A stretch of 64,000 nucleotides of DNA from Candidatus Gastranaerophilales bacterium (GCA_028277625.1 JANQFW010000056.1:8536-72535), one strand, 5' to 3'; shown: positions 1-64,000, counted from the first letter of the stretch. Translations and numbers: made by a program. The notes: generated from the letters alone by a model not told the origin.

Positions 1-660
1 CTTAACAGACTCTGCGCTGTTAGCGTGGAATGGAATTGTAGCCAGCATTACACCATCTTTTTTAAGAATACGTGCGCATTGCGAAAATGCTTTTGATGGA
101 TTTGGTACATGTTCAAATACGTCATTACTAATAATAATATCAAATTCCGCATTGCCAAAGCTCATATTTTCAATGTTTTCATGTCTTATTCCGTTTATTA
201 GAGCACCACCTTCATATTCAGGCCCAAGATATTCACTTCCAATTATTTTATGCTCTGCAAACTTTGCAATTACCCAATTATAAACAGGTGTAACCTGCTC
301 CATTAAATATACAGATTGATCAGGTTTAGCGCAAAGATGCTGTTTAATTAATGTAGAAATAAGGCGTTGCCTGTTATTCATTTTGCAAATCGGACATTCT
401 AAACGCTCACGCCAATTTGGTATCCAACCTTTTGGTGTTTTTCTTCCACCAACTTGCATATCAACCACAAATGATACATTTTGCTCGCAAGGCACACAAT
501 AACCATCTATCAAAAATTTTGAACTTTCCGAATCACCAACAAACTGGCTCTCAAAATCACGAATCTGCTTTAGTTCATCACTTACCCAAAAAGATTTAAA
601 TTCATCTTGGTTTTTAATAGATGCTATAGGGTGCAGGTTAGACAGTTTTGATTTTGTCAT
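1..660 (-). CDS. class I SAM-dependent methyltransferase, N-terminal 220 codons only (gene runs off the left edge)
   Basis: Not in the ORF track because no stop lies inside the window. The reverse frame is open from ATG at 658-660 to nt 1 (checked triplet by triplet). An AAGGAA purine run precedes the ATG. The translation MTKSKLSNLHP...CVPC...CPIC...EFDIIISNDVFEHVPNPSKAFSQCARILKKDGVMLATIPF has a Zn-ribbon-like CxxC pair followed by a Methyltransf_11/23-like core. Confidence 0.6.
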   Translation of the reverse strand, partial: MTKSKLSNLHPIASIKNQDEFKSFWVSDELKQIRDFESQFVGDSESSKFLIDGYCVPCEQNVSFVVDMQVGGRKTPKGWIPNWRERLECPICKMNNRQRLISTLIKQHLCAKPDQSVYLMEQVTPVYNWVIAKFAEHKIIGSEYLGPEYEGGALINGIRHENIENMSFGNAEFDIIISNDVFEHVPNPSKAFSQCARILKKDGVMLATIPFHANSAESVK

Positions 661-760
661 TTTTATTCCTTATTTTTTATAAACATATTAGCACAGGTCT
701 ATAGATAACAATAGCGTACCCCTAGAGTTACGCTATTATTGTTATTTTAAAAATTTTAGA

Positions 761-1324
761 TTATTTCCCTCTGGTTATTACCTTGCGTACCCCAGTATAA
801 ATAGACTTTAAAGGTTTTGGCATGCCGGGGAGGCTCTTTTTATAGTTTTTTACAGCATTTATGCCCTTTGGGATAAAATACAAAGTCGTAACCAGATTAA
901 CAGCATCTCTTCCGAGATTTTTTAAATCTTTTTTAAATTCATAATGTTCGTTATTGCTACTATGATCACACAGATTAACAAAGTCTTTAGCTGTCTTGCC
1001 TACAGCCAAAGCCCCAAGCCCAAAGGCCAGTCCTGTTACTCCAGCAGAAGACGTAATACCAATCAGTGGCAAGGATGCTATAGCTATTGATCCTACAGCA
1101 GCAAGCCCTATGGTTCTAAAAGGGTGCAATGCTACAGATATCGCCAAATCTTTAGTTCGGCCTATAATACCTCTTGTTACAAGCATTACACCTTTTTTAA
1201 CACTAACTTTATTGTCGCTTGCGTTATCAAAATTTCTTGAAAAAGCTATATTATTTTTTTGTTGTAACCTCTGGTTATTATTGCTTTTGTTGACAATTGT
1301 TCTTGGTTTTGAGTTTACTAACAT
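761..1324 (-). CDS. hypothetical membrane protein, short paralog of the N-terminal domain of 1397..2746
   Basis: ORF track. About 165 aa align by eye with the neighbouring product (KDLA..HP.(R/K)TIG.AA, LPL.GI.SS.G, VGKTAKD, NNE.Y, PK.I.AVKNY.K). It has two Gly/Ala-rich hydrophobic segments. Confidence 0.6.
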   Translation of the reverse strand: MLVNSKPRTIVNKSNNNQRLQQKNNIAFSRNFDNASDNKVSVKKGVMLVTRGIIGRTKDLAISVALHPFRTIGLAAVGSIAIASLPLIGITSSAGVTGLAFGLGALAVGKTAKDFVNLCDHSSNNEHYEFKKDLKNLGRDAVNLVTTLYFIPKGINAVKNYKKSLPGMPKPLKSIYTGVRKVITRGK

Positions 1325-1396
1325 TTTAATAACTTTCCTCTTAGCAAATTCTTTTATAATTATACAACAATCCTAAATATAAAATTTGCCCCTTTT

Positions 1397-2746
1397 TCAT
1401 ATTTGTTTTTTATTTTTTGTAGTTGTACTTTGGGCTTGTGCCATTACTGTTTTGAAGCCGGGTCTGTTTTTTATTACAGCGTCATAGTATTTATCTTGGG
1501 CGGCATAAGCTTCTTTTTCCAGTATATTACTTTTGTATATCTTTTCAAATTTTTCTTGGCGTGTTTTTATATGCTTGTACAGTTGCTTAACATAATTTAA
1601 AAAGCCAATACTTTTATCCGGTCTCTCTTCTGCTAATTGCATCTCCATATTGTATATTTTTTTTGTATCATCAACTTTTTGAATACAACCTTCTAGGTAT
1701 TTACTAGCTAATTTGGCTTTGGGGCTATTGGGTAAAATAGGCTCAGAGTTATCTATAACTTGCTGATAAAATTTCATATTCATTTTCATTTTTTTCTCTT
1801 TGGGCATAATTTGACTTAAATCTAAATTAGAATCACCAGATAACTCTTTAATCCAGTTAATTCTCAGTGTATTATACTTATCTAATCCTTTTTCTAGTGC
1901 AGTAGTACCAAGGTTTTTTGTATTTACTATGTCGCTAAACTGTCTGAAGTGCTCTAGCTCATGTCTTAATACTCCCTCTGTTGCAAGTTGTTTACCTCCA
2001 GTAAGTGGGTTAACAAGAAGTGGATTTACCTTTATTACAGCTTCTTCAGGCTCATAAAGAGCAGCAGCAATAGCGGGTATATCTTTGCCTATAAGCAGCT
2101 TAGGCTTTATTTTTAACCCCATTTCATTTGTAATTTGTTCATATTTTAACTTCAAATTAGCTTTAAAACATGCCCAAATATGCTTTAAAGGGTTTTTCGT
2201 TGCCCTCAAGTCTCTCCAATACTCTTTGTTAAACTGTATCTTAGGACCAAATTTAGCATAATTTTTAACCGCCTTTATTGCCTTAGGCACAAAAGGCACG
2301 GTTAGAGCCAGATCAACACCATCACCACCGATATTCCTCAAGTCACTTCTCAACTTTGCATACTCGTTATTTCTACTATGCTTAAACGCACTAACAGAAT
2401 CCTTAGCCGTCTTGCCCACAGTTAACGCTGCAAATCCTAATCCCAGCACCGCAGCCCCGGTAGAAGAAGCTATACCGACTAAAGGCAATGCCCCCAACGC
2501 TATTGATGTACCCGCAGCAACCCCAATAGTTTTTAATGGGTGCTTAAAAATACATAGTGCTAAATCTTTTCCCTTGTGCAAAAATCCGCTGCCTACAAGC
2601 TTAAAGCCCTCTTTTGCACTAACATTCTTTGCCTCTTTGTCATCACTCAAGCTGTTGGGATTACCTAAAAAACAAGTATTATTTTTTTGATCTAAGCCCT
2701 GTCTACTTTTTGGAACGCACGCTTTTGGAGTTGAACTTACTAACAT
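1397..2746 (-). CDS. hypothetical membrane protein with a C-terminal HExxH-containing domain
   Basis: ORF track. The N-terminal ~170 aa are paralogous to 761..1324. The C-terminal ~280 aa contain VLRHELEHFRQF (an HExxH string). No family was recognised. Confidence 0.65.
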   Translation of the reverse strand: MLVSSTPKACVPKSRQGLDQKNNTCFLGNPNSLSDDKEAKNVSAKEGFKLVGSGFLHKGKDLALCIFKHPLKTIGVAAGTSIALGALPLVGIASSTGAAVLGLGFAALTVGKTAKDSVSAFKHSRNNEYAKLRSDLRNIGGDGVDLALTVPFVPKAIKAVKNYAKFGPKIQFNKEYWRDLRATKNPLKHIWACFKANLKLKYEQITNEMGLKIKPKLLIGKDIPAIAAALYEPEEAVIKVNPLLVNPLTGGKQLATEGVLRHELEHFRQFSDIVNTKNLGTTALEKGLDKYNTLRINWIKELSGDSNLDLSQIMPKEKKMKMNMKFYQQVIDNSEPILPNSPKAKLASKYLEGCIQKVDDTKKIYNMEMQLAEERPDKSIGFLNYVKQLYKHIKTRQEKFEKIYKSNILEKEAYAAQDKYYDAVIKNRPGFKTVMAQAQSTTTKNKKQI

Positions 2747-2809
2747 ATAATAGTTCTCCTTTCAACAAATCCCCTAAGACATACTTTTAACCTGTATATT
2801 AATTATTTT

Positions 2810-2985
2810 GGCATTATTTTTGTTGAATGTTTTTAGTGAGATAAAATTTACTACTTAAGTTTCTACGCTTTGCAGCGTATTTTAGATACTAGTTCAGTTT
2901 TTTAGACAAAAGTCTAAAAGGCATTTTTAGTTTTTTGTTAAATGTTTTTACTGAGATAAAATCAACTATTTAAATTTTCACGCTT
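2810..2985. repeat. two ~60-65-nt direct repeats in the kdsB / 2746-gene intergenic region
   Basis: GGCATTATTTTTGTTGAATGTTTTTAGTGAGATAAAATTTACTACTTAAGTTTCTACGCTT (2810-2870) matches GGCATTTTTAGTTTTTTGTTAAATGTTTTTACTGAGATAAAATCAACTATTTAAATTTTCACGCTT (2920-2985). The small hairpin TTTAGACAAAAGTCTAAA lies between them. Confidence 0.7.
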
Positions 2986-3093
2986 AGTTTGTATAGCTAA
3001 TAGAATAAAAACATCAAATCAAAAAAATTGACCCGATAAAATAAAAAAATTTTTGATTTAATTTTAGGAATAACATAAATACAAATACTAGCC

Positions 3094-3828
3094 CTAAAAC
3101 ACTAGCATATCTCTTAGCTTATTCAGATCCTCTTGCGTATCAACCCCAATAGGCTTGTAATCAACAACAGCAGTTTTAATCTTCATTCCGTTATACAGCG
3201 CTCTCAATTGTTCCAAACACTCAGTTTTTTCAATTTCAGCCTGTGGTAAAGCTGTCATACTAAGCAAGCTATTTCTTTTATACACATACAAGCCAATATG
3301 AGCATAAAAATCCATACCAATATTTTCTCTTTTATAAGGTATAGGCGACCTGGAAAAATAAAGAGCATTGCCATGTACATCAGTCACAACTTTTACCAGG
3401 TTAGGATTGCTTACTTCGCTTTTATCATCAATTTTTCTTATCAAAGTAGAAATATCAGCACTACTGTCATCAATTAAACATCTTATTGCACTGTCTATGC
3501 TCTCAGGCGTAATCAAAGGCTCATCCCCCTGCATATTCACAGCAATTTCTATGTCAGGATTATTTTTAATAACTTCAGCAATCCTGTCACTTCCGCTCTG
3601 ATGGTGTGGAGAGGTTCGCTCTACCATACCGCCAAACTCTTTTACAGCTTGATAAATCTCATCGTTATCTGTTGCAACAATAACCTTATTCGCATATTTT
3701 GACTGGATAGCTTTCTCCCAAACCATTTGTACTATAGGCTTATCATTCACTTTCAATAAAGGCTTGCCCGGCAGCCTCGTCGATCCATATCTGGCCGGTA
3801 TTATTATTGCAATATTACTTGAGTGCAT
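3094..3828 (-). CDS. kdsB: 3-deoxy-manno-octulosonate cytidylyltransferase (CMP-KDO synthetase)
   Basis: IIIPARYGSTRLPGKPLL...VATD...HQSGSDRIAEV...NMQGDEPLI matches KdsB motifs along the full length (244 aa). Confidence 0.9.
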   Translation of the reverse strand: MHSSNIAIIIPARYGSTRLPGKPLLKVNDKPIVQMVWEKAIQSKYANKVIVATDNDEIYQAVKEFGGMVERTSPHHQSGSDRIAEVIKNNPDIEIAVNMQGDEPLITPESIDSAIRCLIDDSSADISTLIRKIDDKSEVSNPNLVKVVTDVHGNALYFSRSPIPYKRENIGMDFYAHIGLYVYKRNSLLSMTALPQAEIEKTECLEQLRALYNGMKIKTAVVDYKPIGVDTQEDLNKLRDMLVF

Positions 3829-4942
3829 AAATAACTCCCTTTTTTGTAGCTAAAAACACAGTACTATCATTAATAACAGGCGAAGAAAATAAAGGAAAAT
3901 CCGTTTTAAATGCCCACATAAGCTGCCCGTTTTTTGTATTAAATGAATATAAGTTTTTATCCCCGGACGCAATATATACATGGCTGTCAACCACCCCCGC
4001 AGAACCCAATATTGATCCTCCTGTCTTATGTTGCCAGTTTATATTTCCGGTTTTTGCGCTTATCGAGTAAAAATAACCTTTTCCATCTCCAACAAAAACG
4101 CTTCCCTTATAACATGCCGGCGTAGCAGCCACTATGCCTTTTAGCCTTTTTTTCCAGACAGGTTTAAATGACTTTAAAGAAACCGCATAAATATGCTTGT
4201 CAGTAGAGCCAAAATAAATATTATTACCAGAGATAACAGGCTTAGAAACTATATGGCCCTGAGTAGAAAAAACTCTCTTTTTTTTAGGGCATAAAAGGTC
4301 AATCGCATATAAATTACCGTCATAAGAACCAAAATAAAGCACATCCTTAAAAATGGTAGGCGAAGACTCTATAGGCCCTTGAGTACCAAAAGCCCAGTTT
4401 TTTTGACCCGTAGAAAGATTAAAAGAATAAATGTTTCTATCTCTAGACCCAAAATAAATGTTTGCCTTATGTACTTCAGGCGTTGAAAAAATCGAGCTAT
4501 TAGCCCTACACCTCCAAATAATTCTTCCATTTGACTTATCTAATAAAAATAAATTACCATTGTCAGCTCCTATAGAAACATAATTAGAATAAATCTCAGG
4601 CGACGACTTGGAAATATGATGTCCCAAAGGTGTTTTCCAGTACAAAGTCCCATTATATTTATTAATAGCATAAATAATGCCATTTTTAGTCGCAATGTAT
4701 AATTTATGTTTATCAATTGCCGGGCTGGAGCTGATCTGTGTTTTAGTATCAAACCTCCAAAATAGCTTACCGCAAGGTACATTTCCTTTACTTATGTATC
4801 TATATCGATGCTGATTAGGTTGTTTCTTCAAAAAGCTTACTTTTTTTATGTTCAAATCGTTTTTGCCACAACCGGTTATGGTTAAACAGCATAAAATAAG
4901 CAAAATAAAAGCTAATAAAAATTTATTAGAATGATTAATCAT
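3815..4942 (-). CDS. PQQ-like beta-propeller repeat lipoprotein (BamB-like)
   Basis: Lipoprotein signal LILCCLTITG|C. Repeated ...G.(I/L)YA(I/V)....G...W motifs are typical of PQQ/BamB propellers. It overlaps kdsB by 14 nt and the recombinase gene by 4 nt, which looks like one operon. Confidence 0.75.
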   Translation of the reverse strand: MINHSNKFLLAFILLILCCLTITGCGKNDLNIKKVSFLKKQPNQHRYRYISKGNVPCGKLFWRFDTKTQISSSPAIDKHKLYIATKNGIIYAINKYNGTLYWKTPLGHHISKSSPEIYSNYVSIGADNGNLFLLDKSNGRIIWRCRANSSIFSTPEVHKANIYFGSRDRNIYSFNLSTGQKNWAFGTQGPIESSPTIFKDVLYFGSYDGNLYAIDLLCPKKKRVFSTQGHIVSKPVISGNNIYFGSTDKHIYAVSLKSFKPVWKKRLKGIVAATPACYKGSVFVGDGKGYFYSISAKTGNINWQHKTGGSILGSAGVVDSHVYIASGDKNLYSFNTKNGQLMWAFKTDFPLFSSPVINDSTVFLATKKGVIYALK

Positions 4943-5880
4943 CTGGTCTGGTTTGCCTCTTGCATTTTAGCTCTAGGGTGGGCTTTTATATAAGTTTGGC
5001 GCAATCTTTCAGCAGAAACATGTGTATATATTTGCGTATTGCTAATATTTGCATGCCCCAAAAGCTCTTGTACCACACGCAAGTCAGCACCTTTTTCCAA
5101 AAGTTTGGTCGCAAAGCTATGCCTAAATACGTGAGGGGATAACTTTTTAGAAAAATTTATCTTTTTAGACAGTTCGCTCAAAGTTCTGTTTATACTTCTT
5201 TGCTGAAGCCTAAAACCCGTATTATTGATAAAAACAGGTGACGACTGTGTAAAGTAATCATCTGCGCATATTTGACGGCGCATAGTTTGAATATATTTTT
5301 CCAGGTATTGTTTAGCTCTGTTGCTTATCAAAACAATCCTTTCTTTTCCGCCTTTACCAAAAACAGTTATTTCGTTGCTTTCCAGGTTTAAATCTTCAAA
5401 ATTAAGGCTGCAAAGCTCAGAAATTCTAATGCCTGTAGCATATAAAACCTCAAAAATAGTTCTGTTTCTATAGCCTGACGGAGTAGTTATATCAACCTGA
5501 TTTAATACTTCATCAACTTCTTCTTCAGTCAAAAAGTCAGGCAATTTTTTGGGTTTCTTAGGTGTTTTAATATTGCTTGCAGGATTGGTCGTAACAAGTT
5601 TTTCCCTGTACATAAATTTATAAAAAGTTCGCAGCGCAGCAATTTTTCTGGATACAGTAGGTTTAGAATAGCTTTGTGTTTGAATAAAAGCCAGATATTC
5701 TTTAATATCTTTATGGGTAAAAGTTTGTGGCGACCTGTTTTGCGTCCAGTTCAAAAAGATTGTAATATCAGTACTATAAGCTTTTGCTGTATGAATAGAT
5801 AAGTTTCTTTCCACTTCAAGGTACAACTTAAATTCTTCAAGCAATTTCAGAGATTCTGGATTAATTAATGATTTATTCAA
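4939..5880 (-). CDS. tyrosine site-specific recombinase, XerC/XerD family
   Basis: The N-terminal SAM-like domain (LSIHTAKAYSTDI) and the C-terminal catalytic motifs (ATGIRISEL, HVFRHSFATKLLEKGADLRVVQELLGHANISNTQIYTHV) are present. Confidence 0.85.
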   Translation of the reverse strand: MNKSLINPESLKLLEEFKLYLEVERNLSIHTAKAYSTDITIFLNWTQNRSPQTFTHKDIKEYLAFIQTQSYSKPTVSRKIAALRTFYKFMYREKLVTTNPASNIKTPKKPKKLPDFLTEEEVDEVLNQVDITTPSGYRNRTIFEVLYATGIRISELCSLNFEDLNLESNEITVFGKGGKERIVLISNRAKQYLEKYIQTMRRQICADDYFTQSSPVFINNTGFRLQQRSINRTLSELSKKINFSKKLSPHVFRHSFATKLLEKGADLRVVQELLGHANISNTQIYTHVSAERLRQTYIKAHPRAKMQEANQTR

Positions 5881-6040
5881 TGATCCATCTCCTTAGTGGT
5901 TTAGCCAATAATTATACTATAATTATACAATCAAGCATGCCCAATTGTAAAAGTAAAATAGTAAAATAGGTAATAAAAATAAATTATCTAAGTAATCATG
6001 ATATATTTTCATTAGAAGATAGATTTTAGGGGTTTGAGAT

Positions 6041-7921
6041 ATGAGTATAACTTCAAAACAATTTTTAGCATTACTTTTCACCACTTTAATTATCACCGGT
6101 TCGCTATACTGCGCTTCTCCACTAGAGGCAAGGGTTTCAGGTAAAATTTATAGTGCAAAAATTTCAAGAAATTATTCAGTAATACAAAACTTAATAAGAA
6201 GAAAAAAATATAAAGCCGCAGAGCAAAAAGCTTTAAAAATCTTAAAAGATAGACCGTATGACGAGCGCGCAAGGCTTTATTTAGGGCAAATCTACTTGGA
6301 TCAATACAAGCTAGATGCTGCAAAAAGAGAATTTAAAAGAGTTTTGTCAAAAAATCCTAACAGTGCGACTGCCCACAACGGCTTAGGAGAAGTTTATTAC
6401 AAAAGAACAGCTTCATCCGATATGGAAGTAAGAAGAAACATTGATAAATACTATAAAGATGCCTTTAAAGAATTTAAAAACGCACTAGAATTAGCACCGA
6501 ACTATTATCCGGCATATTATAATATTGCAAAAGTTTTTCTAAAACTAAAGAGTTATGAAGAAGCGGAATATTATTATGATAGAGCTTTAGAATTAGAACC
6601 CGGAAGTTCAAAAGCCTTGGATGGTCTTGGAGAAGTCGATCTTGCATATGGCAGAACAGATGAAGCTATAGAAAAGTTCAAAAAAGCAATCTCCAGAAAC
6701 TCAAAAAACTCAAGAGCACACTACAACCTAGGTAAAGCTTTAATTAAAAAAGATCAATACAGCCAAGCAATAAAATCCTTGAACACATCACTATATTTGT
6801 TTTCAAATAGCGCACCAGTCCACAACATGCTCGGTCGTGCGTACGAACTACAAGGCAATGAGACAGCAGCAATCAATCAATACAAAAAAGCTACGCTAAT
6901 CAAGCCTGAATATACTGATGCATACATGAATCTTTCTAATATTTACCAGAGAAGAGGAGACGGCGAGCTTGCGATTGCCCAGTTAAAAAGTTTAATAAAG
7001 CTAATGCCTGAGTTTATAGAAGGCAAGCTAAAAGTAGCAGAACTATCACTCAAAAACAACAAGCTTGACCAAGCCATTGACTACTACAATGATGCATTGC
7101 GCTCACCTCAATACACAGCTGTTGCACTAAACGGTTTGTCTAATGCGTATTTTAAAAAAGCGCAAAATGCTAAAGTTTACAATGATTTAGCCTCAGATGT
7201 AGATTATTTAGATGTAGAAGTCTTAATAAAGCAAGCAATTAACTACACTCCAGATAATATGCAGCTTTATTTAGCTTTGCTAAAAATCTCCAGGCTAAAC
7301 AATAATGATAGAGATGCTGGCATATATTTAAATAAAATCCTTACAAGCTCTTCGTATAAGCCTATATCCAATGTTATCAAAGGCGAAGCGCACCTAAGCT
7401 TTAAAAATTATAAAAAAGCTCAAAAGCACTTTGATATTGCGGTTAATCAAATATCAAATACTAGCGATTTGCTAAAAATAAGCGAGATTCTAATATCAAA
7501 CAGAGCTTATCCATCAGCCAAAATGGCATGTCAAAAGATATTAAACAAAGATCCTGACAATACATTGGCTTTAAAATATTTAGAAAAGCTTAGAAGTAAT
7601 GAACACAAAGCTATACTAAAATTTAATAAGGCAAAAGCTTTTTATGACGAAGGCCAAAAAATAGCATCAATAGACACTCTAAGGCAGAGTCTTGATTTAA
7701 ATCCTTATAGTCTTGATGCTCAGTTGTTAATAGCAAAAGCTTATGAGAAAAAGCGATTTTACTTTAATGCACTGGAGCATTACAATGCTTATTTAGACTT
7801 AGTCCCTTATAATGCTACAAGCCGAAATGGCAAGTATATTAAAAAAGTAAACAGGCTAAAAAGAAAGATACAAAAAGCTCAAATGAAAAATAAAAAGCTT
7901 AAAAAATACACAGAATTATAA
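6041..7921 (+). CDS. tetratricopeptide-repeat protein with an N-terminal signal/anchor
   Basis: Many TPR-like units (A...Y..AL.L.P....A...LG..Y) run through 626 aa, after a hydrophobic N-terminus. Confidence 0.8.
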   Translation: MSITSKQFLALLFTTLIITGSLYCASPLEARVSGKIYSAKISRNYSVIQNLIRRKKYKAAEQKALKILKDRPYDERARLYLGQIYLDQYKLDAAKREFKRVLSKNPNSATAHNGLGEVYYKRTASSDMEVRRNIDKYYKDAFKEFKNALELAPNYYPAYYNIAKVFLKLKSYEEAEYYYDRALELEPGSSKALDGLGEVDLAYGRTDEAIEKFKKAISRNSKNSRAHYNLGKALIKKDQYSQAIKSLNTSLYLFSNSAPVHNMLGRAYELQGNETAAINQYKKATLIKPEYTDAYMNLSNIYQRRGDGELAIAQLKSLIKLMPEFIEGKLKVAELSLKNNKLDQAIDYYNDALRSPQYTAVALNGLSNAYFKKAQNAKVYNDLASDVDYLDVEVLIKQAINYTPDNMQLYLALLKISRLNNNDRDAGIYLNKILTSSSYKPISNVIKGEAHLSFKNYKKAQKHFDIAVNQISNTSDLLKISEILISNRAYPSAKMACQKILNKDPDNTLALKYLEKLRSNEHKAILKFNKAKAFYDEGQKIASIDTLRQSLDLNPYSLDAQLLIAKAYEKKRFYFNALEHYNAYLDLVPYNATSRNGKYIKKVNRLKRKIQKAQMKNKKLKKYTEL

Positions 7922-8118
7922 TTGATTCCGTAACAAGTTTTGTGTAAACCTTATTAGAGAGATTAGAGATATTTTTCTAGTCTCTCTTCAAAATATATCA
8001 AAAGTTGATTTAAAATCAAGCTCCAATTGAGAATTAATTGCGCTATTTGACATTCCTTTTGCGTACATAGACATCACGTTAAATGCTGTATTTTCTTCTT
8101 TATTTTTTCTTAACATGT

Positions 8119-8158
8119 GAAAAACCTCCGTTTTTAATTTACTACTTTTCGGAGGTTT
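8119..8158 (-). terminator. rho-independent terminator of IDP1
   Basis: On the minus strand AAACCUCCG...CGGAGGUUU is followed by UUC. It lies ~30 nt after the stop at 8190. Confidence 0.65.
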
Positions 8159-8189
8159 ACACAAAATCATTTATGGATTCTAATCTTTC

Positions 8190-9269
8190 TTATAGTTTTT
8201 TGGTAGGATCTTCTCCTCCACCAAGACCAGGTTGTAATAAGTTAGATCCTTGCATGGTTGCGTTAACATCAGCACTTATTCCGTCCTGCAACGATTTAAC
8301 TTGATTTTCTGCTGGAGCAGGTGCAGAGCTACCGCTATCGCCTGTTGCCGCAGGTTCTTCTGATCCATCAAGCCCTAGAATATCTTTAAATAAGCCAAGC
8401 ATGTTAGGGTCTTCGCCACTTTTCTCAGCTTGTTGAGGACCTTCACCCCCTTGGCCTAGTAGCTCTAATAACATTTGTTTTATTTCTTCAAGTAAGCCTT
8501 GGTCTTCGCCACCTTCTTCTGCTGCTAAAGGTTCTTCAGCTGATGTTCCTTCTGCAGGTGCACTTGATCCTCCACCACCTGCAGGTGCTGCCTCTGCAGG
8601 TGCAGATCCTCCGCCAGCAGCTGGCGCTTCCGCTGGTGCAGGTGCTCCGCCACTAGCTGGCGCTTCAGCTGGTGGTTCTGATGCTTGCAAAGGTGTAGGT
8701 TGTGAGTGAGCTGGATAGCCATAAGATTGTGAGAAAGGATCACTCGCTTGAGTGGCTGATGGCTCAGTTCTTTGAGGTTGTGGTGTTAGAGATCCTGCCG
8801 GATTTGTTGTACCAAAGCCAAAGTTTTTGGATTTATCATTATAAGTATTAAAGAAATTGTTACTATAAGTGTTATGACTGTTTTGATACCCATTTTTACT
8901 GAATAAAGAAGTTTTATCTTTAGACTTTAGGTTTAGGTTACCCTGTGTGCCTATAGTAGTTGGATTTGTGGGTGGCACTGTTGGACTTACTCCAGATTTA
9001 GCAGCTGGCTTAGTTGCGGTTTTTGTGGCTGCTGGTTTGGTGCTAGGTTTTGTTTTAGGTATAGTAGTTGGCTTCTTCGTAGCTGCTTTTTTAGTAGCTG
9101 CCTTTTGTGGTGTAGCCTTCTTCGTAGCTGCTTTTTTGGGAGCCGCTTTTTTAGGAGCAGCCTTTTGGGGAGCAGCTTTTTGGGGAGCAGCTTTTTTGGG
9201 AGCTGCTTTTTTAGGAGCAGGTCGTCTAGGTACGGTCCCTTTAGTAAGTTTGGGTGCAGCCATACTCAA
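8190..9269 (-). CDS. IDP1: low-complexity protein with a basic (KKAAP)n N-block, an S/N/FG middle and an acidic P/A/G/E C-block
   Basis: ORF track. A GGAGGA SD sits 7 nt before the ATG, and the gene has its own terminator. No hydrophobic segment. Confidence 0.8.
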   Translation of the reverse strand: MSMAAPKLTKGTVPRRPAPKKAAPKKAAPQKAAPQKAAPKKAAPKKAATKKATPQKAATKKAATKKPTTIPKTKPSTKPAATKTATKPAAKSGVSPTVPPTNPTTIGTQGNLNLKSKDKTSLFSKNGYQNSHNTYSNNFFNTYNDKSKNFGFGTTNPAGSLTPQPQRTEPSATQASDPFSQSYGYPAHSQPTPLQASEPPAEAPASGGAPAPAEAPAAGGGSAPAEAAPAGGGGSSAPAEGTSAEEPLAAEEGGEDQGLLEEIKQMLLELLGQGGEGPQQAEKSGEDPNMLGLFKDILGLDGSEEPAATGDSGSSAPAPAENQVKSLQDGISADVNATMQGSNLLQPGLGGGEDPTKKL

Positions 9270-9541
9270 TCCTCCAAGTTATGAATGTCTCATCTCTCAT
9301 AAATTCAAATAAATATTATTGCTGGAGAACAAATGTCTCTCATTTGTTTTGCTACAAAGTCTTATTGCATATTTTTATAACTGCAATCTTTGTTTTGTAT
9401 TTCCTTGATTGTTATAGGAAATATTTGTAATTAGTAATAATTCTTAGACATACTCATTGAATTTAAGATTAATTCAAATAGAATAGTCTTATAAATATTT
9501 TAGAGTTTTTCTATGTCTCTCAACTAATTATTGTACTTATT

Positions 9542-9572
9542 AATATAAAAACAAAAAAGTATACGAAATTGC
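9542..9572 (-). promoter_or_regulatory. conserved promoter-like block (RCAATT-N19-TATA) upstream of IDP1
   Basis: On the minus strand GCAATT is at 9572-9567 and TTTGTTTTTATATT ends at 9542. The block is ~270 nt upstream of the ATG. Confidence 0.5.
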
Positions 9573-9664
9573 TTAAATTTATATATTTTCTCTATAAACT
9601 TGAAAAAACTTATGAATAATAAAAAAATAAAAGCTTGCTTGGCGTTTAATATTTTATTTAACTC

Positions 9665-9694
9665 ACAAAAAAGACCCTAAACTCAATTAGGATC
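9665..9694 (-). terminator. rho-independent terminator of IDP2
   Basis: Minus strand GAUCCUAA-loop-UUAGGGUC followed by UUUUUU. Confidence 0.75.
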
Positions 9695-9731
9695 TTTTTT
9701 ATATCTTTTATATTGCTCTTTTCACTTGCTT

Positions 9732-10007
9732 TTACTTTTGTGCTTTTGGGCCTCCTTTTTTGCCCATTAACTGTTGAAGCTGTTCTGGCTTAATACCTAG
9801 CATTTCGCAGAATTGCTTTAGCATATCTGCTCCGCTTTCCTTCTTTTTCGTGTCGCAGTTTCCGTCAGGGCAATCATTCTTTTTGTTGTTAAATACGCTA
9901 TCCTTAGGTACACATTTGCCATCTTTACATACCTTACCAGGGGGGCATTTACCATTTTTACAAGGACCACAGTTTCCGCCTGGACATTTATTCATTGATA
10001 TACCCAT
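9732..10007 (-). CDS. IDP2: small Cys/Lys/Gly-rich protein (CPGGNCGPCKNGKCPPGKVCKDGKC...)
   Basis: ORF track, with an AGGAGGA SD and its own terminator. It has 12 Cys in 91 aa, 11 of them in the first ~52 aa. Confidence 0.75.
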   Translation of the reverse strand: MGISMNKCPGGNCGPCKNGKCPPGKVCKDGKCVPKDSVFNNKKNDCPDGNCDTKKKESGADMLKQFCEMLGIKPEQLQQLMGKKGGPKAQK

Positions 10008-10320
10008 AATTGATTCCTCCTTTTGATCGACTAATCTCGTAAATGTACTACTAAAAAATAATTGTGCTGAAAATTAAAGTAATAAAATAAGTATATAGAT
10101 GGACTATAGAAAATAGTAAACTATAAAAGGCTATAAACTTTTTATTGGTAATCCACGAATTTATTAATTTTTATAATTAATAAAAATAGATCTAATTTGC
10201 TAAAATGCTTTATCTTTAAATAAAATAATTAAACTTGTAATATGCTAAAATGCTTAATCTTAAAAAATGAAGTAAATAAATTTGTAATATGCTAATAAGT
10301 TTAAATAGGTGGTTCTTATT

Positions 10321-10351
10321 ATAATAAAAACAAAAAATGGCAAAAAATTGC
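10321..10351 (-). promoter_or_regulatory. conserved promoter-like block upstream of IDP2
   Basis: Minus strand GCAATT is at 10351-10346, followed by TTTGTTTTTATTATAAT. The block is ~310 nt upstream of the ATG. Confidence 0.5.
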
Positions 10352-10372
10352 TTAATTTAACTTTTTTATTAC

Positions 10373-10403
10373 GCAAAAAAAAGATCCCAATTATATTAGG
10401 ATC
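10373..10403 (-). terminator. rho-independent terminator of IDP3
   Basis: Minus strand GAUCCUAAU-AUA-AUUGGGAUC followed by U8. Confidence 0.8.
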
Positions 10404-10433
10404 AATCAGCACTAAGTTCTATTTGTAATGCAA

Positions 10434-11015
10434 TTATGCCGCTTTAGTTTGGGCATTATCTGCAGAGGATTTTTCTTCTAGTTTAGTTTTTAGTTTTTCA
10501 ACAACGTCATCAGGTACACCTAATTGTTTTAGTAATTTTGCAATTGCTTCTATAGGTCCGTCATCTTTTTGTCCACTATCGTTAGCTTGTAAAGGTGGTT
10601 GACCGCTACTTTGTGATGGTGTACTTGAAGGTGGGCTGCTTTTTGCTTGTGGGGTCGGTGGAGTGCTACTTGGTTTAGAAGAAGATGGTTTGCCTTTGCT
10701 TCCGCCGAGCTGAATATTGTTAAGGATATTTTTTATATCAAGCTTGTTTTTGCCTTTTTCTGCTCCAGTTTTACCTTTGTTTTCTTCAGGTCCGCCAGAT
10801 TTGCTAAATAAGCTTTTACCTTTGCCAGGTTTTCCACCTTTTTTGGTTTTTCCTGATTTGCCACCAAACATGCCGCCTTCTGGCCCTCCAGCTTTACCGC
10901 CTTTAAAGCCCTTGGCTCCTTTAGGTCCACCAGCTCTGCAGCCTTTGCCTCCTTTAGGTCCTCCGCCTTTGCCCATGCTAGTTGTTCCGCCTTTGTTAAA
11001 GCCTTGCATTTTCAT
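10434..11015 (-). CDS. IDP3: Gly/Lys/Pro-rich low-complexity protein
   Basis: ORF track, with an AAGGAGA SD and its own terminator. Runs such as GGPKGGKG...GGPKGAKGFKGGKAGGPEGG, and a C-terminal amphipathic island IEAIAKLLKQLGVPDDVVEKL. Confidence 0.8.
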   Translation of the reverse strand: MKMQGFNKGGTTSMGKGGGPKGGKGCRAGGPKGAKGFKGGKAGGPEGGMFGGKSGKTKKGGKPGKGKSLFSKSGGPEENKGKTGAEKGKNKLDIKNILNNIQLGGSKGKPSSSKPSSTPPTPQAKSSPPSSTPSQSSGQPPLQANDSGQKDDGPIEAIAKLLKQLGVPDDVVEKLKTKLEEKSSADNAQTKAA

Positions 11016-11264
11016 TATGAATTCTCCTTATTCTTTAGTTATCTCTCTCATTTGATAATAATAGGTAAAGGGATTAAAAAACTACATATACAAAGAATGT
11101 AGTATATGGATAACAAACAATGAGTTGAAGTTTATAAAATATAAGTTATTTAATATAATTTTTAATAATGTAATATTGCAAATGTGTAACTATGAATAAC
11201 ATGTAATCTGCTAAGTAATTATAGGGATTATTGGTATATATTAATTTTTTTTAGGGTAGTTAAT

Positions 11265-11295
11265 ATAATAAAAACAAAAGAGTATATAAAATTGC
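11265..11295 (-). promoter_or_regulatory. conserved promoter-like block upstream of IDP3
   Basis: Minus strand GCAATT is at 11295-11290, followed by TTTGTTTTTATTATATT. The block is ~250 nt upstream of the ATG. Confidence 0.5.
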
Positions 11296-11348
11296 CTCAT
11301 CTTTTATATTTTTTCTATATGGATAGCAAAAGCTACCCCTTACACCTT

Positions 11349-11385
11349 AAAAAAGAGGCTGTCCGCTTTTGTGGGACAACCTCTT
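11349..11385 (-). terminator. hairpin terminator of IDP4
   Basis: Minus strand GAGGUUGUCC-loop-GGACAGCCUC followed by UUUU. The plus-strand reading has a T7 run. Confidence 0.65.
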
Positions 11386-11435
11386 TTTTTATAATATTAT
11401 TTTTTATTTAGAATTTATTTGCGGTGGCTTTTTTA

Positions 11436-12176
11436 TTAACCACAATTACCACCTGGGCAACCTCCTCCTTTTTTCTTCTTGTCTTCGCTTACGATTTGTT
11501 TAATTTCATCAGGCTCTTTACTATATTTTTCTGCTAAAACTTGATAAGCTTGTTTTGGCTGTAATTTTTGGCCACCTTCAGGTCCGCCTTCTTTGTTGGC
11601 TTTTGTGTTACCACCAGGTCCGCCTGCGCCTTTAGGTCCGCCTTCACCGCCGCCACCCGTTAGCTTTTTATATTCTTGCTTAATTTTTGCTTTTTCGTCT
11701 CCGCCTTTGCCTTTACCTTCAGCTTTCTGTGGCCCTCCAGCGCCTTCAGGTCCGCCGGTTTGAGGGCTGCCGCCTCCGCCACCTCCTTGTTCCGCTGATT
11801 GCTCTTGTGGCTTACCTGTCTGTCCAGCTTCTTCAGGCTTTTTATCTTTACAGTCTTCGCAATCTTTGCCTTTACAAGCGTCACATAGTTTTTTGAATCC
11901 GTCTTTTAATGCATCTACAATGCCTTTGTCATTTTTGCCTTCTTCGCCTGGCTTAGCTTCGCCTGGCTTATTTTTGCCTGGTTCAGGTGTTTCACCTGGT
12001 TTTATTTCCTTAGCGCCTTTTGGCGGCTCCGATTTTTTTATTTCTAGTCCTTTAACAGGTTTATCTTTTGTTGCTGCTGCCGTTCCTCCCCCTGCATTAG
12101 GTCCTTTCTTAGCTGCTGCTGGTTGAGCTTTTGCTGCTTTAGCTGCTTGTGGTCTTGGTTTATTCTGTACTGCCAT
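11436..12176 (-). CDS. IDP4: Lys/Gly/Pro/Glu-rich low-complexity protein ending in GGGCPGGNCG
   Basis: ORF track, with an AAGGAGGA SD and its own terminator. It has an internal KLCDACKGKDCEDCKDKK cluster. Confidence 0.8.
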   Translation of the reverse strand: MAVQNKPRPQAAKAAKAQPAAAKKGPNAGGGTAAATKDKPVKGLEIKKSEPPKGAKEIKPGETPEPGKNKPGEAKPGEEGKNDKGIVDALKDGFKKLCDACKGKDCEDCKDKKPEEAGQTGKPQEQSAEQGGGGGGSPQTGGPEGAGGPQKAEGKGKGGDEKAKIKQEYKKLTGGGGEGGPKGAGGPGGNTKANKEGGPEGGQKLQPKQAYQVLAEKYSKEPDEIKQIVSEDKKKKGGGCPGGNCG

Positions 12177-12516
12177 AATGAATCCTCCTTAATAATATGC
12201 TTATCTCTCGTTTTATAAATTATTAATATAAATTATAAACTTATAGATAGAGTGTAATAATACTAATAAGTAAATATTTATTTAAATTTTATTTATTAAC
12301 TTTATTATAAAGATAAATATTAAAATTTTTTATCGTATAAATCCAGTTATAGATAAATATGTATGATATAAATCTTTTTGCGTCACCTACAATAGATAAA
12401 TATATTTAATATAAATCTTTACTACGTTAATAACCTACTAATAGTTAATTGATTTCTTGGGTAAAGTTGTAAACTGCTTAATGTTTAATTTATTTAACTG
12501 ATTATGTGTTGTTATT

Positions 12517-12547
12517 ATTATAAAAACAAATTAAGTTTTAAAATTGC
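12517..12547 (-). promoter_or_regulatory. conserved promoter-like block upstream of IDP4
   Basis: Minus strand GCAATT is at 12547-12542, followed by TTTGTTTTTATAAT. The block is ~340 nt upstream of the ATG. Confidence 0.5.
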
Positions 12548-12600
12548 TTAATTATTTTTTATTAGTAGGTTAGGAAAATAAAAAATAAATTAAATCCCCA

Positions 12601-12633
12601 CTAAAAAGGCCCTAATAACTTAAGATTAGAGCC
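12601..12633 (-). terminator. rho-independent terminator of IDP5
   Basis: Minus strand GGCUCUAAU-loop-AUUAGGGCC followed by UUUUU. Confidence 0.75.
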
Positions 12634-12666
12634 TTATACGATTTACTGATTTAATTTATATTCTAA

Positions 12667-13143
12667 TTATCCACCTGCTGTAGCGTTAGCTTGTTTTTGA
12701 TCTTTTTTACTTGGTCCCCGGGCTAGAACTTTCTTTATTATTTCTACTGTTGTATTTAATGCGTTTGCTATCTGTTTAAGTATTTTTTGAGGTATATTAG
12801 GACCTTTTTGATTTTGATTGTCTGTTTTCGTATTCTTAGAATTCTCGTTGTTAGCAGTCTTTGGTATATCTTTGCCTATTTTTTCTGTTGCACCTGAATC
12901 TGCTACATCCCCTTTCTTTTGTTTTTCACCAGCTTTTTCGCCATTGCTTGCTAATATTTTTAGAAATTCAGCCATTATTTGTTGAAATGTAGGTGCTTTT
13001 TGCCCAACTTTGTCAGTCTTGCCATTTGGAGACTTAGTTTCATGTATGCTTTTATCCTTTGTGCTGGCTGGGGTGGATGTTTGAGTATTTGTACCGCTAC
13101 CGCCTGTCGTAGGTGTTGCTACTTTTGGTTTTACTTGTGTCAT
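12667..13143 (-). CDS. IDP5: Lys/Thr/Asn/Gly-rich low-complexity protein
   Basis: ORF track, with a GAGGAGGA SD and its own terminator. Amphipathic islands FQQIMAEFLKILAS and ILKQIANALNTTVEIIKKVL. Confidence 0.75.
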   Translation of the reverse strand: MTQVKPKVATPTTGGSGTNTQTSTPASTKDKSIHETKSPNGKTDKVGQKAPTFQQIMAEFLKILASNGEKAGEKQKKGDVADSGATEKIGKDIPKTANNENSKNTKTDNQNQKGPNIPQKILKQIANALNTTVEIIKKVLARGPSKKDQKQANATAGG

Positions 13144-13494
13144 AATAAATCCTCCTCGTAATATTCTTGTCTCTCATTTTGTGATTATTTATATGTAATA
13201 ATAGCCATCAACTGCTTATATAATAGCTATAAGCTCTGACATTGTTTAACTCTAATTAACAGAATTAAACATACCACTACCACAAATGTGTTATCTAAAT
13301 AATGAATTATAATATATCGTAAAATACACTACTACTAGTTAAAGATAAATTTTAATACACTTTTAAAATAATCGCCTACTATACTACTAATTTTTAAATC
13401 TATAAATTAATACACTTTTTAAAATAACCTACTATACTTTGATATTATTAAATAATGAAGTAAAATTTTTATTTTTAAATTAAAGGTAGTTACT

Positions 13495-13525
13495 ATTATA
13501 AAAACAGACATTATTTTAAAATTGT
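13495..13525 (-). promoter_or_regulatory. conserved promoter-like block upstream of IDP5
   Basis: Minus strand ACAATT is at 13525-13520, followed by CTGTTTTTATAAT. The block is ~350 nt upstream of the ATG. Confidence 0.45.
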
Positions 13526-13540
13526 CCTTTTTTGATAGTC

Positions 13541-13576
13541 AAACAAAAACCTCTATAAATATAAAAAATAGAGGCT
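13541..13576 (-). terminator. rho-independent terminator of IDP6
   Basis: Minus strand CCUCUAU-loop-AUAGAGG followed by UUUUUGUUUG. Confidence 0.65.
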
Positions 13577-13605
13577 TTTACTAAAGGTTGTTTTGTTGGT
13601 TACCT

Positions 13606-14175
13606 TTATTTAGGTACACCAGGGGCAAGACCATCTGGCAACTTACCTATAGGAACACCTGTAATTGCTCCCATATCAGGACTTATATCGCTAGAGCTAT
13701 CTGTACTGGTGGGTTTTACTATTGAAGGCAACCCTGGGAAGAAATTACTTGATATTTTACCCCTAGGCACGTTTCTTACAGGACCATACATTGAACTAGG
13801 AAAGCTTGTTTTGGGTTTTACAAATAGTTGCCCATTTCCTTTAGCAGCCGGCTTTTTCGTTGATTTTACTGTGTCTTTTGTTGCTTTTAGCAAGTCTTCA
13901 TCTTTAGGTTTCTCTCCTTTATCTATATCTTTTTTAATTTTTTTCAAATCTTTTAATAAAGATTCGTTATCTTTCTTATCAAGCTTGTCACTCTTTTTTT
14001 CAAGTGTAGAAATTAAGGATTTTAGCCAAGCCTCTTCTCCTCCACCTTTGGCTCCAGTAGCTTTTTTATCAAAAACCGGCTTTTCATTATTTTTATTTTC
14101 TTTATTTCTGGATCCTCTAAGGCTCTTCGAAGATTTGCCTGTTCCTCTTGATCCGGTTACTCCGTCTAAAGCCAT
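13606..14175 (-). CDS. IDP6: Lys/Asp/Glu/Ser-rich low-complexity protein
   Basis: ORF track, with a GGAGAAGAGG SD region and its own terminator. Confidence 0.75.
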   Translation of the reverse strand: MALDGVTGSRGTGKSSKSLRGSRNKENKNNEKPVFDKKATGAKGGGEEAWLKSLISTLEKKSDKLDKKDNESLLKDLKKIKKDIDKGEKPKDEDLLKATKDTVKSTKKPAAKGNGQLFVKPKTSFPSSMYGPVRNVPRGKISSNFFPGLPSIVKPTSTDSSSDISPDMGAITGVPIGKLPDGLAPGVPK

Positions 14176-14386
14176 TTTTTAACCTCTTCTCCAAAAGTTT
14201 TAAAATCTCTCTTATATATGAGGAAGAAACAAAATTTTGTACCCTCCTCTGTCCCCTACCGAGGGGAAGTTCTACCAGGATTCGCTTTAGTTTGCTTTAG
14301 CTAACTTGCTTATCCTCTAAATTTTTAAGGAATAATTTTTTTAATATTCTCATTTACACAAGTTTAATATATATCTCTCTCTTATA

Positions 14387-14417
14387 TATATAAACAATTT
14401 GTTTCTTCAATAATTGC
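14387..14417 (-). promoter_or_regulatory. conserved promoter-like block upstream of IDP6
   Basis: Minus strand GCAATT is at 14417-14412, followed by AAATTGTTTATATATATAAGAGAGAG. The block is ~210 nt upstream of the ATG. Confidence 0.5.
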
Positions 14418-14437
14418 TATTTATTAAAAAAAAATTA

Positions 14438-14489
14438 ATAAAAAAATTCTCCCTTTTTCTTCTACTTTTATAGAATTAAAGGGAGAATT
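14438..14489 (-). terminator. rho-independent terminator of IDP7 (and possibly IDP8 read-through)
   Basis: Minus strand AAUUCUCCCUUU-loop-AAAGGGAGAAUU followed by UUUU. Confidence 0.7.
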
Positions 14490-14534
14490 TCTTCTTATTA
14501 CATTTGTTATTTAATAATTAGTTATTTTTTCGCC

Positions 14535-15230
14535 TTAGCTAGTAGTTGTCGTAGTTGTACTGCTAGAATTGCTACTTTTTTTCTCTTTATCATTATCATT
14601 GTCGCCCAGGTTATTTGTTGTATTACTCATTCCTTTATCAATAGGCAACTCTGGCTTAGTAGAAGTTGATGTAGAAGTTTGACCTGGCGTTGTAGTAGTT
14701 CTTGTAGTTGTAGTTTTTACGTTATTAAAGCTTTTCTCTTCTTTTTTGTCTCCATCGTTGTTAGTGGTAGTTTTGCTACTACTACTTTTAGATGTGTTAC
14801 CAGGTAAGCTTTGGCTGGTTGTACTAGCAGGTTTGGCGCTAGGTGTTGATGTTTGCTTAGCTATTGTTGTAGGTGTTTTACTGGTAGATGGTGGAGATTG
14901 TTTAACAATCGTTGTAGGCGATTTGCTAGTCGTAGGTGGTTGGCTTCTGCCTGCTGGCAACGCTTGTTTAGTCCCCGTAGCAGGAGCTTGACCATTTTTG
15001 CCTAACAAGCTCAAAAGTAAAGTCAATAATGTTTTTACTAAAGAATCTTGTGATTTGCCTGCAGTTTGAGGGGTGCCAGGTTTAGCAGGAGTCTTAGTTG
15101 ATTGAGGGGCGCCCGCTGTAAAAAGTGAGTTTGGTGCCTTGTTGGCAGTGCCACTACCGATATTTTTATTGGGTACACCTTTGCCAATATTGTTACTTAG
15201 GCCACCATTTATGCCTCCAAGTAAACTCAT
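14535..15230 (-). CDS. IDP7: Ser/Thr/Pro/Lys-rich low-complexity protein
   Basis: ORF track, with an AGAGAGGA SD. The N-terminus MSLLGGINGG and the island SLVKTLLTLLLSLLG are shared with IDP8. Confidence 0.8.
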   Translation of the reverse strand: MSLLGGINGGLSNNIGKGVPNKNIGSGTANKAPNSLFTAGAPQSTKTPAKPGTPQTAGKSQDSLVKTLLTLLLSLLGKNGQAPATGTKQALPAGRSQPPTTSKSPTTIVKQSPPSTSKTPTTIAKQTSTPSAKPASTTSQSLPGNTSKSSSSKTTTNNDGDKKEEKSFNNVKTTTTRTTTTPGQTSTSTSTKPELPIDKGMSNTTNNLGDNDNDKEKKSSNSSSTTTTTTS

Positions 15231-15301
15231 AGTTAATCCTCTCTTCTCTATTAAATTGTCTCTAACTCTCTAACGTAATTAAAAATATTAAACCATATAC
15301 T

Positions 15302-15332
15302 TATATAAACAATTCATATTCTTGGTAATTGT
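15302..15332 (-). promoter_or_regulatory. conserved promoter-like block upstream of IDP7
   Basis: Minus strand ACAATT is at 15332-15327, followed by GAATTGTTTATATAAG. The block is ~70 nt upstream of the ATG. Confidence 0.5.
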
Positions 15333-15395
15333 CATTTATTTCAAAAATAATTAATAATTAACAAAAAAATATATGATAATTTAAAACATTACGTA

Positions 15396-15782
15396 TTAGC
15401 CTTTCTTTTTAGAATCAGATTTTTTTATTATACTTTCAAGTAAAGTCACTAATGTTTTTACTAAAGAATTTTTTGATTCGCCTTTGCCATCAGTTTTAGT
15501 TTCTTGAGCTTGAGTGCTACCCTCTTCCGGTGCAGCCTCTTCACCGCCGGCAGGAATGCTACCTAGTACTGTATCGGTAATTCCTTGCGCTAAACCTAAT
15601 CCAGAATCGAAAATTGATCCTAAACCACCGCTAACACCTTTTAAACCTTGGCCTAGCCCTTTGCTAACGCCTTGACTAATACCTTTACTTACTCCTTTAC
15701 CGACGCCTTTGCTCACCCCTTTACTAATGCCTTTGCCAATTCCTTTGCTAATCCCCTTGCCGATGCCGCCAAGTAAACCCAT
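15396..15782 (-). CDS. IDP8: Gly/Lys/Ser repeat protein (GKG(I/V)SKG)n
   Basis: ORF track, with an AGAGAGGA SD. Its 5' UTR and N-terminus are near-duplicates of IDP7. No hairpin terminator was seen downstream. Confidence 0.75.
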   Translation of the reverse strand: MGLLGGIGKGISKGIGKGISKGVSKGVGKGVSKGISQGVSKGLGQGLKGVSGGLGSIFDSGLGLAQGITDTVLGSIPAGGEEAAPEEGSTQAQETKTDGKGESKNSLVKTLVTLLESIIKKSDSKKKG

Positions 15783-15860
15783 AGTTAATCCTCTCTTCTT
15801 TATTATTTTTTTCTAACTCTCTCTATTAAATCCAAACAGTTAAAATTCAATACATATATT

Positions 15861-15891
15861 TATATAAACAATTTGTGTCTCTGGTAATTGC
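15861..15891 (-). promoter_or_regulatory. conserved promoter-like block upstream of IDP8
   Basis: Minus strand GCAATT is at 15891-15886, followed by AAATTGTTTATATAAA. The block is ~75 nt upstream of the ATG. Confidence 0.5.
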
Positions 15892-15937
15892 TATATATTG
15901 CAAAAATAATAAATATTTCTTTAAAAAAGATATAACT

Positions 15938-15982
15938 TGTAAAAATCCCCACCTTAGCAAAGCTAGTGCTAAAGTGAGGATT
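15938..15982 (-). terminator. rho-independent terminator of IDP9
   Basis: Minus strand AAUCCUCACUUUAGCA-loop-UGCUAAGGUGGGGAUU followed by UUU. Confidence 0.7.
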
Positions 15983-16052
15983 TTAATCTATATAGTTATT
16001 AGTGCTTATAAATTAAATTTTAGATTATTTTTTTAGAGTTTGTTTTCTCTTC

Positions 16053-17018
16053 TTAGAGTGCTGGTATCGCAGGGTCTCCTGGCTGTCCAAATGGATTTTC
16101 AGCTGGAGCCTCATTTTGCTGTGCAGCATTTTGTCCTTCAAATAACTCAGGGTACATAGCTTTAACATCTGCTGGAGTTATTTCTCCATTCATCAATTGC
16201 TCAAGAACTTCAATTGGCAATTGCTCAAGAATTTCAGGAGGTATTTCCTCTTCAGCTGCAAGACCTTCTTCTGGTGGTACTTCTCCAGCTGCAGCTGCAC
16301 CGCCTGCTGCTGGTGCGCCTTCTTCTGGTGGCACTTCTTCGCCACCTCCACCTCCGCCAAACATGCCGCCCAATGAGCCTAAAGCACCACTTATTGCTTC
16401 GCCCAGCCCTCCAAGCATATCGCCAAATCCGCCTCCGCCTTCTTCAGCTGGTGCAGGTGGTTCACCTCCTGCTGGTGCTGGAGCACCACTGGCAGCTGTA
16501 GGTGCCGCTTCTCCAGTTGGAGCACTCGTTGGTGGAATGCTTGCTTCAGAAAGTGGTGATGCACCTGGTGGCATGCCTCCCGGTGCACCTGCTGGAGGAG
16601 CTCCTGGAGTTCCAGATGCGCCAAATGGGTTTGTAGCATCTTTTGAGAATGGACTTGAACTACTAAGTGTTTTTGGAGCTCCAAAAGCTGATTTGGTACC
16701 TAGATCACCTGGTTTAAGCAAGCTATTTGCTCCATTTGACTTTGACCCAAAGATACTGTTGTTGATAGTGGATCCTGCTCCTTTTGTTGGCTTAATGGAG
16801 CTTGGTGTGGCAGATTTTTTAGGTGCAGTAGCTTTTTTAGGCGCTGTAGTAATTGCAGGTTTCTTAGATGTAGCAGACTTTTTAGTCGCCGCAGGTTTAG
16901 CAGTCTTTTTAAACCTGGTAGCCCTTTTGGTGTTAGTAGGTTTTCTACTCTTGGCTTTGCTTCTTGACTTGCTCCTTGATTTGCTTCTAGATTTGGATTT
17001 ACCTCCAACTCTTGCCAT
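16053..17018 (-). CDS. IDP9: low-complexity protein with a basic (KSRS)n/(KKxAT)n N-block, an S/N/FG middle and an acidic P/A/G/E C-block
   Basis: ORF track, with a GAGAGGAGAG SD and its own terminator. It has the same three-block layout as IDP1. Confidence 0.8.
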   Translation of the reverse strand: MARVGGKSKSRSKSRSKSRSKAKSRKPTNTKRATRFKKTAKPAATKKSATSKKPAITTAPKKATAPKKSATPSSIKPTKGAGSTINNSIFGSKSNGANSLLKPGDLGTKSAFGAPKTLSSSSPFSKDATNPFGASGTPGAPPAGAPGGMPPGASPLSEASIPPTSAPTGEAAPTAASGAPAPAGGEPPAPAEEGGGGFGDMLGGLGEAISGALGSLGGMFGGGGGGEEVPPEEGAPAAGGAAAAGEVPPEEGLAAEEEIPPEILEQLPIEVLEQLMNGEITPADVKAMYPELFEGQNAAQQNEAPAENPFGQPGDPAIPAL

Positions 17019-17165
17019 AGTAGTTCTCTCCTCTCAAAAACTTGTATATATTTTTCTAAATATAATTCTCTCTTATTAATAATTTAAAATAGTCTAAAAT
17101 AGTCTCTCTTTTTATTTTTTTTAATAATACTGTGCAGCGAAATTATTTCTCTCATCTCTTATATA

Positions 17166-25173: not shown

Positions 25174-26415
25174 TTATTGGACCTCCTGTATTTGTTGGTA
25201 TACCTTTAATAATTTAGAATAGTGCATATCTGCCGTGTAAACTTGTTCTGCCTTATGCCGTGCTTTTTTTCCCATATCTATTGTCAATTGAGGGTCTTCA
25301 TATAGTTTTTTTATAGCTTCTGTCAGTTGATCTATATTGCCAGGCTCGCATATTATGCCGTTTTCATTGTGGTTTACAATCTCTGGAATACCACCTCTAT
25401 TACTTGCAATAACAGGTTTTCCAAGTGCAAAAGCTTCAATTAAGTTTCTTGGACAATTTTCGAACCAGTCACACGGCAATATTGATGCTATACAGTTAGA
25501 ATAATCATCTTCAAGGTCTTTTCCTGTCCTAAAACCAACAAATTCTACATTGTTTAAGTTTAAATCTTTAGCTAATTTTAATAATTGCTCTTGCTGAGAG
25601 CCTGTTCCGGCTACTCTTAATTTAACTTGTGGAAGTTTTGCCATTGCTTGCAATAAGAAGTGAACACCTTTTTCTTTTGTTAATCTGCCGGCAAAAAGAA
25701 AATAGCCTTTATTATCATAATTTGGCTCTTTTTTTAGGTAAGAATTACTCACAAAATTATTAATTACAGTAACTTTTTCTTTTGGTATGCCTGATTTAAT
25801 AACTAAGTCACTTAATGCTTTACTAGGGCATATATACATATCAGCCTTTGCATATAATTTATGAAATTTTCTTGTTGCAAAGTCTATTGTTCCTACCAAG
25901 CTTTTTGCCAGGCTATCATTGAAGCATTTATTAAGTGTACAATGAATAGGATTTTTACCCACACAAAGCTCTTCTGTGCAATATTCTTTGCCACCCAGCA
26001 TTAATTTGTCAGAAGGGCAAACCAAATCAGGCCCATGGACTGTGTAAGCCACAGGAATTTTTAAATCATAGCAGGCTTTTAATACTGATGGCGTAAGTAA
26101 ATAGATAACATTGTGGCAATGAACCACATTTGGTTTTATTTCTTTTAAATATTTTTTAAATTTATTTTCTGCTTCTTTATTATAGAAAAGTTTGTAGGCA
26201 TACTTAAGCAATTCTTTTTTTGATAGTTCAGGGTAATTTATAAATTCAGGAAAATATTTAGCGTATTCATAATCTTCTATAAAATAAGGTTTTTTGTTTG
26301 ATGCGAAAAAGTAAACCTCATGACCATCATCTTTTAATAAACCGGCTTCTTCCATCATTACAGGCTCTACTCCACTAAAACCGGTAAAAAAATTATTTAA
26401 CATTAATATTTTCAT
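25174..26415 (-). CDS. GT4-family glycosyltransferase
   Basis: ENCPRNLIEAFALGKPVIASNRGGIPEIVNHNENGIICEPG. It lies 2 nt from the preceding paralog. Confidence 0.8.
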   Translation of the reverse strand: MKILMLNNFFTGFSGVEPVMMEEAGLLKDDGHEVYFFASNKKPYFIEDYEYAKYFPEFINYPELSKKELLKYAYKLFYNKEAENKFKKYLKEIKPNVVHCHNVIYLLTPSVLKACYDLKIPVAYTVHGPDLVCPSDKLMLGGKEYCTEELCVGKNPIHCTLNKCFNDSLAKSLVGTIDFATRKFHKLYAKADMYICPSKALSDLVIKSGIPKEKVTVINNFVSNSYLKKEPNYDNKGYFLFAGRLTKEKGVHFLLQAMAKLPQVKLRVAGTGSQQEQLLKLAKDLNLNNVEFVGFRTGKDLEDDYSNCIASILPCDWFENCPRNLIEAFALGKPVIASNRGGIPEIVNHNENGIICEPGNIDQLTEAIKKLYEDPQLTIDMGKKARHKAEQVYTADMHYSKLLKVYQQIQEVQ

Positions 26416-26984
26416 GAAACATATCCCACTATTTTTAATTGCCTTTAACCAAACTTGTGCAACTTATATTTGTATCTTAATTTATATTAAATCACTCTAT
26501 TTAAAGTAAATAATATAAGACTAAAAAACAATACTTATTTTAGAAATAAAATGTTTAAACATATATAGTCTTTAATTGGTTTTCGGATAACCGTAAAAAA
26601 TAATATCACAAAATAAAAATAACTTTTAATTTCGAATAAAAATTAAGGTAACTTTTTGTTAATTTTCTTTTTCTCATCTCCTCTAATTAATGAATATAAA
26701 ACTAAAGTATGATATAATAATACAAAAGTTTAATAATTACTATACATTAATTGTATAAGCATTGCGCATTACCTTGTATTAAGACTGTATCTCAAATGTC
26801 AATTGATATTTATATCTTTTATGCTGTGTTTATGAAGGAGTTGTGTAAATTTTATTAACAAATGCCAAATTATTTTATAAGTTAAAAATTATTTTTAACT
26901 TATAATAATTTATGCTAATTTAAAATTGAGAATAGCTTGAGAATTAAATTAATTTAGGAAATACAATAAAATAAGGCAGAATTT

Positions 26985-28244
26985 ATGAAATCAATTACTT
27001 TTTTTGAGCAAACAAAGGAAATTGTTGGCGCTAATACTTTGTGCATTCGATTAGCTAATTATATAGCCGAAAATTTTGATGATACTAAAGTTTTTTATAT
27101 TGGCCACAAAGACTACGAAGCAAAGCATCTTATTAATATGGATAAGGTTAATTATATCAACTATGAGGTTGGTAAAAAGCTTTCCTTTGATGAAGACACT
27201 GTTTTGATTACATCTATATTAAACATATTTGACGTGAATATTGAGCTAGACTTGTCTAATAGAGTTAAATTGTTATTTTGGTCAATTTTTCCTCTAGACA
27301 TGGCTTATTTGTTCCCTTTTGCCCATAAATATGTTTACAAAGTATCTTCAGACCCTAAGAAAATATGTAAATTTTTAAAATTTGTTTATGGCTGCGATTA
27401 CACTAAAGTCCAAGAAGGCTATAAGTTCATGTATAATAATGGAGCTTTAGCATTTATGGATTCTCTAAATTTAGATTCATCAAATGACTGTATGGCTTTT
27501 AGTCCAACTGATAGGATTCATTATTTGCCTATACCTTTAACACCAAAGGAGCACAGTATTAATCCTAATTTAATAGAAGATGAAGTAATTAATTTAGGAT
27601 GGCTAGGGCGTTTAGTAGAGTTTAAAATTCATTCTCTTGCCGGGGTCATCAAAAATGCTACCTTATATGCGGATAACTATAATAAAAAAATTAAAATACA
27701 TATTATTGGATCAGGAAAAGATCAAAATTTACTCGATCAATGTATTATTTCTGATAACGTAGAATTAATCTTTTTGAATACCATATCAGGGGATAAACTT
27801 GATAGCTATATTTTAAACAATATAGACATTATGTTTGCGATGGGAACTTCTTGTATAGAAAGCTCTAAATTGCATATTCCTTCTATATTAATAGATGCAA
27901 GTTATAAAGAAATACCTTTAGATTACAAATTCAAGTGGATTTATGAAACTCATGACTATTGCTTGGGCGAAGACGTAGCAACAATGAAAACACAAAATCC
28001 GCATAGCTTTGAGGATATCATATCACATGTTTATGACACCCAGGAAGGTAAAAAAATAGTAGGTAATAAATGTTATGACTATTTCCAAAATAGCCACAGC
28101 ATTGATCTGATAGCTAAAATGTTATTTGATCTTGCACCTAAAAGCAATGTGTCTATTTCAGACTTAAGAAGTTTAAATCTTTATAAAGCTAAGTTCCAAC
28201 TTATTAAACAGTTTAAACGAAAAGTTTTAAAAATTAATAATTAA
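26985..28244 (+). CDS. hypothetical protein, possibly a glycosyltransferase-like fold
   Basis: ORF track. The LGWLGRLVEFKIHSL...IHIIGSG segment resembles the start of a GT-B C-terminal Rossmann half. The evidence is weak. Confidence 0.5.
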   Translation: MKSITFFEQTKEIVGANTLCIRLANYIAENFDDTKVFYIGHKDYEAKHLINMDKVNYINYEVGKKLSFDEDTVLITSILNIFDVNIELDLSNRVKLLFWSIFPLDMAYLFPFAHKYVYKVSSDPKKICKFLKFVYGCDYTKVQEGYKFMYNNGALAFMDSLNLDSSNDCMAFSPTDRIHYLPIPLTPKEHSINPNLIEDEVINLGWLGRLVEFKIHSLAGVIKNATLYADNYNKKIKIHIIGSGKDQNLLDQCIISDNVELIFLNTISGDKLDSYILNNIDIMFAMGTSCIESSKLHIPSILIDASYKEIPLDYKFKWIYETHDYCLGEDVATMKTQNPHSFEDIISHVYDTQEGKKIVGNKCYDYFQNSHSIDLIAKMLFDLAPKSNVSISDLRSLNLYKAKFQLIKQFKRKVLKINN

Positions 28245-28291
28245 AACAATACTAATTTTTAAAATAAACGATTAGTTTTAAAAGGAAGGAA

Positions 28292-28921
28292 ATGTTTATG
28301 ATGAGATGTGTATTAAGTCTTATATTATTTTTGTTCTTTATTCCCTTAGAGCCAGTTCAGGCTAGTGGTGTTTTTACGAGTGGAATAAATGGACACATTG
28401 AAAAATCTCCTATTAAACAAGTAAAAAATAAATATAGATTTTTTAAGCTGACAAAAAAAGCTGTAAGTATATACAAAACATACAATGACGTAGCTAATTT
28501 AACTTGGCTGGAGAATTTAGCAAAGTATAAAGTTTATTCTCTTGTTAATGTTGTTGAAAATACTAATTTTTATAAAGATAACTATAATAAAATAGTTGAA
28601 ACATACAAAAAAAATTCAATCTATAATGAGGTGCCACTAGATTATAAGTATAAGTGGATTTATGAAACTCAAGATTATTGCTTGTACGAAAATGTCTCAA
28701 GTATGCCGGTAAAAAAAATGCACAATGTTGATAAAGTAATAACTCAAGTATACAAGCAAGATGGTAGTAAGCTGGTATCGAACATAGGCAATATGGGTAA
28801 TAAGTTTTATGATTATTTTAAAAGAAATCACAGCTTTGATGTAATAACCCAAGTAAAAAGACAAACTATTTATAAACTAAAGTCCCAACTTATTAAGCAG
28901 TTTAAACGAAGAATTTTTTAG
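28292..28921 (+). CDS. chimeric, possibly degenerate ORF: a signal peptide like 28975's plus two segments of 26985..28244
   Basis: N-terminus MRCVLSLILFLFFIPLEPVQAS versus MKSLLSLILLLLISLAPVQAT. NLTWLENLAKYKVYSL..NYNK versus NLGWLGRLVEFKIHSL..NYNK. PLDYKYKWIYETQDYCL...FYDYFKRNHSFD...LKSQLIKQFKRR versus PLDYKFKWIYETHDYCL...CYDYFQNSHSID...AKFQLIKQFKRK. Confidence 0.45.
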   Translation: MFMMRCVLSLILFLFFIPLEPVQASGVFTSGINGHIEKSPIKQVKNKYRFFKLTKKAVSIYKTYNDVANLTWLENLAKYKVYSLVNVVENTNFYKDNYNKIVETYKKNSIYNEVPLDYKYKWIYETQDYCLYENVSSMPVKKMHNVDKVITQVYKQDGSKLVSNIGNMGNKFYDYFKRNHSFDVITQVKRQTIYKLKSQLIKQFKRRIF

Positions 28922-28974
28922 ATCACCCGTGAAAAAAATTATCAGTTTTAACGTTAAGGAAGGAAAATCTTATT

Positions 28975-30159
28975 ATGAAAAGTTTATTAAGTCTAATATT
29001 GTTACTTTTGATTTCTCTAGCTCCGGTTCAAGCGACTGAATTTCCTAATGGCAACGTCCCGGATGGACTTGGCATAAATATTCACATGGGCAACTTTACT
29101 ATTCAGGATATGAATCTGATTAATGAAACCGGTTTTGGTTTTATTAGGACAGATTTACTCTGGCACGAAGTAGAAAAAGAAAAAGGAGTCTACGACTTCA
29201 AACCTTTTGACCAATTAATTGCTGAGTTAAAGAAAAAAAATATGAGAGCATTGCTTATACTTGATTATGGAAATCCGCTATATAATTCTCATAATAGTAT
29301 TTTGACCCAAGAAAGCAAAATAGGGTTCATAAACTTTGTAAGGGAAGCTGTTACCAGATACAAAGATGACGATGTGATTTGGGAAATATGGAATGAGCCT
29401 GACTGTACTGGATTTTGGGATCCGCAGCCAAGCTATGCAAAATATATGGATTTGGTAAAAGGTGTTGTGCCTGCAATAAGAAGTATAGATCCAGATGCTA
29501 AAATAATTGCTCCTGCAAGCGGTGACCTTAATCCTCCCTTTGCTTTTTTAGAAGAATGTTTTAAAAGGGGATTATTAGATATCGTAGATGGGCTATCAGT
29601 TCATCCTTACAGAAAAGATTATCCTGAATCTGTCATTGCTGATTATAAGAGCTTAAGAGCACTTATAAAAACATATAACCCTGCAAAAGAGAACATGCCA
29701 ATAATTTCTAGTGAGTGGGGCTATTCTTCAGCCGGGGAGGGTATGAACGAAGAGGTTCAAGCAAAAGCATTATTAAGAATGTTTTTACTAAACTTATATG
29801 ATAATATTCCTATATCAATTTGGTATAACTGGAAAAATGACGGATATGTACCTTTTGCAAAAAATCATAATTGGGGAATTGTAAGCTATTTTAACAAAGA
29901 CCCTAAAGTTGCAAGAACAAAGCTCATGGAGATGATAGAATTATTAAGAGGCAAAAAATTTGTTAAACGATTAAATCATAGTGACCCTAACGTATACATA
30001 TTAAGATTTTCATCTAGTAGTAATAATGAACATGTTATGGTCGGCTGGGTAAAAACAGGTACTGCTTCTTTCAAACTATCAGACGGCAATACTTATCACG
30101 TAACAGACATGCCACAATTCTTGCAAACTGATGAAATTCTGGAACTAGACAATAATTAA
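28975..30159 (+). CDS. secreted clan GH-A (TIM-barrel) glycoside hydrolase, GH5/GH39-like
   Basis: Signal peptide ...APVQA|TEF. VIWEIWNEPD provides the NEP acid/base Glu and ISSEWGYSS provides a nucleophile Glu candidate. Confidence 0.7.
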   Translation: MKSLLSLILLLLISLAPVQATEFPNGNVPDGLGINIHMGNFTIQDMNLINETGFGFIRTDLLWHEVEKEKGVYDFKPFDQLIAELKKKNMRALLILDYGNPLYNSHNSILTQESKIGFINFVREAVTRYKDDDVIWEIWNEPDCTGFWDPQPSYAKYMDLVKGVVPAIRSIDPDAKIIAPASGDLNPPFAFLEECFKRGLLDIVDGLSVHPYRKDYPESVIADYKSLRALIKTYNPAKENMPIISSEWGYSSAGEGMNEEVQAKALLRMFLLNLYDNIPISIWYNWKNDGYVPFAKNHNWGIVSYFNKDPKVARTKLMEMIELLRGKKFVKRLNHSDPNVYILRFSSSSNNEHVMVGWVKTGTASFKLSDGNTYHVTDMPQFLQTDEILELDNN

Positions 30160-30188
30160 ATTTAGCAATATCTACTAGGAGGTGGAGT

Positions 30189-30743
30189 ATGACAAGATTT
30201 TATGAAGGAAAAAGAATAAACTTAAGAGAAGCAGAGGCTCGAGATGCAGAATTCACTTTAGAGTTAAGGCTGGCAAATCAAAGCTTAAATGAGTTTTTAA
30301 CTAAAATTGACAATGATATAGAAAAGCAAAGAAAATACATAGTAAACCATCAAAATAAAGGTGAAGACTGTTATTTTATCATAGAAAGTAAGAATGGTGA
30401 AAGATATGGTACTGCTCGAGTCTCTGATGTTACAGAAGAAACTTTTCTTCCAGGGAGCTGGGTTATAAAAAAAGGTGCACCTAGCTATGTAGCTTATGAA
30501 ACATACTTTGCAATTTTTGACTACTCCTTTATAGAACTAGATAAAACAAGCTGTGTGCTAGATGTTAAAAAAAGTAATATAGCTAATTTTAAACTGCATA
30601 CAAGAATGGGCGCAACTGTTAAAAGTGAAGATGATGAAAAAATCTACTTTGACTTCACAAGAGAAAAATACCTAAAAGCCAGAGAAAAATACGAAAGATT
30701 TACTATAGACCGCGATGATCAAATTAATCAACTGGTTAAATAA
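30189..30743 (+). CDS. GNAT-family N-acetyltransferase
   Basis: RINLREAEARDAEF.LELRL has a RimJ/L-like N-terminus. It is a close paralog of 32237..32788. Confidence 0.6.
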   Translation: MTRFYEGKRINLREAEARDAEFTLELRLANQSLNEFLTKIDNDIEKQRKYIVNHQNKGEDCYFIIESKNGERYGTARVSDVTEETFLPGSWVIKKGAPSYVAYETYFAIFDYSFIELDKTSCVLDVKKSNIANFKLHTRMGATVKSEDDEKIYFDFTREKYLKAREKYERFTIDRDDQINQLVK

Positions 30744-30755
30744 ATATTGATTATT

Positions 30756-30795
30756 AAATCAGGATTAAATTTAAAAATTTAATCCTGATTTTGAT
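30756..30795 (+). terminator. palindromic hairpin after the GNAT gene
   Basis: AAATCAGGATTAAATTT..AAATTTAATCCTGATTT is a perfect palindrome followed by TGATT. Confidence 0.5.
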
Positions 30796-30890
30796 TAAAA
30801 TATTTATTTTGTTTATTTGTAATATAATAAGCTAAATGGGACAAAAATTTAATGGAATTGGCTATATGTGTGTAAGGAATACAAAATAAA

Positions 30891-32153
30891 ATGAAACTTT
30901 TAAAAACAAGCTTTTTATCTGGCATTTCGACCTTAATAAAGATATTAAGCGGATTTATAGTAAACAAACTTGTGGCTGTATATATAGGCCCTTCCGGTTT
31001 AGCGATGATCGGACAATTTCAAAATTTAATACAAATAATTTTAACTTTTGCCAACGGAGCAATAGATAAAGGTGTAGTAAAATACATTGCAGAATATCAG
31101 GAACAGCCTGACCAAAGAAGAAAGGTTATATCTAATTCTTTTTTGATCAGTGTAGTGTGTGCTTTTGTGATGTCTGCTATTCTCTTTATTTTTAATAAAG
31201 AATTCTCTATTTATTTCTTAAAGGATATTCAGTATAGTAGCGTATTTGTAATATTTGCTTTTACAATAATATTATTTGCTTTAAATAGCCTGTTTTTAGC
31301 TATATTAAATGGTTATAAAGAAATAAAAAAGTTTATTATAGTAAATATAGTTTCCAGTATAGTAACGTTAATATTTGTTTCTTTACTGGTTGTATATTTA
31401 AAATTATACGGTGCGCTGTTGGCGCTGGCGACCTCGCAAGCTGTGGTATTCTTTTTTACTATATTTTTTGTAGTTAAATCCAGTTGGTTTGACATTAAAA
31501 ACTTTTTTGCTAAAGTTGATAAAGTTATTATGTTAAAATTGGGCAAATATTCATTAATGGCACTTACTACAGCACTAACAATACCACTTGCTCAAATAAT
31601 CGTAAGAGATTTTATCACTACGACTATTTCGGCAGATGCTGCCGGATTTTGGCAAGGTGTTTATAAAATATCAGATGTTTATTTGATGGTAATAACAACT
31701 TCTTTAAGTATTTATTACTTACCAAGGCTTTCTGAAATAAAAGATAACAACGAACTAAGAAAAGAAATTTTGCAAACATACAAAATAGTAATGCCGATTG
31801 TAACAGTTTTGGCTGTTGCTATATGGATATTTAAAGGCTTTATAATACAAGTTCTTTTTACTGAAGAATTTATGCCAATGAAAAGTCTTTTTATGTACCA
31901 GCTTATTGGTGATGTTTTTAAAGTTGGAGCCTGGCTACTGGCATTTATAATGGTTGCAAAAGCAATGACCCGTTATTATATAGCAATGGAAATTATTTTT
32001 AGTATTATTTATGTTATTTCTTCGATTGCGTTTATAAATAATTATGGGTTGATCGGCTCGACTATGTCATTTGCATTTACATATATGCTATCTTTCTTTG
32101 CTTTAATTTATATTTTTAGAAAAATTATATTGCTTCCTAAAAATACGGCTTAG
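30891..32153 (+). CDS. polysaccharide (O-antigen/ECA-type) flippase, WzxE-like
   Basis: The N-terminus KTSFLSGISTLIKILSGFIVNKLVAVYIGPSGLAMIGQFQN resembles WzxE. About 12 TM segments. Confidence 0.7.
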   Translation: MKLLKTSFLSGISTLIKILSGFIVNKLVAVYIGPSGLAMIGQFQNLIQIILTFANGAIDKGVVKYIAEYQEQPDQRRKVISNSFLISVVCAFVMSAILFIFNKEFSIYFLKDIQYSSVFVIFAFTIILFALNSLFLAILNGYKEIKKFIIVNIVSSIVTLIFVSLLVVYLKLYGALLALATSQAVVFFFTIFFVVKSSWFDIKNFFAKVDKVIMLKLGKYSLMALTTALTIPLAQIIVRDFITTTISADAAGFWQGVYKISDVYLMVITTSLSIYYLPRLSEIKDNNELRKEILQTYKIVMPIVTVLAVAIWIFKGFIIQVLFTEEFMPMKSLFMYQLIGDVFKVGAWLLAFIMVAKAMTRYYIAMEIIFSIIYVISSIAFINNYGLIGSTMSFAFTYMLSFFALIYIFRKIILLPKNTA

Positions 32154-32236
32154 CAACCTTCTGATTTATTAAGCAATAAAAATTTCTAAATTTATAAAGA
32201 AACAATCTACAATAGTAAAATCGCAGGAGTGTAAAT

Positions 32237-32788
32237 ATGTCAAGATTTTATGAGGGAAACAGAATAAACTTAAGAGAGGCAGAAGTCAGTGATGCGGAAC
32301 TTATTCTAGAGTTAAGACTTAATCAAGACTTAACCAGATTTTTAAATAAATTAGATAATGACTTGGCAAAGCAAAGAAAGTATATACTTGATCATCAAAA
32401 TAAAGGTGAGGATATTTATTTTATTGTTGAGGGTAAGGATAAAGAGCGGTATGGAACAGCTCGAATTCATGATGTCACAGAAGATAGTTTTAAGTGTGGC
32501 AGCTGGATACTAAAGCCTGGCATCCCAAGCTATGTAGCTTTAGAAAGTTATTTTACTTGCTTTGACTATGCATTTATTGAACTGAACAAAAGACACTGTA
32601 AGCTTGATGTTGTAAAAGGCAATCTTAGTGTTATTAATTTACATAAAAAAATGGGGGCTAAGTTAGTAAATGAAGATAATGAAATGCTTTACTTCTACTT
32701 TTCTCGAGATGTCTATCTTGATTCCAGAAAAAAATATCCTAAATATGCATTAAATAGGAACTCGCGAATAAAGCAAGTGCTTAAATAA
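32237..32788 (+). CDS. GNAT-family N-acetyltransferase (paralog of 30189..30743)
   Basis: MSRFYEGNRINLREAEVSDAE... aligns end to end with the other GNAT. Confidence 0.6.
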   Translation: MSRFYEGNRINLREAEVSDAELILELRLNQDLTRFLNKLDNDLAKQRKYILDHQNKGEDIYFIVEGKDKERYGTARIHDVTEDSFKCGSWILKPGIPSYVALESYFTCFDYAFIELNKRHCKLDVVKGNLSVINLHKKMGAKLVNEDNEMLYFYFSRDVYLDSRKKYPKYALNRNSRIKQVLK

Positions 32789-32824
32789 ACTTTAAAAGTA
32801 TTTTTAAGTTAGCATAAATTCTCT

Positions 32825-33454
32825 TTATAAATCTTTGTTTCCAGATTCTTCTGTCAATTCTTTAGTTACAACTTTGTCAAGAATGCCATACTCTTTTGCT
32901 TGGTTTGCGGTCATGAAAAAGTCTCTTTCTGTGTCTTCCTCAATTTTGCTTAGCTCTTGTCCAGTCATTTCGGCCATTATTTCGTTCATTTGTTTTTTTA
33001 TTCGCTCTATTTCATTAGCTTCGATCATTATGTCTGTAGCTTGGCCTCTTGCGCCGCCAGAAGGCTGGTGTATCATAATTCTTGCATTTGGTAGAGCCAT
33101 ACGCTTGCCCGGAGTGCCGGCTGCTAATAAAAATGCTCCCATACTACAAGCTTCACCAAGACAAATAGTATTAATATCGGCTCTAATATGTTTCATTGTG
33201 TCATATATTGCCATACCTGCAGTAATATAACCGCCGGGACTGTTAATATATAGCATTATATCTTTTTCAGGGTTTTCGGCATCTAGCAGCAGCAGTTGTG
33301 CAACTATAGAGTTGCCTACTTCATCATCAATAGGTGTGCCTAAAAATATAATACGTTCTCTTAAAAGCCTTGAAAGTATATCAAAGGATCTTTCACCCCT
33401 GCTAGATTGCTCTATTACTGTTGGGACATAACTTAAAATGGTATTGATATCCAT
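32825..33454 (-). CDS. clpP: ATP-dependent Clp protease proteolytic subunit
   Basis: [27 protein letters not shown]...INSPGG...[14 protein letters not shown]...IMIHQP matches ClpP over its full length. Confidence 0.92.
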
Positions 33455-33906
33455 AATTTATAACCTCTCAAACGGAATACTTTATACTGCATATTGCTTC
33501 TTTATAGAGTACTATATTTATTATTATATTGCAAAATGTTAAGAAAATTAAATTTTTTTTATTTAATAATTTAAAATATTTTTGTGTTTGATTTCTTATT
33601 TGAAGGTATTGTGTATATTTAAATTAAGTATTATTAAGGTTTCGTTTGCATTATATTGACACTTGGTTAATATTATGAAATAATTTGAATATACAAATTG
33701 TATATTAATTAATATTTTAAAAAAACTTTTTTGTATTAAGTATAAAAATTTCTAGTAGTAGCACATTGAATTCTGTTATTGTAGATAAATTTGATAATTT
33801 TAGCAGAAGAAAATAGTATTATATTTAAAAATTGAGCTTTAATTAATTGATGATGCTCAATTAGTTAGCAATGCAGATATTTTAGTGGTATAAGTTTTTG
33901 AGGTGG

Positions 33907-34059
33907 CTTAGATCACGTCATTAAATTGGGGGGTGAGGTTTGAGCTGTTTGTTATAGTATTGGATTATCCCTAAACTCAATTATAGCAGCATAATAACTG
34001 TCGACCAAGTTGATAAATAAAAATTTAAATGGATCTAATAGTGTTAATAGGAGAAATAT
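33907..34059 (+). promoter_or_regulatory. conserved 5' leader of pilin-FReD operon 1
   Basis: About 153 nt immediately upstream of the ATG align by eye at high identity with 38972-39126. The segment ends in TAATAGTGTTAATAGGAGA.ATATATG. Confidence 0.6.
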
Positions 34060-35529
34060 ATGAGTGTAAATTTAAAATTTCTAAAATCTAAGCCGCGCTC
34101 CGGGTTTACATTAGCAGAAATGCTTACTACGTTAATTGTTATATCCATCATTGTAGCTGTTACAATGCCTGTTTTTACAATGAGAAAAAGTTCTGAAGCT
34201 AGAATTGATACTGAAGCTCAGGCATGTGTGGAGCAACACGGTGGTGACTCAACCAAGCCTGCTTGCGCAGGAGCTATTGATCGATGTAAAAGAAATGTAA
34301 TGAATACTTGCGGTACTTTAGATCGATATATAAATTATGACGATGGAACTGATGATAATGAATTATCTGCCTTAAAAATACTTAGAGATACTTGCGAAGA
34401 AGGTGGAAAAAATGCTTGTGATACTTTTCTTGAAAGATGTATAACGAATCCAAACCTTTGTGATTTACCTAAAGTTTCGGGAGCCTTAAGCCCTGAACAT
34501 GACATGGACTTGCAGTATTTTCTTAAGCAACCGGTTGAATCTTCAAACTTAGGAACAATCTATATATATGAGCAAGTGGATAATTATTATAGGCAGGGTG
34601 TTGAGCAGATTCAAGAAGCTGTAAGAAATAGTTGTATTAACGGCGGAGATGCCGGTTGTGCGCTACTAGTTAATTATTGCAAAGAAGAAAAAGAAGTGGA
34701 TGCATGCAAAGCTTTGATAGCAGGCTGTGATAATGAGCATAAAACTGCTTGCAGGCATGGTTATATTAACAATTTAAATAGATCTTGCCTTGAAATTAAA
34801 AATGCATTAAATACGGATGAGAGTAAACCTTATGGTTTAAGCTATGATGTAGAGGGTACTAATGCTAAGGCTTATTGCGATATGACAACTGATGGTGGTG
34901 GATGGACCTTGGTAATAAAGGCTCATGGCAGTTCGGATAATTTTGATTTTAACTCTCTGCTTTGGACAAGCGATGAGGTGCTAAATCCTGATGAACTTGA
35001 CTTAACTAGAACGAGTTACCCCGATGATGAGCATAAAAACCTTGCGTTTTCTTATGTTCCATTTGATCATATTAAGCTAGTGTTCTATTCGCTAACAAAG
35101 GATCCTAATGCAGAGTTTGTCAATTTAGATATAAGCGGAAATAATTTAAAAAGCTTATTTCAAGGTGGAAATATGAATACAACCGTGGGCGTAGACAAAT
35201 GGGCAAAGTTGGTGGTTTCTACCTCTGGAGGTTGGTCATTACAAAAAAATTGTCGCAGAGAAGGCTTAAATGCTATGGATGATATTGCAAAACATGCTCG
35301 TGTAAGAATTGGAATAATTGGAAATCAAGAAAGTGATTGCCATACTCCTGATAGTTATATAGGCCTGGGCGGTACTTATGACCATTGGAGTTACAATAAG
35401 CCGGTAAGCGTAGGTAATTATTGTGATAGAAGGTATTGGTGCTATTATCGCAAGGATGCAGATCAACCTATCAAGCAAGATGACATTGGAAAAAACAATG
35501 CAGCTTTTGCATTTTTGTACATTAAGTAA
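34060..35529 (+). CDS. prepilin-type N-terminus / Cys-paired helical stalk / fibrinogen-C-like domain protein (type A)
   Basis: KPRSG|FTLAEMLTTLIVISIIVAV (class III signal with Glu+5). Paired-Cys repeats. RSCLEIKN...AYCDMTTDGGGWTLVIKAHGSSDNF. The C-terminus is FAFLYIK. Confidence 0.85.
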   Translation: MSVNLKFLKSKPRSGFTLAEMLTTLIVISIIVAVTMPVFTMRKSSEARIDTEAQACVEQHGGDSTKPACAGAIDRCKRNVMNTCGTLDRYINYDDGTDDNELSALKILRDTCEEGGKNACDTFLERCITNPNLCDLPKVSGALSPEHDMDLQYFLKQPVESSNLGTIYIYEQVDNYYRQGVEQIQEAVRNSCINGGDAGCALLVNYCKEEKEVDACKALIAGCDNEHKTACRHGYINNLNRSCLEIKNALNTDESKPYGLSYDVEGTNAKAYCDMTTDGGGWTLVIKAHGSSDNFDFNSLLWTSDEVLNPDELDLTRTSYPDDEHKNLAFSYVPFDHIKLVFYSLTKDPNAEFVNLDISGNNLKSLFQGGNMNTTVGVDKWAKLVVSTSGGWSLQKNCRREGLNAMDDIAKHARVRIGIIGNQESDCHTPDSYIGLGGTYDHWSYNKPVSVGNYCDRRYWCYYRKDADQPIKQDDIGKNNAAFAFLYIK

Positions 35530-35584
35530 GAGAAATCTGGAATTAAATTGATGGGCAGTATTATAATAATAAGGATAAAATAAA

Positions 35585-37126
35585 ATGAAACAAAGAAAAG
35601 GTTTTACTCTAGTTGAAGGACTATTTTTATTATTATTGACAAGCGTTGTTTTGGCTTTGACCATTCCTGTGATTACGCAGTTATCTGCAACAAAGTCGAA
35701 TATGGATAATTATGCGGTAGATTGTATTGAAAATAGGTCATCTAAGTCTTGTGATGCGGCACGCAGGGGAGCTTTGTATGAGCGGGAAAAAAGTATTAAT
35801 ACTTTATATAGATATGTAAGTGATGGTACTGAAAAACAAATAACAAAAGCTCTAAAAGAGTTGAATCAGGCTTGTTTGGAAGGATCTACAAGCGCCTGTG
35901 ATTTGTTTATCGATAGATGTGTCCAAGATGAAAAAGTTTGTGACATACCTTCCGGTGAAAATAAAAATTATGACCTGAGAGCTTTATTAGAAATGGACTA
36001 TAACACAAATAATCAAACTAATGAGAGCTATAATACCGGAAGAATTTATTTGGCAAAAGCAATAACCTCGCGCTGTAATCAAAGGGTCAAAAATATTTTA
36101 AAGATAACGCGTGAGACTTGCTTAAATGCTAAAGACAATAATAATGACAATATTATCGCGTGTAATATAGATAATAGAAATTGTCTGGAAGATTCGAATG
36201 AAGCTATTGTTGATGGTTGTAATGACGGGAATGAGGACTATTGCAAATTAGGCTATGAAAGAAATATTAATAGGACTTGTTCTCAGATATACAATGCTTT
36301 ACCTTCATATTTAGATGGCACTTATTCCTTATCTAAGAACGATAGTGGAGATTCTTATAGGGCGTATTGTGATATGGATGGTGGAGGATGGACTTTATTA
36401 CTTAAAGTTGACGGTAGTTTATCAACCTTTAGATATGATAGTGATATGTGGACAAATACCACTGAGCATAAAAATTCAGAAACAAACCTTGATCATACTG
36501 AGCATAAAAGTACAGCGTTTGCGCATGTGCCTTATAAACAAATTAAATTAAGAATGGTAACTCCGGTGGATAGCTGCTCAGGCATTACATCCTGCCATGG
36601 CAGTACAAAAGTTACTTGTATAACTTCTTGTAAGTATAATAAAGGATTTAATAGTTCAGCTGTTACAACAGATTTAATATTTAGTAAAAAAAATAAATCT
36701 GCTTTAGAGATGTTTTCTACAAATGAGTTTTTTGAGCTGGATTTGATAAGATCATATAAGGGGTATGACGATGATAAGTTTATGCTCACAACCATGCCTA
36801 ATGGTCAATTGGAAAGTGCTTATTTTGAATTTGGCATAAATTCGCAGTCGTCGCTGTATGATTGTGATGGTCAAAAGTTTACATCTGCGAGGATTGGAAT
36901 AATAGCTTCCGGTAAGAAAAAAACCGGTGGCCCGAATTGTACTGTAGAAGGCTTGCCTAGCATAAAAAACGGCAGTTTTGACAGATGTGAGAGATGTAAA
37001 AATAATGAGTTTAGCAGTGCTATTGGAATAGGCTTGTATAATTCCGGCTCTGATATGACTGCCGGCAATTATTATTCTAAAGACCCTAATAAGAAGCCCT
37101 CGTTTGCTTATTTATTTGTTAAATAA
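35585..37126 (+). CDS. prepilin-type / Cys-stalk / fibrinogen-C-like protein (type B)
   Basis: MKQRKG|FTLVEGLFLLLL. NRTCSQIYN...AYCDMDGGGWTLLLKVDGS. A Cys-rich insert. The C-terminus is FAYLFVK. Confidence 0.85.
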   Translation: MKQRKGFTLVEGLFLLLLTSVVLALTIPVITQLSATKSNMDNYAVDCIENRSSKSCDAARRGALYEREKSINTLYRYVSDGTEKQITKALKELNQACLEGSTSACDLFIDRCVQDEKVCDIPSGENKNYDLRALLEMDYNTNNQTNESYNTGRIYLAKAITSRCNQRVKNILKITRETCLNAKDNNNDNIIACNIDNRNCLEDSNEAIVDGCNDGNEDYCKLGYERNINRTCSQIYNALPSYLDGTYSLSKNDSGDSYRAYCDMDGGGWTLLLKVDGSLSTFRYDSDMWTNTTEHKNSETNLDHTEHKSTAFAHVPYKQIKLRMVTPVDSCSGITSCHGSTKVTCITSCKYNKGFNSSAVTTDLIFSKKNKSALEMFSTNEFFELDLIRSYKGYDDDKFMLTTMPNGQLESAYFEFGINSQSSLYDCDGQKFTSARIGIIASGKKKTGGPNCTVEGLPSIKNGSFDRCERCKNNEFSSAIGIGLYNSGSDMTAGNYYSKDPNKKPSFAYLFVK

Positions 37127-37145
37127 TAGAAAGTGAAAGTAAAAA

Positions 37146-38636
37146 ATGAAGTATTATAAAAATAAAGGTTTTACTCTTGCTGAATTTTTAGTTGTTTTAG
37201 CAGTTATAAGCATAATTCTTATTGCTTCTAAGCCTATAATGACAGTAAGAAAAAATATGCAAAATTTTGATATAGATGCTGTTAGTTGTTTAAAAAGTGA
37301 ATTTTTTGAGCCTGAATCTGAGGCTTGTGAGCAATCTATTGAAAAATGTAGATTTAATAGTGGAAAAGCCTGTGACACTATTAAATATGTTGCAGATCAT
37401 GGTAGAGCTTCAGAGCAAAATACTGCAAGACAAGTATTAAGGGGGATATGTGATCAAGGTGGAGAGGAAGCTTGTAAATATTTTGTGGATAGCTGTATAA
37501 AGGATTCCGACAGCTGTGATCTAAACAAGAGTGATAATGATCTGAATTTTTACTTGTTACAGCCTGCAAAAAGTAAAAATCTAGGCAGGATAAAAGTGAA
37601 AAAATATGCAAATACATATTTGTTACAAGGTCTTAATACGCTTACAAGTGAAGTACAAGCAGCCTGTAGCGCAGGCGGAGATACTGCTTGCATTATGTTA
37701 GCTGAGCAGTGTAAAACTAATTCTCATTGGGACTCTTGTAGAATATTGTTGGACAATTGTACCGGTGGCTCTGAAATGGCCTGTAAGCAAGGTTATATGT
37801 ACAATATGAATAAAAGTTGTAAAACTATACGTGACACATTCAATCCCCATAAGGAAACCAGTGCAGCTCAGATTTCAAAGCTTGAAATGCCGGCATCGGG
37901 AATATTTATGATTACACCAATGGGTTGGGAGTCAAGATCAAAAGATATTAGTGCCAGTAAAAAGCCTTTTAGAGTTTATTGCAATATGGAATTGGATGAT
38001 GACCCGGATGATAATGAACCGCCTGGGGGTTGGACACTTGTAATGAAGCAAAAAAAAGGTGATGGAACTACTTTGCGAGGTGACAAAGATATTTGGACAG
38101 CTTCTGACCTCAAGAACTTTTCCAGCGATTATTATCTTGATGATAAAGTTGAGTTTATGAATGTAGACAAGGATAAGCATCAGAATTTTGTATCAAGAGG
38201 TTTTAGGTTAGTGCCTGTTGAGTATAAATTATTATTAGCTGCATCAAATGAAAGTACATATTGGACGCATGACGCGCAGGGGGCTAGTGCTCAGCAGCTC
38301 TTTGCTATTCCAAAAAAAATGAGCGAGCCTGCAAATAATCTAAGACCAGACTGGTTTATCGGTAGCTCTGTAGATCCTAAAACCAGATTTCCTGATGGTA
38401 CTACTATTATTAGGTCGGCAAGCAAGGATTTCAATCATCAACAGGTGTTTAGGTCTGATGTAAGCTGTGGTGTACGTTGGGGCTGGACGGCAAATGATAT
38501 GACAAGTAATAGACAAAGAGGCTCTCATAAGGCATGTGGAGGACTAGGTGCTTATGGTGAAGAATATGGGGGTAGAAAAATGGGTAATGCAGAGGGAGCC
38601 TGGCAGCCGGCTGACCTTTATCTTTATGTAAAATAA
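37146..38636 (+). CDS. prepilin-type / Cys-stalk / fibrinogen-C-like protein (type C)
   Basis: MKYYKNKG|FTLAEFLVVLAV. KSCKTIRD...SGIFMITP...PFRVYCNMELDDDPDDNEPPGGWTLVMKQKKGDG. The C-terminus is LYLYVK. Confidence 0.85.
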   Translation: MKYYKNKGFTLAEFLVVLAVISIILIASKPIMTVRKNMQNFDIDAVSCLKSEFFEPESEACEQSIEKCRFNSGKACDTIKYVADHGRASEQNTARQVLRGICDQGGEEACKYFVDSCIKDSDSCDLNKSDNDLNFYLLQPAKSKNLGRIKVKKYANTYLLQGLNTLTSEVQAACSAGGDTACIMLAEQCKTNSHWDSCRILLDNCTGGSEMACKQGYMYNMNKSCKTIRDTFNPHKETSAAQISKLEMPASGIFMITPMGWESRSKDISASKKPFRVYCNMELDDDPDDNEPPGGWTLVMKQKKGDGTTLRGDKDIWTASDLKNFSSDYYLDDKVEFMNVDKDKHQNFVSRGFRLVPVEYKLLLAASNESTYWTHDAQGASAQQLFAIPKKMSEPANNLRPDWFIGSSVDPKTRFPDGTTIIRSASKDFNHQQVFRSDVSCGVRWGWTANDMTSNRQRGSHKACGGLGAYGEEYGGRKMGNAEGAWQPADLYLYVK

Positions 38637-38654
38637 TAAATTTTAGCTTGATAA

Positions 38655-38698
38655 TAAAAACTCCTTGCTTTAACTATTTGAAGGTGGGGAGTTTTTTG
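38655..38698 (+). terminator. rho-independent terminator of operon 1
   Basis: AAAACTCC(TT)...(AAGGTG)GGGAGTTTT followed by TTGTTG. Confidence 0.6.
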
Positions 38699-38971
38699 TT
38701 GTTTATTTTTTTACAATACTAGCGCAACATAATTTAAAACTTTACAAACTATTACTTTATAATGCATTTTGCTTCTTTATGGTGTATTATGTTTATTATA
38801 ATATTATAAATTTTTATGAAAATTAATTTCTTGATAAATATTTTTTGTATATATTTTGTATGTTTAACTTGCTTAAATTTTCTCAATATTATTGATATAT
38901 CTCGAAAAGCTTAATTTGAAACTCAATAAATCAACAATATAAATAATTGGTAGTATTAGTACTTGATATAA

Positions 38972-39126
38972 CTTAGACTATGTCATAAAATTGTGGGGTG
39001 AGGTTTTAGCTATTTGTTACAGTATGGGATTATGCCCCTAAAAAACATCTTAGCTGCACAATAAATATCGACTAATTTTATTAGAAAAATTTTAAATGCA
39101 TTTAATAGTGTTAATAGGAGACATAT
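38972..39126 (+). promoter_or_regulatory. conserved 5' leader of pilin-FReD operon 2
   Basis: This is the counterpart of 33907-34059. Confidence 0.6.
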
Positions 39127-40530
39127 ATGAAGATAAATATTAAACTGCCAAGACTTAAACCTTACCGAGGATTTACACTTGCAGAGTCGTTTGTTGTAAT
39201 GGCTATTGTATCTGTTTTGATTATTGTTTCGATGCCGGCACTAACTACACGTAAGGCAACAAAGGTAAGGGTTGATAACATAACGCAAGAATGCATTATA
39301 AATCAAAATGGAAAATTATCTTCTGATGCTTGCAAAGCTGCAATAGAGAGGTGTAAGCTTGATAAAGGAAATAGCTGCAATACATTAATGCGTTATGTTG
39401 CTAATGATGATAAGGACAACTCCACTAATAAAAAGAATGCTTTAAAAATCCTTAAAGACGTTTGTGAGGATGGTGGACTTCAGGCATGCGATGTGTTTAT
39501 TGATAGGTGTATTGCTGATTATGATAATTGTAATATAGATAAAAAAAATTCGTTAGCTAAACTCGATTTGAATTATTTTTTAAGCCTTCCATCAAATGAT
39601 TCTAACTCCGGTAGGTTATATCTTATAAAGCAAGTTGAAGACTTGTATAAACAAAATATTGAAAATATCAGGAAAACACTAATTTCTAGCTGTAAGAAAG
39701 AAAACTCTGACCAAAGCTGTGAATTGCTGGCCGGTTTTTGTACGGAAATTGCAGATAAAGAATCTTGTGAGGCTATTATTGATGGATGTAATATGCAACT
39801 TGATCTTGATGAAGATGCAGGTAAATCAAATGCTTGCAAGTATGCATATATAAATGATTTTAATAGAAGTTGTTTACAAATTAAAAATTTGATCGATACC
39901 AAGGAAAGCAAAGAATATAGCTTAACATACAATGAAGATGGTGATTTTTACGGTGCATACTGCGATATGGATGGAGGGTGGACGCTTGCTTTAAAAGTGC
40001 TTGGTAATAACACTCAATTTACTTATGGTTCTAAGTTTTGGACTAACGAACTCTCCTTTAATCCTGAATCCACTAACTTATTTATAGCAAATCATAAGAG
40101 TCAAGCTTTTAATTATGTTCCTTTTAACTTTGTCAAAGTCGTATTTCGTACCCCTATCAATGACTCTAAAGATAGAGTGTTAACAATACCGGTTAATCAG
40201 CCAAGCTTAAAAGATCTTTTTGCCGGCAACTACAATCAGACAAACATGACGATTGACCATTGGAAAGATTTGATTGACTCATCAGATGATTCTTTGGAAT
40301 CGAATTGCAATAAGCAGGGATTTAATACACAAGGAGGTAATTTGAATTTTGCACAATGTAGAATAGGCATAATATCAAGTACTGCTGCAAATTGTGATCA
40401 ACCTAGCAGCTATATTGGAGTTGGCTGTAAATATCCCTTGGAATCCGGTTCTCCGGTAGCCGGAAACTTTCCGGACTCAGCAGAATCGGATTTGGTTCAA
40501 TCCTCTTTTGTTTATATTTATATAAAGTAA
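39127..40530 (+). CDS. prepilin-type / Cys-stalk / fibrinogen-C-like protein (type A')
   Basis: KPYRG|FTLAESFVVMAIV. NRSCLQIKN...AYCDMDGGWTLALKVLGN. The C-terminus is FVYIYIK. Confidence 0.85.
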   Translation: MKINIKLPRLKPYRGFTLAESFVVMAIVSVLIIVSMPALTTRKATKVRVDNITQECIINQNGKLSSDACKAAIERCKLDKGNSCNTLMRYVANDDKDNSTNKKNALKILKDVCEDGGLQACDVFIDRCIADYDNCNIDKKNSLAKLDLNYFLSLPSNDSNSGRLYLIKQVEDLYKQNIENIRKTLISSCKKENSDQSCELLAGFCTEIADKESCEAIIDGCNMQLDLDEDAGKSNACKYAYINDFNRSCLQIKNLIDTKESKEYSLTYNEDGDFYGAYCDMDGGWTLALKVLGNNTQFTYGSKFWTNELSFNPESTNLFIANHKSQAFNYVPFNFVKVVFRTPINDSKDRVLTIPVNQPSLKDLFAGNYNQTNMTIDHWKDLIDSSDDSLESNCNKQGFNTQGGNLNFAQCRIGIISSTAANCDQPSSYIGVGCKYPLESGSPVAGNFPDSAESDLVQSSFVYIYIK

Positions 40531-40593
40531 ACTATATTGACCACTACCAACTATAGAACTAAAAAAAATTATGATAATTTGGAGCTGTATAAA

Positions 40594-42171
40594 ATGAATA
40601 AAAATAAAGCTGGTTTTTCTTTAGCGGAAGTTTTGTTTCTTATATTAATTGTAGGTATTTCAGTTACTATTTTAATGCCTATTTTTACACAAGTAAAAGA
40701 GTCTTCTGGTGTTAGCGATATTTCACGAGACTGTATTCTTACTGATAAGGGCGATACGTCTAAAAAAACGTGTATAGGGGTAATTGATTCGATCAGAGCG
40801 GGTCAAAAATCTAAATACAATACTCTTTTATATTTTGTAGATAAAGGAGAGCCTCAATCTAAGTATGCAACAGGAGTTCTTTATGAAGCATGTGTCCAAG
40901 GCGCCGGGCTAGCTTGTGATTATTTTTTGGACAAGTGTGCTAATGGATCGTGTGGCAATTTTAGATCCCTTATCTCACAAGATTATCACCCCACAACAAC
41001 AAAAGGCGATAGTTACAAAAATCGTCTGGTTCAAGGTGTTACATATCTGAAAGAGCGTATTGAAAGATATTGTAAAAAAAATATGGAAGAGGTTGTAGCT
41101 GAAATTTTAAAGACGTGCAAAAAAAAAGGCAAAGATTCTTTGGCATGTCATATAGATGAATATAAATGCTCATCAGATGATGTTAACTTTATTATCGATC
41201 GATGTAATGAAGGTAGTGACATGTACTGCAAGTTGGGCTATGAAAAAGAGTACAATCGAACTTGTAAGCAAATTAAAAATGTATATGATTCCCCTAAAAA
41301 TGGAAAGTATAGGTTAACCTACGGAATAAATAAAGGCCAGCACTATGAAGCTTATTGTGTTATGAATGATGACTTGGATATTGATACAGGTAATACAGGT
41401 GGGTGGACTCTTGCTCTAAAAGCTGATGGCAATAGCTCGATATTTCAATATAAGTCACATTATTGGGAAAACACAAATGATTTTCAAAGAAATGAAGTTA
41501 ATTTAGATCAAACAGAACATAAGAGCTTAGCCTTTACAAATGTTCCTTTTGATCAAATAACGCTTAGGCTTGTAACAGAAACAACAGCTAAAACTTGTAA
41601 AAAGTATAAATCTTGTAGCTCAACAGCCGGTGTTAAGTGTAAACTTAATAAAAAAGTAACAGGCAAGAACTGTGCAATGACAACAACAATCCGGTTTAGT
41701 TTGCCTAAAGATAATAGTTTGCCTGATGCCAGTACCTACCCTGAAGCTTATAATTCTTTATTAAGTTTATTTTCTGGAGGATTTTATTCAATTGCTGATG
41801 ATAGAAAATTTTGGTTAAATGTTGTTCCAGGCTCTAAACTTGATAAAGTTCATTATAGTATAGGTATAAATGCAATGACAGATAATATTGATGAGGCAGA
41901 ATGTGACCTTGCGGCTGTTAGAATAGGAGTAGCTGCTGCAGGAAAGAAAAATGATAATAAAGAATGTAAGGATAAATGGATCTATGATCCTAAGACAGGC
42001 ATTTTTACCGTTCATGAGAATACTAAAAAAGATGGTGCGTGCGCTTGTGCGTTTAATAATATTATGAGTTTTACCGGGATAGGAGGTTTTAGTAATGAAA
42101 CTGACTTAACTGCCGGAAATTATTACAGAGAAAAAGATATACGCTCATTTGGATACATTTTTGTAAGATAG
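40594..42171 (+). CDS. prepilin-type / Cys-stalk / fibrinogen-C-like protein (type B')
   Basis: The ORF track starts at 40537. The in-frame ATG at 40594 has GGAG 9 nt upstream and gives the family-typical short leader MNKNKAG|FSLAEVLFLILIV. NRTCKQIKN...AYCVMNDDLDIDTGNTGGWTLALKADGN. The C-terminus is FGYIFVR. Confidence 0.8.
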   Translation: MNKNKAGFSLAEVLFLILIVGISVTILMPIFTQVKESSGVSDISRDCILTDKGDTSKKTCIGVIDSIRAGQKSKYNTLLYFVDKGEPQSKYATGVLYEACVQGAGLACDYFLDKCANGSCGNFRSLISQDYHPTTTKGDSYKNRLVQGVTYLKERIERYCKKNMEEVVAEILKTCKKKGKDSLACHIDEYKCSSDDVNFIIDRCNEGSDMYCKLGYEKEYNRTCKQIKNVYDSPKNGKYRLTYGINKGQHYEAYCVMNDDLDIDTGNTGGWTLALKADGNSSIFQYKSHYWENTNDFQRNEVNLDQTEHKSLAFTNVPFDQITLRLVTETTAKTCKKYKSCSSTAGVKCKLNKKVTGKNCAMTTTIRFSLPKDNSLPDASTYPEAYNSLLSLFSGGFYSIADDRKFWLNVVPGSKLDKVHYSIGINAMTDNIDEAECDLAAVRIGVAAAGKKNDNKECKDKWIYDPKTGIFTVHENTKKDGACACAFNNIMSFTGIGGFSNETDLTAGNYYREKDIRSFGYIFVR

Positions 42172-42238
42172 AAATCAAAAACACTTTAATATGACTCAGA
42201 GAAATTTTGATAGTCATAATATTTTGGAGACAATAATA

Positions 42239-43711
42239 ATGATAAAAAAATGCGGTTTTACTCTAGCAGAGTTTTTAGTCGTTTTAGCGGTTACATCGGT
42301 TCTTTTAATGGCGGTTATGCCAGTTGTAACAATAAGAAAAAAAATTGATAAGTATGATTTAGATGCTATTTCGTGCATAAGGTCTGAAAATGCTTCTAAT
42401 TTAGAATCAAAAGCTTGCCGGGATTTGATTGATAAGTGCAAATCAAATGCAGGTAACTCTTGCGATACAATGTTTTATTTTGCAAAGCACGGAAAAGACA
42501 AAGACAAGGCTGCATCAAGAAAAGTACTGAGAAAGTTATGTGATGGTGGTGCAGCAGTAGCTTGTCAATATTTTATAGATTCCTGCAAAAAAGATTCTTC
42601 TCAATGTGATATAGGTGGGACTGATGATGAGAGCGATTTGCGATTTTACCTTAATTTAGAAAATAATTCTGATAATATTGGAAGATTAAAAATAAAAGAT
42701 GGGATCAAATCTTATTACTTTGCAGGTAATCCCAATATTCTAAAAGAAGTTGCAGATGCTTGTAAAAATGAAGGTGAAACGGCATGTATGGTTTTTATCG
42801 AAGCGTGCACTATAAAAAAGGATCTTGGAGCTTGTAAGACTTTAATAGATAGTTGTACAGACGGATCTAGTGTTGCTTGTAAGCTTGGGCATGATTATAA
42901 CTTGAATAAAACATGTAAGTCTATTAGAGATATCTTTAATCCAAATAGGTTAGCAGTTATTCCAAATCCGCCAGCTACCGGAATATATAAGATAACCCCT
43001 GTTGGTTGGAATACAAAAGATGGTGATACTGAAAATGATCCGTTTAAAGTTTATTGTAATATGACTTTGGATGATGATCCAAATGACAGCGAGCCTGCCG
43101 GTGGCTGGACTCTTGTGATGAAGCAAAAAAAAGGTGATGGTGAGACACTGCAAGGGGACAATAAGTACTGGACAAACGCTGATTTACTTCTTAAAAATGC
43201 TGTTTTGAATGACAAAGAAAGCTATATGAATGTGGATGATAATAATTTTATATCTCGTGGGTTTAGGACTGTTCCCGTTACTTCAATGCTTTTGCTAGAT
43301 GCTGCAAATGAAGACACTCATTGGACGCATGAGACAGTAAGTCCAAGTGCATTTCAAGCATTTGGTACACCACTTATTTTAACTGAAGGTCCTAATTCAT
43401 TGAGACCTAATTGGTTTGTACATGCAAAGAACATGCCTTGTGATCCTGATAGCTCAGAAGAATGTGAGCGCTATTATGAACTTGGCTCTGCTTGTAATGT
43501 ATTTAATCATGAACAGCATTTTCAAGGATCACCAGATCCTCACTGTGCTGTTAGATGGGGTTGGACAGCTGACAATAAATACAATACACAACCCGGCTCG
43601 CACAATACTTGTGGAGGCCTTGGAGCGTATGGAATAAGGTATGGCAAGTCATTAATGAGTAAGAATAAAGGAATTTGGCAGCCTGATACCCTTTACTTAT
43701 ATGTAAAATAA
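42239..43711 (+). CDS. prepilin-type / Cys-stalk / fibrinogen-C-like protein (type C')
   Basis: The ORF track starts at 42191. The in-frame ATG at 42239 has GGAGA 8 nt upstream and gives MIKKCG|FTLAEFLVVLAV. PFKVYCNMTLDDDPNDSEPAGGWTLVMKQKKGDG. The C-terminus is LYLYVK. Confidence 0.8.
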   Translation: MIKKCGFTLAEFLVVLAVTSVLLMAVMPVVTIRKKIDKYDLDAISCIRSENASNLESKACRDLIDKCKSNAGNSCDTMFYFAKHGKDKDKAASRKVLRKLCDGGAAVACQYFIDSCKKDSSQCDIGGTDDESDLRFYLNLENNSDNIGRLKIKDGIKSYYFAGNPNILKEVADACKNEGETACMVFIEACTIKKDLGACKTLIDSCTDGSSVACKLGHDYNLNKTCKSIRDIFNPNRLAVIPNPPATGIYKITPVGWNTKDGDTENDPFKVYCNMTLDDDPNDSEPAGGWTLVMKQKKGDGETLQGDNKYWTNADLLLKNAVLNDKESYMNVDDNNFISRGFRTVPVTSMLLLDAANEDTHWTHETVSPSAFQAFGTPLILTEGPNSLRPNWFVHAKNMPCDPDSSEECERYYELGSACNVFNHEQHFQGSPDPHCAVRWGWTADNKYNTQPGSHNTCGGLGAYGIRYGKSLMSKNKGIWQPDTLYLYVK

Positions 43712-43731
43712 TAAATACATTGCAATAATTA

Positions 43732-43775
43732 AACCTCCTAGTTTTTAAGATTTAAAGCTAGGAGGTTTTGCTTTT
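43732..43775. terminator. convergent (bidirectional) hairpin between operon 2 and 43758..45293
   Basis: AACCTCCTAG-loop-CTAGGAGGTT followed by TTGCTTTT. The 3' arm overlaps the stop codon of the minus-strand gene. Confidence 0.65.
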
Positions 43776-45293
43776 ATTATTCATTTTGTTCGTAAAATAT
43801 TTGTTAAACCAAGGAATACCTATACCTAACATTAAGCAAGAATAAATAATACCTATTGCGCTAGCAATATTAAGCTTTTTTATATTTTTGGAAACATCAA
43901 TACCAGATTTTCTTATTTCTTCGTGAGATTTAACAGAGGTACCTGAAATAAAATGTTTAATTTTTTTGATAAAGCCGGCATTTTTAGGCAATGTTGCAGT
44001 TTGATTTAACAGTTCAAATTTGTTTTTTCTAGCCATTAAAGAAGCTGTTCCTTTTGTAACAACACCTCCCAGAACTAGCCAGTTTAAAAATCCGCTAACA
44101 TCTCTAATACTTGTTTCCCTAAGCTCATTTTGATCAGCAGATGCAGCCATTCTGCCCAGAACTGTAATTCCGAAGATAGTTTGTAATTGCTTTTGTGATA
44201 GCAGAGGGCTATTAAATTGCAGTTTAGAGCCTAGTTCTTTCAAATTATTTGGGTTGAGCATTTTAACGGAATTTTTTCCACTGATAATGCTTAATAATAA
44301 TAAGCCAAATCCACCTATACTAAGACCTTTTTGTATAGTGAGATTTCTTTTTTCTTTAGATGATAAGTTCTTATTTTCAAAACTGCAGCTCATATTTCCT
44401 ACAAAGCCTTTTTTACCGGTTCTGCATTCTGTTATATATCGGTTTGTAAATTGGGTGAAAAAACCAATGCTTGAACATAAGCTAAGCGCAATGGCAGCTT
44501 TTGCGGTGTTTGCTGTTTTAATTTCTGCCAAGCTGTTGTTTAAAAACTTTTCCTCTGAAAAACGACTTCTAGCTGCTTTTTGAAACACGTGTTTGCAGGC
44601 ATCGTGAGTATCTTTTATTAGCTTTTTAGCGCTTGTTGAGTTTTTTTCATTTTTTATACTAACTACTAGGTTTTTATCAGTTTTTAGTGCCTTTACAAGA
44701 TTTTTCTCAGCTTGTTTTAATAATATTTTTGCTTTTTTAGAATTAGACTCTTGAATAGCATCTGCTAAAAAGCCAGTGGCCTTGTTTAAATTTTCTTTTG
44801 ATGACTGATTTAGATTTCCTTTTTTGAGTCCGTAATAAGTTTTTCCATTTAATCCTTCTGTATTAGCTAGTACATTATTAACATAATTTTTAACTTTGCT
44901 TGGGCTTTCGTTGTTTGTAGATAGCCAGGCGTTTTTTAGTAATTTAAAAGAGTTTGAGTTTATCCATAAATTGTTTTTTACACCAAGAGCTAGCATTCCT
45001 ACTGTACTTGCAATTATTGATGGTAGCACTGTTACATTGAATAACCCAAAGCTTTCTCTTATCACTACTTCATTGCGTGCATCCTTGCTTCTTGTGGAAG
45101 CAATAACTGTTCTTGGAACAATCATAGAGCCTATGTCTTGAAATGCAACATTTGCGGCAAAATTGTTATTTGTCAACTCCATTGCTTTTGTTAGTACTGA
45201 CGCATTGCCAAACTTGATATCGCTTTTGCTATTTTTAGGTTTTTTTACTTTAGATATAGTTTGTTTTAAATCGTTAATTTCCATTTTGCGCAA
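43758..45293 (-). CDS. hypothetical membrane protein
   Basis: ORF track (511 aa) with several hydrophobic segments. No family was recognised. Confidence 0.6.
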   Translation of the reverse strand: MRKMEINDLKQTISKVKKPKNSKSDIKFGNASVLTKAMELTNNNFAANVAFQDIGSMIVPRTVIASTRSKDARNEVVIRESFGLFNVTVLPSIIASTVGMLALGVKNNLWINSNSFKLLKNAWLSTNNESPSKVKNYVNNVLANTEGLNGKTYYGLKKGNLNQSSKENLNKATGFLADAIQESNSKKAKILLKQAEKNLVKALKTDKNLVVSIKNEKNSTSAKKLIKDTHDACKHVFQKAARSRFSEEKFLNNSLAEIKTANTAKAAIALSLCSSIGFFTQFTNRYITECRTGKKGFVGNMSCSFENKNLSSKEKRNLTIQKGLSIGGFGLLLLSIISGKNSVKMLNPNNLKELGSKLQFNSPLLSQKQLQTIFGITVLGRMAASADQNELRETSIRDVSGFLNWLVLGGVVTKGTASLMARKNKFELLNQTATLPKNAGFIKKIKHFISGTSVKSHEEIRKSGIDVSKNIKKLNIASAIGIIYSCLMLGIGIPWFNKYFTNKMNNKSKTS

Positions 45294-45320
45294 ACCTCTA
45301 GGTGAATTATAAGGTGAATT

Positions 45321-45366
45321 TAAAATGCAAAAACCGCAAGCTGCTTTGTATGTTTTGCTTGCGGTT
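45321..45366 (-). terminator. rho-independent terminator (minus strand) upstream of 45293
   Basis: Minus strand AACCGCAAGC-loop-GCUUGCGGUU followed by UUUGCAUUUU. Confidence 0.65.
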
Positions 45367-45396
45367 GATATTTTAGCTTTTATTTAGATAGTTTTA

Positions 45397-45507
45397 CTAT
45401 TTAAACTTATTACAAAATCGCAAGCAACAAAATTGGGCGGCCTTTTGTGCGGTGGCTGCCTGTTGTTGTTGCTGTTGTGCATTAAGTTTTGAAGTAAAAC
45501 TAAGCAT
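45397..45507 (-). CDS. candidate 36-aa ORF MLSFTSKLNAQQQQQQAATAQKAAQFCCLRFCNKFK
   Basis: Hand-translated and below the ORF-track cutoff. A GC-rich patch sits in the AT-rich spacer, and a terminator hairpin lies ~30 nt downstream. The SD is weak. Confidence 0.25.
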   Translation of the reverse strand: MLSFTSKLNAQQQQQQAATAQKAAQFCCLRFCNKFK

Positions 45508-45783
45508 ATTAAATTATTTTTCTTTCTGTATTATTTTTATTAAATTAAAAATTTAGTTAAATAATAATAAAACCAAAAATTATTAAATGTCAATACTTAT
45601 TTTTATAAAATTATTTGGATAATAAATTTATAATAAATGATGCTAAAATTATAATTATTAAGATTTGTTACAATTGCCTAAAATAAATTGACAATTCGGG
45701 TTTTGTTTTTGTTAGTCTTGAATCAAGTAGGAACTTCGAAGTTTTATATGTGATTATTTTATTATTTAAGATAGAGGAAAATT

Positions 45784-46917
45784 ATGATTATTGGTGTTCC
45801 AAAAGAGGTAAAGCCAAGCGAGCAAAGAGTAGCAATTACTCCAGCTGGTGTTGAATCCCTCTCAAAGTACGGTCACACTGTGTATTTAGAAAAAAATGCA
45901 GGCGATGGAAGTGGATTTAGTGATGAAGATTTTATTAATGCTGGTGCAGTTATATTAAATACTGCAAAAGAAGTCTTTAAAAACTCAGAAACAATATTAA
46001 AAGTTAAAGAACCACTACCTCAAGAATTTGACCTTATCCAAGAAAAACAGACCATATTTACCTACCTTCACCTTGCTCCAGAGCCAGAACTTACCCAAGT
46101 TCTATTAGATAAAAAAGTTACCGGAATAGCTTATGAAACTGTGCAGTTAAAAGATGGTTCACTGCCATTACTTACCCCTATGAGCGAAATAGCAGGAAGA
46201 ATGTCTATTCAAATAGGTGCAAGATTGCTTGAAAAGCCCTATGGAGGCAAAGGCGTATTAATAGGTGGTGTGCCTGGTACCTTGCCAGGAAAGGTAGTTA
46301 TCGTAGGAGGCGGTATTGTTGGTACAAATGCTACCAAAATAGCACTGGGTATGGGAGCTGATGTTGTTGTACTAGATGTAAGCTTGGAGCGTTTAAGATA
46401 CTTAAATGACATTTATGAAGGCAGACTTAAGACCTTAATGTCGAATCCTTATAACATTAGAGAAGAGCTTAAAACGACTGACTTATTAATTGGTGCGGTT
46501 TTAATTCCCGGGGCTAGAGCTCCTAAACTGATTTCTGAAGATATGGTTAAATTAATGCAGCCAGGATCTGTAATTGTTGATGTGGCAATTGACCAGGGCG
46601 GATCTATTGAGACTATTGATAGAGTAACTACTCATGCGAATCCAACCTATCAAAAGCATGGTGTTGTACACTATTCTGTAGCTAATATGCCTGGTGTTGT
46701 ATCGCGTACGTCTACTTTTGCGCTCACAAATGCAACAATGCCTTATATTATGGCTATAGCTAACAAAGGTTATATGAAGGCCATACAGGATGATGAAGCT
46801 TTAGCTAAAGGTGTGAATACATTTGACGGGTATGTAACACATAAATGCGTTGCAGAATCTTTAAATTTAGAATTTAAGAGCCTAGGTGACATTCTTTTTT
46901 CATTTATGAGGCATTAA
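45784..46917 (+). CDS. ald: alanine dehydrogenase
   Basis: MIIGVPKEVKPSEQRVAITPAGV...GGVPGTLPGKVVIVGGGIVGTNA...VDVAIDQGG matches Ald over its full length. Confidence 0.9.
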   Translation: MIIGVPKEVKPSEQRVAITPAGVESLSKYGHTVYLEKNAGDGSGFSDEDFINAGAVILNTAKEVFKNSETILKVKEPLPQEFDLIQEKQTIFTYLHLAPEPELTQVLLDKKVTGIAYETVQLKDGSLPLLTPMSEIAGRMSIQIGARLLEKPYGGKGVLIGGVPGTLPGKVVIVGGGIVGTNATKIALGMGADVVVLDVSLERLRYLNDIYEGRLKTLMSNPYNIREELKTTDLLIGAVLIPGARAPKLISEDMVKLMQPGSVIVDVAIDQGGSIETIDRVTTHANPTYQKHGVVHYSVANMPGVVSRTSTFALTNATMPYIMAIANKGYMKAIQDDEALAKGVNTFDGYVTHKCVAESLNLEFKSLGDILFSFMRH

Positions 46918-46933
46918 AAAAATATAATAGTCC

Positions 46934-46962
46934 AAAAAGCCCCTATTACCAGGGGCTTTAAA
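46934..46962. terminator. convergent hairpin between ald and the pilin gene
   Basis: AGCCCCT-ATTACC-AGGGGCT is flanked by A-runs and T-runs. Confidence 0.65.
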
Positions 46963-46986
46963 AATTTAAAGTTTTTAATCCCACAG

Positions 46987-47382
46987 CTATTCTCCCATCA
47001 GGGAAATTCTCTTTGTAATTAACTTTTTGCCGTTGACTTCGCCATATCCGTTTATATCAATAGATGTTTCACCCAGAACAACAACAATAGAACCTCGCTC
47101 TTGTCCGGTGCTCACATATGCAGGCTTATCTGTGTCATAAGGGTTTTTACTGTCTTCGTTTAGGTTCTGGATTAATTCTTCAATTATATCTGAATAATCA
47201 CCTGCTTTGCTAAACAACAAATTTGAATAAAGACTGGTTTCTACTGTTCTTGCATTAGCTTTTACAATGCTATTTTTGGTACGGACTGTAGAATTCAATA
47301 TAGGCGGTATTGATATTAGAGCCAGAACTCCGATTATAATCATTGCGACTAAAAGCTCAAGCACTGTATAACCTTTTCTCAT
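46987..47382 (-). CDS. type IV pilin-like protein (prepilin N-terminus)
   Basis: MRKG|YTVLELLVAMIIIGVLALISIPP. Confidence 0.8.
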   Translation of the reverse strand: MRKGYTVLELLVAMIIIGVLALISIPPILNSTVRTKNSIVKANARTVETSLYSNLLFSKAGDYSDIIEELIQNLNEDSKNPYDTDKPAYVSTGQERGSIVVVLGETSIDINGYGEVNGKKLITKRISLMGE

Positions 47383-47492
47383 ATAAATATCCTTAGTTTA
47401 GCAGTATGCAGTATTAAGTAATTAAAGTAATAATATACTATTATATACAGAATGAAATATAAAATTTCTCTTTTATTTTGTTGTATATATAT

Positions 47493-47532
47493 ATTAAAAC
47501 CGTAGGCGGTAGATTAATTTCTACCACCTACG
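47493..47532 (-). terminator. rho-independent terminator of pilin 47619..48056
   Basis: Minus strand CGUAGGUGGUAG-loop-CUACCGCCUACG followed by GUUUUAAU. Confidence 0.65.
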
Positions 47533-47618
47533 ATTACTTAATAAAAAGTTAATATTTTATTATACTGCTAATCAATCAAATTTTAGATTACTCTTTTAAA
47601 CACAGGGGATTTTTTCTA

Positions 47619-48056
47619 TTAATTGCCACTAGCTATACTAGAGCCTTTAATTACCTTAGTTATAGTACTGCTACCATCTACTTTGCACCCAACTATACTT
47701 ATAGCATCATCGCCATTTGAAGTAGTTGCCTGTATATAAACCTTGCCCTTGGTAGATTGTGAGCAGGCTGCTGCACCATCAACAAAAGGAGTTGTATCAT
47801 CTTGGTTAACAGGATTTATATTTGTTCCGTTATTTAAATCATCAACAACATTAGTTACCATTGTTGAGTATGATTGAGAGTTATCTAGTGCAAATTGACC
47901 TGAGATTGAAGATGAAGCAGCATTTACGTTCCCAGCTATTGTTGAGTCTTTAGCTTTGTCAACTGTATTTAATAATGTAGGGACAGCGATTAAGGCTAGT
48001 ACCCCCAGCATAACAACAACTATCAAGAGCTCAAGCAAAGTAAAACCTTTTTTCAT
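47619..48056 (-). CDS. type IV pilin (major-pilin-like)
   Basis: MKKG|FTLLELLIVVVMLGVLALIAVPTLL, with a C-terminal Cys pair (AACSQ...VGCK). Confidence 0.85.
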   Translation of the reverse strand: MKKGFTLLELLIVVVMLGVLALIAVPTLLNTVDKAKDSTIAGNVNAASSSISGQFALDNSQSYSTMVTNVVDDLNNGTNINPVNQDDTTPFVDGAAACSQSTKGKVYIQATTSNGDDAISIVGCKVDGSSTITKVIKGSSIASGN

Positions 48057-48069
48057 CTATTGCCCTTTA

Positions 48070-48105
48070 TGTTATAAAGGCAGTAGATTGGTTACTACTG
48101 CCTTT
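48070..48105 (-). terminator. hairpin after pilin 48145..48561
   Basis: AAAGGCAGTAG-loop-CTACTGCCTTT, with only a short U-run. Confidence 0.4.
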
Positions 48106-48144
48106 ATTATCTTAAATTTTAACCAACTTGTTTTGCATTAGGTA

Positions 48145-48561
48145 CTATGTACTACTTGCTACACTAGGATCTTGAATTGTTTTTGTAATTACTGCAGTAC
48201 CGTCAATTCCGCAACCGGTAATTGTAATACTGTCAGAATCAGATGTAAGGATAACTTGACCTTTAACTGAAGATGAACATGTTCCACTTGAAGCAAAAGC
48301 ATCTACAGCATCATCAATTGGGTTAGTGTTAGTATCGTTTAAGTCACTAACTACGTTAGTAATCATAGTACTATAAGTTTGGCTGCTATCTAAGGCAAAC
48401 TGACTGGTAACAGAAGTAGCTGCTGCGCTAACGTTACCTTGAACCGCTGCATCTTTAGCTTTGTCAGCTGCGTTTAATAATGTTGGAGCTGCTATCAAAG
48501 CTAACACGCCTAAAATTACTACTACAATTAATAATTCTAGTAATGTAAAACCTTTTCTCAT
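48145..48561 (-). CDS. type IV pilin (major-pilin-like), paralog of 47619..48056
   Basis: MRKG|FTLLELLIVVVILGVLALIAAPTLL, with a C-terminal Cys pair (GTCSS...TGCG). Confidence 0.85.
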   Translation of the reverse strand: MRKGFTLLELLIVVVILGVLALIAAPTLLNAADKAKDAAVQGNVSAAATSVTSQFALDSSQTYSTMITNVVSDLNDTNTNPIDDAVDAFASSGTCSSSVKGQVILTSDSDSITITGCGIDGTAVITKTIQDPSVASST

Positions 48562-49185
48562 GAGGACCTACCTTTCTGAAACAAATAATCTTAATACTAT
48601 ACAACCTAAAATAATAAATAAACTATTAGAAAACAAATAAAATTAAAACTGTTTTCTATATGAATCCTTTCAACTTAATCTCCTATTTGTGTTTGGATTT
48701 TAATATACTTCCTTCTTTAGATTAACTTTATATTATAATATCACCTCCTTATTTTTTTAATTACATACAGATGGGGGATGAAAATTTGTAAAAAAGTTTA
48801 TTTCTCAGGGCAGAGTGTATATTTATTATATACACAAGATTTCAAATTTTAAAGTGTTTATTAAGATTTATTAAAATAAAAAATTCAATTCCGAAAAACG
48901 GAAAAATATTTACAACTCTAGAATCACATTAAGACAAGGCTTTTAGGATTTGTACTGATTTTTTTAAAATAAATTATTGATTATTTATTCATATATTATT
49001 CTAAAAATAAATTACCCTATAGTCTATAAAAATTTATAGATGTATGGATAAGCGCTAAGCAAACAAAATATTTTTATTCTTCAATTAATGAATACTATAG
49101 GAATTGGCTATAATCCGTACAACAAAATAAATACTAAAAAACAAAATAATTTAAATGAAAGGTTTACACAAAACTTGTTACGGAA

Positions 49186-51546
49186 TCACCTACTAATAAA
49201 TTCTTTACCTTCTGATGTTAGCTTATATTCGGTGTATTCAGCAGTACCACTAATATCAGGCACTAGCTCGATAAGATTCATGCTTAGCGCATCGTGCAAA
49301 ACAGAGTGATCGATTTTAGATTTTATTGACGTAGGAGAAATTGTATTAATGTCTTTTATTGAAAATTTGTCTTTTTTCTCTTTTTCATTTAAGAAAAATG
49401 CTATTAAAACAAGATTTTCTACAGGGTTTTCCGGCTTAAATTGACTTAAAAGTTCTGGTAGTGTGTCAAATTTAAGCGGTAGCTTTGGTTCTTTTGATTT
49501 TTCTTTAATGTCGTTATCTTGATCCTCTTCTATAGGCTCAAAGGTTTCTTTTTTGGAGTGTGAGTCGGTGTTATCAGCTGTATAAATACCTTTATTTAGG
49601 GTTTTGGTTTCTAATTTTTCTTTAACCTGTTCAGGGGCAACTTTTTGCTCTGTTGGTGGTTCGGGCTCAACAGGGTTATTTGCAGTATTTGGTGTGTTTA
49701 TTTGATTTGTATTTTGAACCTTTTCTTGAGCAAACTCTTGAATTAGATTTTCCAATTTTTCATCAGGGTTAACTTTATCTACTCCTTCTGCAAACTTTTT
49801 TTGCAGTATTTGATGAAATTTATCATTTTTTAGTTTACCACTTGCTATTTTTTTTATGTCTTTATCTTCTTTTACAAGGTCTTTATAAAGTTTTTTTTGG
49901 TCCTTAGTTAATTTTGTATCGGGGTTAACCTTTTTAAAAGGAGATTTTACAAGGCTTTTAAACTTATCAACTACGTTGTCCTTTTTTTCCTTGTTGTCCT
50001 TGTCTTGGTTTTGCTGTTTTTGAAGTTTTTTTTTAGGAGTTTCTTTACTCTCCTTTTCTTCTTTTTTAGTATCTTTATCCGCATCCGTAGTATTTGATTT
50101 TAAAGTTCTTGGTGGCTTTGCGGCAAGTCTTTTTGCTCTTGGGGTTTTACTTGTAACCCTTGGTTTTCTTGTTTTAGGCTTTTCTTCTGCTTCAGGTGTA
50201 TCTGCCTTCGTCTCTTCAACTGTTTCTTTTGTGTCTTTTGCAGGTTCTGTAACTTTTGCTTCTTGAACTTCTTCTACTGCTTCGAGGGCAGCTGATTTGG
50301 CTTCTTCAACTTCAATAGCTTCTATTTCTTCAGCTTCTGTTTTATCTTTGGAGGTTACTTTGGATTCTTCTATTTCTTCCTGAACTTCTTCTACTGCCTC
50401 GAGGGCAGCTGATTTGGTTTCTTCAACTTCAATAGCTTCTATTTCTTCAGCTTCTGTTTTGTCTTTGGAGGTTGCTTTGGATTCTTCTATTTCTTCCTGA
50501 GATTTTTCTAATGCTTCGGGCTCGGTTGACTTGATTTTTTCAACCGGCTCTTCTTCAATTATTTTTGCTTGAACAGGCCTTTCTTCCATGACTTCGGTCT
50601 CTACAGCTTCAACAACTTCAATATTTTCTTCTTCTTCGATGTCAGAACTGTCTATTTCTACAGTAATAGACTCGTAGTCATCATCTTCAATTTCGTCAAC
50701 TTCTTCTAATTCAATATAATCATCAGAATCTTCTATGCTAATTTCTTCTTGTTGAATATTTTTTGCTAATTGCGGCTTAGTTTGTTTATTTTCTTCAGCC
50801 GGCTCTTCAATAACTTCTTCTTCCTGAGGTTTTTCTGCTATTTCAGGCTCAGTTGGTTTAGTTTCTTCAACAGGCTCTTTTGCAGCTTCGATGATTTCTT
50901 TTTTAGCTTCTTCAACAATACTTTGATGAATATCTTCTGCTATTTCAGGCTCAGTTGGTTTGATTTCTTCAGCTGGCTCTTCAGTAGTCTCAATAACTTC
51001 TTTTTCCTGAGGTTCTTCTGTTATTTTAGGCTCAGTTGGTTTGATTTCTTCAGCTGGCTCTTTTGCAGCTTCGATGATTTCTTTTTTAGCTTCTTCAACA
51101 ATACTTTGATGAATATCTTCTGCTATTTCAGGCTCGGTTGATTTAGTTTCTTCAACCGGCTCTTTTGCGGCTTCGATGATTTCTTTTTTAGCCTCTTCAA
51201 CAATACTTTGATGAATATCTTCTGTTATTTCAGGCTTAGTTGGTTTATTTTCTTCAACAGGTTCTTCAGTAGCTTCAATAACTTCTTCTTGCTGAGGTTC
51301 TTCTGCTAGTTCAGGCGCAGCCGGTTTAGTTTCTTCAATTGGTTCGTCAGTAGTTGACTTTGGCAGTTCTTTTTGTTTAGCTGATTGAATTTGTATGTTA
51401 AAACTAGAGTCAGTACTTGACTCTTGACTAGAATCTGCAATCTCCTTAATCCATTTGTCTGCAATTCGGCAAACAAACGAAAAATCGGATGTTTTTAATT
51501 CTATGTCTATATCATCTTTCTTAAAACTAAAAATATAATACGACAA
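49186..51546 (-). CDS. acidic Glu/Lys/Pro tandem-repeat protein with small globular N- and C-terminal domains (TTG start)
   Basis: ORF track. The start codon is TTG, with GGAAGGA upstream. Repeats are EP(V/A)EE.K.TEPEIAEDIHQSIVEEAKKEIIEAAK and 39-aa EEIEESK.TSKDKTEAEEIEAIEVEE.KSAALEAVEEVQ units. Confidence 0.8.
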   Translation of the reverse strand: MSYYIFSFKKDDIDIELKTSDFSFVCRIADKWIKEIADSSQESSTDSSFNIQIQSAKQKELPKSTTDEPIEETKPAAPELAEEPQQEEVIEATEEPVEENKPTKPEITEDIHQSIVEEAKKEIIEAAKEPVEETKSTEPEIAEDIHQSIVEEAKKEIIEAAKEPAEEIKPTEPKITEEPQEKEVIETTEEPAEEIKPTEPEIAEDIHQSIVEEAKKEIIEAAKEPVEETKPTEPEIAEKPQEEEVIEEPAEENKQTKPQLAKNIQQEEISIEDSDDYIELEEVDEIEDDDYESITVEIDSSDIEEEENIEVVEAVETEVMEERPVQAKIIEEEPVEKIKSTEPEALEKSQEEIEESKATSKDKTEAEEIEAIEVEETKSAALEAVEEVQEEIEESKVTSKDKTEAEEIEAIEVEEAKSAALEAVEEVQEAKVTEPAKDTKETVEETKADTPEAEEKPKTRKPRVTSKTPRAKRLAAKPPRTLKSNTTDADKDTKKEEKESKETPKKKLQKQQNQDKDNKEKKDNVVDKFKSLVKSPFKKVNPDTKLTKDQKKLYKDLVKEDKDIKKIASGKLKNDKFHQILQKKFAEGVDKVNPDEKLENLIQEFAQEKVQNTNQINTPNTANNPVEPEPPTEQKVAPEQVKEKLETKTLNKGIYTADNTDSHSKKETFEPIEEDQDNDIKEKSKEPKLPLKFDTLPELLSQFKPENPVENLVLIAFFLNEKEKKDKFSIKDINTISPTSIKSKIDHSVLHDALSMNLIELVPDISGTAEYTEYKLTSEGKEFISR
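50268..50501 (-). repeat. two near-identical 117-nt tandem units inside 49186..51546
   Basis: CTTCTTCTACTGC(T/C)TCGAGGGCAGCTGATTTGG... is repeated back to back. Confidence 0.8.
50773..51345 (-). repeat. array of ~80-105-nt imperfect tandem units inside 49186..51546
   Basis: It encodes aa ~68-258. Three long and three short variants of the EP.EE.KPTEPEI unit were counted. Confidence 0.75.
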
Positions 51547-51716
51547 GATTACATCCTTCCTTTACTACTCTAATCATCCAGCTATCGTAAATCACTAGGT
51601 GACACTCATCACCCTTATTGTATAAGAACTATAAGCACCGATATAGTTTAAGCTTGATTATTAATATCAGCACTAGATACACCACTACTAAAATATTTGA
51701 AAAATTGGTTTATAAT

Positions 51717-51842
51717 TTATTTGGACTGCTCTAATATAGCTTCTCTCCATTTGTCCATTTGATCCTCGATAAATTTAGAATCATCAGATTTTAACTCGAT
51801 CTCGATATCACCTTTTTTCATTTTAAATACATACTCGCTCAT
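51717..51842 (-). CDS. 41-aa ORF, paralog of the N-terminal domain of 49186..51546
   Basis: Hand-translated as MSEYVFKMKKGDIEIELKSDDSKFIEDQMDKWREAILEQSK. A GGGAGGA SD lies 7 nt upstream. It aligns with MSYYIFSFKKDDIDIELKTSDFSFVCRIADKWIKEIADSSQ (about half the positions identical). Confidence 0.6.
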   Translation of the reverse strand: MSEYVFKMKKGDIEIELKSDDSKFIEDQMDKWREAILEQSK

Positions 51843-52096
51843 TCGTGATCCTCCCTTTTGATTATATATTATGTCTATACTATATTATAAAATAAAATTT
51901 CAAATATCTTCAATAAATAAAAGAATAAACTGTTTAATTTTACACTTATTTACATAATTAGATGTTTTTTCTTTTCAAAGAATTATTAAATATACCAGTT
52001 CTAAAATGTTTTTCAGACTATCAAATAAAAAATAAATAACCCTACTCTTACTATTTATTATAATAATATTATAATAAAAGAAAAGAAAGGAAGAAC

Positions 52097-53398
52097 ATGA
52101 ATATACAAGAATTGAAATCTAAATATAGGTTAATAAAAACTTTTATTGACTTGGCCGAAATACCATCACCTTCATTAAAAGAAGATAAAGTTGCTGATAA
52201 AATAATTGAGATATTAAAGAAACTAAATGTTGTTGCTCAAAAGGATTCATATGGAAATGTAATAGCGAGGCTCACTGCTACAAAAGGATATGAAAATGTG
52301 CCATCATTATTATTGTCTGCTCATATGGATGTAGTAGGGGATTCTTCGCCATTAAATATCAGCTTATCAGCCAATAAAAAATATATTGAAACAGATAAAA
52401 CAAGATCATTGGGTAGTGATGATAAAGCAGGTGCCGCTGCAATGATTGATCTAACCGCTGATTTGATAAGCAATCCTGAACTTAACCATGGTCCTTTGGA
52501 ATTACTCTTTACTCGCGATGAAGAGACCGGAATGACCGGGATAAGAAATGTAAATTATGCAGAAATAGAGTCAAAATATGCATTGATTGTAGATGGAGAT
52601 AACTTAGGGCAGCATTTTACCGAAGGCGCAGGCTTTACTAATGTCTATGTATCTGTTGTTGATGGCATCGGAGGGCACTCCGGTATAAATATACATGATA
52701 AAAACAGAGTAAACGCTATTAAGGTCTTGTCTGAGGTGGATTGTTTAATTCCTCAAGGAGTTTATAAGCAACATCCAACCAAGGGCGTTATAACTTCAAT
52801 AAATGCCGGGGTTGCAATTGGTGGTACTGCTAATACGTATATATCAGAAATTATTAATGAAATATATGAACTTGGAGAAAACCAAAAAGGTGTACCGGAT
52901 AAATTTAAAACTAAAAATATTCTAAAAACAATATCTAGGGAGGCAGGGCTTAACAGTATTAACCCATGCGCTTATCAGGCTTATTCAATCAGAAGTTCTG
53001 ACCCTGAAAATGAGCAAGAGCTTATTGATTTTATTCTTGATAAAGTTGAAGAAGTTAATAATAAATATCAAAATAAAATAAAAATAATTGCAGAGAAAAA
53101 ACCGCACTTGCCTGCATTTGTGAATAAATCTAATAATATATTGAGTCAAGCAATCATACAGTCAAGTAAAGATCATAATTTGCCAACTGAGCCTGCATCT
53201 ATACATGCCGGTACTGAAGCGCATGTGTTAGCTAATTGTCAAAATAAATACGGAGAAACTTTTAATCCAATAATTATTGGAGTGGCTGACCTTGAAAATA
53301 TACACTCAAGTGATGAACAATTAGATTGGCAAAGTTTTTTAGTAGGCAAAAAATGGCTAAACGATATTATTATTAATTTTGCACAAAAGCATAAATAG
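52097..53398 (+). CDS. M20-family metallopeptidase (PepD/PepT-like)
   Basis: SAHMDVV, GSDDKAGAAAM and HGPLELLFTRDEETGMTG are the M20 metal-ligand and catalytic motifs. Confidence 0.75.
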   Translation: MNIQELKSKYRLIKTFIDLAEIPSPSLKEDKVADKIIEILKKLNVVAQKDSYGNVIARLTATKGYENVPSLLLSAHMDVVGDSSPLNISLSANKKYIETDKTRSLGSDDKAGAAAMIDLTADLISNPELNHGPLELLFTRDEETGMTGIRNVNYAEIESKYALIVDGDNLGQHFTEGAGFTNVYVSVVDGIGGHSGINIHDKNRVNAIKVLSEVDCLIPQGVYKQHPTKGVITSINAGVAIGGTANTYISEIINEIYELGENQKGVPDKFKTKNILKTISREAGLNSINPCAYQAYSIRSSDPENEQELIDFILDKVEEVNNKYQNKIKIIAEKKPHLPAFVNKSNNILSQAIIQSSKDHNLPTEPASIHAGTEAHVLANCQNKYGETFNPIIIGVADLENIHSSDEQLDWQSFLVGKKWLNDIIINFAQKHK

Positions 53399-53439
53399 AA
53401 TATTTTATTAAGTTGCTTTAATTGATGAGGATCATAAAA

Positions 53440-54477
53440 ATGTTATCTAATGTGAAAGCTGTATTGTGGGAGAAGAAAGAAAATAATTATGTGCAATGTA
53501 ATATATGCCATAATCATTGTTTAATTGCACCCGGCAAGATGTCTCGATGTAACTCGAGGATGAATATGGACGGAGAGATGAAGCTAAGTACATTTGGTTT
53601 GGTGTCATCTATTGCAGCAGATCCAATTGAGAAAAAACCTCTTTATCATTTTCATCCTGGGACTAGAGTTTTGTCTGTAGGTAGTTGGGGATGTAATTTT
53701 AATTGTTTGCATTGTCAAAACTGTGAAATATCACAAGTTTCAGACGAAAAAAAAATAATGATTAAGAACGGGGAAAAAGTTGGTGGTCATTATATTTTTC
53801 CTAAAAATTTAGTAGACCTTGCGCTGCAGCATGACTGCAAAGGTGTGTCTTGGACTTATAACGAGCCTACTATTTGGCTGGAGTACACTATTGAATCTGC
53901 AAAGCTTGCTAAAGAAAAAGGTTTATACACAGCTTATGTGACAAATTCTTTCATAACATCTGAAGCTTTGGGTTTAATAAGTCCTTATCTTGATGCATTT
54001 AGGGCTGATGTGAAAAGTTTTGATGATAAGTTTTATTCGCAAGTGTGTGGTGTTAAAAACGGTACGAGAATATTTGATACTATTTTATACGCTAAACAAC
54101 TTGGTATGCATATTGAAGCTGTTACTAATATAATCCCGGGGCATAATGATAGCGACGAAAATTTAAGAAATATAGCCCGCTGGATCTCTGATAATATTAG
54201 TGAAAATACGCCTTGGCATGTTTCTAGGTTTTTTCCGCTGAATAAAATGAAGCATATTCAGCCAACGCCGGTTGAAACCTTGCAAAAAGCATATGAAATA
54301 GGCACTCAGGAAAGATTAAATCATATTTATATTGGAAATTTGGGCACCCAAAATAATACAGTCTGCCCTAAGTGTAATAATACTGCTATAAAAAGAGATG
54401 GAGGAATTTCGTTAAATTTAAATGATGCGGGTGGGTGTTCAGTTTGCGGAAATGATTTGAATATAGTGGTCCCTTAG
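53440..54477 (+). CDS. AmmeMemoRadiSam-system-type radical SAM enzyme
   Basis: N-terminal Cys cluster C.IC...C, DPIEKKPLYHFHPG and GCNFNCLHCQNCEIS (CX3CX2C). The ORF track starts at a TTG at 53422. The ATG at 53440 has GAGGA 8 nt upstream. Confidence 0.75.
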   Translation: MLSNVKAVLWEKKENNYVQCNICHNHCLIAPGKMSRCNSRMNMDGEMKLSTFGLVSSIAADPIEKKPLYHFHPGTRVLSVGSWGCNFNCLHCQNCEISQVSDEKKIMIKNGEKVGGHYIFPKNLVDLALQHDCKGVSWTYNEPTIWLEYTIESAKLAKEKGLYTAYVTNSFITSEALGLISPYLDAFRADVKSFDDKFYSQVCGVKNGTRIFDTILYAKQLGMHIEAVTNIIPGHNDSDENLRNIARWISDNISENTPWHVSRFFPLNKMKHIQPTPVETLQKAYEIGTQERLNHIYIGNLGTQNNTVCPKCNNTAIKRDGGISLNLNDAGGCSVCGNDLNIVVP

Positions 54478-54576
54478 ACTGCTTTTCTTTACTTGGCTTT
54501 CTCTTCAATTTAAACTGAAATTCTTACATAATGAGTAATTTTAGCATTCTTGTTAATATAACCTTTCTGACTAAAT

Positions 54577-56634
54577 TTAAAGAACTATTTTGCTGAAATC
54601 AGCTAGTTTTGAAAATTTGGATTTTAGGTTGCCTAGCAATGCTATCCTATTATTTTTAATTTTTTCGTCAGGATCCATTACCAGTACATCATCAAAGAAT
54701 TTTTGTATTAAAGGTATTGAATCTTCAAGCTTCTTAACCAGTTCATTGTAAGTTACTGATGAGGTATCAATTTTAGAGACTGCATCCCATAGTTGACCTT
54801 CTATATCTTGAGCAAATAAGTCTTTTGATACCTCAAGAGAGTATTCTTCTGATTTTATAATTCTGTTTACTCTGTTTGCACTTTCGTGGAATAAGTTGTA
54901 GTTTTCTTTTTTAACCAGATTTTCTAATATTACTAGTCTTTCCAGGTCATCTTTTAAATTCAGTAAAGGATCATTAGCTTCTAAAACCGCATCTATCAGG
55001 TCGTATTTATAGCTATCCGTTAGATATATTCTTAGTCTTTGGGTTATAAATTCTCTTATGCTTTTTTGTAATTTGTCTTTATCTTCTATATTTAAAGGAA
55101 CTAGTGATAAAGACTTATCGATAAGAGCTGATAAGTTAAAGCATATATCCTTTTTTAAAATTGTTGTAATTATTCCAAGAGCTGCTCTTCTTAATCCTAA
55201 TGGGTCTGCGGAGCCGGTTGGAGATTTGCCTAGGGCAAATACGCCGCATATTGTATCAATTTTATCAGCGATACCAACTATTTGTCCTGTTATAGAATCA
55301 GCAGGGTCACTATCAGCTGACAATGGATAGTAGTGTTCTTTTATCCCTGTGCAGACTAATTTGTTTTCGTTATCTAGTTTTGCATATTCTGCACCTATGG
55401 ATCCTTGAAGTTCTGTGAATTCAAATACAAGACTAGTTACCAGATCATTTTTGCAGAGTTGCGCTGTTCTTTTTACTGATTGCGTAGTTTCATTATCGAG
55501 TGATAATTCATTTGCAATAAAACCTGCTAGTTCTTCAATTCTTTTAGATTTGTCGTAGACTGTGCCTAAGCCTTTTTGAAAGGTTATACCTTTTAAAGCT
55601 TCTGATTTTGATTCTAAAGAAGTCTTTTTATCTTCGTTATAAAAGAATATAGCATCGTCAAGGCGTGCTGTTATTACTCTTTCATTGCCTTTGTTTATAT
55701 TCTCAAATTGATCACCTACATAATTTGTTGTGGTTATAAAATAATTCAACAGATTCTTTTGAGCTGAATCGTAAACAGGAAAATATCTTTGATGAGCTGC
55801 CATAACTGTAGTAATGACATCGTCAGGTATTTGAAGATATTTTTTGTCAAAATGACCAACTGCTGCAACTGGCCATTCAACCATATAGTTTACTTCTTTT
55901 AGTAATTCTTTATCTATGGATACACTGCCATTTTTTGCTTGTACTGCTTTTTGAGCTTGTTTTTCTATTTCTTCTTGGCGTTTATCAGGATCTACTATTA
56001 CGTTAACTTTTAATAGGTCATCTACATAAGTTTGAGATGATTGTACTTCAACTTTTTTAATTTGCGAAAATCTGTGGCCTTTAGACATCTTAGAGGATTT
56101 AGCATTGCCGATTTTTACTTTTATTTCTTCATTGTCGAGAATTGATACTATCCATCTTATCGGGCGAGAAAAGCGTACATCTAAGTCGCCCCATCTCATG
56201 AAGTGTGAACCTTGAAGTTTAAGAACGCTTTGAGGGATTATATTTTTGAGGGCTTCTTTTGTTGACTGCCCTTTTTCTATTATATCAGCAAATAGGTACT
56301 CTATTTCACCTACTTTTTCTTTATAGAAATCTTCTTTGACTATTTTATTTCTTTTAGCAAAGCCTTCACCGGCTTTTGTTAGATTGCCATCTTTATCTAG
56401 TGCCACATGCGCCGGAGGACCTTTTACTTTTTTGGTTAAGTCCGGTTGATTTTCTGATATGTCTTCTATTATTAAAGTTAATCTTCTTGGTGTGCCGTAC
56501 GTTTTTATATTTTTATATGTTATTCTGCCTTCATTTAGTGCTTTTGAGGTTATTTCTTTTAATTGATTCATTGCAGATGGGATAAATTTGTATGGTAGTT
56601 CTTCTGTTCCCAGCTCTAATAAATAATTAGCCAC
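54577..56634 (-). CDS. glyS: glycine--tRNA ligase beta subunit
   Basis: MANYLLELGTEELPYKFIPSA...TPRRLTL... has the full-length GlyS layout (685 aa). No glyQ is adjacent. Confidence 0.88.
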   Translation of the reverse strand: MANYLLELGTEELPYKFIPSAMNQLKEITSKALNEGRITYKNIKTYGTPRRLTLIIEDISENQPDLTKKVKGPPAHVALDKDGNLTKAGEGFAKRNKIVKEDFYKEKVGEIEYLFADIIEKGQSTKEALKNIIPQSVLKLQGSHFMRWGDLDVRFSRPIRWIVSILDNEEIKVKIGNAKSSKMSKGHRFSQIKKVEVQSSQTYVDDLLKVNVIVDPDKRQEEIEKQAQKAVQAKNGSVSIDKELLKEVNYMVEWPVAAVGHFDKKYLQIPDDVITTVMAAHQRYFPVYDSAQKNLLNYFITTTNYVGDQFENINKGNERVITARLDDAIFFYNEDKKTSLESKSEALKGITFQKGLGTVYDKSKRIEELAGFIANELSLDNETTQSVKRTAQLCKNDLVTSLVFEFTELQGSIGAEYAKLDNENKLVCTGIKEHYYPLSADSDPADSITGQIVGIADKIDTICGVFALGKSPTGSADPLGLRRAALGIITTILKKDICFNLSALIDKSLSLVPLNIEDKDKLQKSIREFITQRLRIYLTDSYKYDLIDAVLEANDPLLNLKDDLERLVILENLVKKENYNLFHESANRVNRIIKSEEYSLEVSKDLFAQDIEGQLWDAVSKIDTSSVTYNELVKKLEDSIPLIQKFFDDVLVMDPDEKIKNNRIALLGNLKSKFSKLADFSKIVL

Positions 56635-56809
56635 AGTAAATGCCTTTCTATAACTCCTACTAAAATTAATTGTACTAAAAAAATGATGCTAGTGCACTGA
56701 TTACAAATTTTTGAAGGAAAAGCAAAAATATTTCATAATTTTATTAAAGCAATTTATTGAAATTATGGGTACAGAAACCCAAAGGATTATTTGACTCAGC
56801 AAATAGCTA

Positions 56810-59800
56810 CTAAAAGTTAGGAGAAAGAATATCTTTAATATCATCAAAGGTAATTGATTTTTCAATCGTTCTATCAACTGAAATAATTGAATCTACAAGA
56901 CCACGTTTTCTTTCTTTTAGCCTCATAATTTTTTCTTCTACAGTACCTTTTGTGATAAATCTGTATACAAAAACTTTTTTAGTTTGACCTATCCTGTGTG
57001 CCCTGTCGGTAGCTTGATCTTCAACGGCAGGGTTCCACCATGGGTCATAATGTATTACATAATCTGCACCGGTTAAGTTTAAACCTGTACCGCCTGCTTT
57101 TAAGCTTAATAAAAATATAGGTATACTATTGTCTGAATTGAATCGTTGAACTCTTTCAGCTCTATCAGTAGTGCTACCGGTTAAGTATTCGTATTTAATA
57201 CGCTTTTCTTCTAACCAATCTTTTACAATATCCAACATTTGAACAAATTGGCTGAATATAAGAACCCTGTGCCCTTCGCTGACAATTTCTTCAAGCATTT
57301 CTTTAAAGTGCTCAAATTTACCGGAATCTATATTTTTAGCGTGTCCATTTTTATCATATAGCTGAGGATGATTACAAATTTGTCTTAGCTTCATTAGCGC
57401 AGAGAAAATTGAAATCTTGCTCTTTTCAAAGCCATCTTTACCGATTTTTTCAAATATTTCAGCCCTTGTGCTGTCAAGTACATCAAGGTACAGATCTCTT
57501 TGATCAGAGGTCATTTGACAATATGCAACACTCTCGAGCTTATCAGGCAAGTCTTTAGCACAATCTCTTTTTAATCTTCTTAATATAAACGGATAAACTT
57601 GCTTTTTTAGTCTGTCACCAACAGAAGTATCTCCCCTTGTTTCAATAGGTGTGATATATCTATAGTCAAATTCATTTAAATCATATAAGAATCCCGGCAT
57701 TAAAAAGTCAAACACACTCCAAAGCTCAGAGAGCCTATTTTCTATAGGTGTACCGGATAGAGCAAACCTGTGCGCGCAGGCTAATTGTTTTGCACTTTGC
57801 GCGGTTAAGGACTCTTGGTTTTTAATATTTTGAGATTCATCGAGGATAATTAGCCTAAAGTTATAATTCTTTAAAACATCTATATCTCTTCTTAATAGGG
57901 CATAGCTTGTTATGACAATATCATACTTATCAATTTTATTAAAAAAGTCTTTTCTGGTTGAACCCGTAAGGTTTAAGCTAGTCAAATCCTTTGTAAACTT
58001 TTGTATTTCACTTTCCCAGTTAAACACAACTGATGTAGGACATACTACTAAACAAGGTTGATCACCATGTTCTTCTTTTGCTTTTTGTATAAGAGTAAGG
58101 GTTTGAAGTGTTTTACCAAGACCCATATCATCCGCAAGAATACCGTTAAGTCCGTAAGAATATAAAAACCATAACCAGTTAAAGCCTTTTTTCTGATACT
58201 CTCTAAAGTTTGCATCAACGCCTTCGGGTAGTTGAACGTCCTCAAAAGTATTGAATGAGCTAATTTTATCCCAGAATTCTTTGAATTTCTCAGACATTTT
58301 TATGTCTATTTTTTGCTCTAAAAGATCAGATACAATGCCAGCTCTAAAGGTTTTTACATTGTAGTTATTCTCACCTCTAAGCTCTGCGTCAAATGCAGTC
58401 AAACTTTTATTTAACTGTAAAATTTTCAATGGAGGTATTTCTACATAGCCCGCGTTTTCAAGATAAAAGTATTTTTGCCCTTGTTGAAATAAGTTCTGAA
58501 CAGTTTCCGGTTCTACTTTCTTTCTGCCAACTTTAAAGGTAAATTGTATGTTAAAACTATCAATAGATTTATCAAAGTCTATTTTTGCTCCGATTTTTAG
58601 TTTAGATGAGGCTACTTCAAAATTACCAGGGACATCTTCTGTTTCTTCAAATCGCCAAAATTCATCACCAAGTTGAAATAGTACATCATTATAAAAGTCA
58701 ATCGCATCGTCTCCGACAATGTGAAGATTATTTGTTTGACGTGGCAGAAACTTACTGTTTATAAGTATTTTATATGCAGTTTCTTCTTGTTTAACGTTTC
58801 TTTTTACCCAATAAATTATTTCCTCATCAGGATTTTTAACTGTAACATAAGGTGTTTTCTCTGCTAATTTACCGTAAGGAACAATTGTTCCATCGTATTC
58901 AAATTCAAGTGTGGCTTTTAAGGTATTTTCCGCGTCCTCATCGGTTTCTAGTGTTACAACATTTATTGGATGAGATTCTTCCAGGGCTAATTTTTCCAAA
59001 TATTCTGCAACTTCAACTTGCATCAACTTTTTTAATCTAGGTAATTCTTCATAAACAAACTTACCGCCATCAGCATCCCTTATATCGGTAAATGTTGAAC
59101 GTGTAAGATAATGAGGTAGCTTTGAAAGCATTGTATCCAATGGTACAATAATATTTTTGTATTGAGCCCATTTCATTTGTTTAGAGAAATATTTTAACTC
59201 TTCTAAAGGTAATAGTTCTTGATTATCAGGACGCTTCCAGTGTAAAGATAATAATACATTACCGACAAGCGACACATTTACAGCCAAAATCAAATGCCAT
59301 GGTTCTTTACCATCTTTAAAGATTAAACGTTTATTAGTTTTTGCATCGATTACTTCTTCTAATTGAGCCAACAAGCCAATAAAAGTATCAAGCTTATGAG
59401 ACTGAATTGTATAAAAATTTGTTTTTTTGTCGAGCCTTGCAAATTTATACATATTTTGCATTAGTGTTAGCTCTGTCTTTTGAGCAGGATTAAAATCAAA
59501 TTGCCCATCAGAAGACTTTTGCAGAGCTATAACCGCTCTTAGGATGGATTCTATATCTTTAACTACTTCATTTTTTTTGCGATCAAATATTTTAATGCCG
59601 ACAAATTTGGGTCTGATATCAAAATCTACAGTAACCTTATAGTTGCCTTCATAATTTGTAATTTCCGGTGGATTTTCTTCTTCATATTCAAAAGTTTCAC
59701 CAGTTTGATCAGTAACATAGTTATCATAATAATGTTGCCTTATACTTTCTAAGCCAACGCATACAGCGTGCTTACACCATTCTTCTTCTAAAGGACAATC

Positions 59801-60028
59801 ACAATCTGCACCTACCTTTTCCTCAGACAAATTTAACTTTATAGTGTATTTATCCTGAAAATTTCCTTTTACATAGGCTTCTACAATATTATCTTCGCGC
59901 TTGTGCTCCAAAATTTGTTTTTTTTGATAATATTCATAGCCTCGTCGCCAACTGCCGGGTGCTGCTAGACCTTTGATATAAGCAAAATTAAAGTTTATAT
60001 ATTTTTTTTCTGTAGATTTTTTAACCAT
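56810..60028 (-). CDS. SNF2-family helicase with an N-terminal SWIM zinc finger
   Basis: SWIM motif CDCPLEEEWCKHAVC. Helicase motifs LADDMGLGKT, DESQNIKN, SGTPIENRL, LIFSQF and the HYDPWWNP..E.QA.DRAHRIGQ string. Confidence 0.88.
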   Translation of the reverse strand: MVKKSTEKKYINFNFAYIKGLAAPGSWRRGYEYYQKKQILEHKREDNIVEAYVKGNFQDKYTIKLNLSEEKVGADCDCPLEEEWCKHAVCVGLESIRQHYYDNYVTDQTGETFEYEEENPPEITNYEGNYKVTVDFDIRPKFVGIKIFDRKKNEVVKDIESILRAVIALQKSSDGQFDFNPAQKTELTLMQNMYKFARLDKKTNFYTIQSHKLDTFIGLLAQLEEVIDAKTNKRLIFKDGKEPWHLILAVNVSLVGNVLLSLHWKRPDNQELLPLEELKYFSKQMKWAQYKNIIVPLDTMLSKLPHYLTRSTFTDIRDADGGKFVYEELPRLKKLMQVEVAEYLEKLALEESHPINVVTLETDEDAENTLKATLEFEYDGTIVPYGKLAEKTPYVTVKNPDEEIIYWVKRNVKQEETAYKILINSKFLPRQTNNLHIVGDDAIDFYNDVLFQLGDEFWRFEETEDVPGNFEVASSKLKIGAKIDFDKSIDSFNIQFTFKVGRKKVEPETVQNLFQQGQKYFYLENAGYVEIPPLKILQLNKSLTAFDAELRGENNYNVKTFRAGIVSDLLEQKIDIKMSEKFKEFWDKISSFNTFEDVQLPEGVDANFREYQKKGFNWLWFLYSYGLNGILADDMGLGKTLQTLTLIQKAKEEHGDQPCLVVCPTSVVFNWESEIQKFTKDLTSLNLTGSTRKDFFNKIDKYDIVITSYALLRRDIDVLKNYNFRLIILDESQNIKNQESLTAQSAKQLACAHRFALSGTPIENRLSELWSVFDFLMPGFLYDLNEFDYRYITPIETRGDTSVGDRLKKQVYPFILRRLKRDCAKDLPDKLESVAYCQMTSDQRDLYLDVLDSTRAEIFEKIGKDGFEKSKISIFSALMKLRQICNHPQLYDKNGHAKNIDSGKFEHFKEMLEEIVSEGHRVLIFSQFVQMLDIVKDWLEEKRIKYEYLTGSTTDRAERVQRFNSDNSIPIFLLSLKAGGTGLNLTGADYVIHYDPWWNPAVEDQATDRAHRIGQTKKVFVYRFITKGTVEEKIMRLKERKRGLVDSIISVDRTIEKSITFDDIKDILSPNF

Positions 60029-60297
60029 ATAATATTCGTTACTCAGTCAATAACTCTTGTTCCAAACTTGATATGCCATTAGTTCATAATTCAGTATACA
60101 TTAAAATAAGCAAATAGTACAATTATTCAAATTAAATAGACTTTTTAAACGACTAAGGCATTTTATTTATTACTGATTGTTATGTTAATAAAGACATATA
60201 CCTAAAAAAGCATTTATTTTGTCTGGACAGTAATAAAGTAATAGCCTGGGTTTTACAAAAAAAATAAGTTTTTTAAAAATTTTTTCTAAAATAATAG

Positions 60298-60326
60298 TTG
60301 ACAATGAATTCGGACTTAGATATATT
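60298..60326 (+). promoter_or_regulatory. sigma70-like promoter upstream of tRNA-Glu
   Basis: TTGACA (60298-60303), a 17-nt spacer, then TATATT (60321-60326). It lies ~95 nt before the tRNA. Confidence 0.45.
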
Positions 60327-60419
60327 TATAAACGTGGAAGGCAGCCAAGCAAAGAGTAAAGCTTAGAAGAGAATAGCTAAAAGCTTTTGCCAGAAACGAA
60401 AACAATATGAATAAAACAT

Positions 60420-60492
60420 GCCCCCATCGTCTAGTGGCCTAGGACACCTCCCTTTCACGGAGGCGGCAGGGATTCGAATTCCCTTGGGGGTA
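60420..60492 (+). tRNA. tRNA-Glu (anticodon UUC)
   Basis: GCCCCCA acceptor stem pairs with TGGGGGT. D-loop TCTAGTGGCCTAGGA. Anticodon stem-loop CCTCC-CTTTCAC-GGAGG. T-arm GGGATTCGAATTCCC. No encoded CCA. Confidence 0.9.
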
Positions 60493-60591
60493 TTTTTTCA
60501 TGTTTAAGACGATTAAAATTTTATAAAACAAGTCACAAGTAGTTTTAATGACTACTTAAATTTAATTGATGAGCAGTATAAATATAGCTAA

Positions 60592-60622
60592 CAAAAAAGC
60601 ACTGTAAAACAGTGCTTTTTTA
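60592..60622. terminator. bidirectional hairpin between tRNA-Glu and the radical SAM gene
   Basis: AAAAAAGCACTG-TAAAA-CAGTGCTTTTTT. Confidence 0.7.
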
Positions 60623-60644
60623 ATATTATTTATTTCTTAAAATA

Positions 60645-61790
60645 TTATGTAATAGCAATTTCAGCAATTGACTTGATAGCTTGCCACTCAATTTTCCATA
60701 AGCCGGACGCATCAAGCGCATAATTACCAACACATGCCAGCTTGCAATCAGTACACTGATTAGCCATTTCAATAAACTCTTTTGATCTCAAAGCTTCTCC
60801 AAGTGGTTTATCTGCAATATTCAAGAAAGGTTGCCTATCATAACATCTTAATAAGTCACCATTTGAATACATAACAGTAGCAATTCTTGGCCAATGGCAT
60901 TCGTAATAATTTTTCTTTTCAATCAAATAATCCATAAAGTAGTATGAATTTCTTATAGGATATCCTTGTTGCTTCATCTCCTTCAATTTTTTAAATATAT
61001 CAGAAAGTTCATCTGCACTATATTCAAGTTCTTTTGAATTATCTTCACCTTTTTCAAAACACTGATTACTTTTATTTACAGTAAGGTATAACAAAATATC
61101 CATATCTTTACATAATTCTGCAACTTCAATAATATCTTCAATAGGATGAGCCTTAGATACAGTACAACAAACATATATTCTCATGTGAGGAGAATGCTTC
61201 TTATGAAACTCTATTCCTTTTAAAGTTCTTTCATAGAGTCCCTTTAGATTACCACGTGTACTTTCATGTTTCTCACCTAGTGCATCTAATGAGGTAAACA
61301 TCAAGTCTGTATATTTTGCAAATTCATAGTTCTCTTCTAAAAACCAGCCGTTTGTGGCGACTTTAGTATACAGTCCATTATCGTGGGCAGTTTTACAAAT
61401 TTCCGTAATATCATCACGCATTAAAGGCTCACCACCCCACAGAATACAATTCATGTAGCCTTCTTGCTTAGCCTCTTTATATATTCGCTTTATTGCACTT
61501 AAAGACAAATCATCTTTTCCTTGGCTATGTTTCCAATAACAAAAATCACAATCACAATTACAAATACTTGTTACCATATGAGAGAATGTAAACGGTCTTG
61601 GCCTTTTAGAGATAAATCTACTATACAAAGCTGTTTTTATACCACCTAATAAGTGCCCAAAGTAGCGCGCTCTTGATAAGTTAAATGAATTTCTTGATTT
61701 ATCGACTTGGCAAGGAGTTATAATCTTACTCTCTTGATCGAGTTCTTGATCTAAAACCTCTTTATCATTTATTAGTGTTGAATTTGTCAT
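60645..61790 (-). CDS. radical SAM protein, possibly with a SPASM/twitch-like C-terminal Cys motif
   Basis: ICNCDCDFCYW contains CX3CX2C. GGEPLM is present. The C-terminus has CTDCKLAC. Confidence 0.7.
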   Translation of the reverse strand: MTNSTLINDKEVLDQELDQESKIITPCQVDKSRNSFNLSRARYFGHLLGGIKTALYSRFISKRPRPFTFSHMVTSICNCDCDFCYWKHSQGKDDLSLSAIKRIYKEAKQEGYMNCILWGGEPLMRDDITEICKTAHDNGLYTKVATNGWFLEENYEFAKYTDLMFTSLDALGEKHESTRGNLKGLYERTLKGIEFHKKHSPHMRIYVCCTVSKAHPIEDIIEVAELCKDMDILLYLTVNKSNQCFEKGEDNSKELEYSADELSDIFKKLKEMKQQGYPIRNSYYFMDYLIEKKNYYECHWPRIATVMYSNGDLLRCYDRQPFLNIADKPLGEALRSKEFIEMANQCTDCKLACVGNYALDASGLWKIEWQAIKSIAEIAIT

Positions 61791-61991
61791 TCCTTACTCC
61801 GTTACCTGATTTAAAATATTAATTAATAGATTTTATCTATCCCACAGTTTACTTTCTATAATACCAATAACATAATTTTTTAGTAAGTAAATTTGAAAAA
61901 AGTTCTTGTAAATTTATTGAAAACATTATTATACAAAATAAAATGCAAGAAAAACTGTAAATAAAAAGCCTAAAGAATGCTAATTAGTATC

Positions 61992-63524
61992 TTATATAAT
62001 AAACATAAATAAATAAACCAAAGGCAACAAGGTCTTTACCTTAGAATTACTTTTAGCATCAGGGTTCTGAGCCAAAAGGTCTTTTGTCACTTTAGCTGCT
62101 TTTACAAAATTAAAGTTGTGGACATATAAAGTTGCTAAATTATAAGAGTAATCAATATTAGATGGTTTATTATTAATTAATTCTTTGTAATATTTTTCAG
62201 AATTAACCACATTATTCTGTTTTAAATAAATATAAGCCAATAATTCTTTGCTATGCAGTGTGTCAGGATTAATATTAAGAGATCTTTCCAAATATTTGAT
62301 TGCTTCTTCATAATTTAATAGTTTAAAATTCACAAATGCAATATTATATAACAAATTAGCTTTGTCAAATTTTTTAGCAGAAAGGGATAAAGCCTTGGTA
62401 TAATGCTGTAATGCTTCTTGAAACCTACCGTTATCAGCAGCAATATTACCTGCAAACATCCAACTTGCAGGATTTTTAGGAGCCATGTCTATATAATTTT
62501 TTGCTTCTTTTAACTTATTTTTTAACACTAATTGCTTATTACCCAAAATTACTTGACTATAAGCAAGAGTAGAAGCTGCAGAATCCTCAACTACATTAGA
62601 TATATCCGGATGAATTTTGTATAACAGCTTAATAGTATTTATATCACGTTGCGAAAACTTAATTCTTCTCCTTGTAATAACGCCAGTGTATTTAGATCTT
62701 TTTGTATCCTGTGCAATTGGGTACATAACGTCTTTTTTATCTAAACTATGCCCTACCAAACCTAAAGCATGACCTATTTCATGTAGCGCTAAATTGTATA
62801 ACTGTATTCTTGTTAAATACTTTCTATTGTAGGATACTATTGTTTTTACAACGACATCTTTTAGCAAATTTTTTTCTATATTATGTACAGTTAGTCCATA
62901 ATTAGTTAATTTTTTATCCTTAGCCAAAATCAAATCATCTGAAAATACAAACTTAATATCAGCTTCGCTATACGATTCGGTAATGCTATACTTCAAGTTC
63001 AAAATCTTTGCCCATTGCTTAAATGCAGCTAAAATTTCTTTTGGATAATAAGTAGGCACTTCTCTATCTACACTCGAGCCAAAAAATATCTTAAGAGATT
63101 TCTTCTCTATATTCCATCTTAAAATTTTTCCATTTGTAGTTGCATTATGAATATAATTTTTTTCCAAACCCTTTGTTGTTCTGTAATAAATATCATAAAG
63201 CTCTTGATTAATCTTAGCAGTATAAACATTTACCTTGTCAGCTTGCTGAAATTTAAACAGTTCTTTTTGAACCTTTACTGTTCGCGGCAACTCCAACAAT
63301 AATTCTGATGCTTTCTCGTAATATTTTTCTTTTTTATCAAACTGTATTGCTTTATCCAAATACCCATAAGCAGTGACATAGTCATTATTTTTTATACTAT
63401 ATTCAGCTAATTGGCAATAAATATCAGCAGTTATGTTCCTATAAAAAAGGCAAAGCATTAGAAAAATAACTAATAAGATAGCAAAAGAAAAAATTTTAGC
63501 TTGTTTCTTTATGTTTTTTTTCAT
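61992..63524 (-). CDS. membrane-anchored metzincin (matrixin/M10-like) protease flanked by TPR repeats
   Basis: LHEIGHALGLVGHS...VMYP gives HExxHxxGxxH plus a Met-turn. TPR-like units lie before and after it. There is one N-terminal TM helix. Confidence 0.75.
   Translation of the reverse strand: MKKNIKKQAKIFSFAILLVIFLMLCLFYRNITADIYCQLAEYSIKNNDYVTAYGYLDKAIQFDKKEKYYEKASELLLELPRTVKVQKELFKFQQADKVNVYTAKINQELYDIYYRTTKGLEKNYIHNATTNGKILRWNIEKKSLKIFFGSSVDREVPTYYPKEILAAFKQWAKILNLKYSITESYSEADIKFVFSDDLILAKDKKLTNYGLTVHNIEKNLLKDVVVKTIVSYNRKYLTRIQLYNLALHEIGHALGLVGHSLDKKDVMYPIAQDTKRSKYTGVITRRRIKFSQRDINTIKLLYKIHPDISNVVEDSAASTLAYSQVILGNKQLVLKNKLKEAKNYIDMAPKNPASWMFAGNIAADNGRFQEALQHYTKALSLSAKKFDKANLLYNIAFVNFKLLNYEEAIKYLERSLNINPDTLHSKELLAYIYLKQNNVVNSEKYYKELINNKPSNIDYSYNLATLYVHNFNFVKAAKVTKDLLAQNPDAKSNSKVKTLLPLVYLFMFII

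Positions 63525-64000: not shown

Follow-up and report, generated by a model that had tools for sequence, protein, structure and literature searches.

A tandem pilin-lectin operon of a gut Melainabacterium joins a conserved leader core and a young non-coding frame to older genes

Results

Two head-to-tail operons encoding modular pilin-like proteins

The DNA analyzed here is a window of 64,000 nt from a Candidatus Gastranaerophilales bacterium (GCA_028277625.1 JANQFW010000056.1:8536-72535). It contains a locus of a gut Melainabacterium in which two adjacent three-gene operons encode pilus-type sugar-binding proteins, with genes that are very different and upstream DNA that is similar. The two units lie head to tail (33452-38724 and 38725 to about 43787), and in each a leader precedes three paralogous genes, with a strong terminator after them. 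Two other Gastranaerophilales genomes, L001 and L004, have one such operon each, in the same neighborhood as in the window.

In unit 1, gene A (34060-35529, on the plus strand like all six genes) encodes a modular pilin-like protein with an intelectin/fibrinogen-like head, based on NCBIfam matches to TIGR02532 and GGGWT_bact NF040941, an AF2 model and Foldseek. It is followed by its paralogues B (35585-37126; BLASTP, NCBIfam) and C (37146-38636) and by a terminator (38650-38703; dG -19.3 kcal/mol, z -4.65, with a U run after the hairpin). In unit 2, gene A' (39127-40530) is 36-39% identical to A and lies outside the A orthologue clade. The start of B' (40594-42171; longest ORF from 40537) is placed at MNKNKAGFSLAE, with a gene call in L010, and C' (42239-43711; protein P0004) starts with MIKKCGFTLAE; the true starts of these two genes are probably 40594 and 42239, correcting those of the initial annotation. 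The unit 2 terminator (43731-43768; dG -22.2, z -5.7, hairpin-plus-U) is orthologous to the single terminator of L001.

BLASTP on the six plus-strand ORFs gave A/A' (36%, E 4e-111), B/B' (34%) and C/C' (48%) as pairs, with cross pairs at 24-38%, in agreement with the pairing assigned by eye in the initial annotation. Its proposal of a head-to-tail duplication of leader, three genes and terminator is likewise borne out by the colinear units and by the joining of a unit 3' end to a 5' end. At the tandem junction, the sequence that comes after terminator 1 (38725-38875) is a relic of the start codon and upstream region of clpP. Colinear order and junction are thus those of a simple tandem duplication, but the parts are not of equal age. 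A Logan assembly, built independently, agrees with the window at every position of 33522-45546 (12 kb, both units); more than one assembly therefore has the tandem layout.

All six proteins are predicted to be modular type IV pilin-like proteins, in which a prepilin N terminus leads into a Cys-rich helical stalk that bears a lectin head of the intelectin/fibrinogen-like type. A GF(T/S)L(A/V)E motif is present in six of six, conforming to the G/FxxxE pattern followed by a hydrophobic helix, and TIGR02532 or PF07963 matched at or above cut-off in A (TIGR02532 only), C and C'. In a profile search, the N termini matched PilA and Geopilin in the PDB, and the AF2 model of A (pLDDT 86.7) has a helix at residues 18-45. 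GGGWT_bact NF040941 scored 45.5 bits for A and 38.8 bits for B (cut-off 30); the other four proteins are below cut-off but align. The best Foldseek matches to the A model were XEEL and intelectin-1 (E 3e-6 to 1e-5). No prepilin peptidase or pilus assembly machinery was detected among the scanned ORFs of the window.

A retained copy of the clpP upstream region

The clpP gene (32825-33454, minus strand; Pfam CLP_protease, E 6e-85) is oriented divergently to the pilin-lectin operon. The best non-trivial blastn matches between the two units were the proximal leader (33843-34118 versus 38911-39185, 73% over 278 nt) and a distal block (33455-33598 versus 38731-38875, 75% over 146 nt). Over the positions given for the distal block in the initial annotation, 62 of 76 were identical (81.6%; shuffles 0.60 +/- 0.03, maximum 0.72); the block reaches 33455, beyond the boundary of 33480 set there. 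Retention of a copy is thus real, but its assignment to the pilin leader is not upheld, as the block is linked to clpP and absent from L004. The original copy (33455-33598, minus strand) directly adjoins the clpP ATG, is conserved with the clpP upstream region of L001 and has no counterpart in L004, whose locus has no clpP. These comparisons identify the distal block as the promoter and 5' UTR region that belongs to clpP.

The unit 2 copy (38725-38875, minus strand), which marks the duplication junction, shares 80.6% of positions with the original in the window, compared with 64% for the clpP upstream region of L001. In a three-way alignment, its ATG (38725-38727) is kept, with a stop two codons on; the Shine-Dalgarno sequence has decayed from GAGAGG to GTAAAG, and the clpP ORF is lost. 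Homology thus extends down to the ATG, yet sites that are invariant between functional orthologues have been lost. This copy is a dead passenger.

A conserved core and ribosome-binding-site module in the proximal leader

The proximal block of the initial annotation is 80% identical between units (124/155; shuffles 0.56 +/- 0.02, maximum 0.63). In a 100-nt sliding identity plot, the proximal leader was the maximum of the unit (0.71-0.76), compared with 0.4-0.6 in coding DNA, confirming that the leaders are better conserved than the genes. One coding peak of 0.75 (37979-38079) is an exception; it is amino acid conservation, not a conversion tract.

Two elements stand out within the proximal leader. 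An 87-nt core (33884-33970 in unit 1; 38949-39036 in unit 2), which in unit 1 contains a weak core promoter and the near-invariant run GGGTGAGGTTTGAGCTGTTTGTTATAGTAT, is 79-84% identical between unit 1 and the other three leaders. A 27-nt RBS module with the motif TAATAGTGTTAATAGGAGAAATATATG (34036-34062; in unit 2, 39103-39129) is 92-96% identical across all four leaders; the motif occurs in the window at these two sites only, with 0.04 occurrences expected by chance. In a sequence-only model, the core scored 88-94 bits (E about 1e-26 to 1e-28). Core identity among the orthologous leaders was 83.5% (window and L001), 80% and 94% (L001 and L004), and the unit 2 core is 79% identical to unit 1 and 81% to L001, with identical runs of 12-19 nt. 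Neutral intergenic DNA between orthologous leaders was at chance level (40-50%). A Shine-Dalgarno-like GGGGUGAGG is kept about 130 nt upstream of the ATG and, read from the sequence, is complementary to the usual 16S 3' tail; a short UUG ORF after it is lost in unit 2.

Two genomes with a single orthologous operon keep both core and RBS module even though dS is 1.0-1.6, so these elements appear to be under real, purifying constraint, although constraint and shared ancestry are not fully separable among four leaders of which two are near-identical. The initial annotation had named, as a result that would speak against a functional leader, the absence of a homologous leader from any relative together with the absence of a transcript 5' end upstream of the block; homologous leaders are present in both genomes.

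Promoter-like sites

The core has a promoter-like site with identical 17-nt spacing in L001 (TTGAGA; 10 of 12 consensus positions), unit 2 (TTGATA, 38963-38991; 10/12) and L004 (TTTAGA; 9/12), each followed by -17-TAAAAT. In unit 1 the site is weak (TTGAGG-17-TTAAAT) and was not flagged in the promoter scan. The best sigma-70-like site, TTGACA-17-TG-AATAAT (33656-33684), is in the middle block (33617-33712, plus strand); it matches 11 of 12 consensus positions in the window and equally many in L001 (6543-6571) and L004 (6441-6469). Unit 1 and the orthologues have the middle block; unit 2 lacks it by deletion, with no counterpart in the alignment. As consensus matches only, these sites have the hexamers, the 16-18 nt spacing and the conserved position of sigma-70-type promoters, and the core holds a positionally conserved, sigma-70-like putative promoter. 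Past the putative -10, a stretch of 37 nt varies even less than the hexamers, suggesting that the core does more than act as a simple promoter, perhaps as an operator or at the RNA level. The candidate promoters proposed initially do not occupy homologous positions, as the alignment places TATAAG (33889) opposite TATTAG (38953) rather than TATAAA (38938), and they are unconserved in the relatives.

Absence of a recognizable RNA switch

Apart from one tRNA, no Rfam 15 family, riboswitches included, reached its gathering score in the window, and between 33300 and 39300 there were only chance-level matches of 11-17 bits at E<=10. Whole-leader MFE z-scores of +0.17 and +0.31 against shuffled controls indicated no excess folding energy. 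Double, compensatory changes were found in none of the 26 and none of the 14 predicted pairs among four sequences, a number that gives this comparison little power, and pairing between core and RBS module was no better than in shuffles in three of four leaders. The RNA switch suggested in the initial annotation thus gained no support from the Rfam search, the folding energies or the pairing comparisons, the last of these limited to four leaders. A local hairpin in the core region had a z of -3.2 in L001 and L004 and -0.97 in unit 1, where four changes read from the sequences all keep pairing through wobble. It is not formed in unit 2, where 3 of 12 outer pairs are broken as read from the sequences and RNAfold does not predict it. 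The hairpin and its wobble changes hint at a possible RNA role for transcripts from the upstream promoter.

A frame younger than the genes

Fourfold-site identity was 0.35 for A/A', 0.30 for B/B' and 0.33 for C/C', as expected from codon usage, i.e. by chance. In gene trees, A', B' and C' each fall outside the clade of the window, L001 and L004 genes, and no closer homologue of A'B'C' was found among 5.8 billion proteins. Leader identity of 80% is far above this synonymous identity. This excludes neutral retention of a leader as old as the genes, which was one of two outcomes that would have undermined a functional reading; the other, gene conversion, is still compatible with the data. Raised synonymous identity, the mark of a conversion tract, was not observed in coding DNA, where every 40-codon window was at baseline. 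Orthologue dN/dS of 0.09-0.24 indicates purifying, not diversifying, selection, so that the diversifying selection invoked initially is not seen gene-wide.

Non-coding DNA outside the core tells of a different age. Between units, the leader linker aligns colinearly at 72% identity, but relative to L001 it is at chance level, and the 3' flank is 78% identical in aligned positions; relic, linker and 3' flank thus differ by 20-30% between units. Site patterns (unit 1 = unit 2 : unit 1 = L001 : unit 2 = L001) were 27:17:26 in the proximal leader versus 20:47:31 at fourfold sites (p = 4e-5), and 123:411:123 in gene A. With the frame 20-30% diverged, synonymous sites at chance and A'B'C' outside the clade, the frame is younger than the genes. 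This age discordance points to cassette replacement or to conversion of non-coding parts only.

Discussion

The anatomy of the locus, the conservation of its leaders and the age discordance between frame and genes can be brought together in one reading, to which we assign a probability of about 0.5: a constrained core and RBS module with promoter and 5' UTR roles, plus a young frame that carries an exchanged, old cassette. The functional 5' leader proposed in the initial annotation would then hold for the core and RBS module, which are kept in orthologues, but not for the remaining similarity. Much of the similarity between paralogous units outside the core probably reflects the younger common origin of the frame rather than constraint, although the linker could instead be under lineage-specific constraint.

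Most likely, the core and RBS module would constitute a proximal sigma-70-type promoter (TTGAnA-17-TAAAAT), the start of the 5' UTR and the translation-initiation region, with a 5' UTR of about 130 nt that opens with the Shine-Dalgarno-like GGGGUGAGG. Unit 1 and the orthologues would have an additional, strong upstream promoter that unit 2 lost. The tandem junction would have originated recently in this lineage, after the split from the one-operon relatives. This would leave the unit 2 frame, i.e. the dead copy of the clpP start, the leader and the 3' flank, about 20-30% diverged while the genes are saturated. The unit 2 coding block would be a deeply diverged allele that entered the frame by recombination within or close to the conserved RBS module and the ends of the genes. 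The functions of promoter and 5' UTR are inferred here, as is the exchange of the cassette, for which no donor with an allele of the A'B'C' type was found.

Alternatively, the tandem duplication could be ancient and older than the split from L001 and L004, with one unit later lost there and continuing conversion confined to the non-coding parts. Conversion would be seeded by the constrained core, for which the identical runs of 12-19 nt might suffice, and the genes would be too diverged to convert or selected to stay distinct. The position of A'B'C' in the gene trees, the star-like leader pattern of 27:17:26 and the match of the single L001 terminator to that of unit 2, as expected from loss by unequal crossover, are consistent with this scenario. 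However, the relic is about 80% identical right up to the junction ATG, on the far side of which there is no homology to resolve a conversion tract, and three separate non-coding segments at a similar 70-80% fit one event better than repeated tracts. An extra loss event is also needed, and the unit 2 core is no closer to unit 1 (79%) than to L001 (81%). We regard an ancient origin as unlikely, if worth keeping in mind.

It is rather doubtful that the core and RBS module represent a new cis-regulatory leader of Gastranaerophilales pilin-lectin operons, a 5' stabilizer or protein-bound RNA around GGGGUGAGG, that also serves as recombination anchor for three-gene adhesin cassettes. Such an element would imply a system of antigenic or host-glycan-specificity variation in non-photosynthetic relatives of cyanobacteria.

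The model of the initial annotation, an old duplication with a structured cis-regulatory RNA leader (riboswitch, or sRNA- or protein-binding) selected in both units and diversifying selection on the proteins, is improbable. It can draw on the conservation of the core and RBS module at dS of at least 1, on the nearly invariant 37-nt run past the putative -10, on the L001/L004 hairpin (z -3.2) with its four wobble-compatible changes in unit 1, and on the complementarity of GGGGUGAGG to the usual 16S 3' tail. By contrast, the leaders gave chance-level Rfam matches only, no excess folding energy, no compensatory pairs and core-RBS pairing mostly at shuffle level; the hairpin is broken in unit 2, the distal block belongs to clpP and dN/dS is low.

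Very improbable is a leader similarity that is purely a by-product of recent common ancestry, with no function beyond a generic ribosome-binding site: the young frame agrees with it, but the orthologous core is 80-94% identical where neutral intergenic DNA is at 40-50% and dS is 1.0-1.6. An assembly artefact, with two strain alleles of one locus chained in tandem by a metagenome assembler, is barely credible even for a metagenome-assembled genome whose relatives have a single unit, given that terminator 1 adjoins a diverged, truncated clpP start at the junction rather than an identical repeat and that the independent Logan contig spans both units over 12 kb.

As a caution, conservation of non-coding over coding DNA between paralogues can stem from different histories of frame and genes, and not only from an RNA element; here, a dead copy of the start site of a neighboring gene acts as an internal clock that exposes their difference in age. 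The genes of this locus represent a small family, not described before, of modular pilins from gut Melainabacteria that bear an intelectin-like head and are plausibly glycan adhesins. The results suggest that pilin-lectin diversity may arise when complete operon cassettes recombine downstream of a promoter and leader that are themselves conserved, and the conserved core is a concrete target for studies of expression control in an uncultured lineage.

Modular type IV pilins are known from Streptococcus sanguinis, in which PilB has a vWA module and PilC, in a PilA-PilC complex, a lectin module (PMC8179133, PMC9934059). Similarly, a pilin N-terminal module is here fused to a large adhesion or glycan-binding module, and several such genes lie side by side. 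The proteins in this study differ in having an intelectin/fibrinogen-like (GGGWT_bact) module after a Cys-rich helical stalk, and they are encoded in a three-paralogue operon with no pilus machinery nearby in the window; their function is putative. The fold of the C-terminal 240 residues matches that of intelectins or X-type lectins and of ficolin-type fibrinogen-related domains (PDB 4wmo, 4wmq, 6usc, 7e1e, 4m7f), with a Foldseek probability of 1.0 and a TM of 0.42-0.51 on the target, and a profile search matched these chains as well. By contrast, 14-17% of residues are identical, and the present domain occurs in a bacterium, as part of a pilin fusion.

With respect to the leader, the Clostridioides difficile pilA1 operon has a c-di-GMP-II riboswitch upstream. 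A long conserved leader likewise precedes the type IV pilin operon here, but it has no Rfam match, c-di-GMP classes included, and no stable or covarying fold. The STAB-SD, a 5' mRNA stabilizer of Bacillus thuringiensis cry3A, is reported to have been described by Agaisse and Lereclus in 1996 (reference 106 in PMC3997798). As there, a Shine-Dalgarno-like sequence in a long leader precedes the start codon by about 125-130 nt here, and a putative promoter lies far upstream; the conserved block, however, is much longer than a Shine-Dalgarno sequence.

In Pseudomonas aeruginosa, pilA groups I-V are deeply diverged pilin alleles exchanged horizontally between conserved flanks. Here, the alternative allele, known from one genome only, is in tandem with the resident allele instead of replacing it, and the cassette is three genes long. 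At both loci, however, very old coding alleles lie in a far more conserved frame at a fixed chromosomal position, which argues for recombination in the flanks.

Results

The region is made up of six paralogous plus-strand genes of 467-525 amino acids each, lies in a GC-poor window (about 33%), and is flanked by housekeeping genes. By BLASTP, the products pair as A/A' (36%), B/B' (34%) and C/C' (48%), in agreement with the initial annotation, and cross pairs fall at 24-38%. A strong terminator ends both unit 1 (leader and genes A-B-C) and unit 2 (the same layout with A'-B'-C'). The unit layout is identical base for base in an independent assembly, which makes an assembly artefact unlikely as the source of the tandem arrangement. 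Convergent on unit 2 is a 511-amino acid ORF (43758-45293, minus strand) whose 3' end overlaps the second terminator; it had no match in Pfam or NCBIfam, and its counterpart at the orthologous locus L001 is a 516-amino acid gene.

At the N-terminus, all six proteins have the prepilin-type motif GF(T/S)L(A/V)E and then a hydrophobic helix (PF07963, TIGR02532), and all carry the bacterial fibrinogen-like GGGWT domain NF040941, which scores above the cut-off in A and B. An AlphaFold model of protein A (pLDDT 86.7, pTM 0.80) has three parts, namely an N-terminal helix (18-45), a Cys-rich helical region (51-236) and a beta-rich domain (243-489). Its top structural matches are Xenopus XEEL, human intelectin-1, lamprey serum lectin, FIBCD1 and ficolins, and a profile search against PDB sequences returned the lectin-type picture again, together with the N-termini of pilins. 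The prepilin motif, the GGGWT domain and the lectin-fold matches indicate that A, B, C, A', B' and C' are modular pilin-like proteins with a predicted lectin-type head. The closest relatives of these genes come from two Candidatus Gastranaerophilales MAGs. Comparing orthologues across three genomes gives dN/dS values of 0.09-0.24 for either half of A, B and C, and the pilin-lectin genes are under purifying selection. The diversifying selection that had been proposed for the proteins is thus not seen gene-wide in these three sequences.

Homologues of the GGGWT C-terminal domain (P0022-P0119) are frequent in predatory or episymbiotic bacteria, including Bdellovibrio, Myxococcota/Nannocystis and Minisyncoccus archaeophilus; one Minisyncoccus homologue also carries a prepilin motif. 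In another family locus, L007, the adjacent C-type genes at 3001-4437 and 4469-5905 are 98% identical, the product of a tandem duplication that took place very recently in this other family member. In the first family gene of L007 (232-300), the ATG at 232 and the GFSLAE motif stand in different frames; the break spans a nine-T run at 252-260 and could reflect an assembly error or a slippage-prone tract.

A blastn comparison of the two units gave two outstanding non-coding matches: the proximal leader just upstream of A and A' (33843-34118 and 38911-39185; 73% over 278 nt) and a distal block (33455-33598 and 38731-38875; 75% over 146 nt). Within the narrower limits initially drawn, the distal and proximal blocks are 81.6% and 80% identical, respectively, far above shuffled controls, and a sliding-window plot places the proximal leader as the best-conserved part of the 5.3-kb unit. 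These comparisons bear out the earlier observation that the leaders are better conserved than the genes.

The distal block is the region immediately upstream of clpP, a minus-strand gene (Pfam E 6e-85) whose start is at 33454. Aligned on that strand, the unit 2 copy stays homologous to the clpP upstream region as far as an ATG at 38725-38727, which fixes the junction: unit 1 spans 33452-38724 and unit 2 starts at 38725. This relic is 80-82% identical to its source, and it is closer to the window's own clpP upstream region than the L001 copy is to the relic. Its Shine-Dalgarno sequence has decayed from GAGAGG to GTAAAG, a stop follows two codons after its ATG, and it has lost sites that are invariant between functional clpP-upstream orthologues. 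L001 has both clpP and the distal block; L004, the second orthologous locus, has neither at this position and keeps the rest of the leader. Based on the clpP adjacency, the decayed copy and this presence pattern, the distal block is a passenger in unit 2; its assignment to the pilin leader was a misattribution, as it belongs to clpP. Gene content upstream of the operon differs among the three loci, with a flippase, an acetyltransferase and clpP in the window (30891-33454), a radical-SAM gene and clpP in L001 (4380-6325), and a flippase and an acetyltransferase without clpP in L004 (4363-6315). These differences mark the locus as a hot spot of rearrangement.

Between orthologues, dS is 1.0-1.4 (L001-L004) and 1.0-1.6 (window-L001), and unconstrained leader DNA is 40-50% identical. 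Three leader blocks survive against this divergence: a middle block, an 87-nt core and a 27-nt ribosome-binding-site (RBS) module at the start of A and A'. The middle block, absent from unit 2, holds the best sigma-70-like site of the region, TTGACA-17-TG-AATAAT (11/12 in the window, L001 and L004). For the core, identity is 83.5% in the window-L001 comparison and 94% for L001-L004, and unit 2 matches the other leaders at 79-81%. The RBS module, TAATAGTGTTAATAGGAGAAATATATG, reaches 92-96% whichever two leaders are compared. The core contains a promoter-like pair with a fixed 17-nt spacing (TTGAGA/TAAAAT in L001, TTGATA/TAAAAT in unit 2, TTTAGA/TAAAAT in L004) that is weak in unit 1. Just downstream is a nearly invariant 30-nt run, GGGTGAGGTTTKAGCTRTTTGTTAYAGTAT, past which looser conservation extends to about 37 nt; by sequence reading, it opens with bases complementary to the usual 16S 3' tail. 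The proposal of a functional leader thus holds for about 110 nt, the core plus the RBS module; the promoter pairs originally suggested lie at positions that are neither homologous between the units nor conserved.

Sigma-54, sigma-28 and SigB/SigF-type promoter consensus sequences were rejected by eye on spacing or key bases. An invertible promoter was likewise discarded, as the inverted repeats in the leaders are what chance would give in AT-rich DNA; the strongest reaches 81% in L001 and L004 and only 12/21 in the window. A possible leader peptide, UUG-AGC-UAU-UUG-UUA-UAG after a Shine-Dalgarno-like run, is lost in unit 2 on reading the sequence. The L004 linker carries an insertion of about 120 nt (6735-6850) with higher GC that includes the hairpin GGTGGTGATGGTCATCACC.

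An RNA switch, as had been suggested, found no support among the four leaders from Rfam, folding energy or compensatory pairs. The leaders had no Rfam match at the gathering threshold or in a permissive scan, whole-leader folding energies equalled those of shuffles with no excess stability, and RNAalifold from two candidate 5' ends gave weak consensus structures without compensatory pairs. Long-range pairing between the core and the RBS flank was no better than shuffles in three of the four leaders. In L001 and L004 a single hairpin is stable (z -3.2); wobble changes keep it in unit 1, and in unit 2 it is broken. With just four sequences to compare, the leader may still have a role as RNA.

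A sequence model of the core found no copy in L007, L011 or L013. Outside the close clade, the core has left a single trace, which the model missed: GGGCGAGGTTT at L007 66-76 (plus strand), located about 165 nt ahead of the first family gene. L007 shares nothing else with the core. A metagenome scan with the core motif returned one unrelated locus, L015, with a 27-nt match, GGGGTGAGGTTTCAGCTTTTTGTTA (62-88, minus strand), that may be chance or a shared short motif; it adjoins a HEAT-repeat gene, and two GC-rich hairpins come before it. L011 is a distant single-gene relative, a pilin plus fibrinogen-like domain adjoining flagellar export genes; the 400-nt region upstream of its family gene is packed with CATG(G/A)A repeats (noted at 7700-7900) and is a different leader.

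Discussion

The genes and the non-coding frame of unit 2 differ in age. Synonymous sites of the paralogues are fully saturated, with 4-fold identity (0.30-0.35) at the codon-usage expectation, and the orthologues from the window, L001 and L004 form a clade from which A', B' and C' are each excluded; a search of the protein collection returned nothing closer to A'B'C'. Between the units, the leader linker is colinear with 72% identity, but it is at chance level against L001, and aligned positions of the 3' flanks agree at 78%. A simple composition correction of the identity figures gives substitutions per site of about 0.2 for the relic and about 0.35 for the linker, against about 1.0 at window-L001 4-fold sites. 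Three-taxon site patterns, written unit 1=unit 2 : unit 1=L001 : unit 2=L001, are 123:411:123 for gene A, 20:47:31 for 4-fold sites and 27:17:26 for the proximal leader (p = 4e-5 against the 4-fold baseline). Taken together, these comparisons indicate that the non-coding frame of unit 2 is younger than its genes.

The tandem junction would thus have arisen recently in the lineage of the window, a reading that fits the single A-B-C operon in both L001 and L004, and a deeply diverged coding cassette would now occupy the unit 2 frame. Alternatively, the duplication could be old, with the non-coding parts alone homogenised later by conversion. We found no gene-conversion tracts within the genes, where synonymous identity is raised nowhere. 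We favor the recent junction over later conversion because good preservation of the relic extends to the junction itself, a point at which no conversion tract could be resolved, and because divergence is similar in three separate non-coding segments.

In conclusion, a good part of the contrast between leaders and genes comes from mosaic history, and the locus is predicted to be a conserved promoter and 5' UTR region ahead of recombining adhesin-type cassettes. We regard the locus as instructive rather than extraordinary; its moderate interest rests on the pilin-intelectin architecture and the uncultured host. Our literature search found no paper on a pilin with an intelectin-like head, and among described proteins the modular minor pilins of Streptococcus sanguinis come nearest (PMC8179133, PMC9934059).
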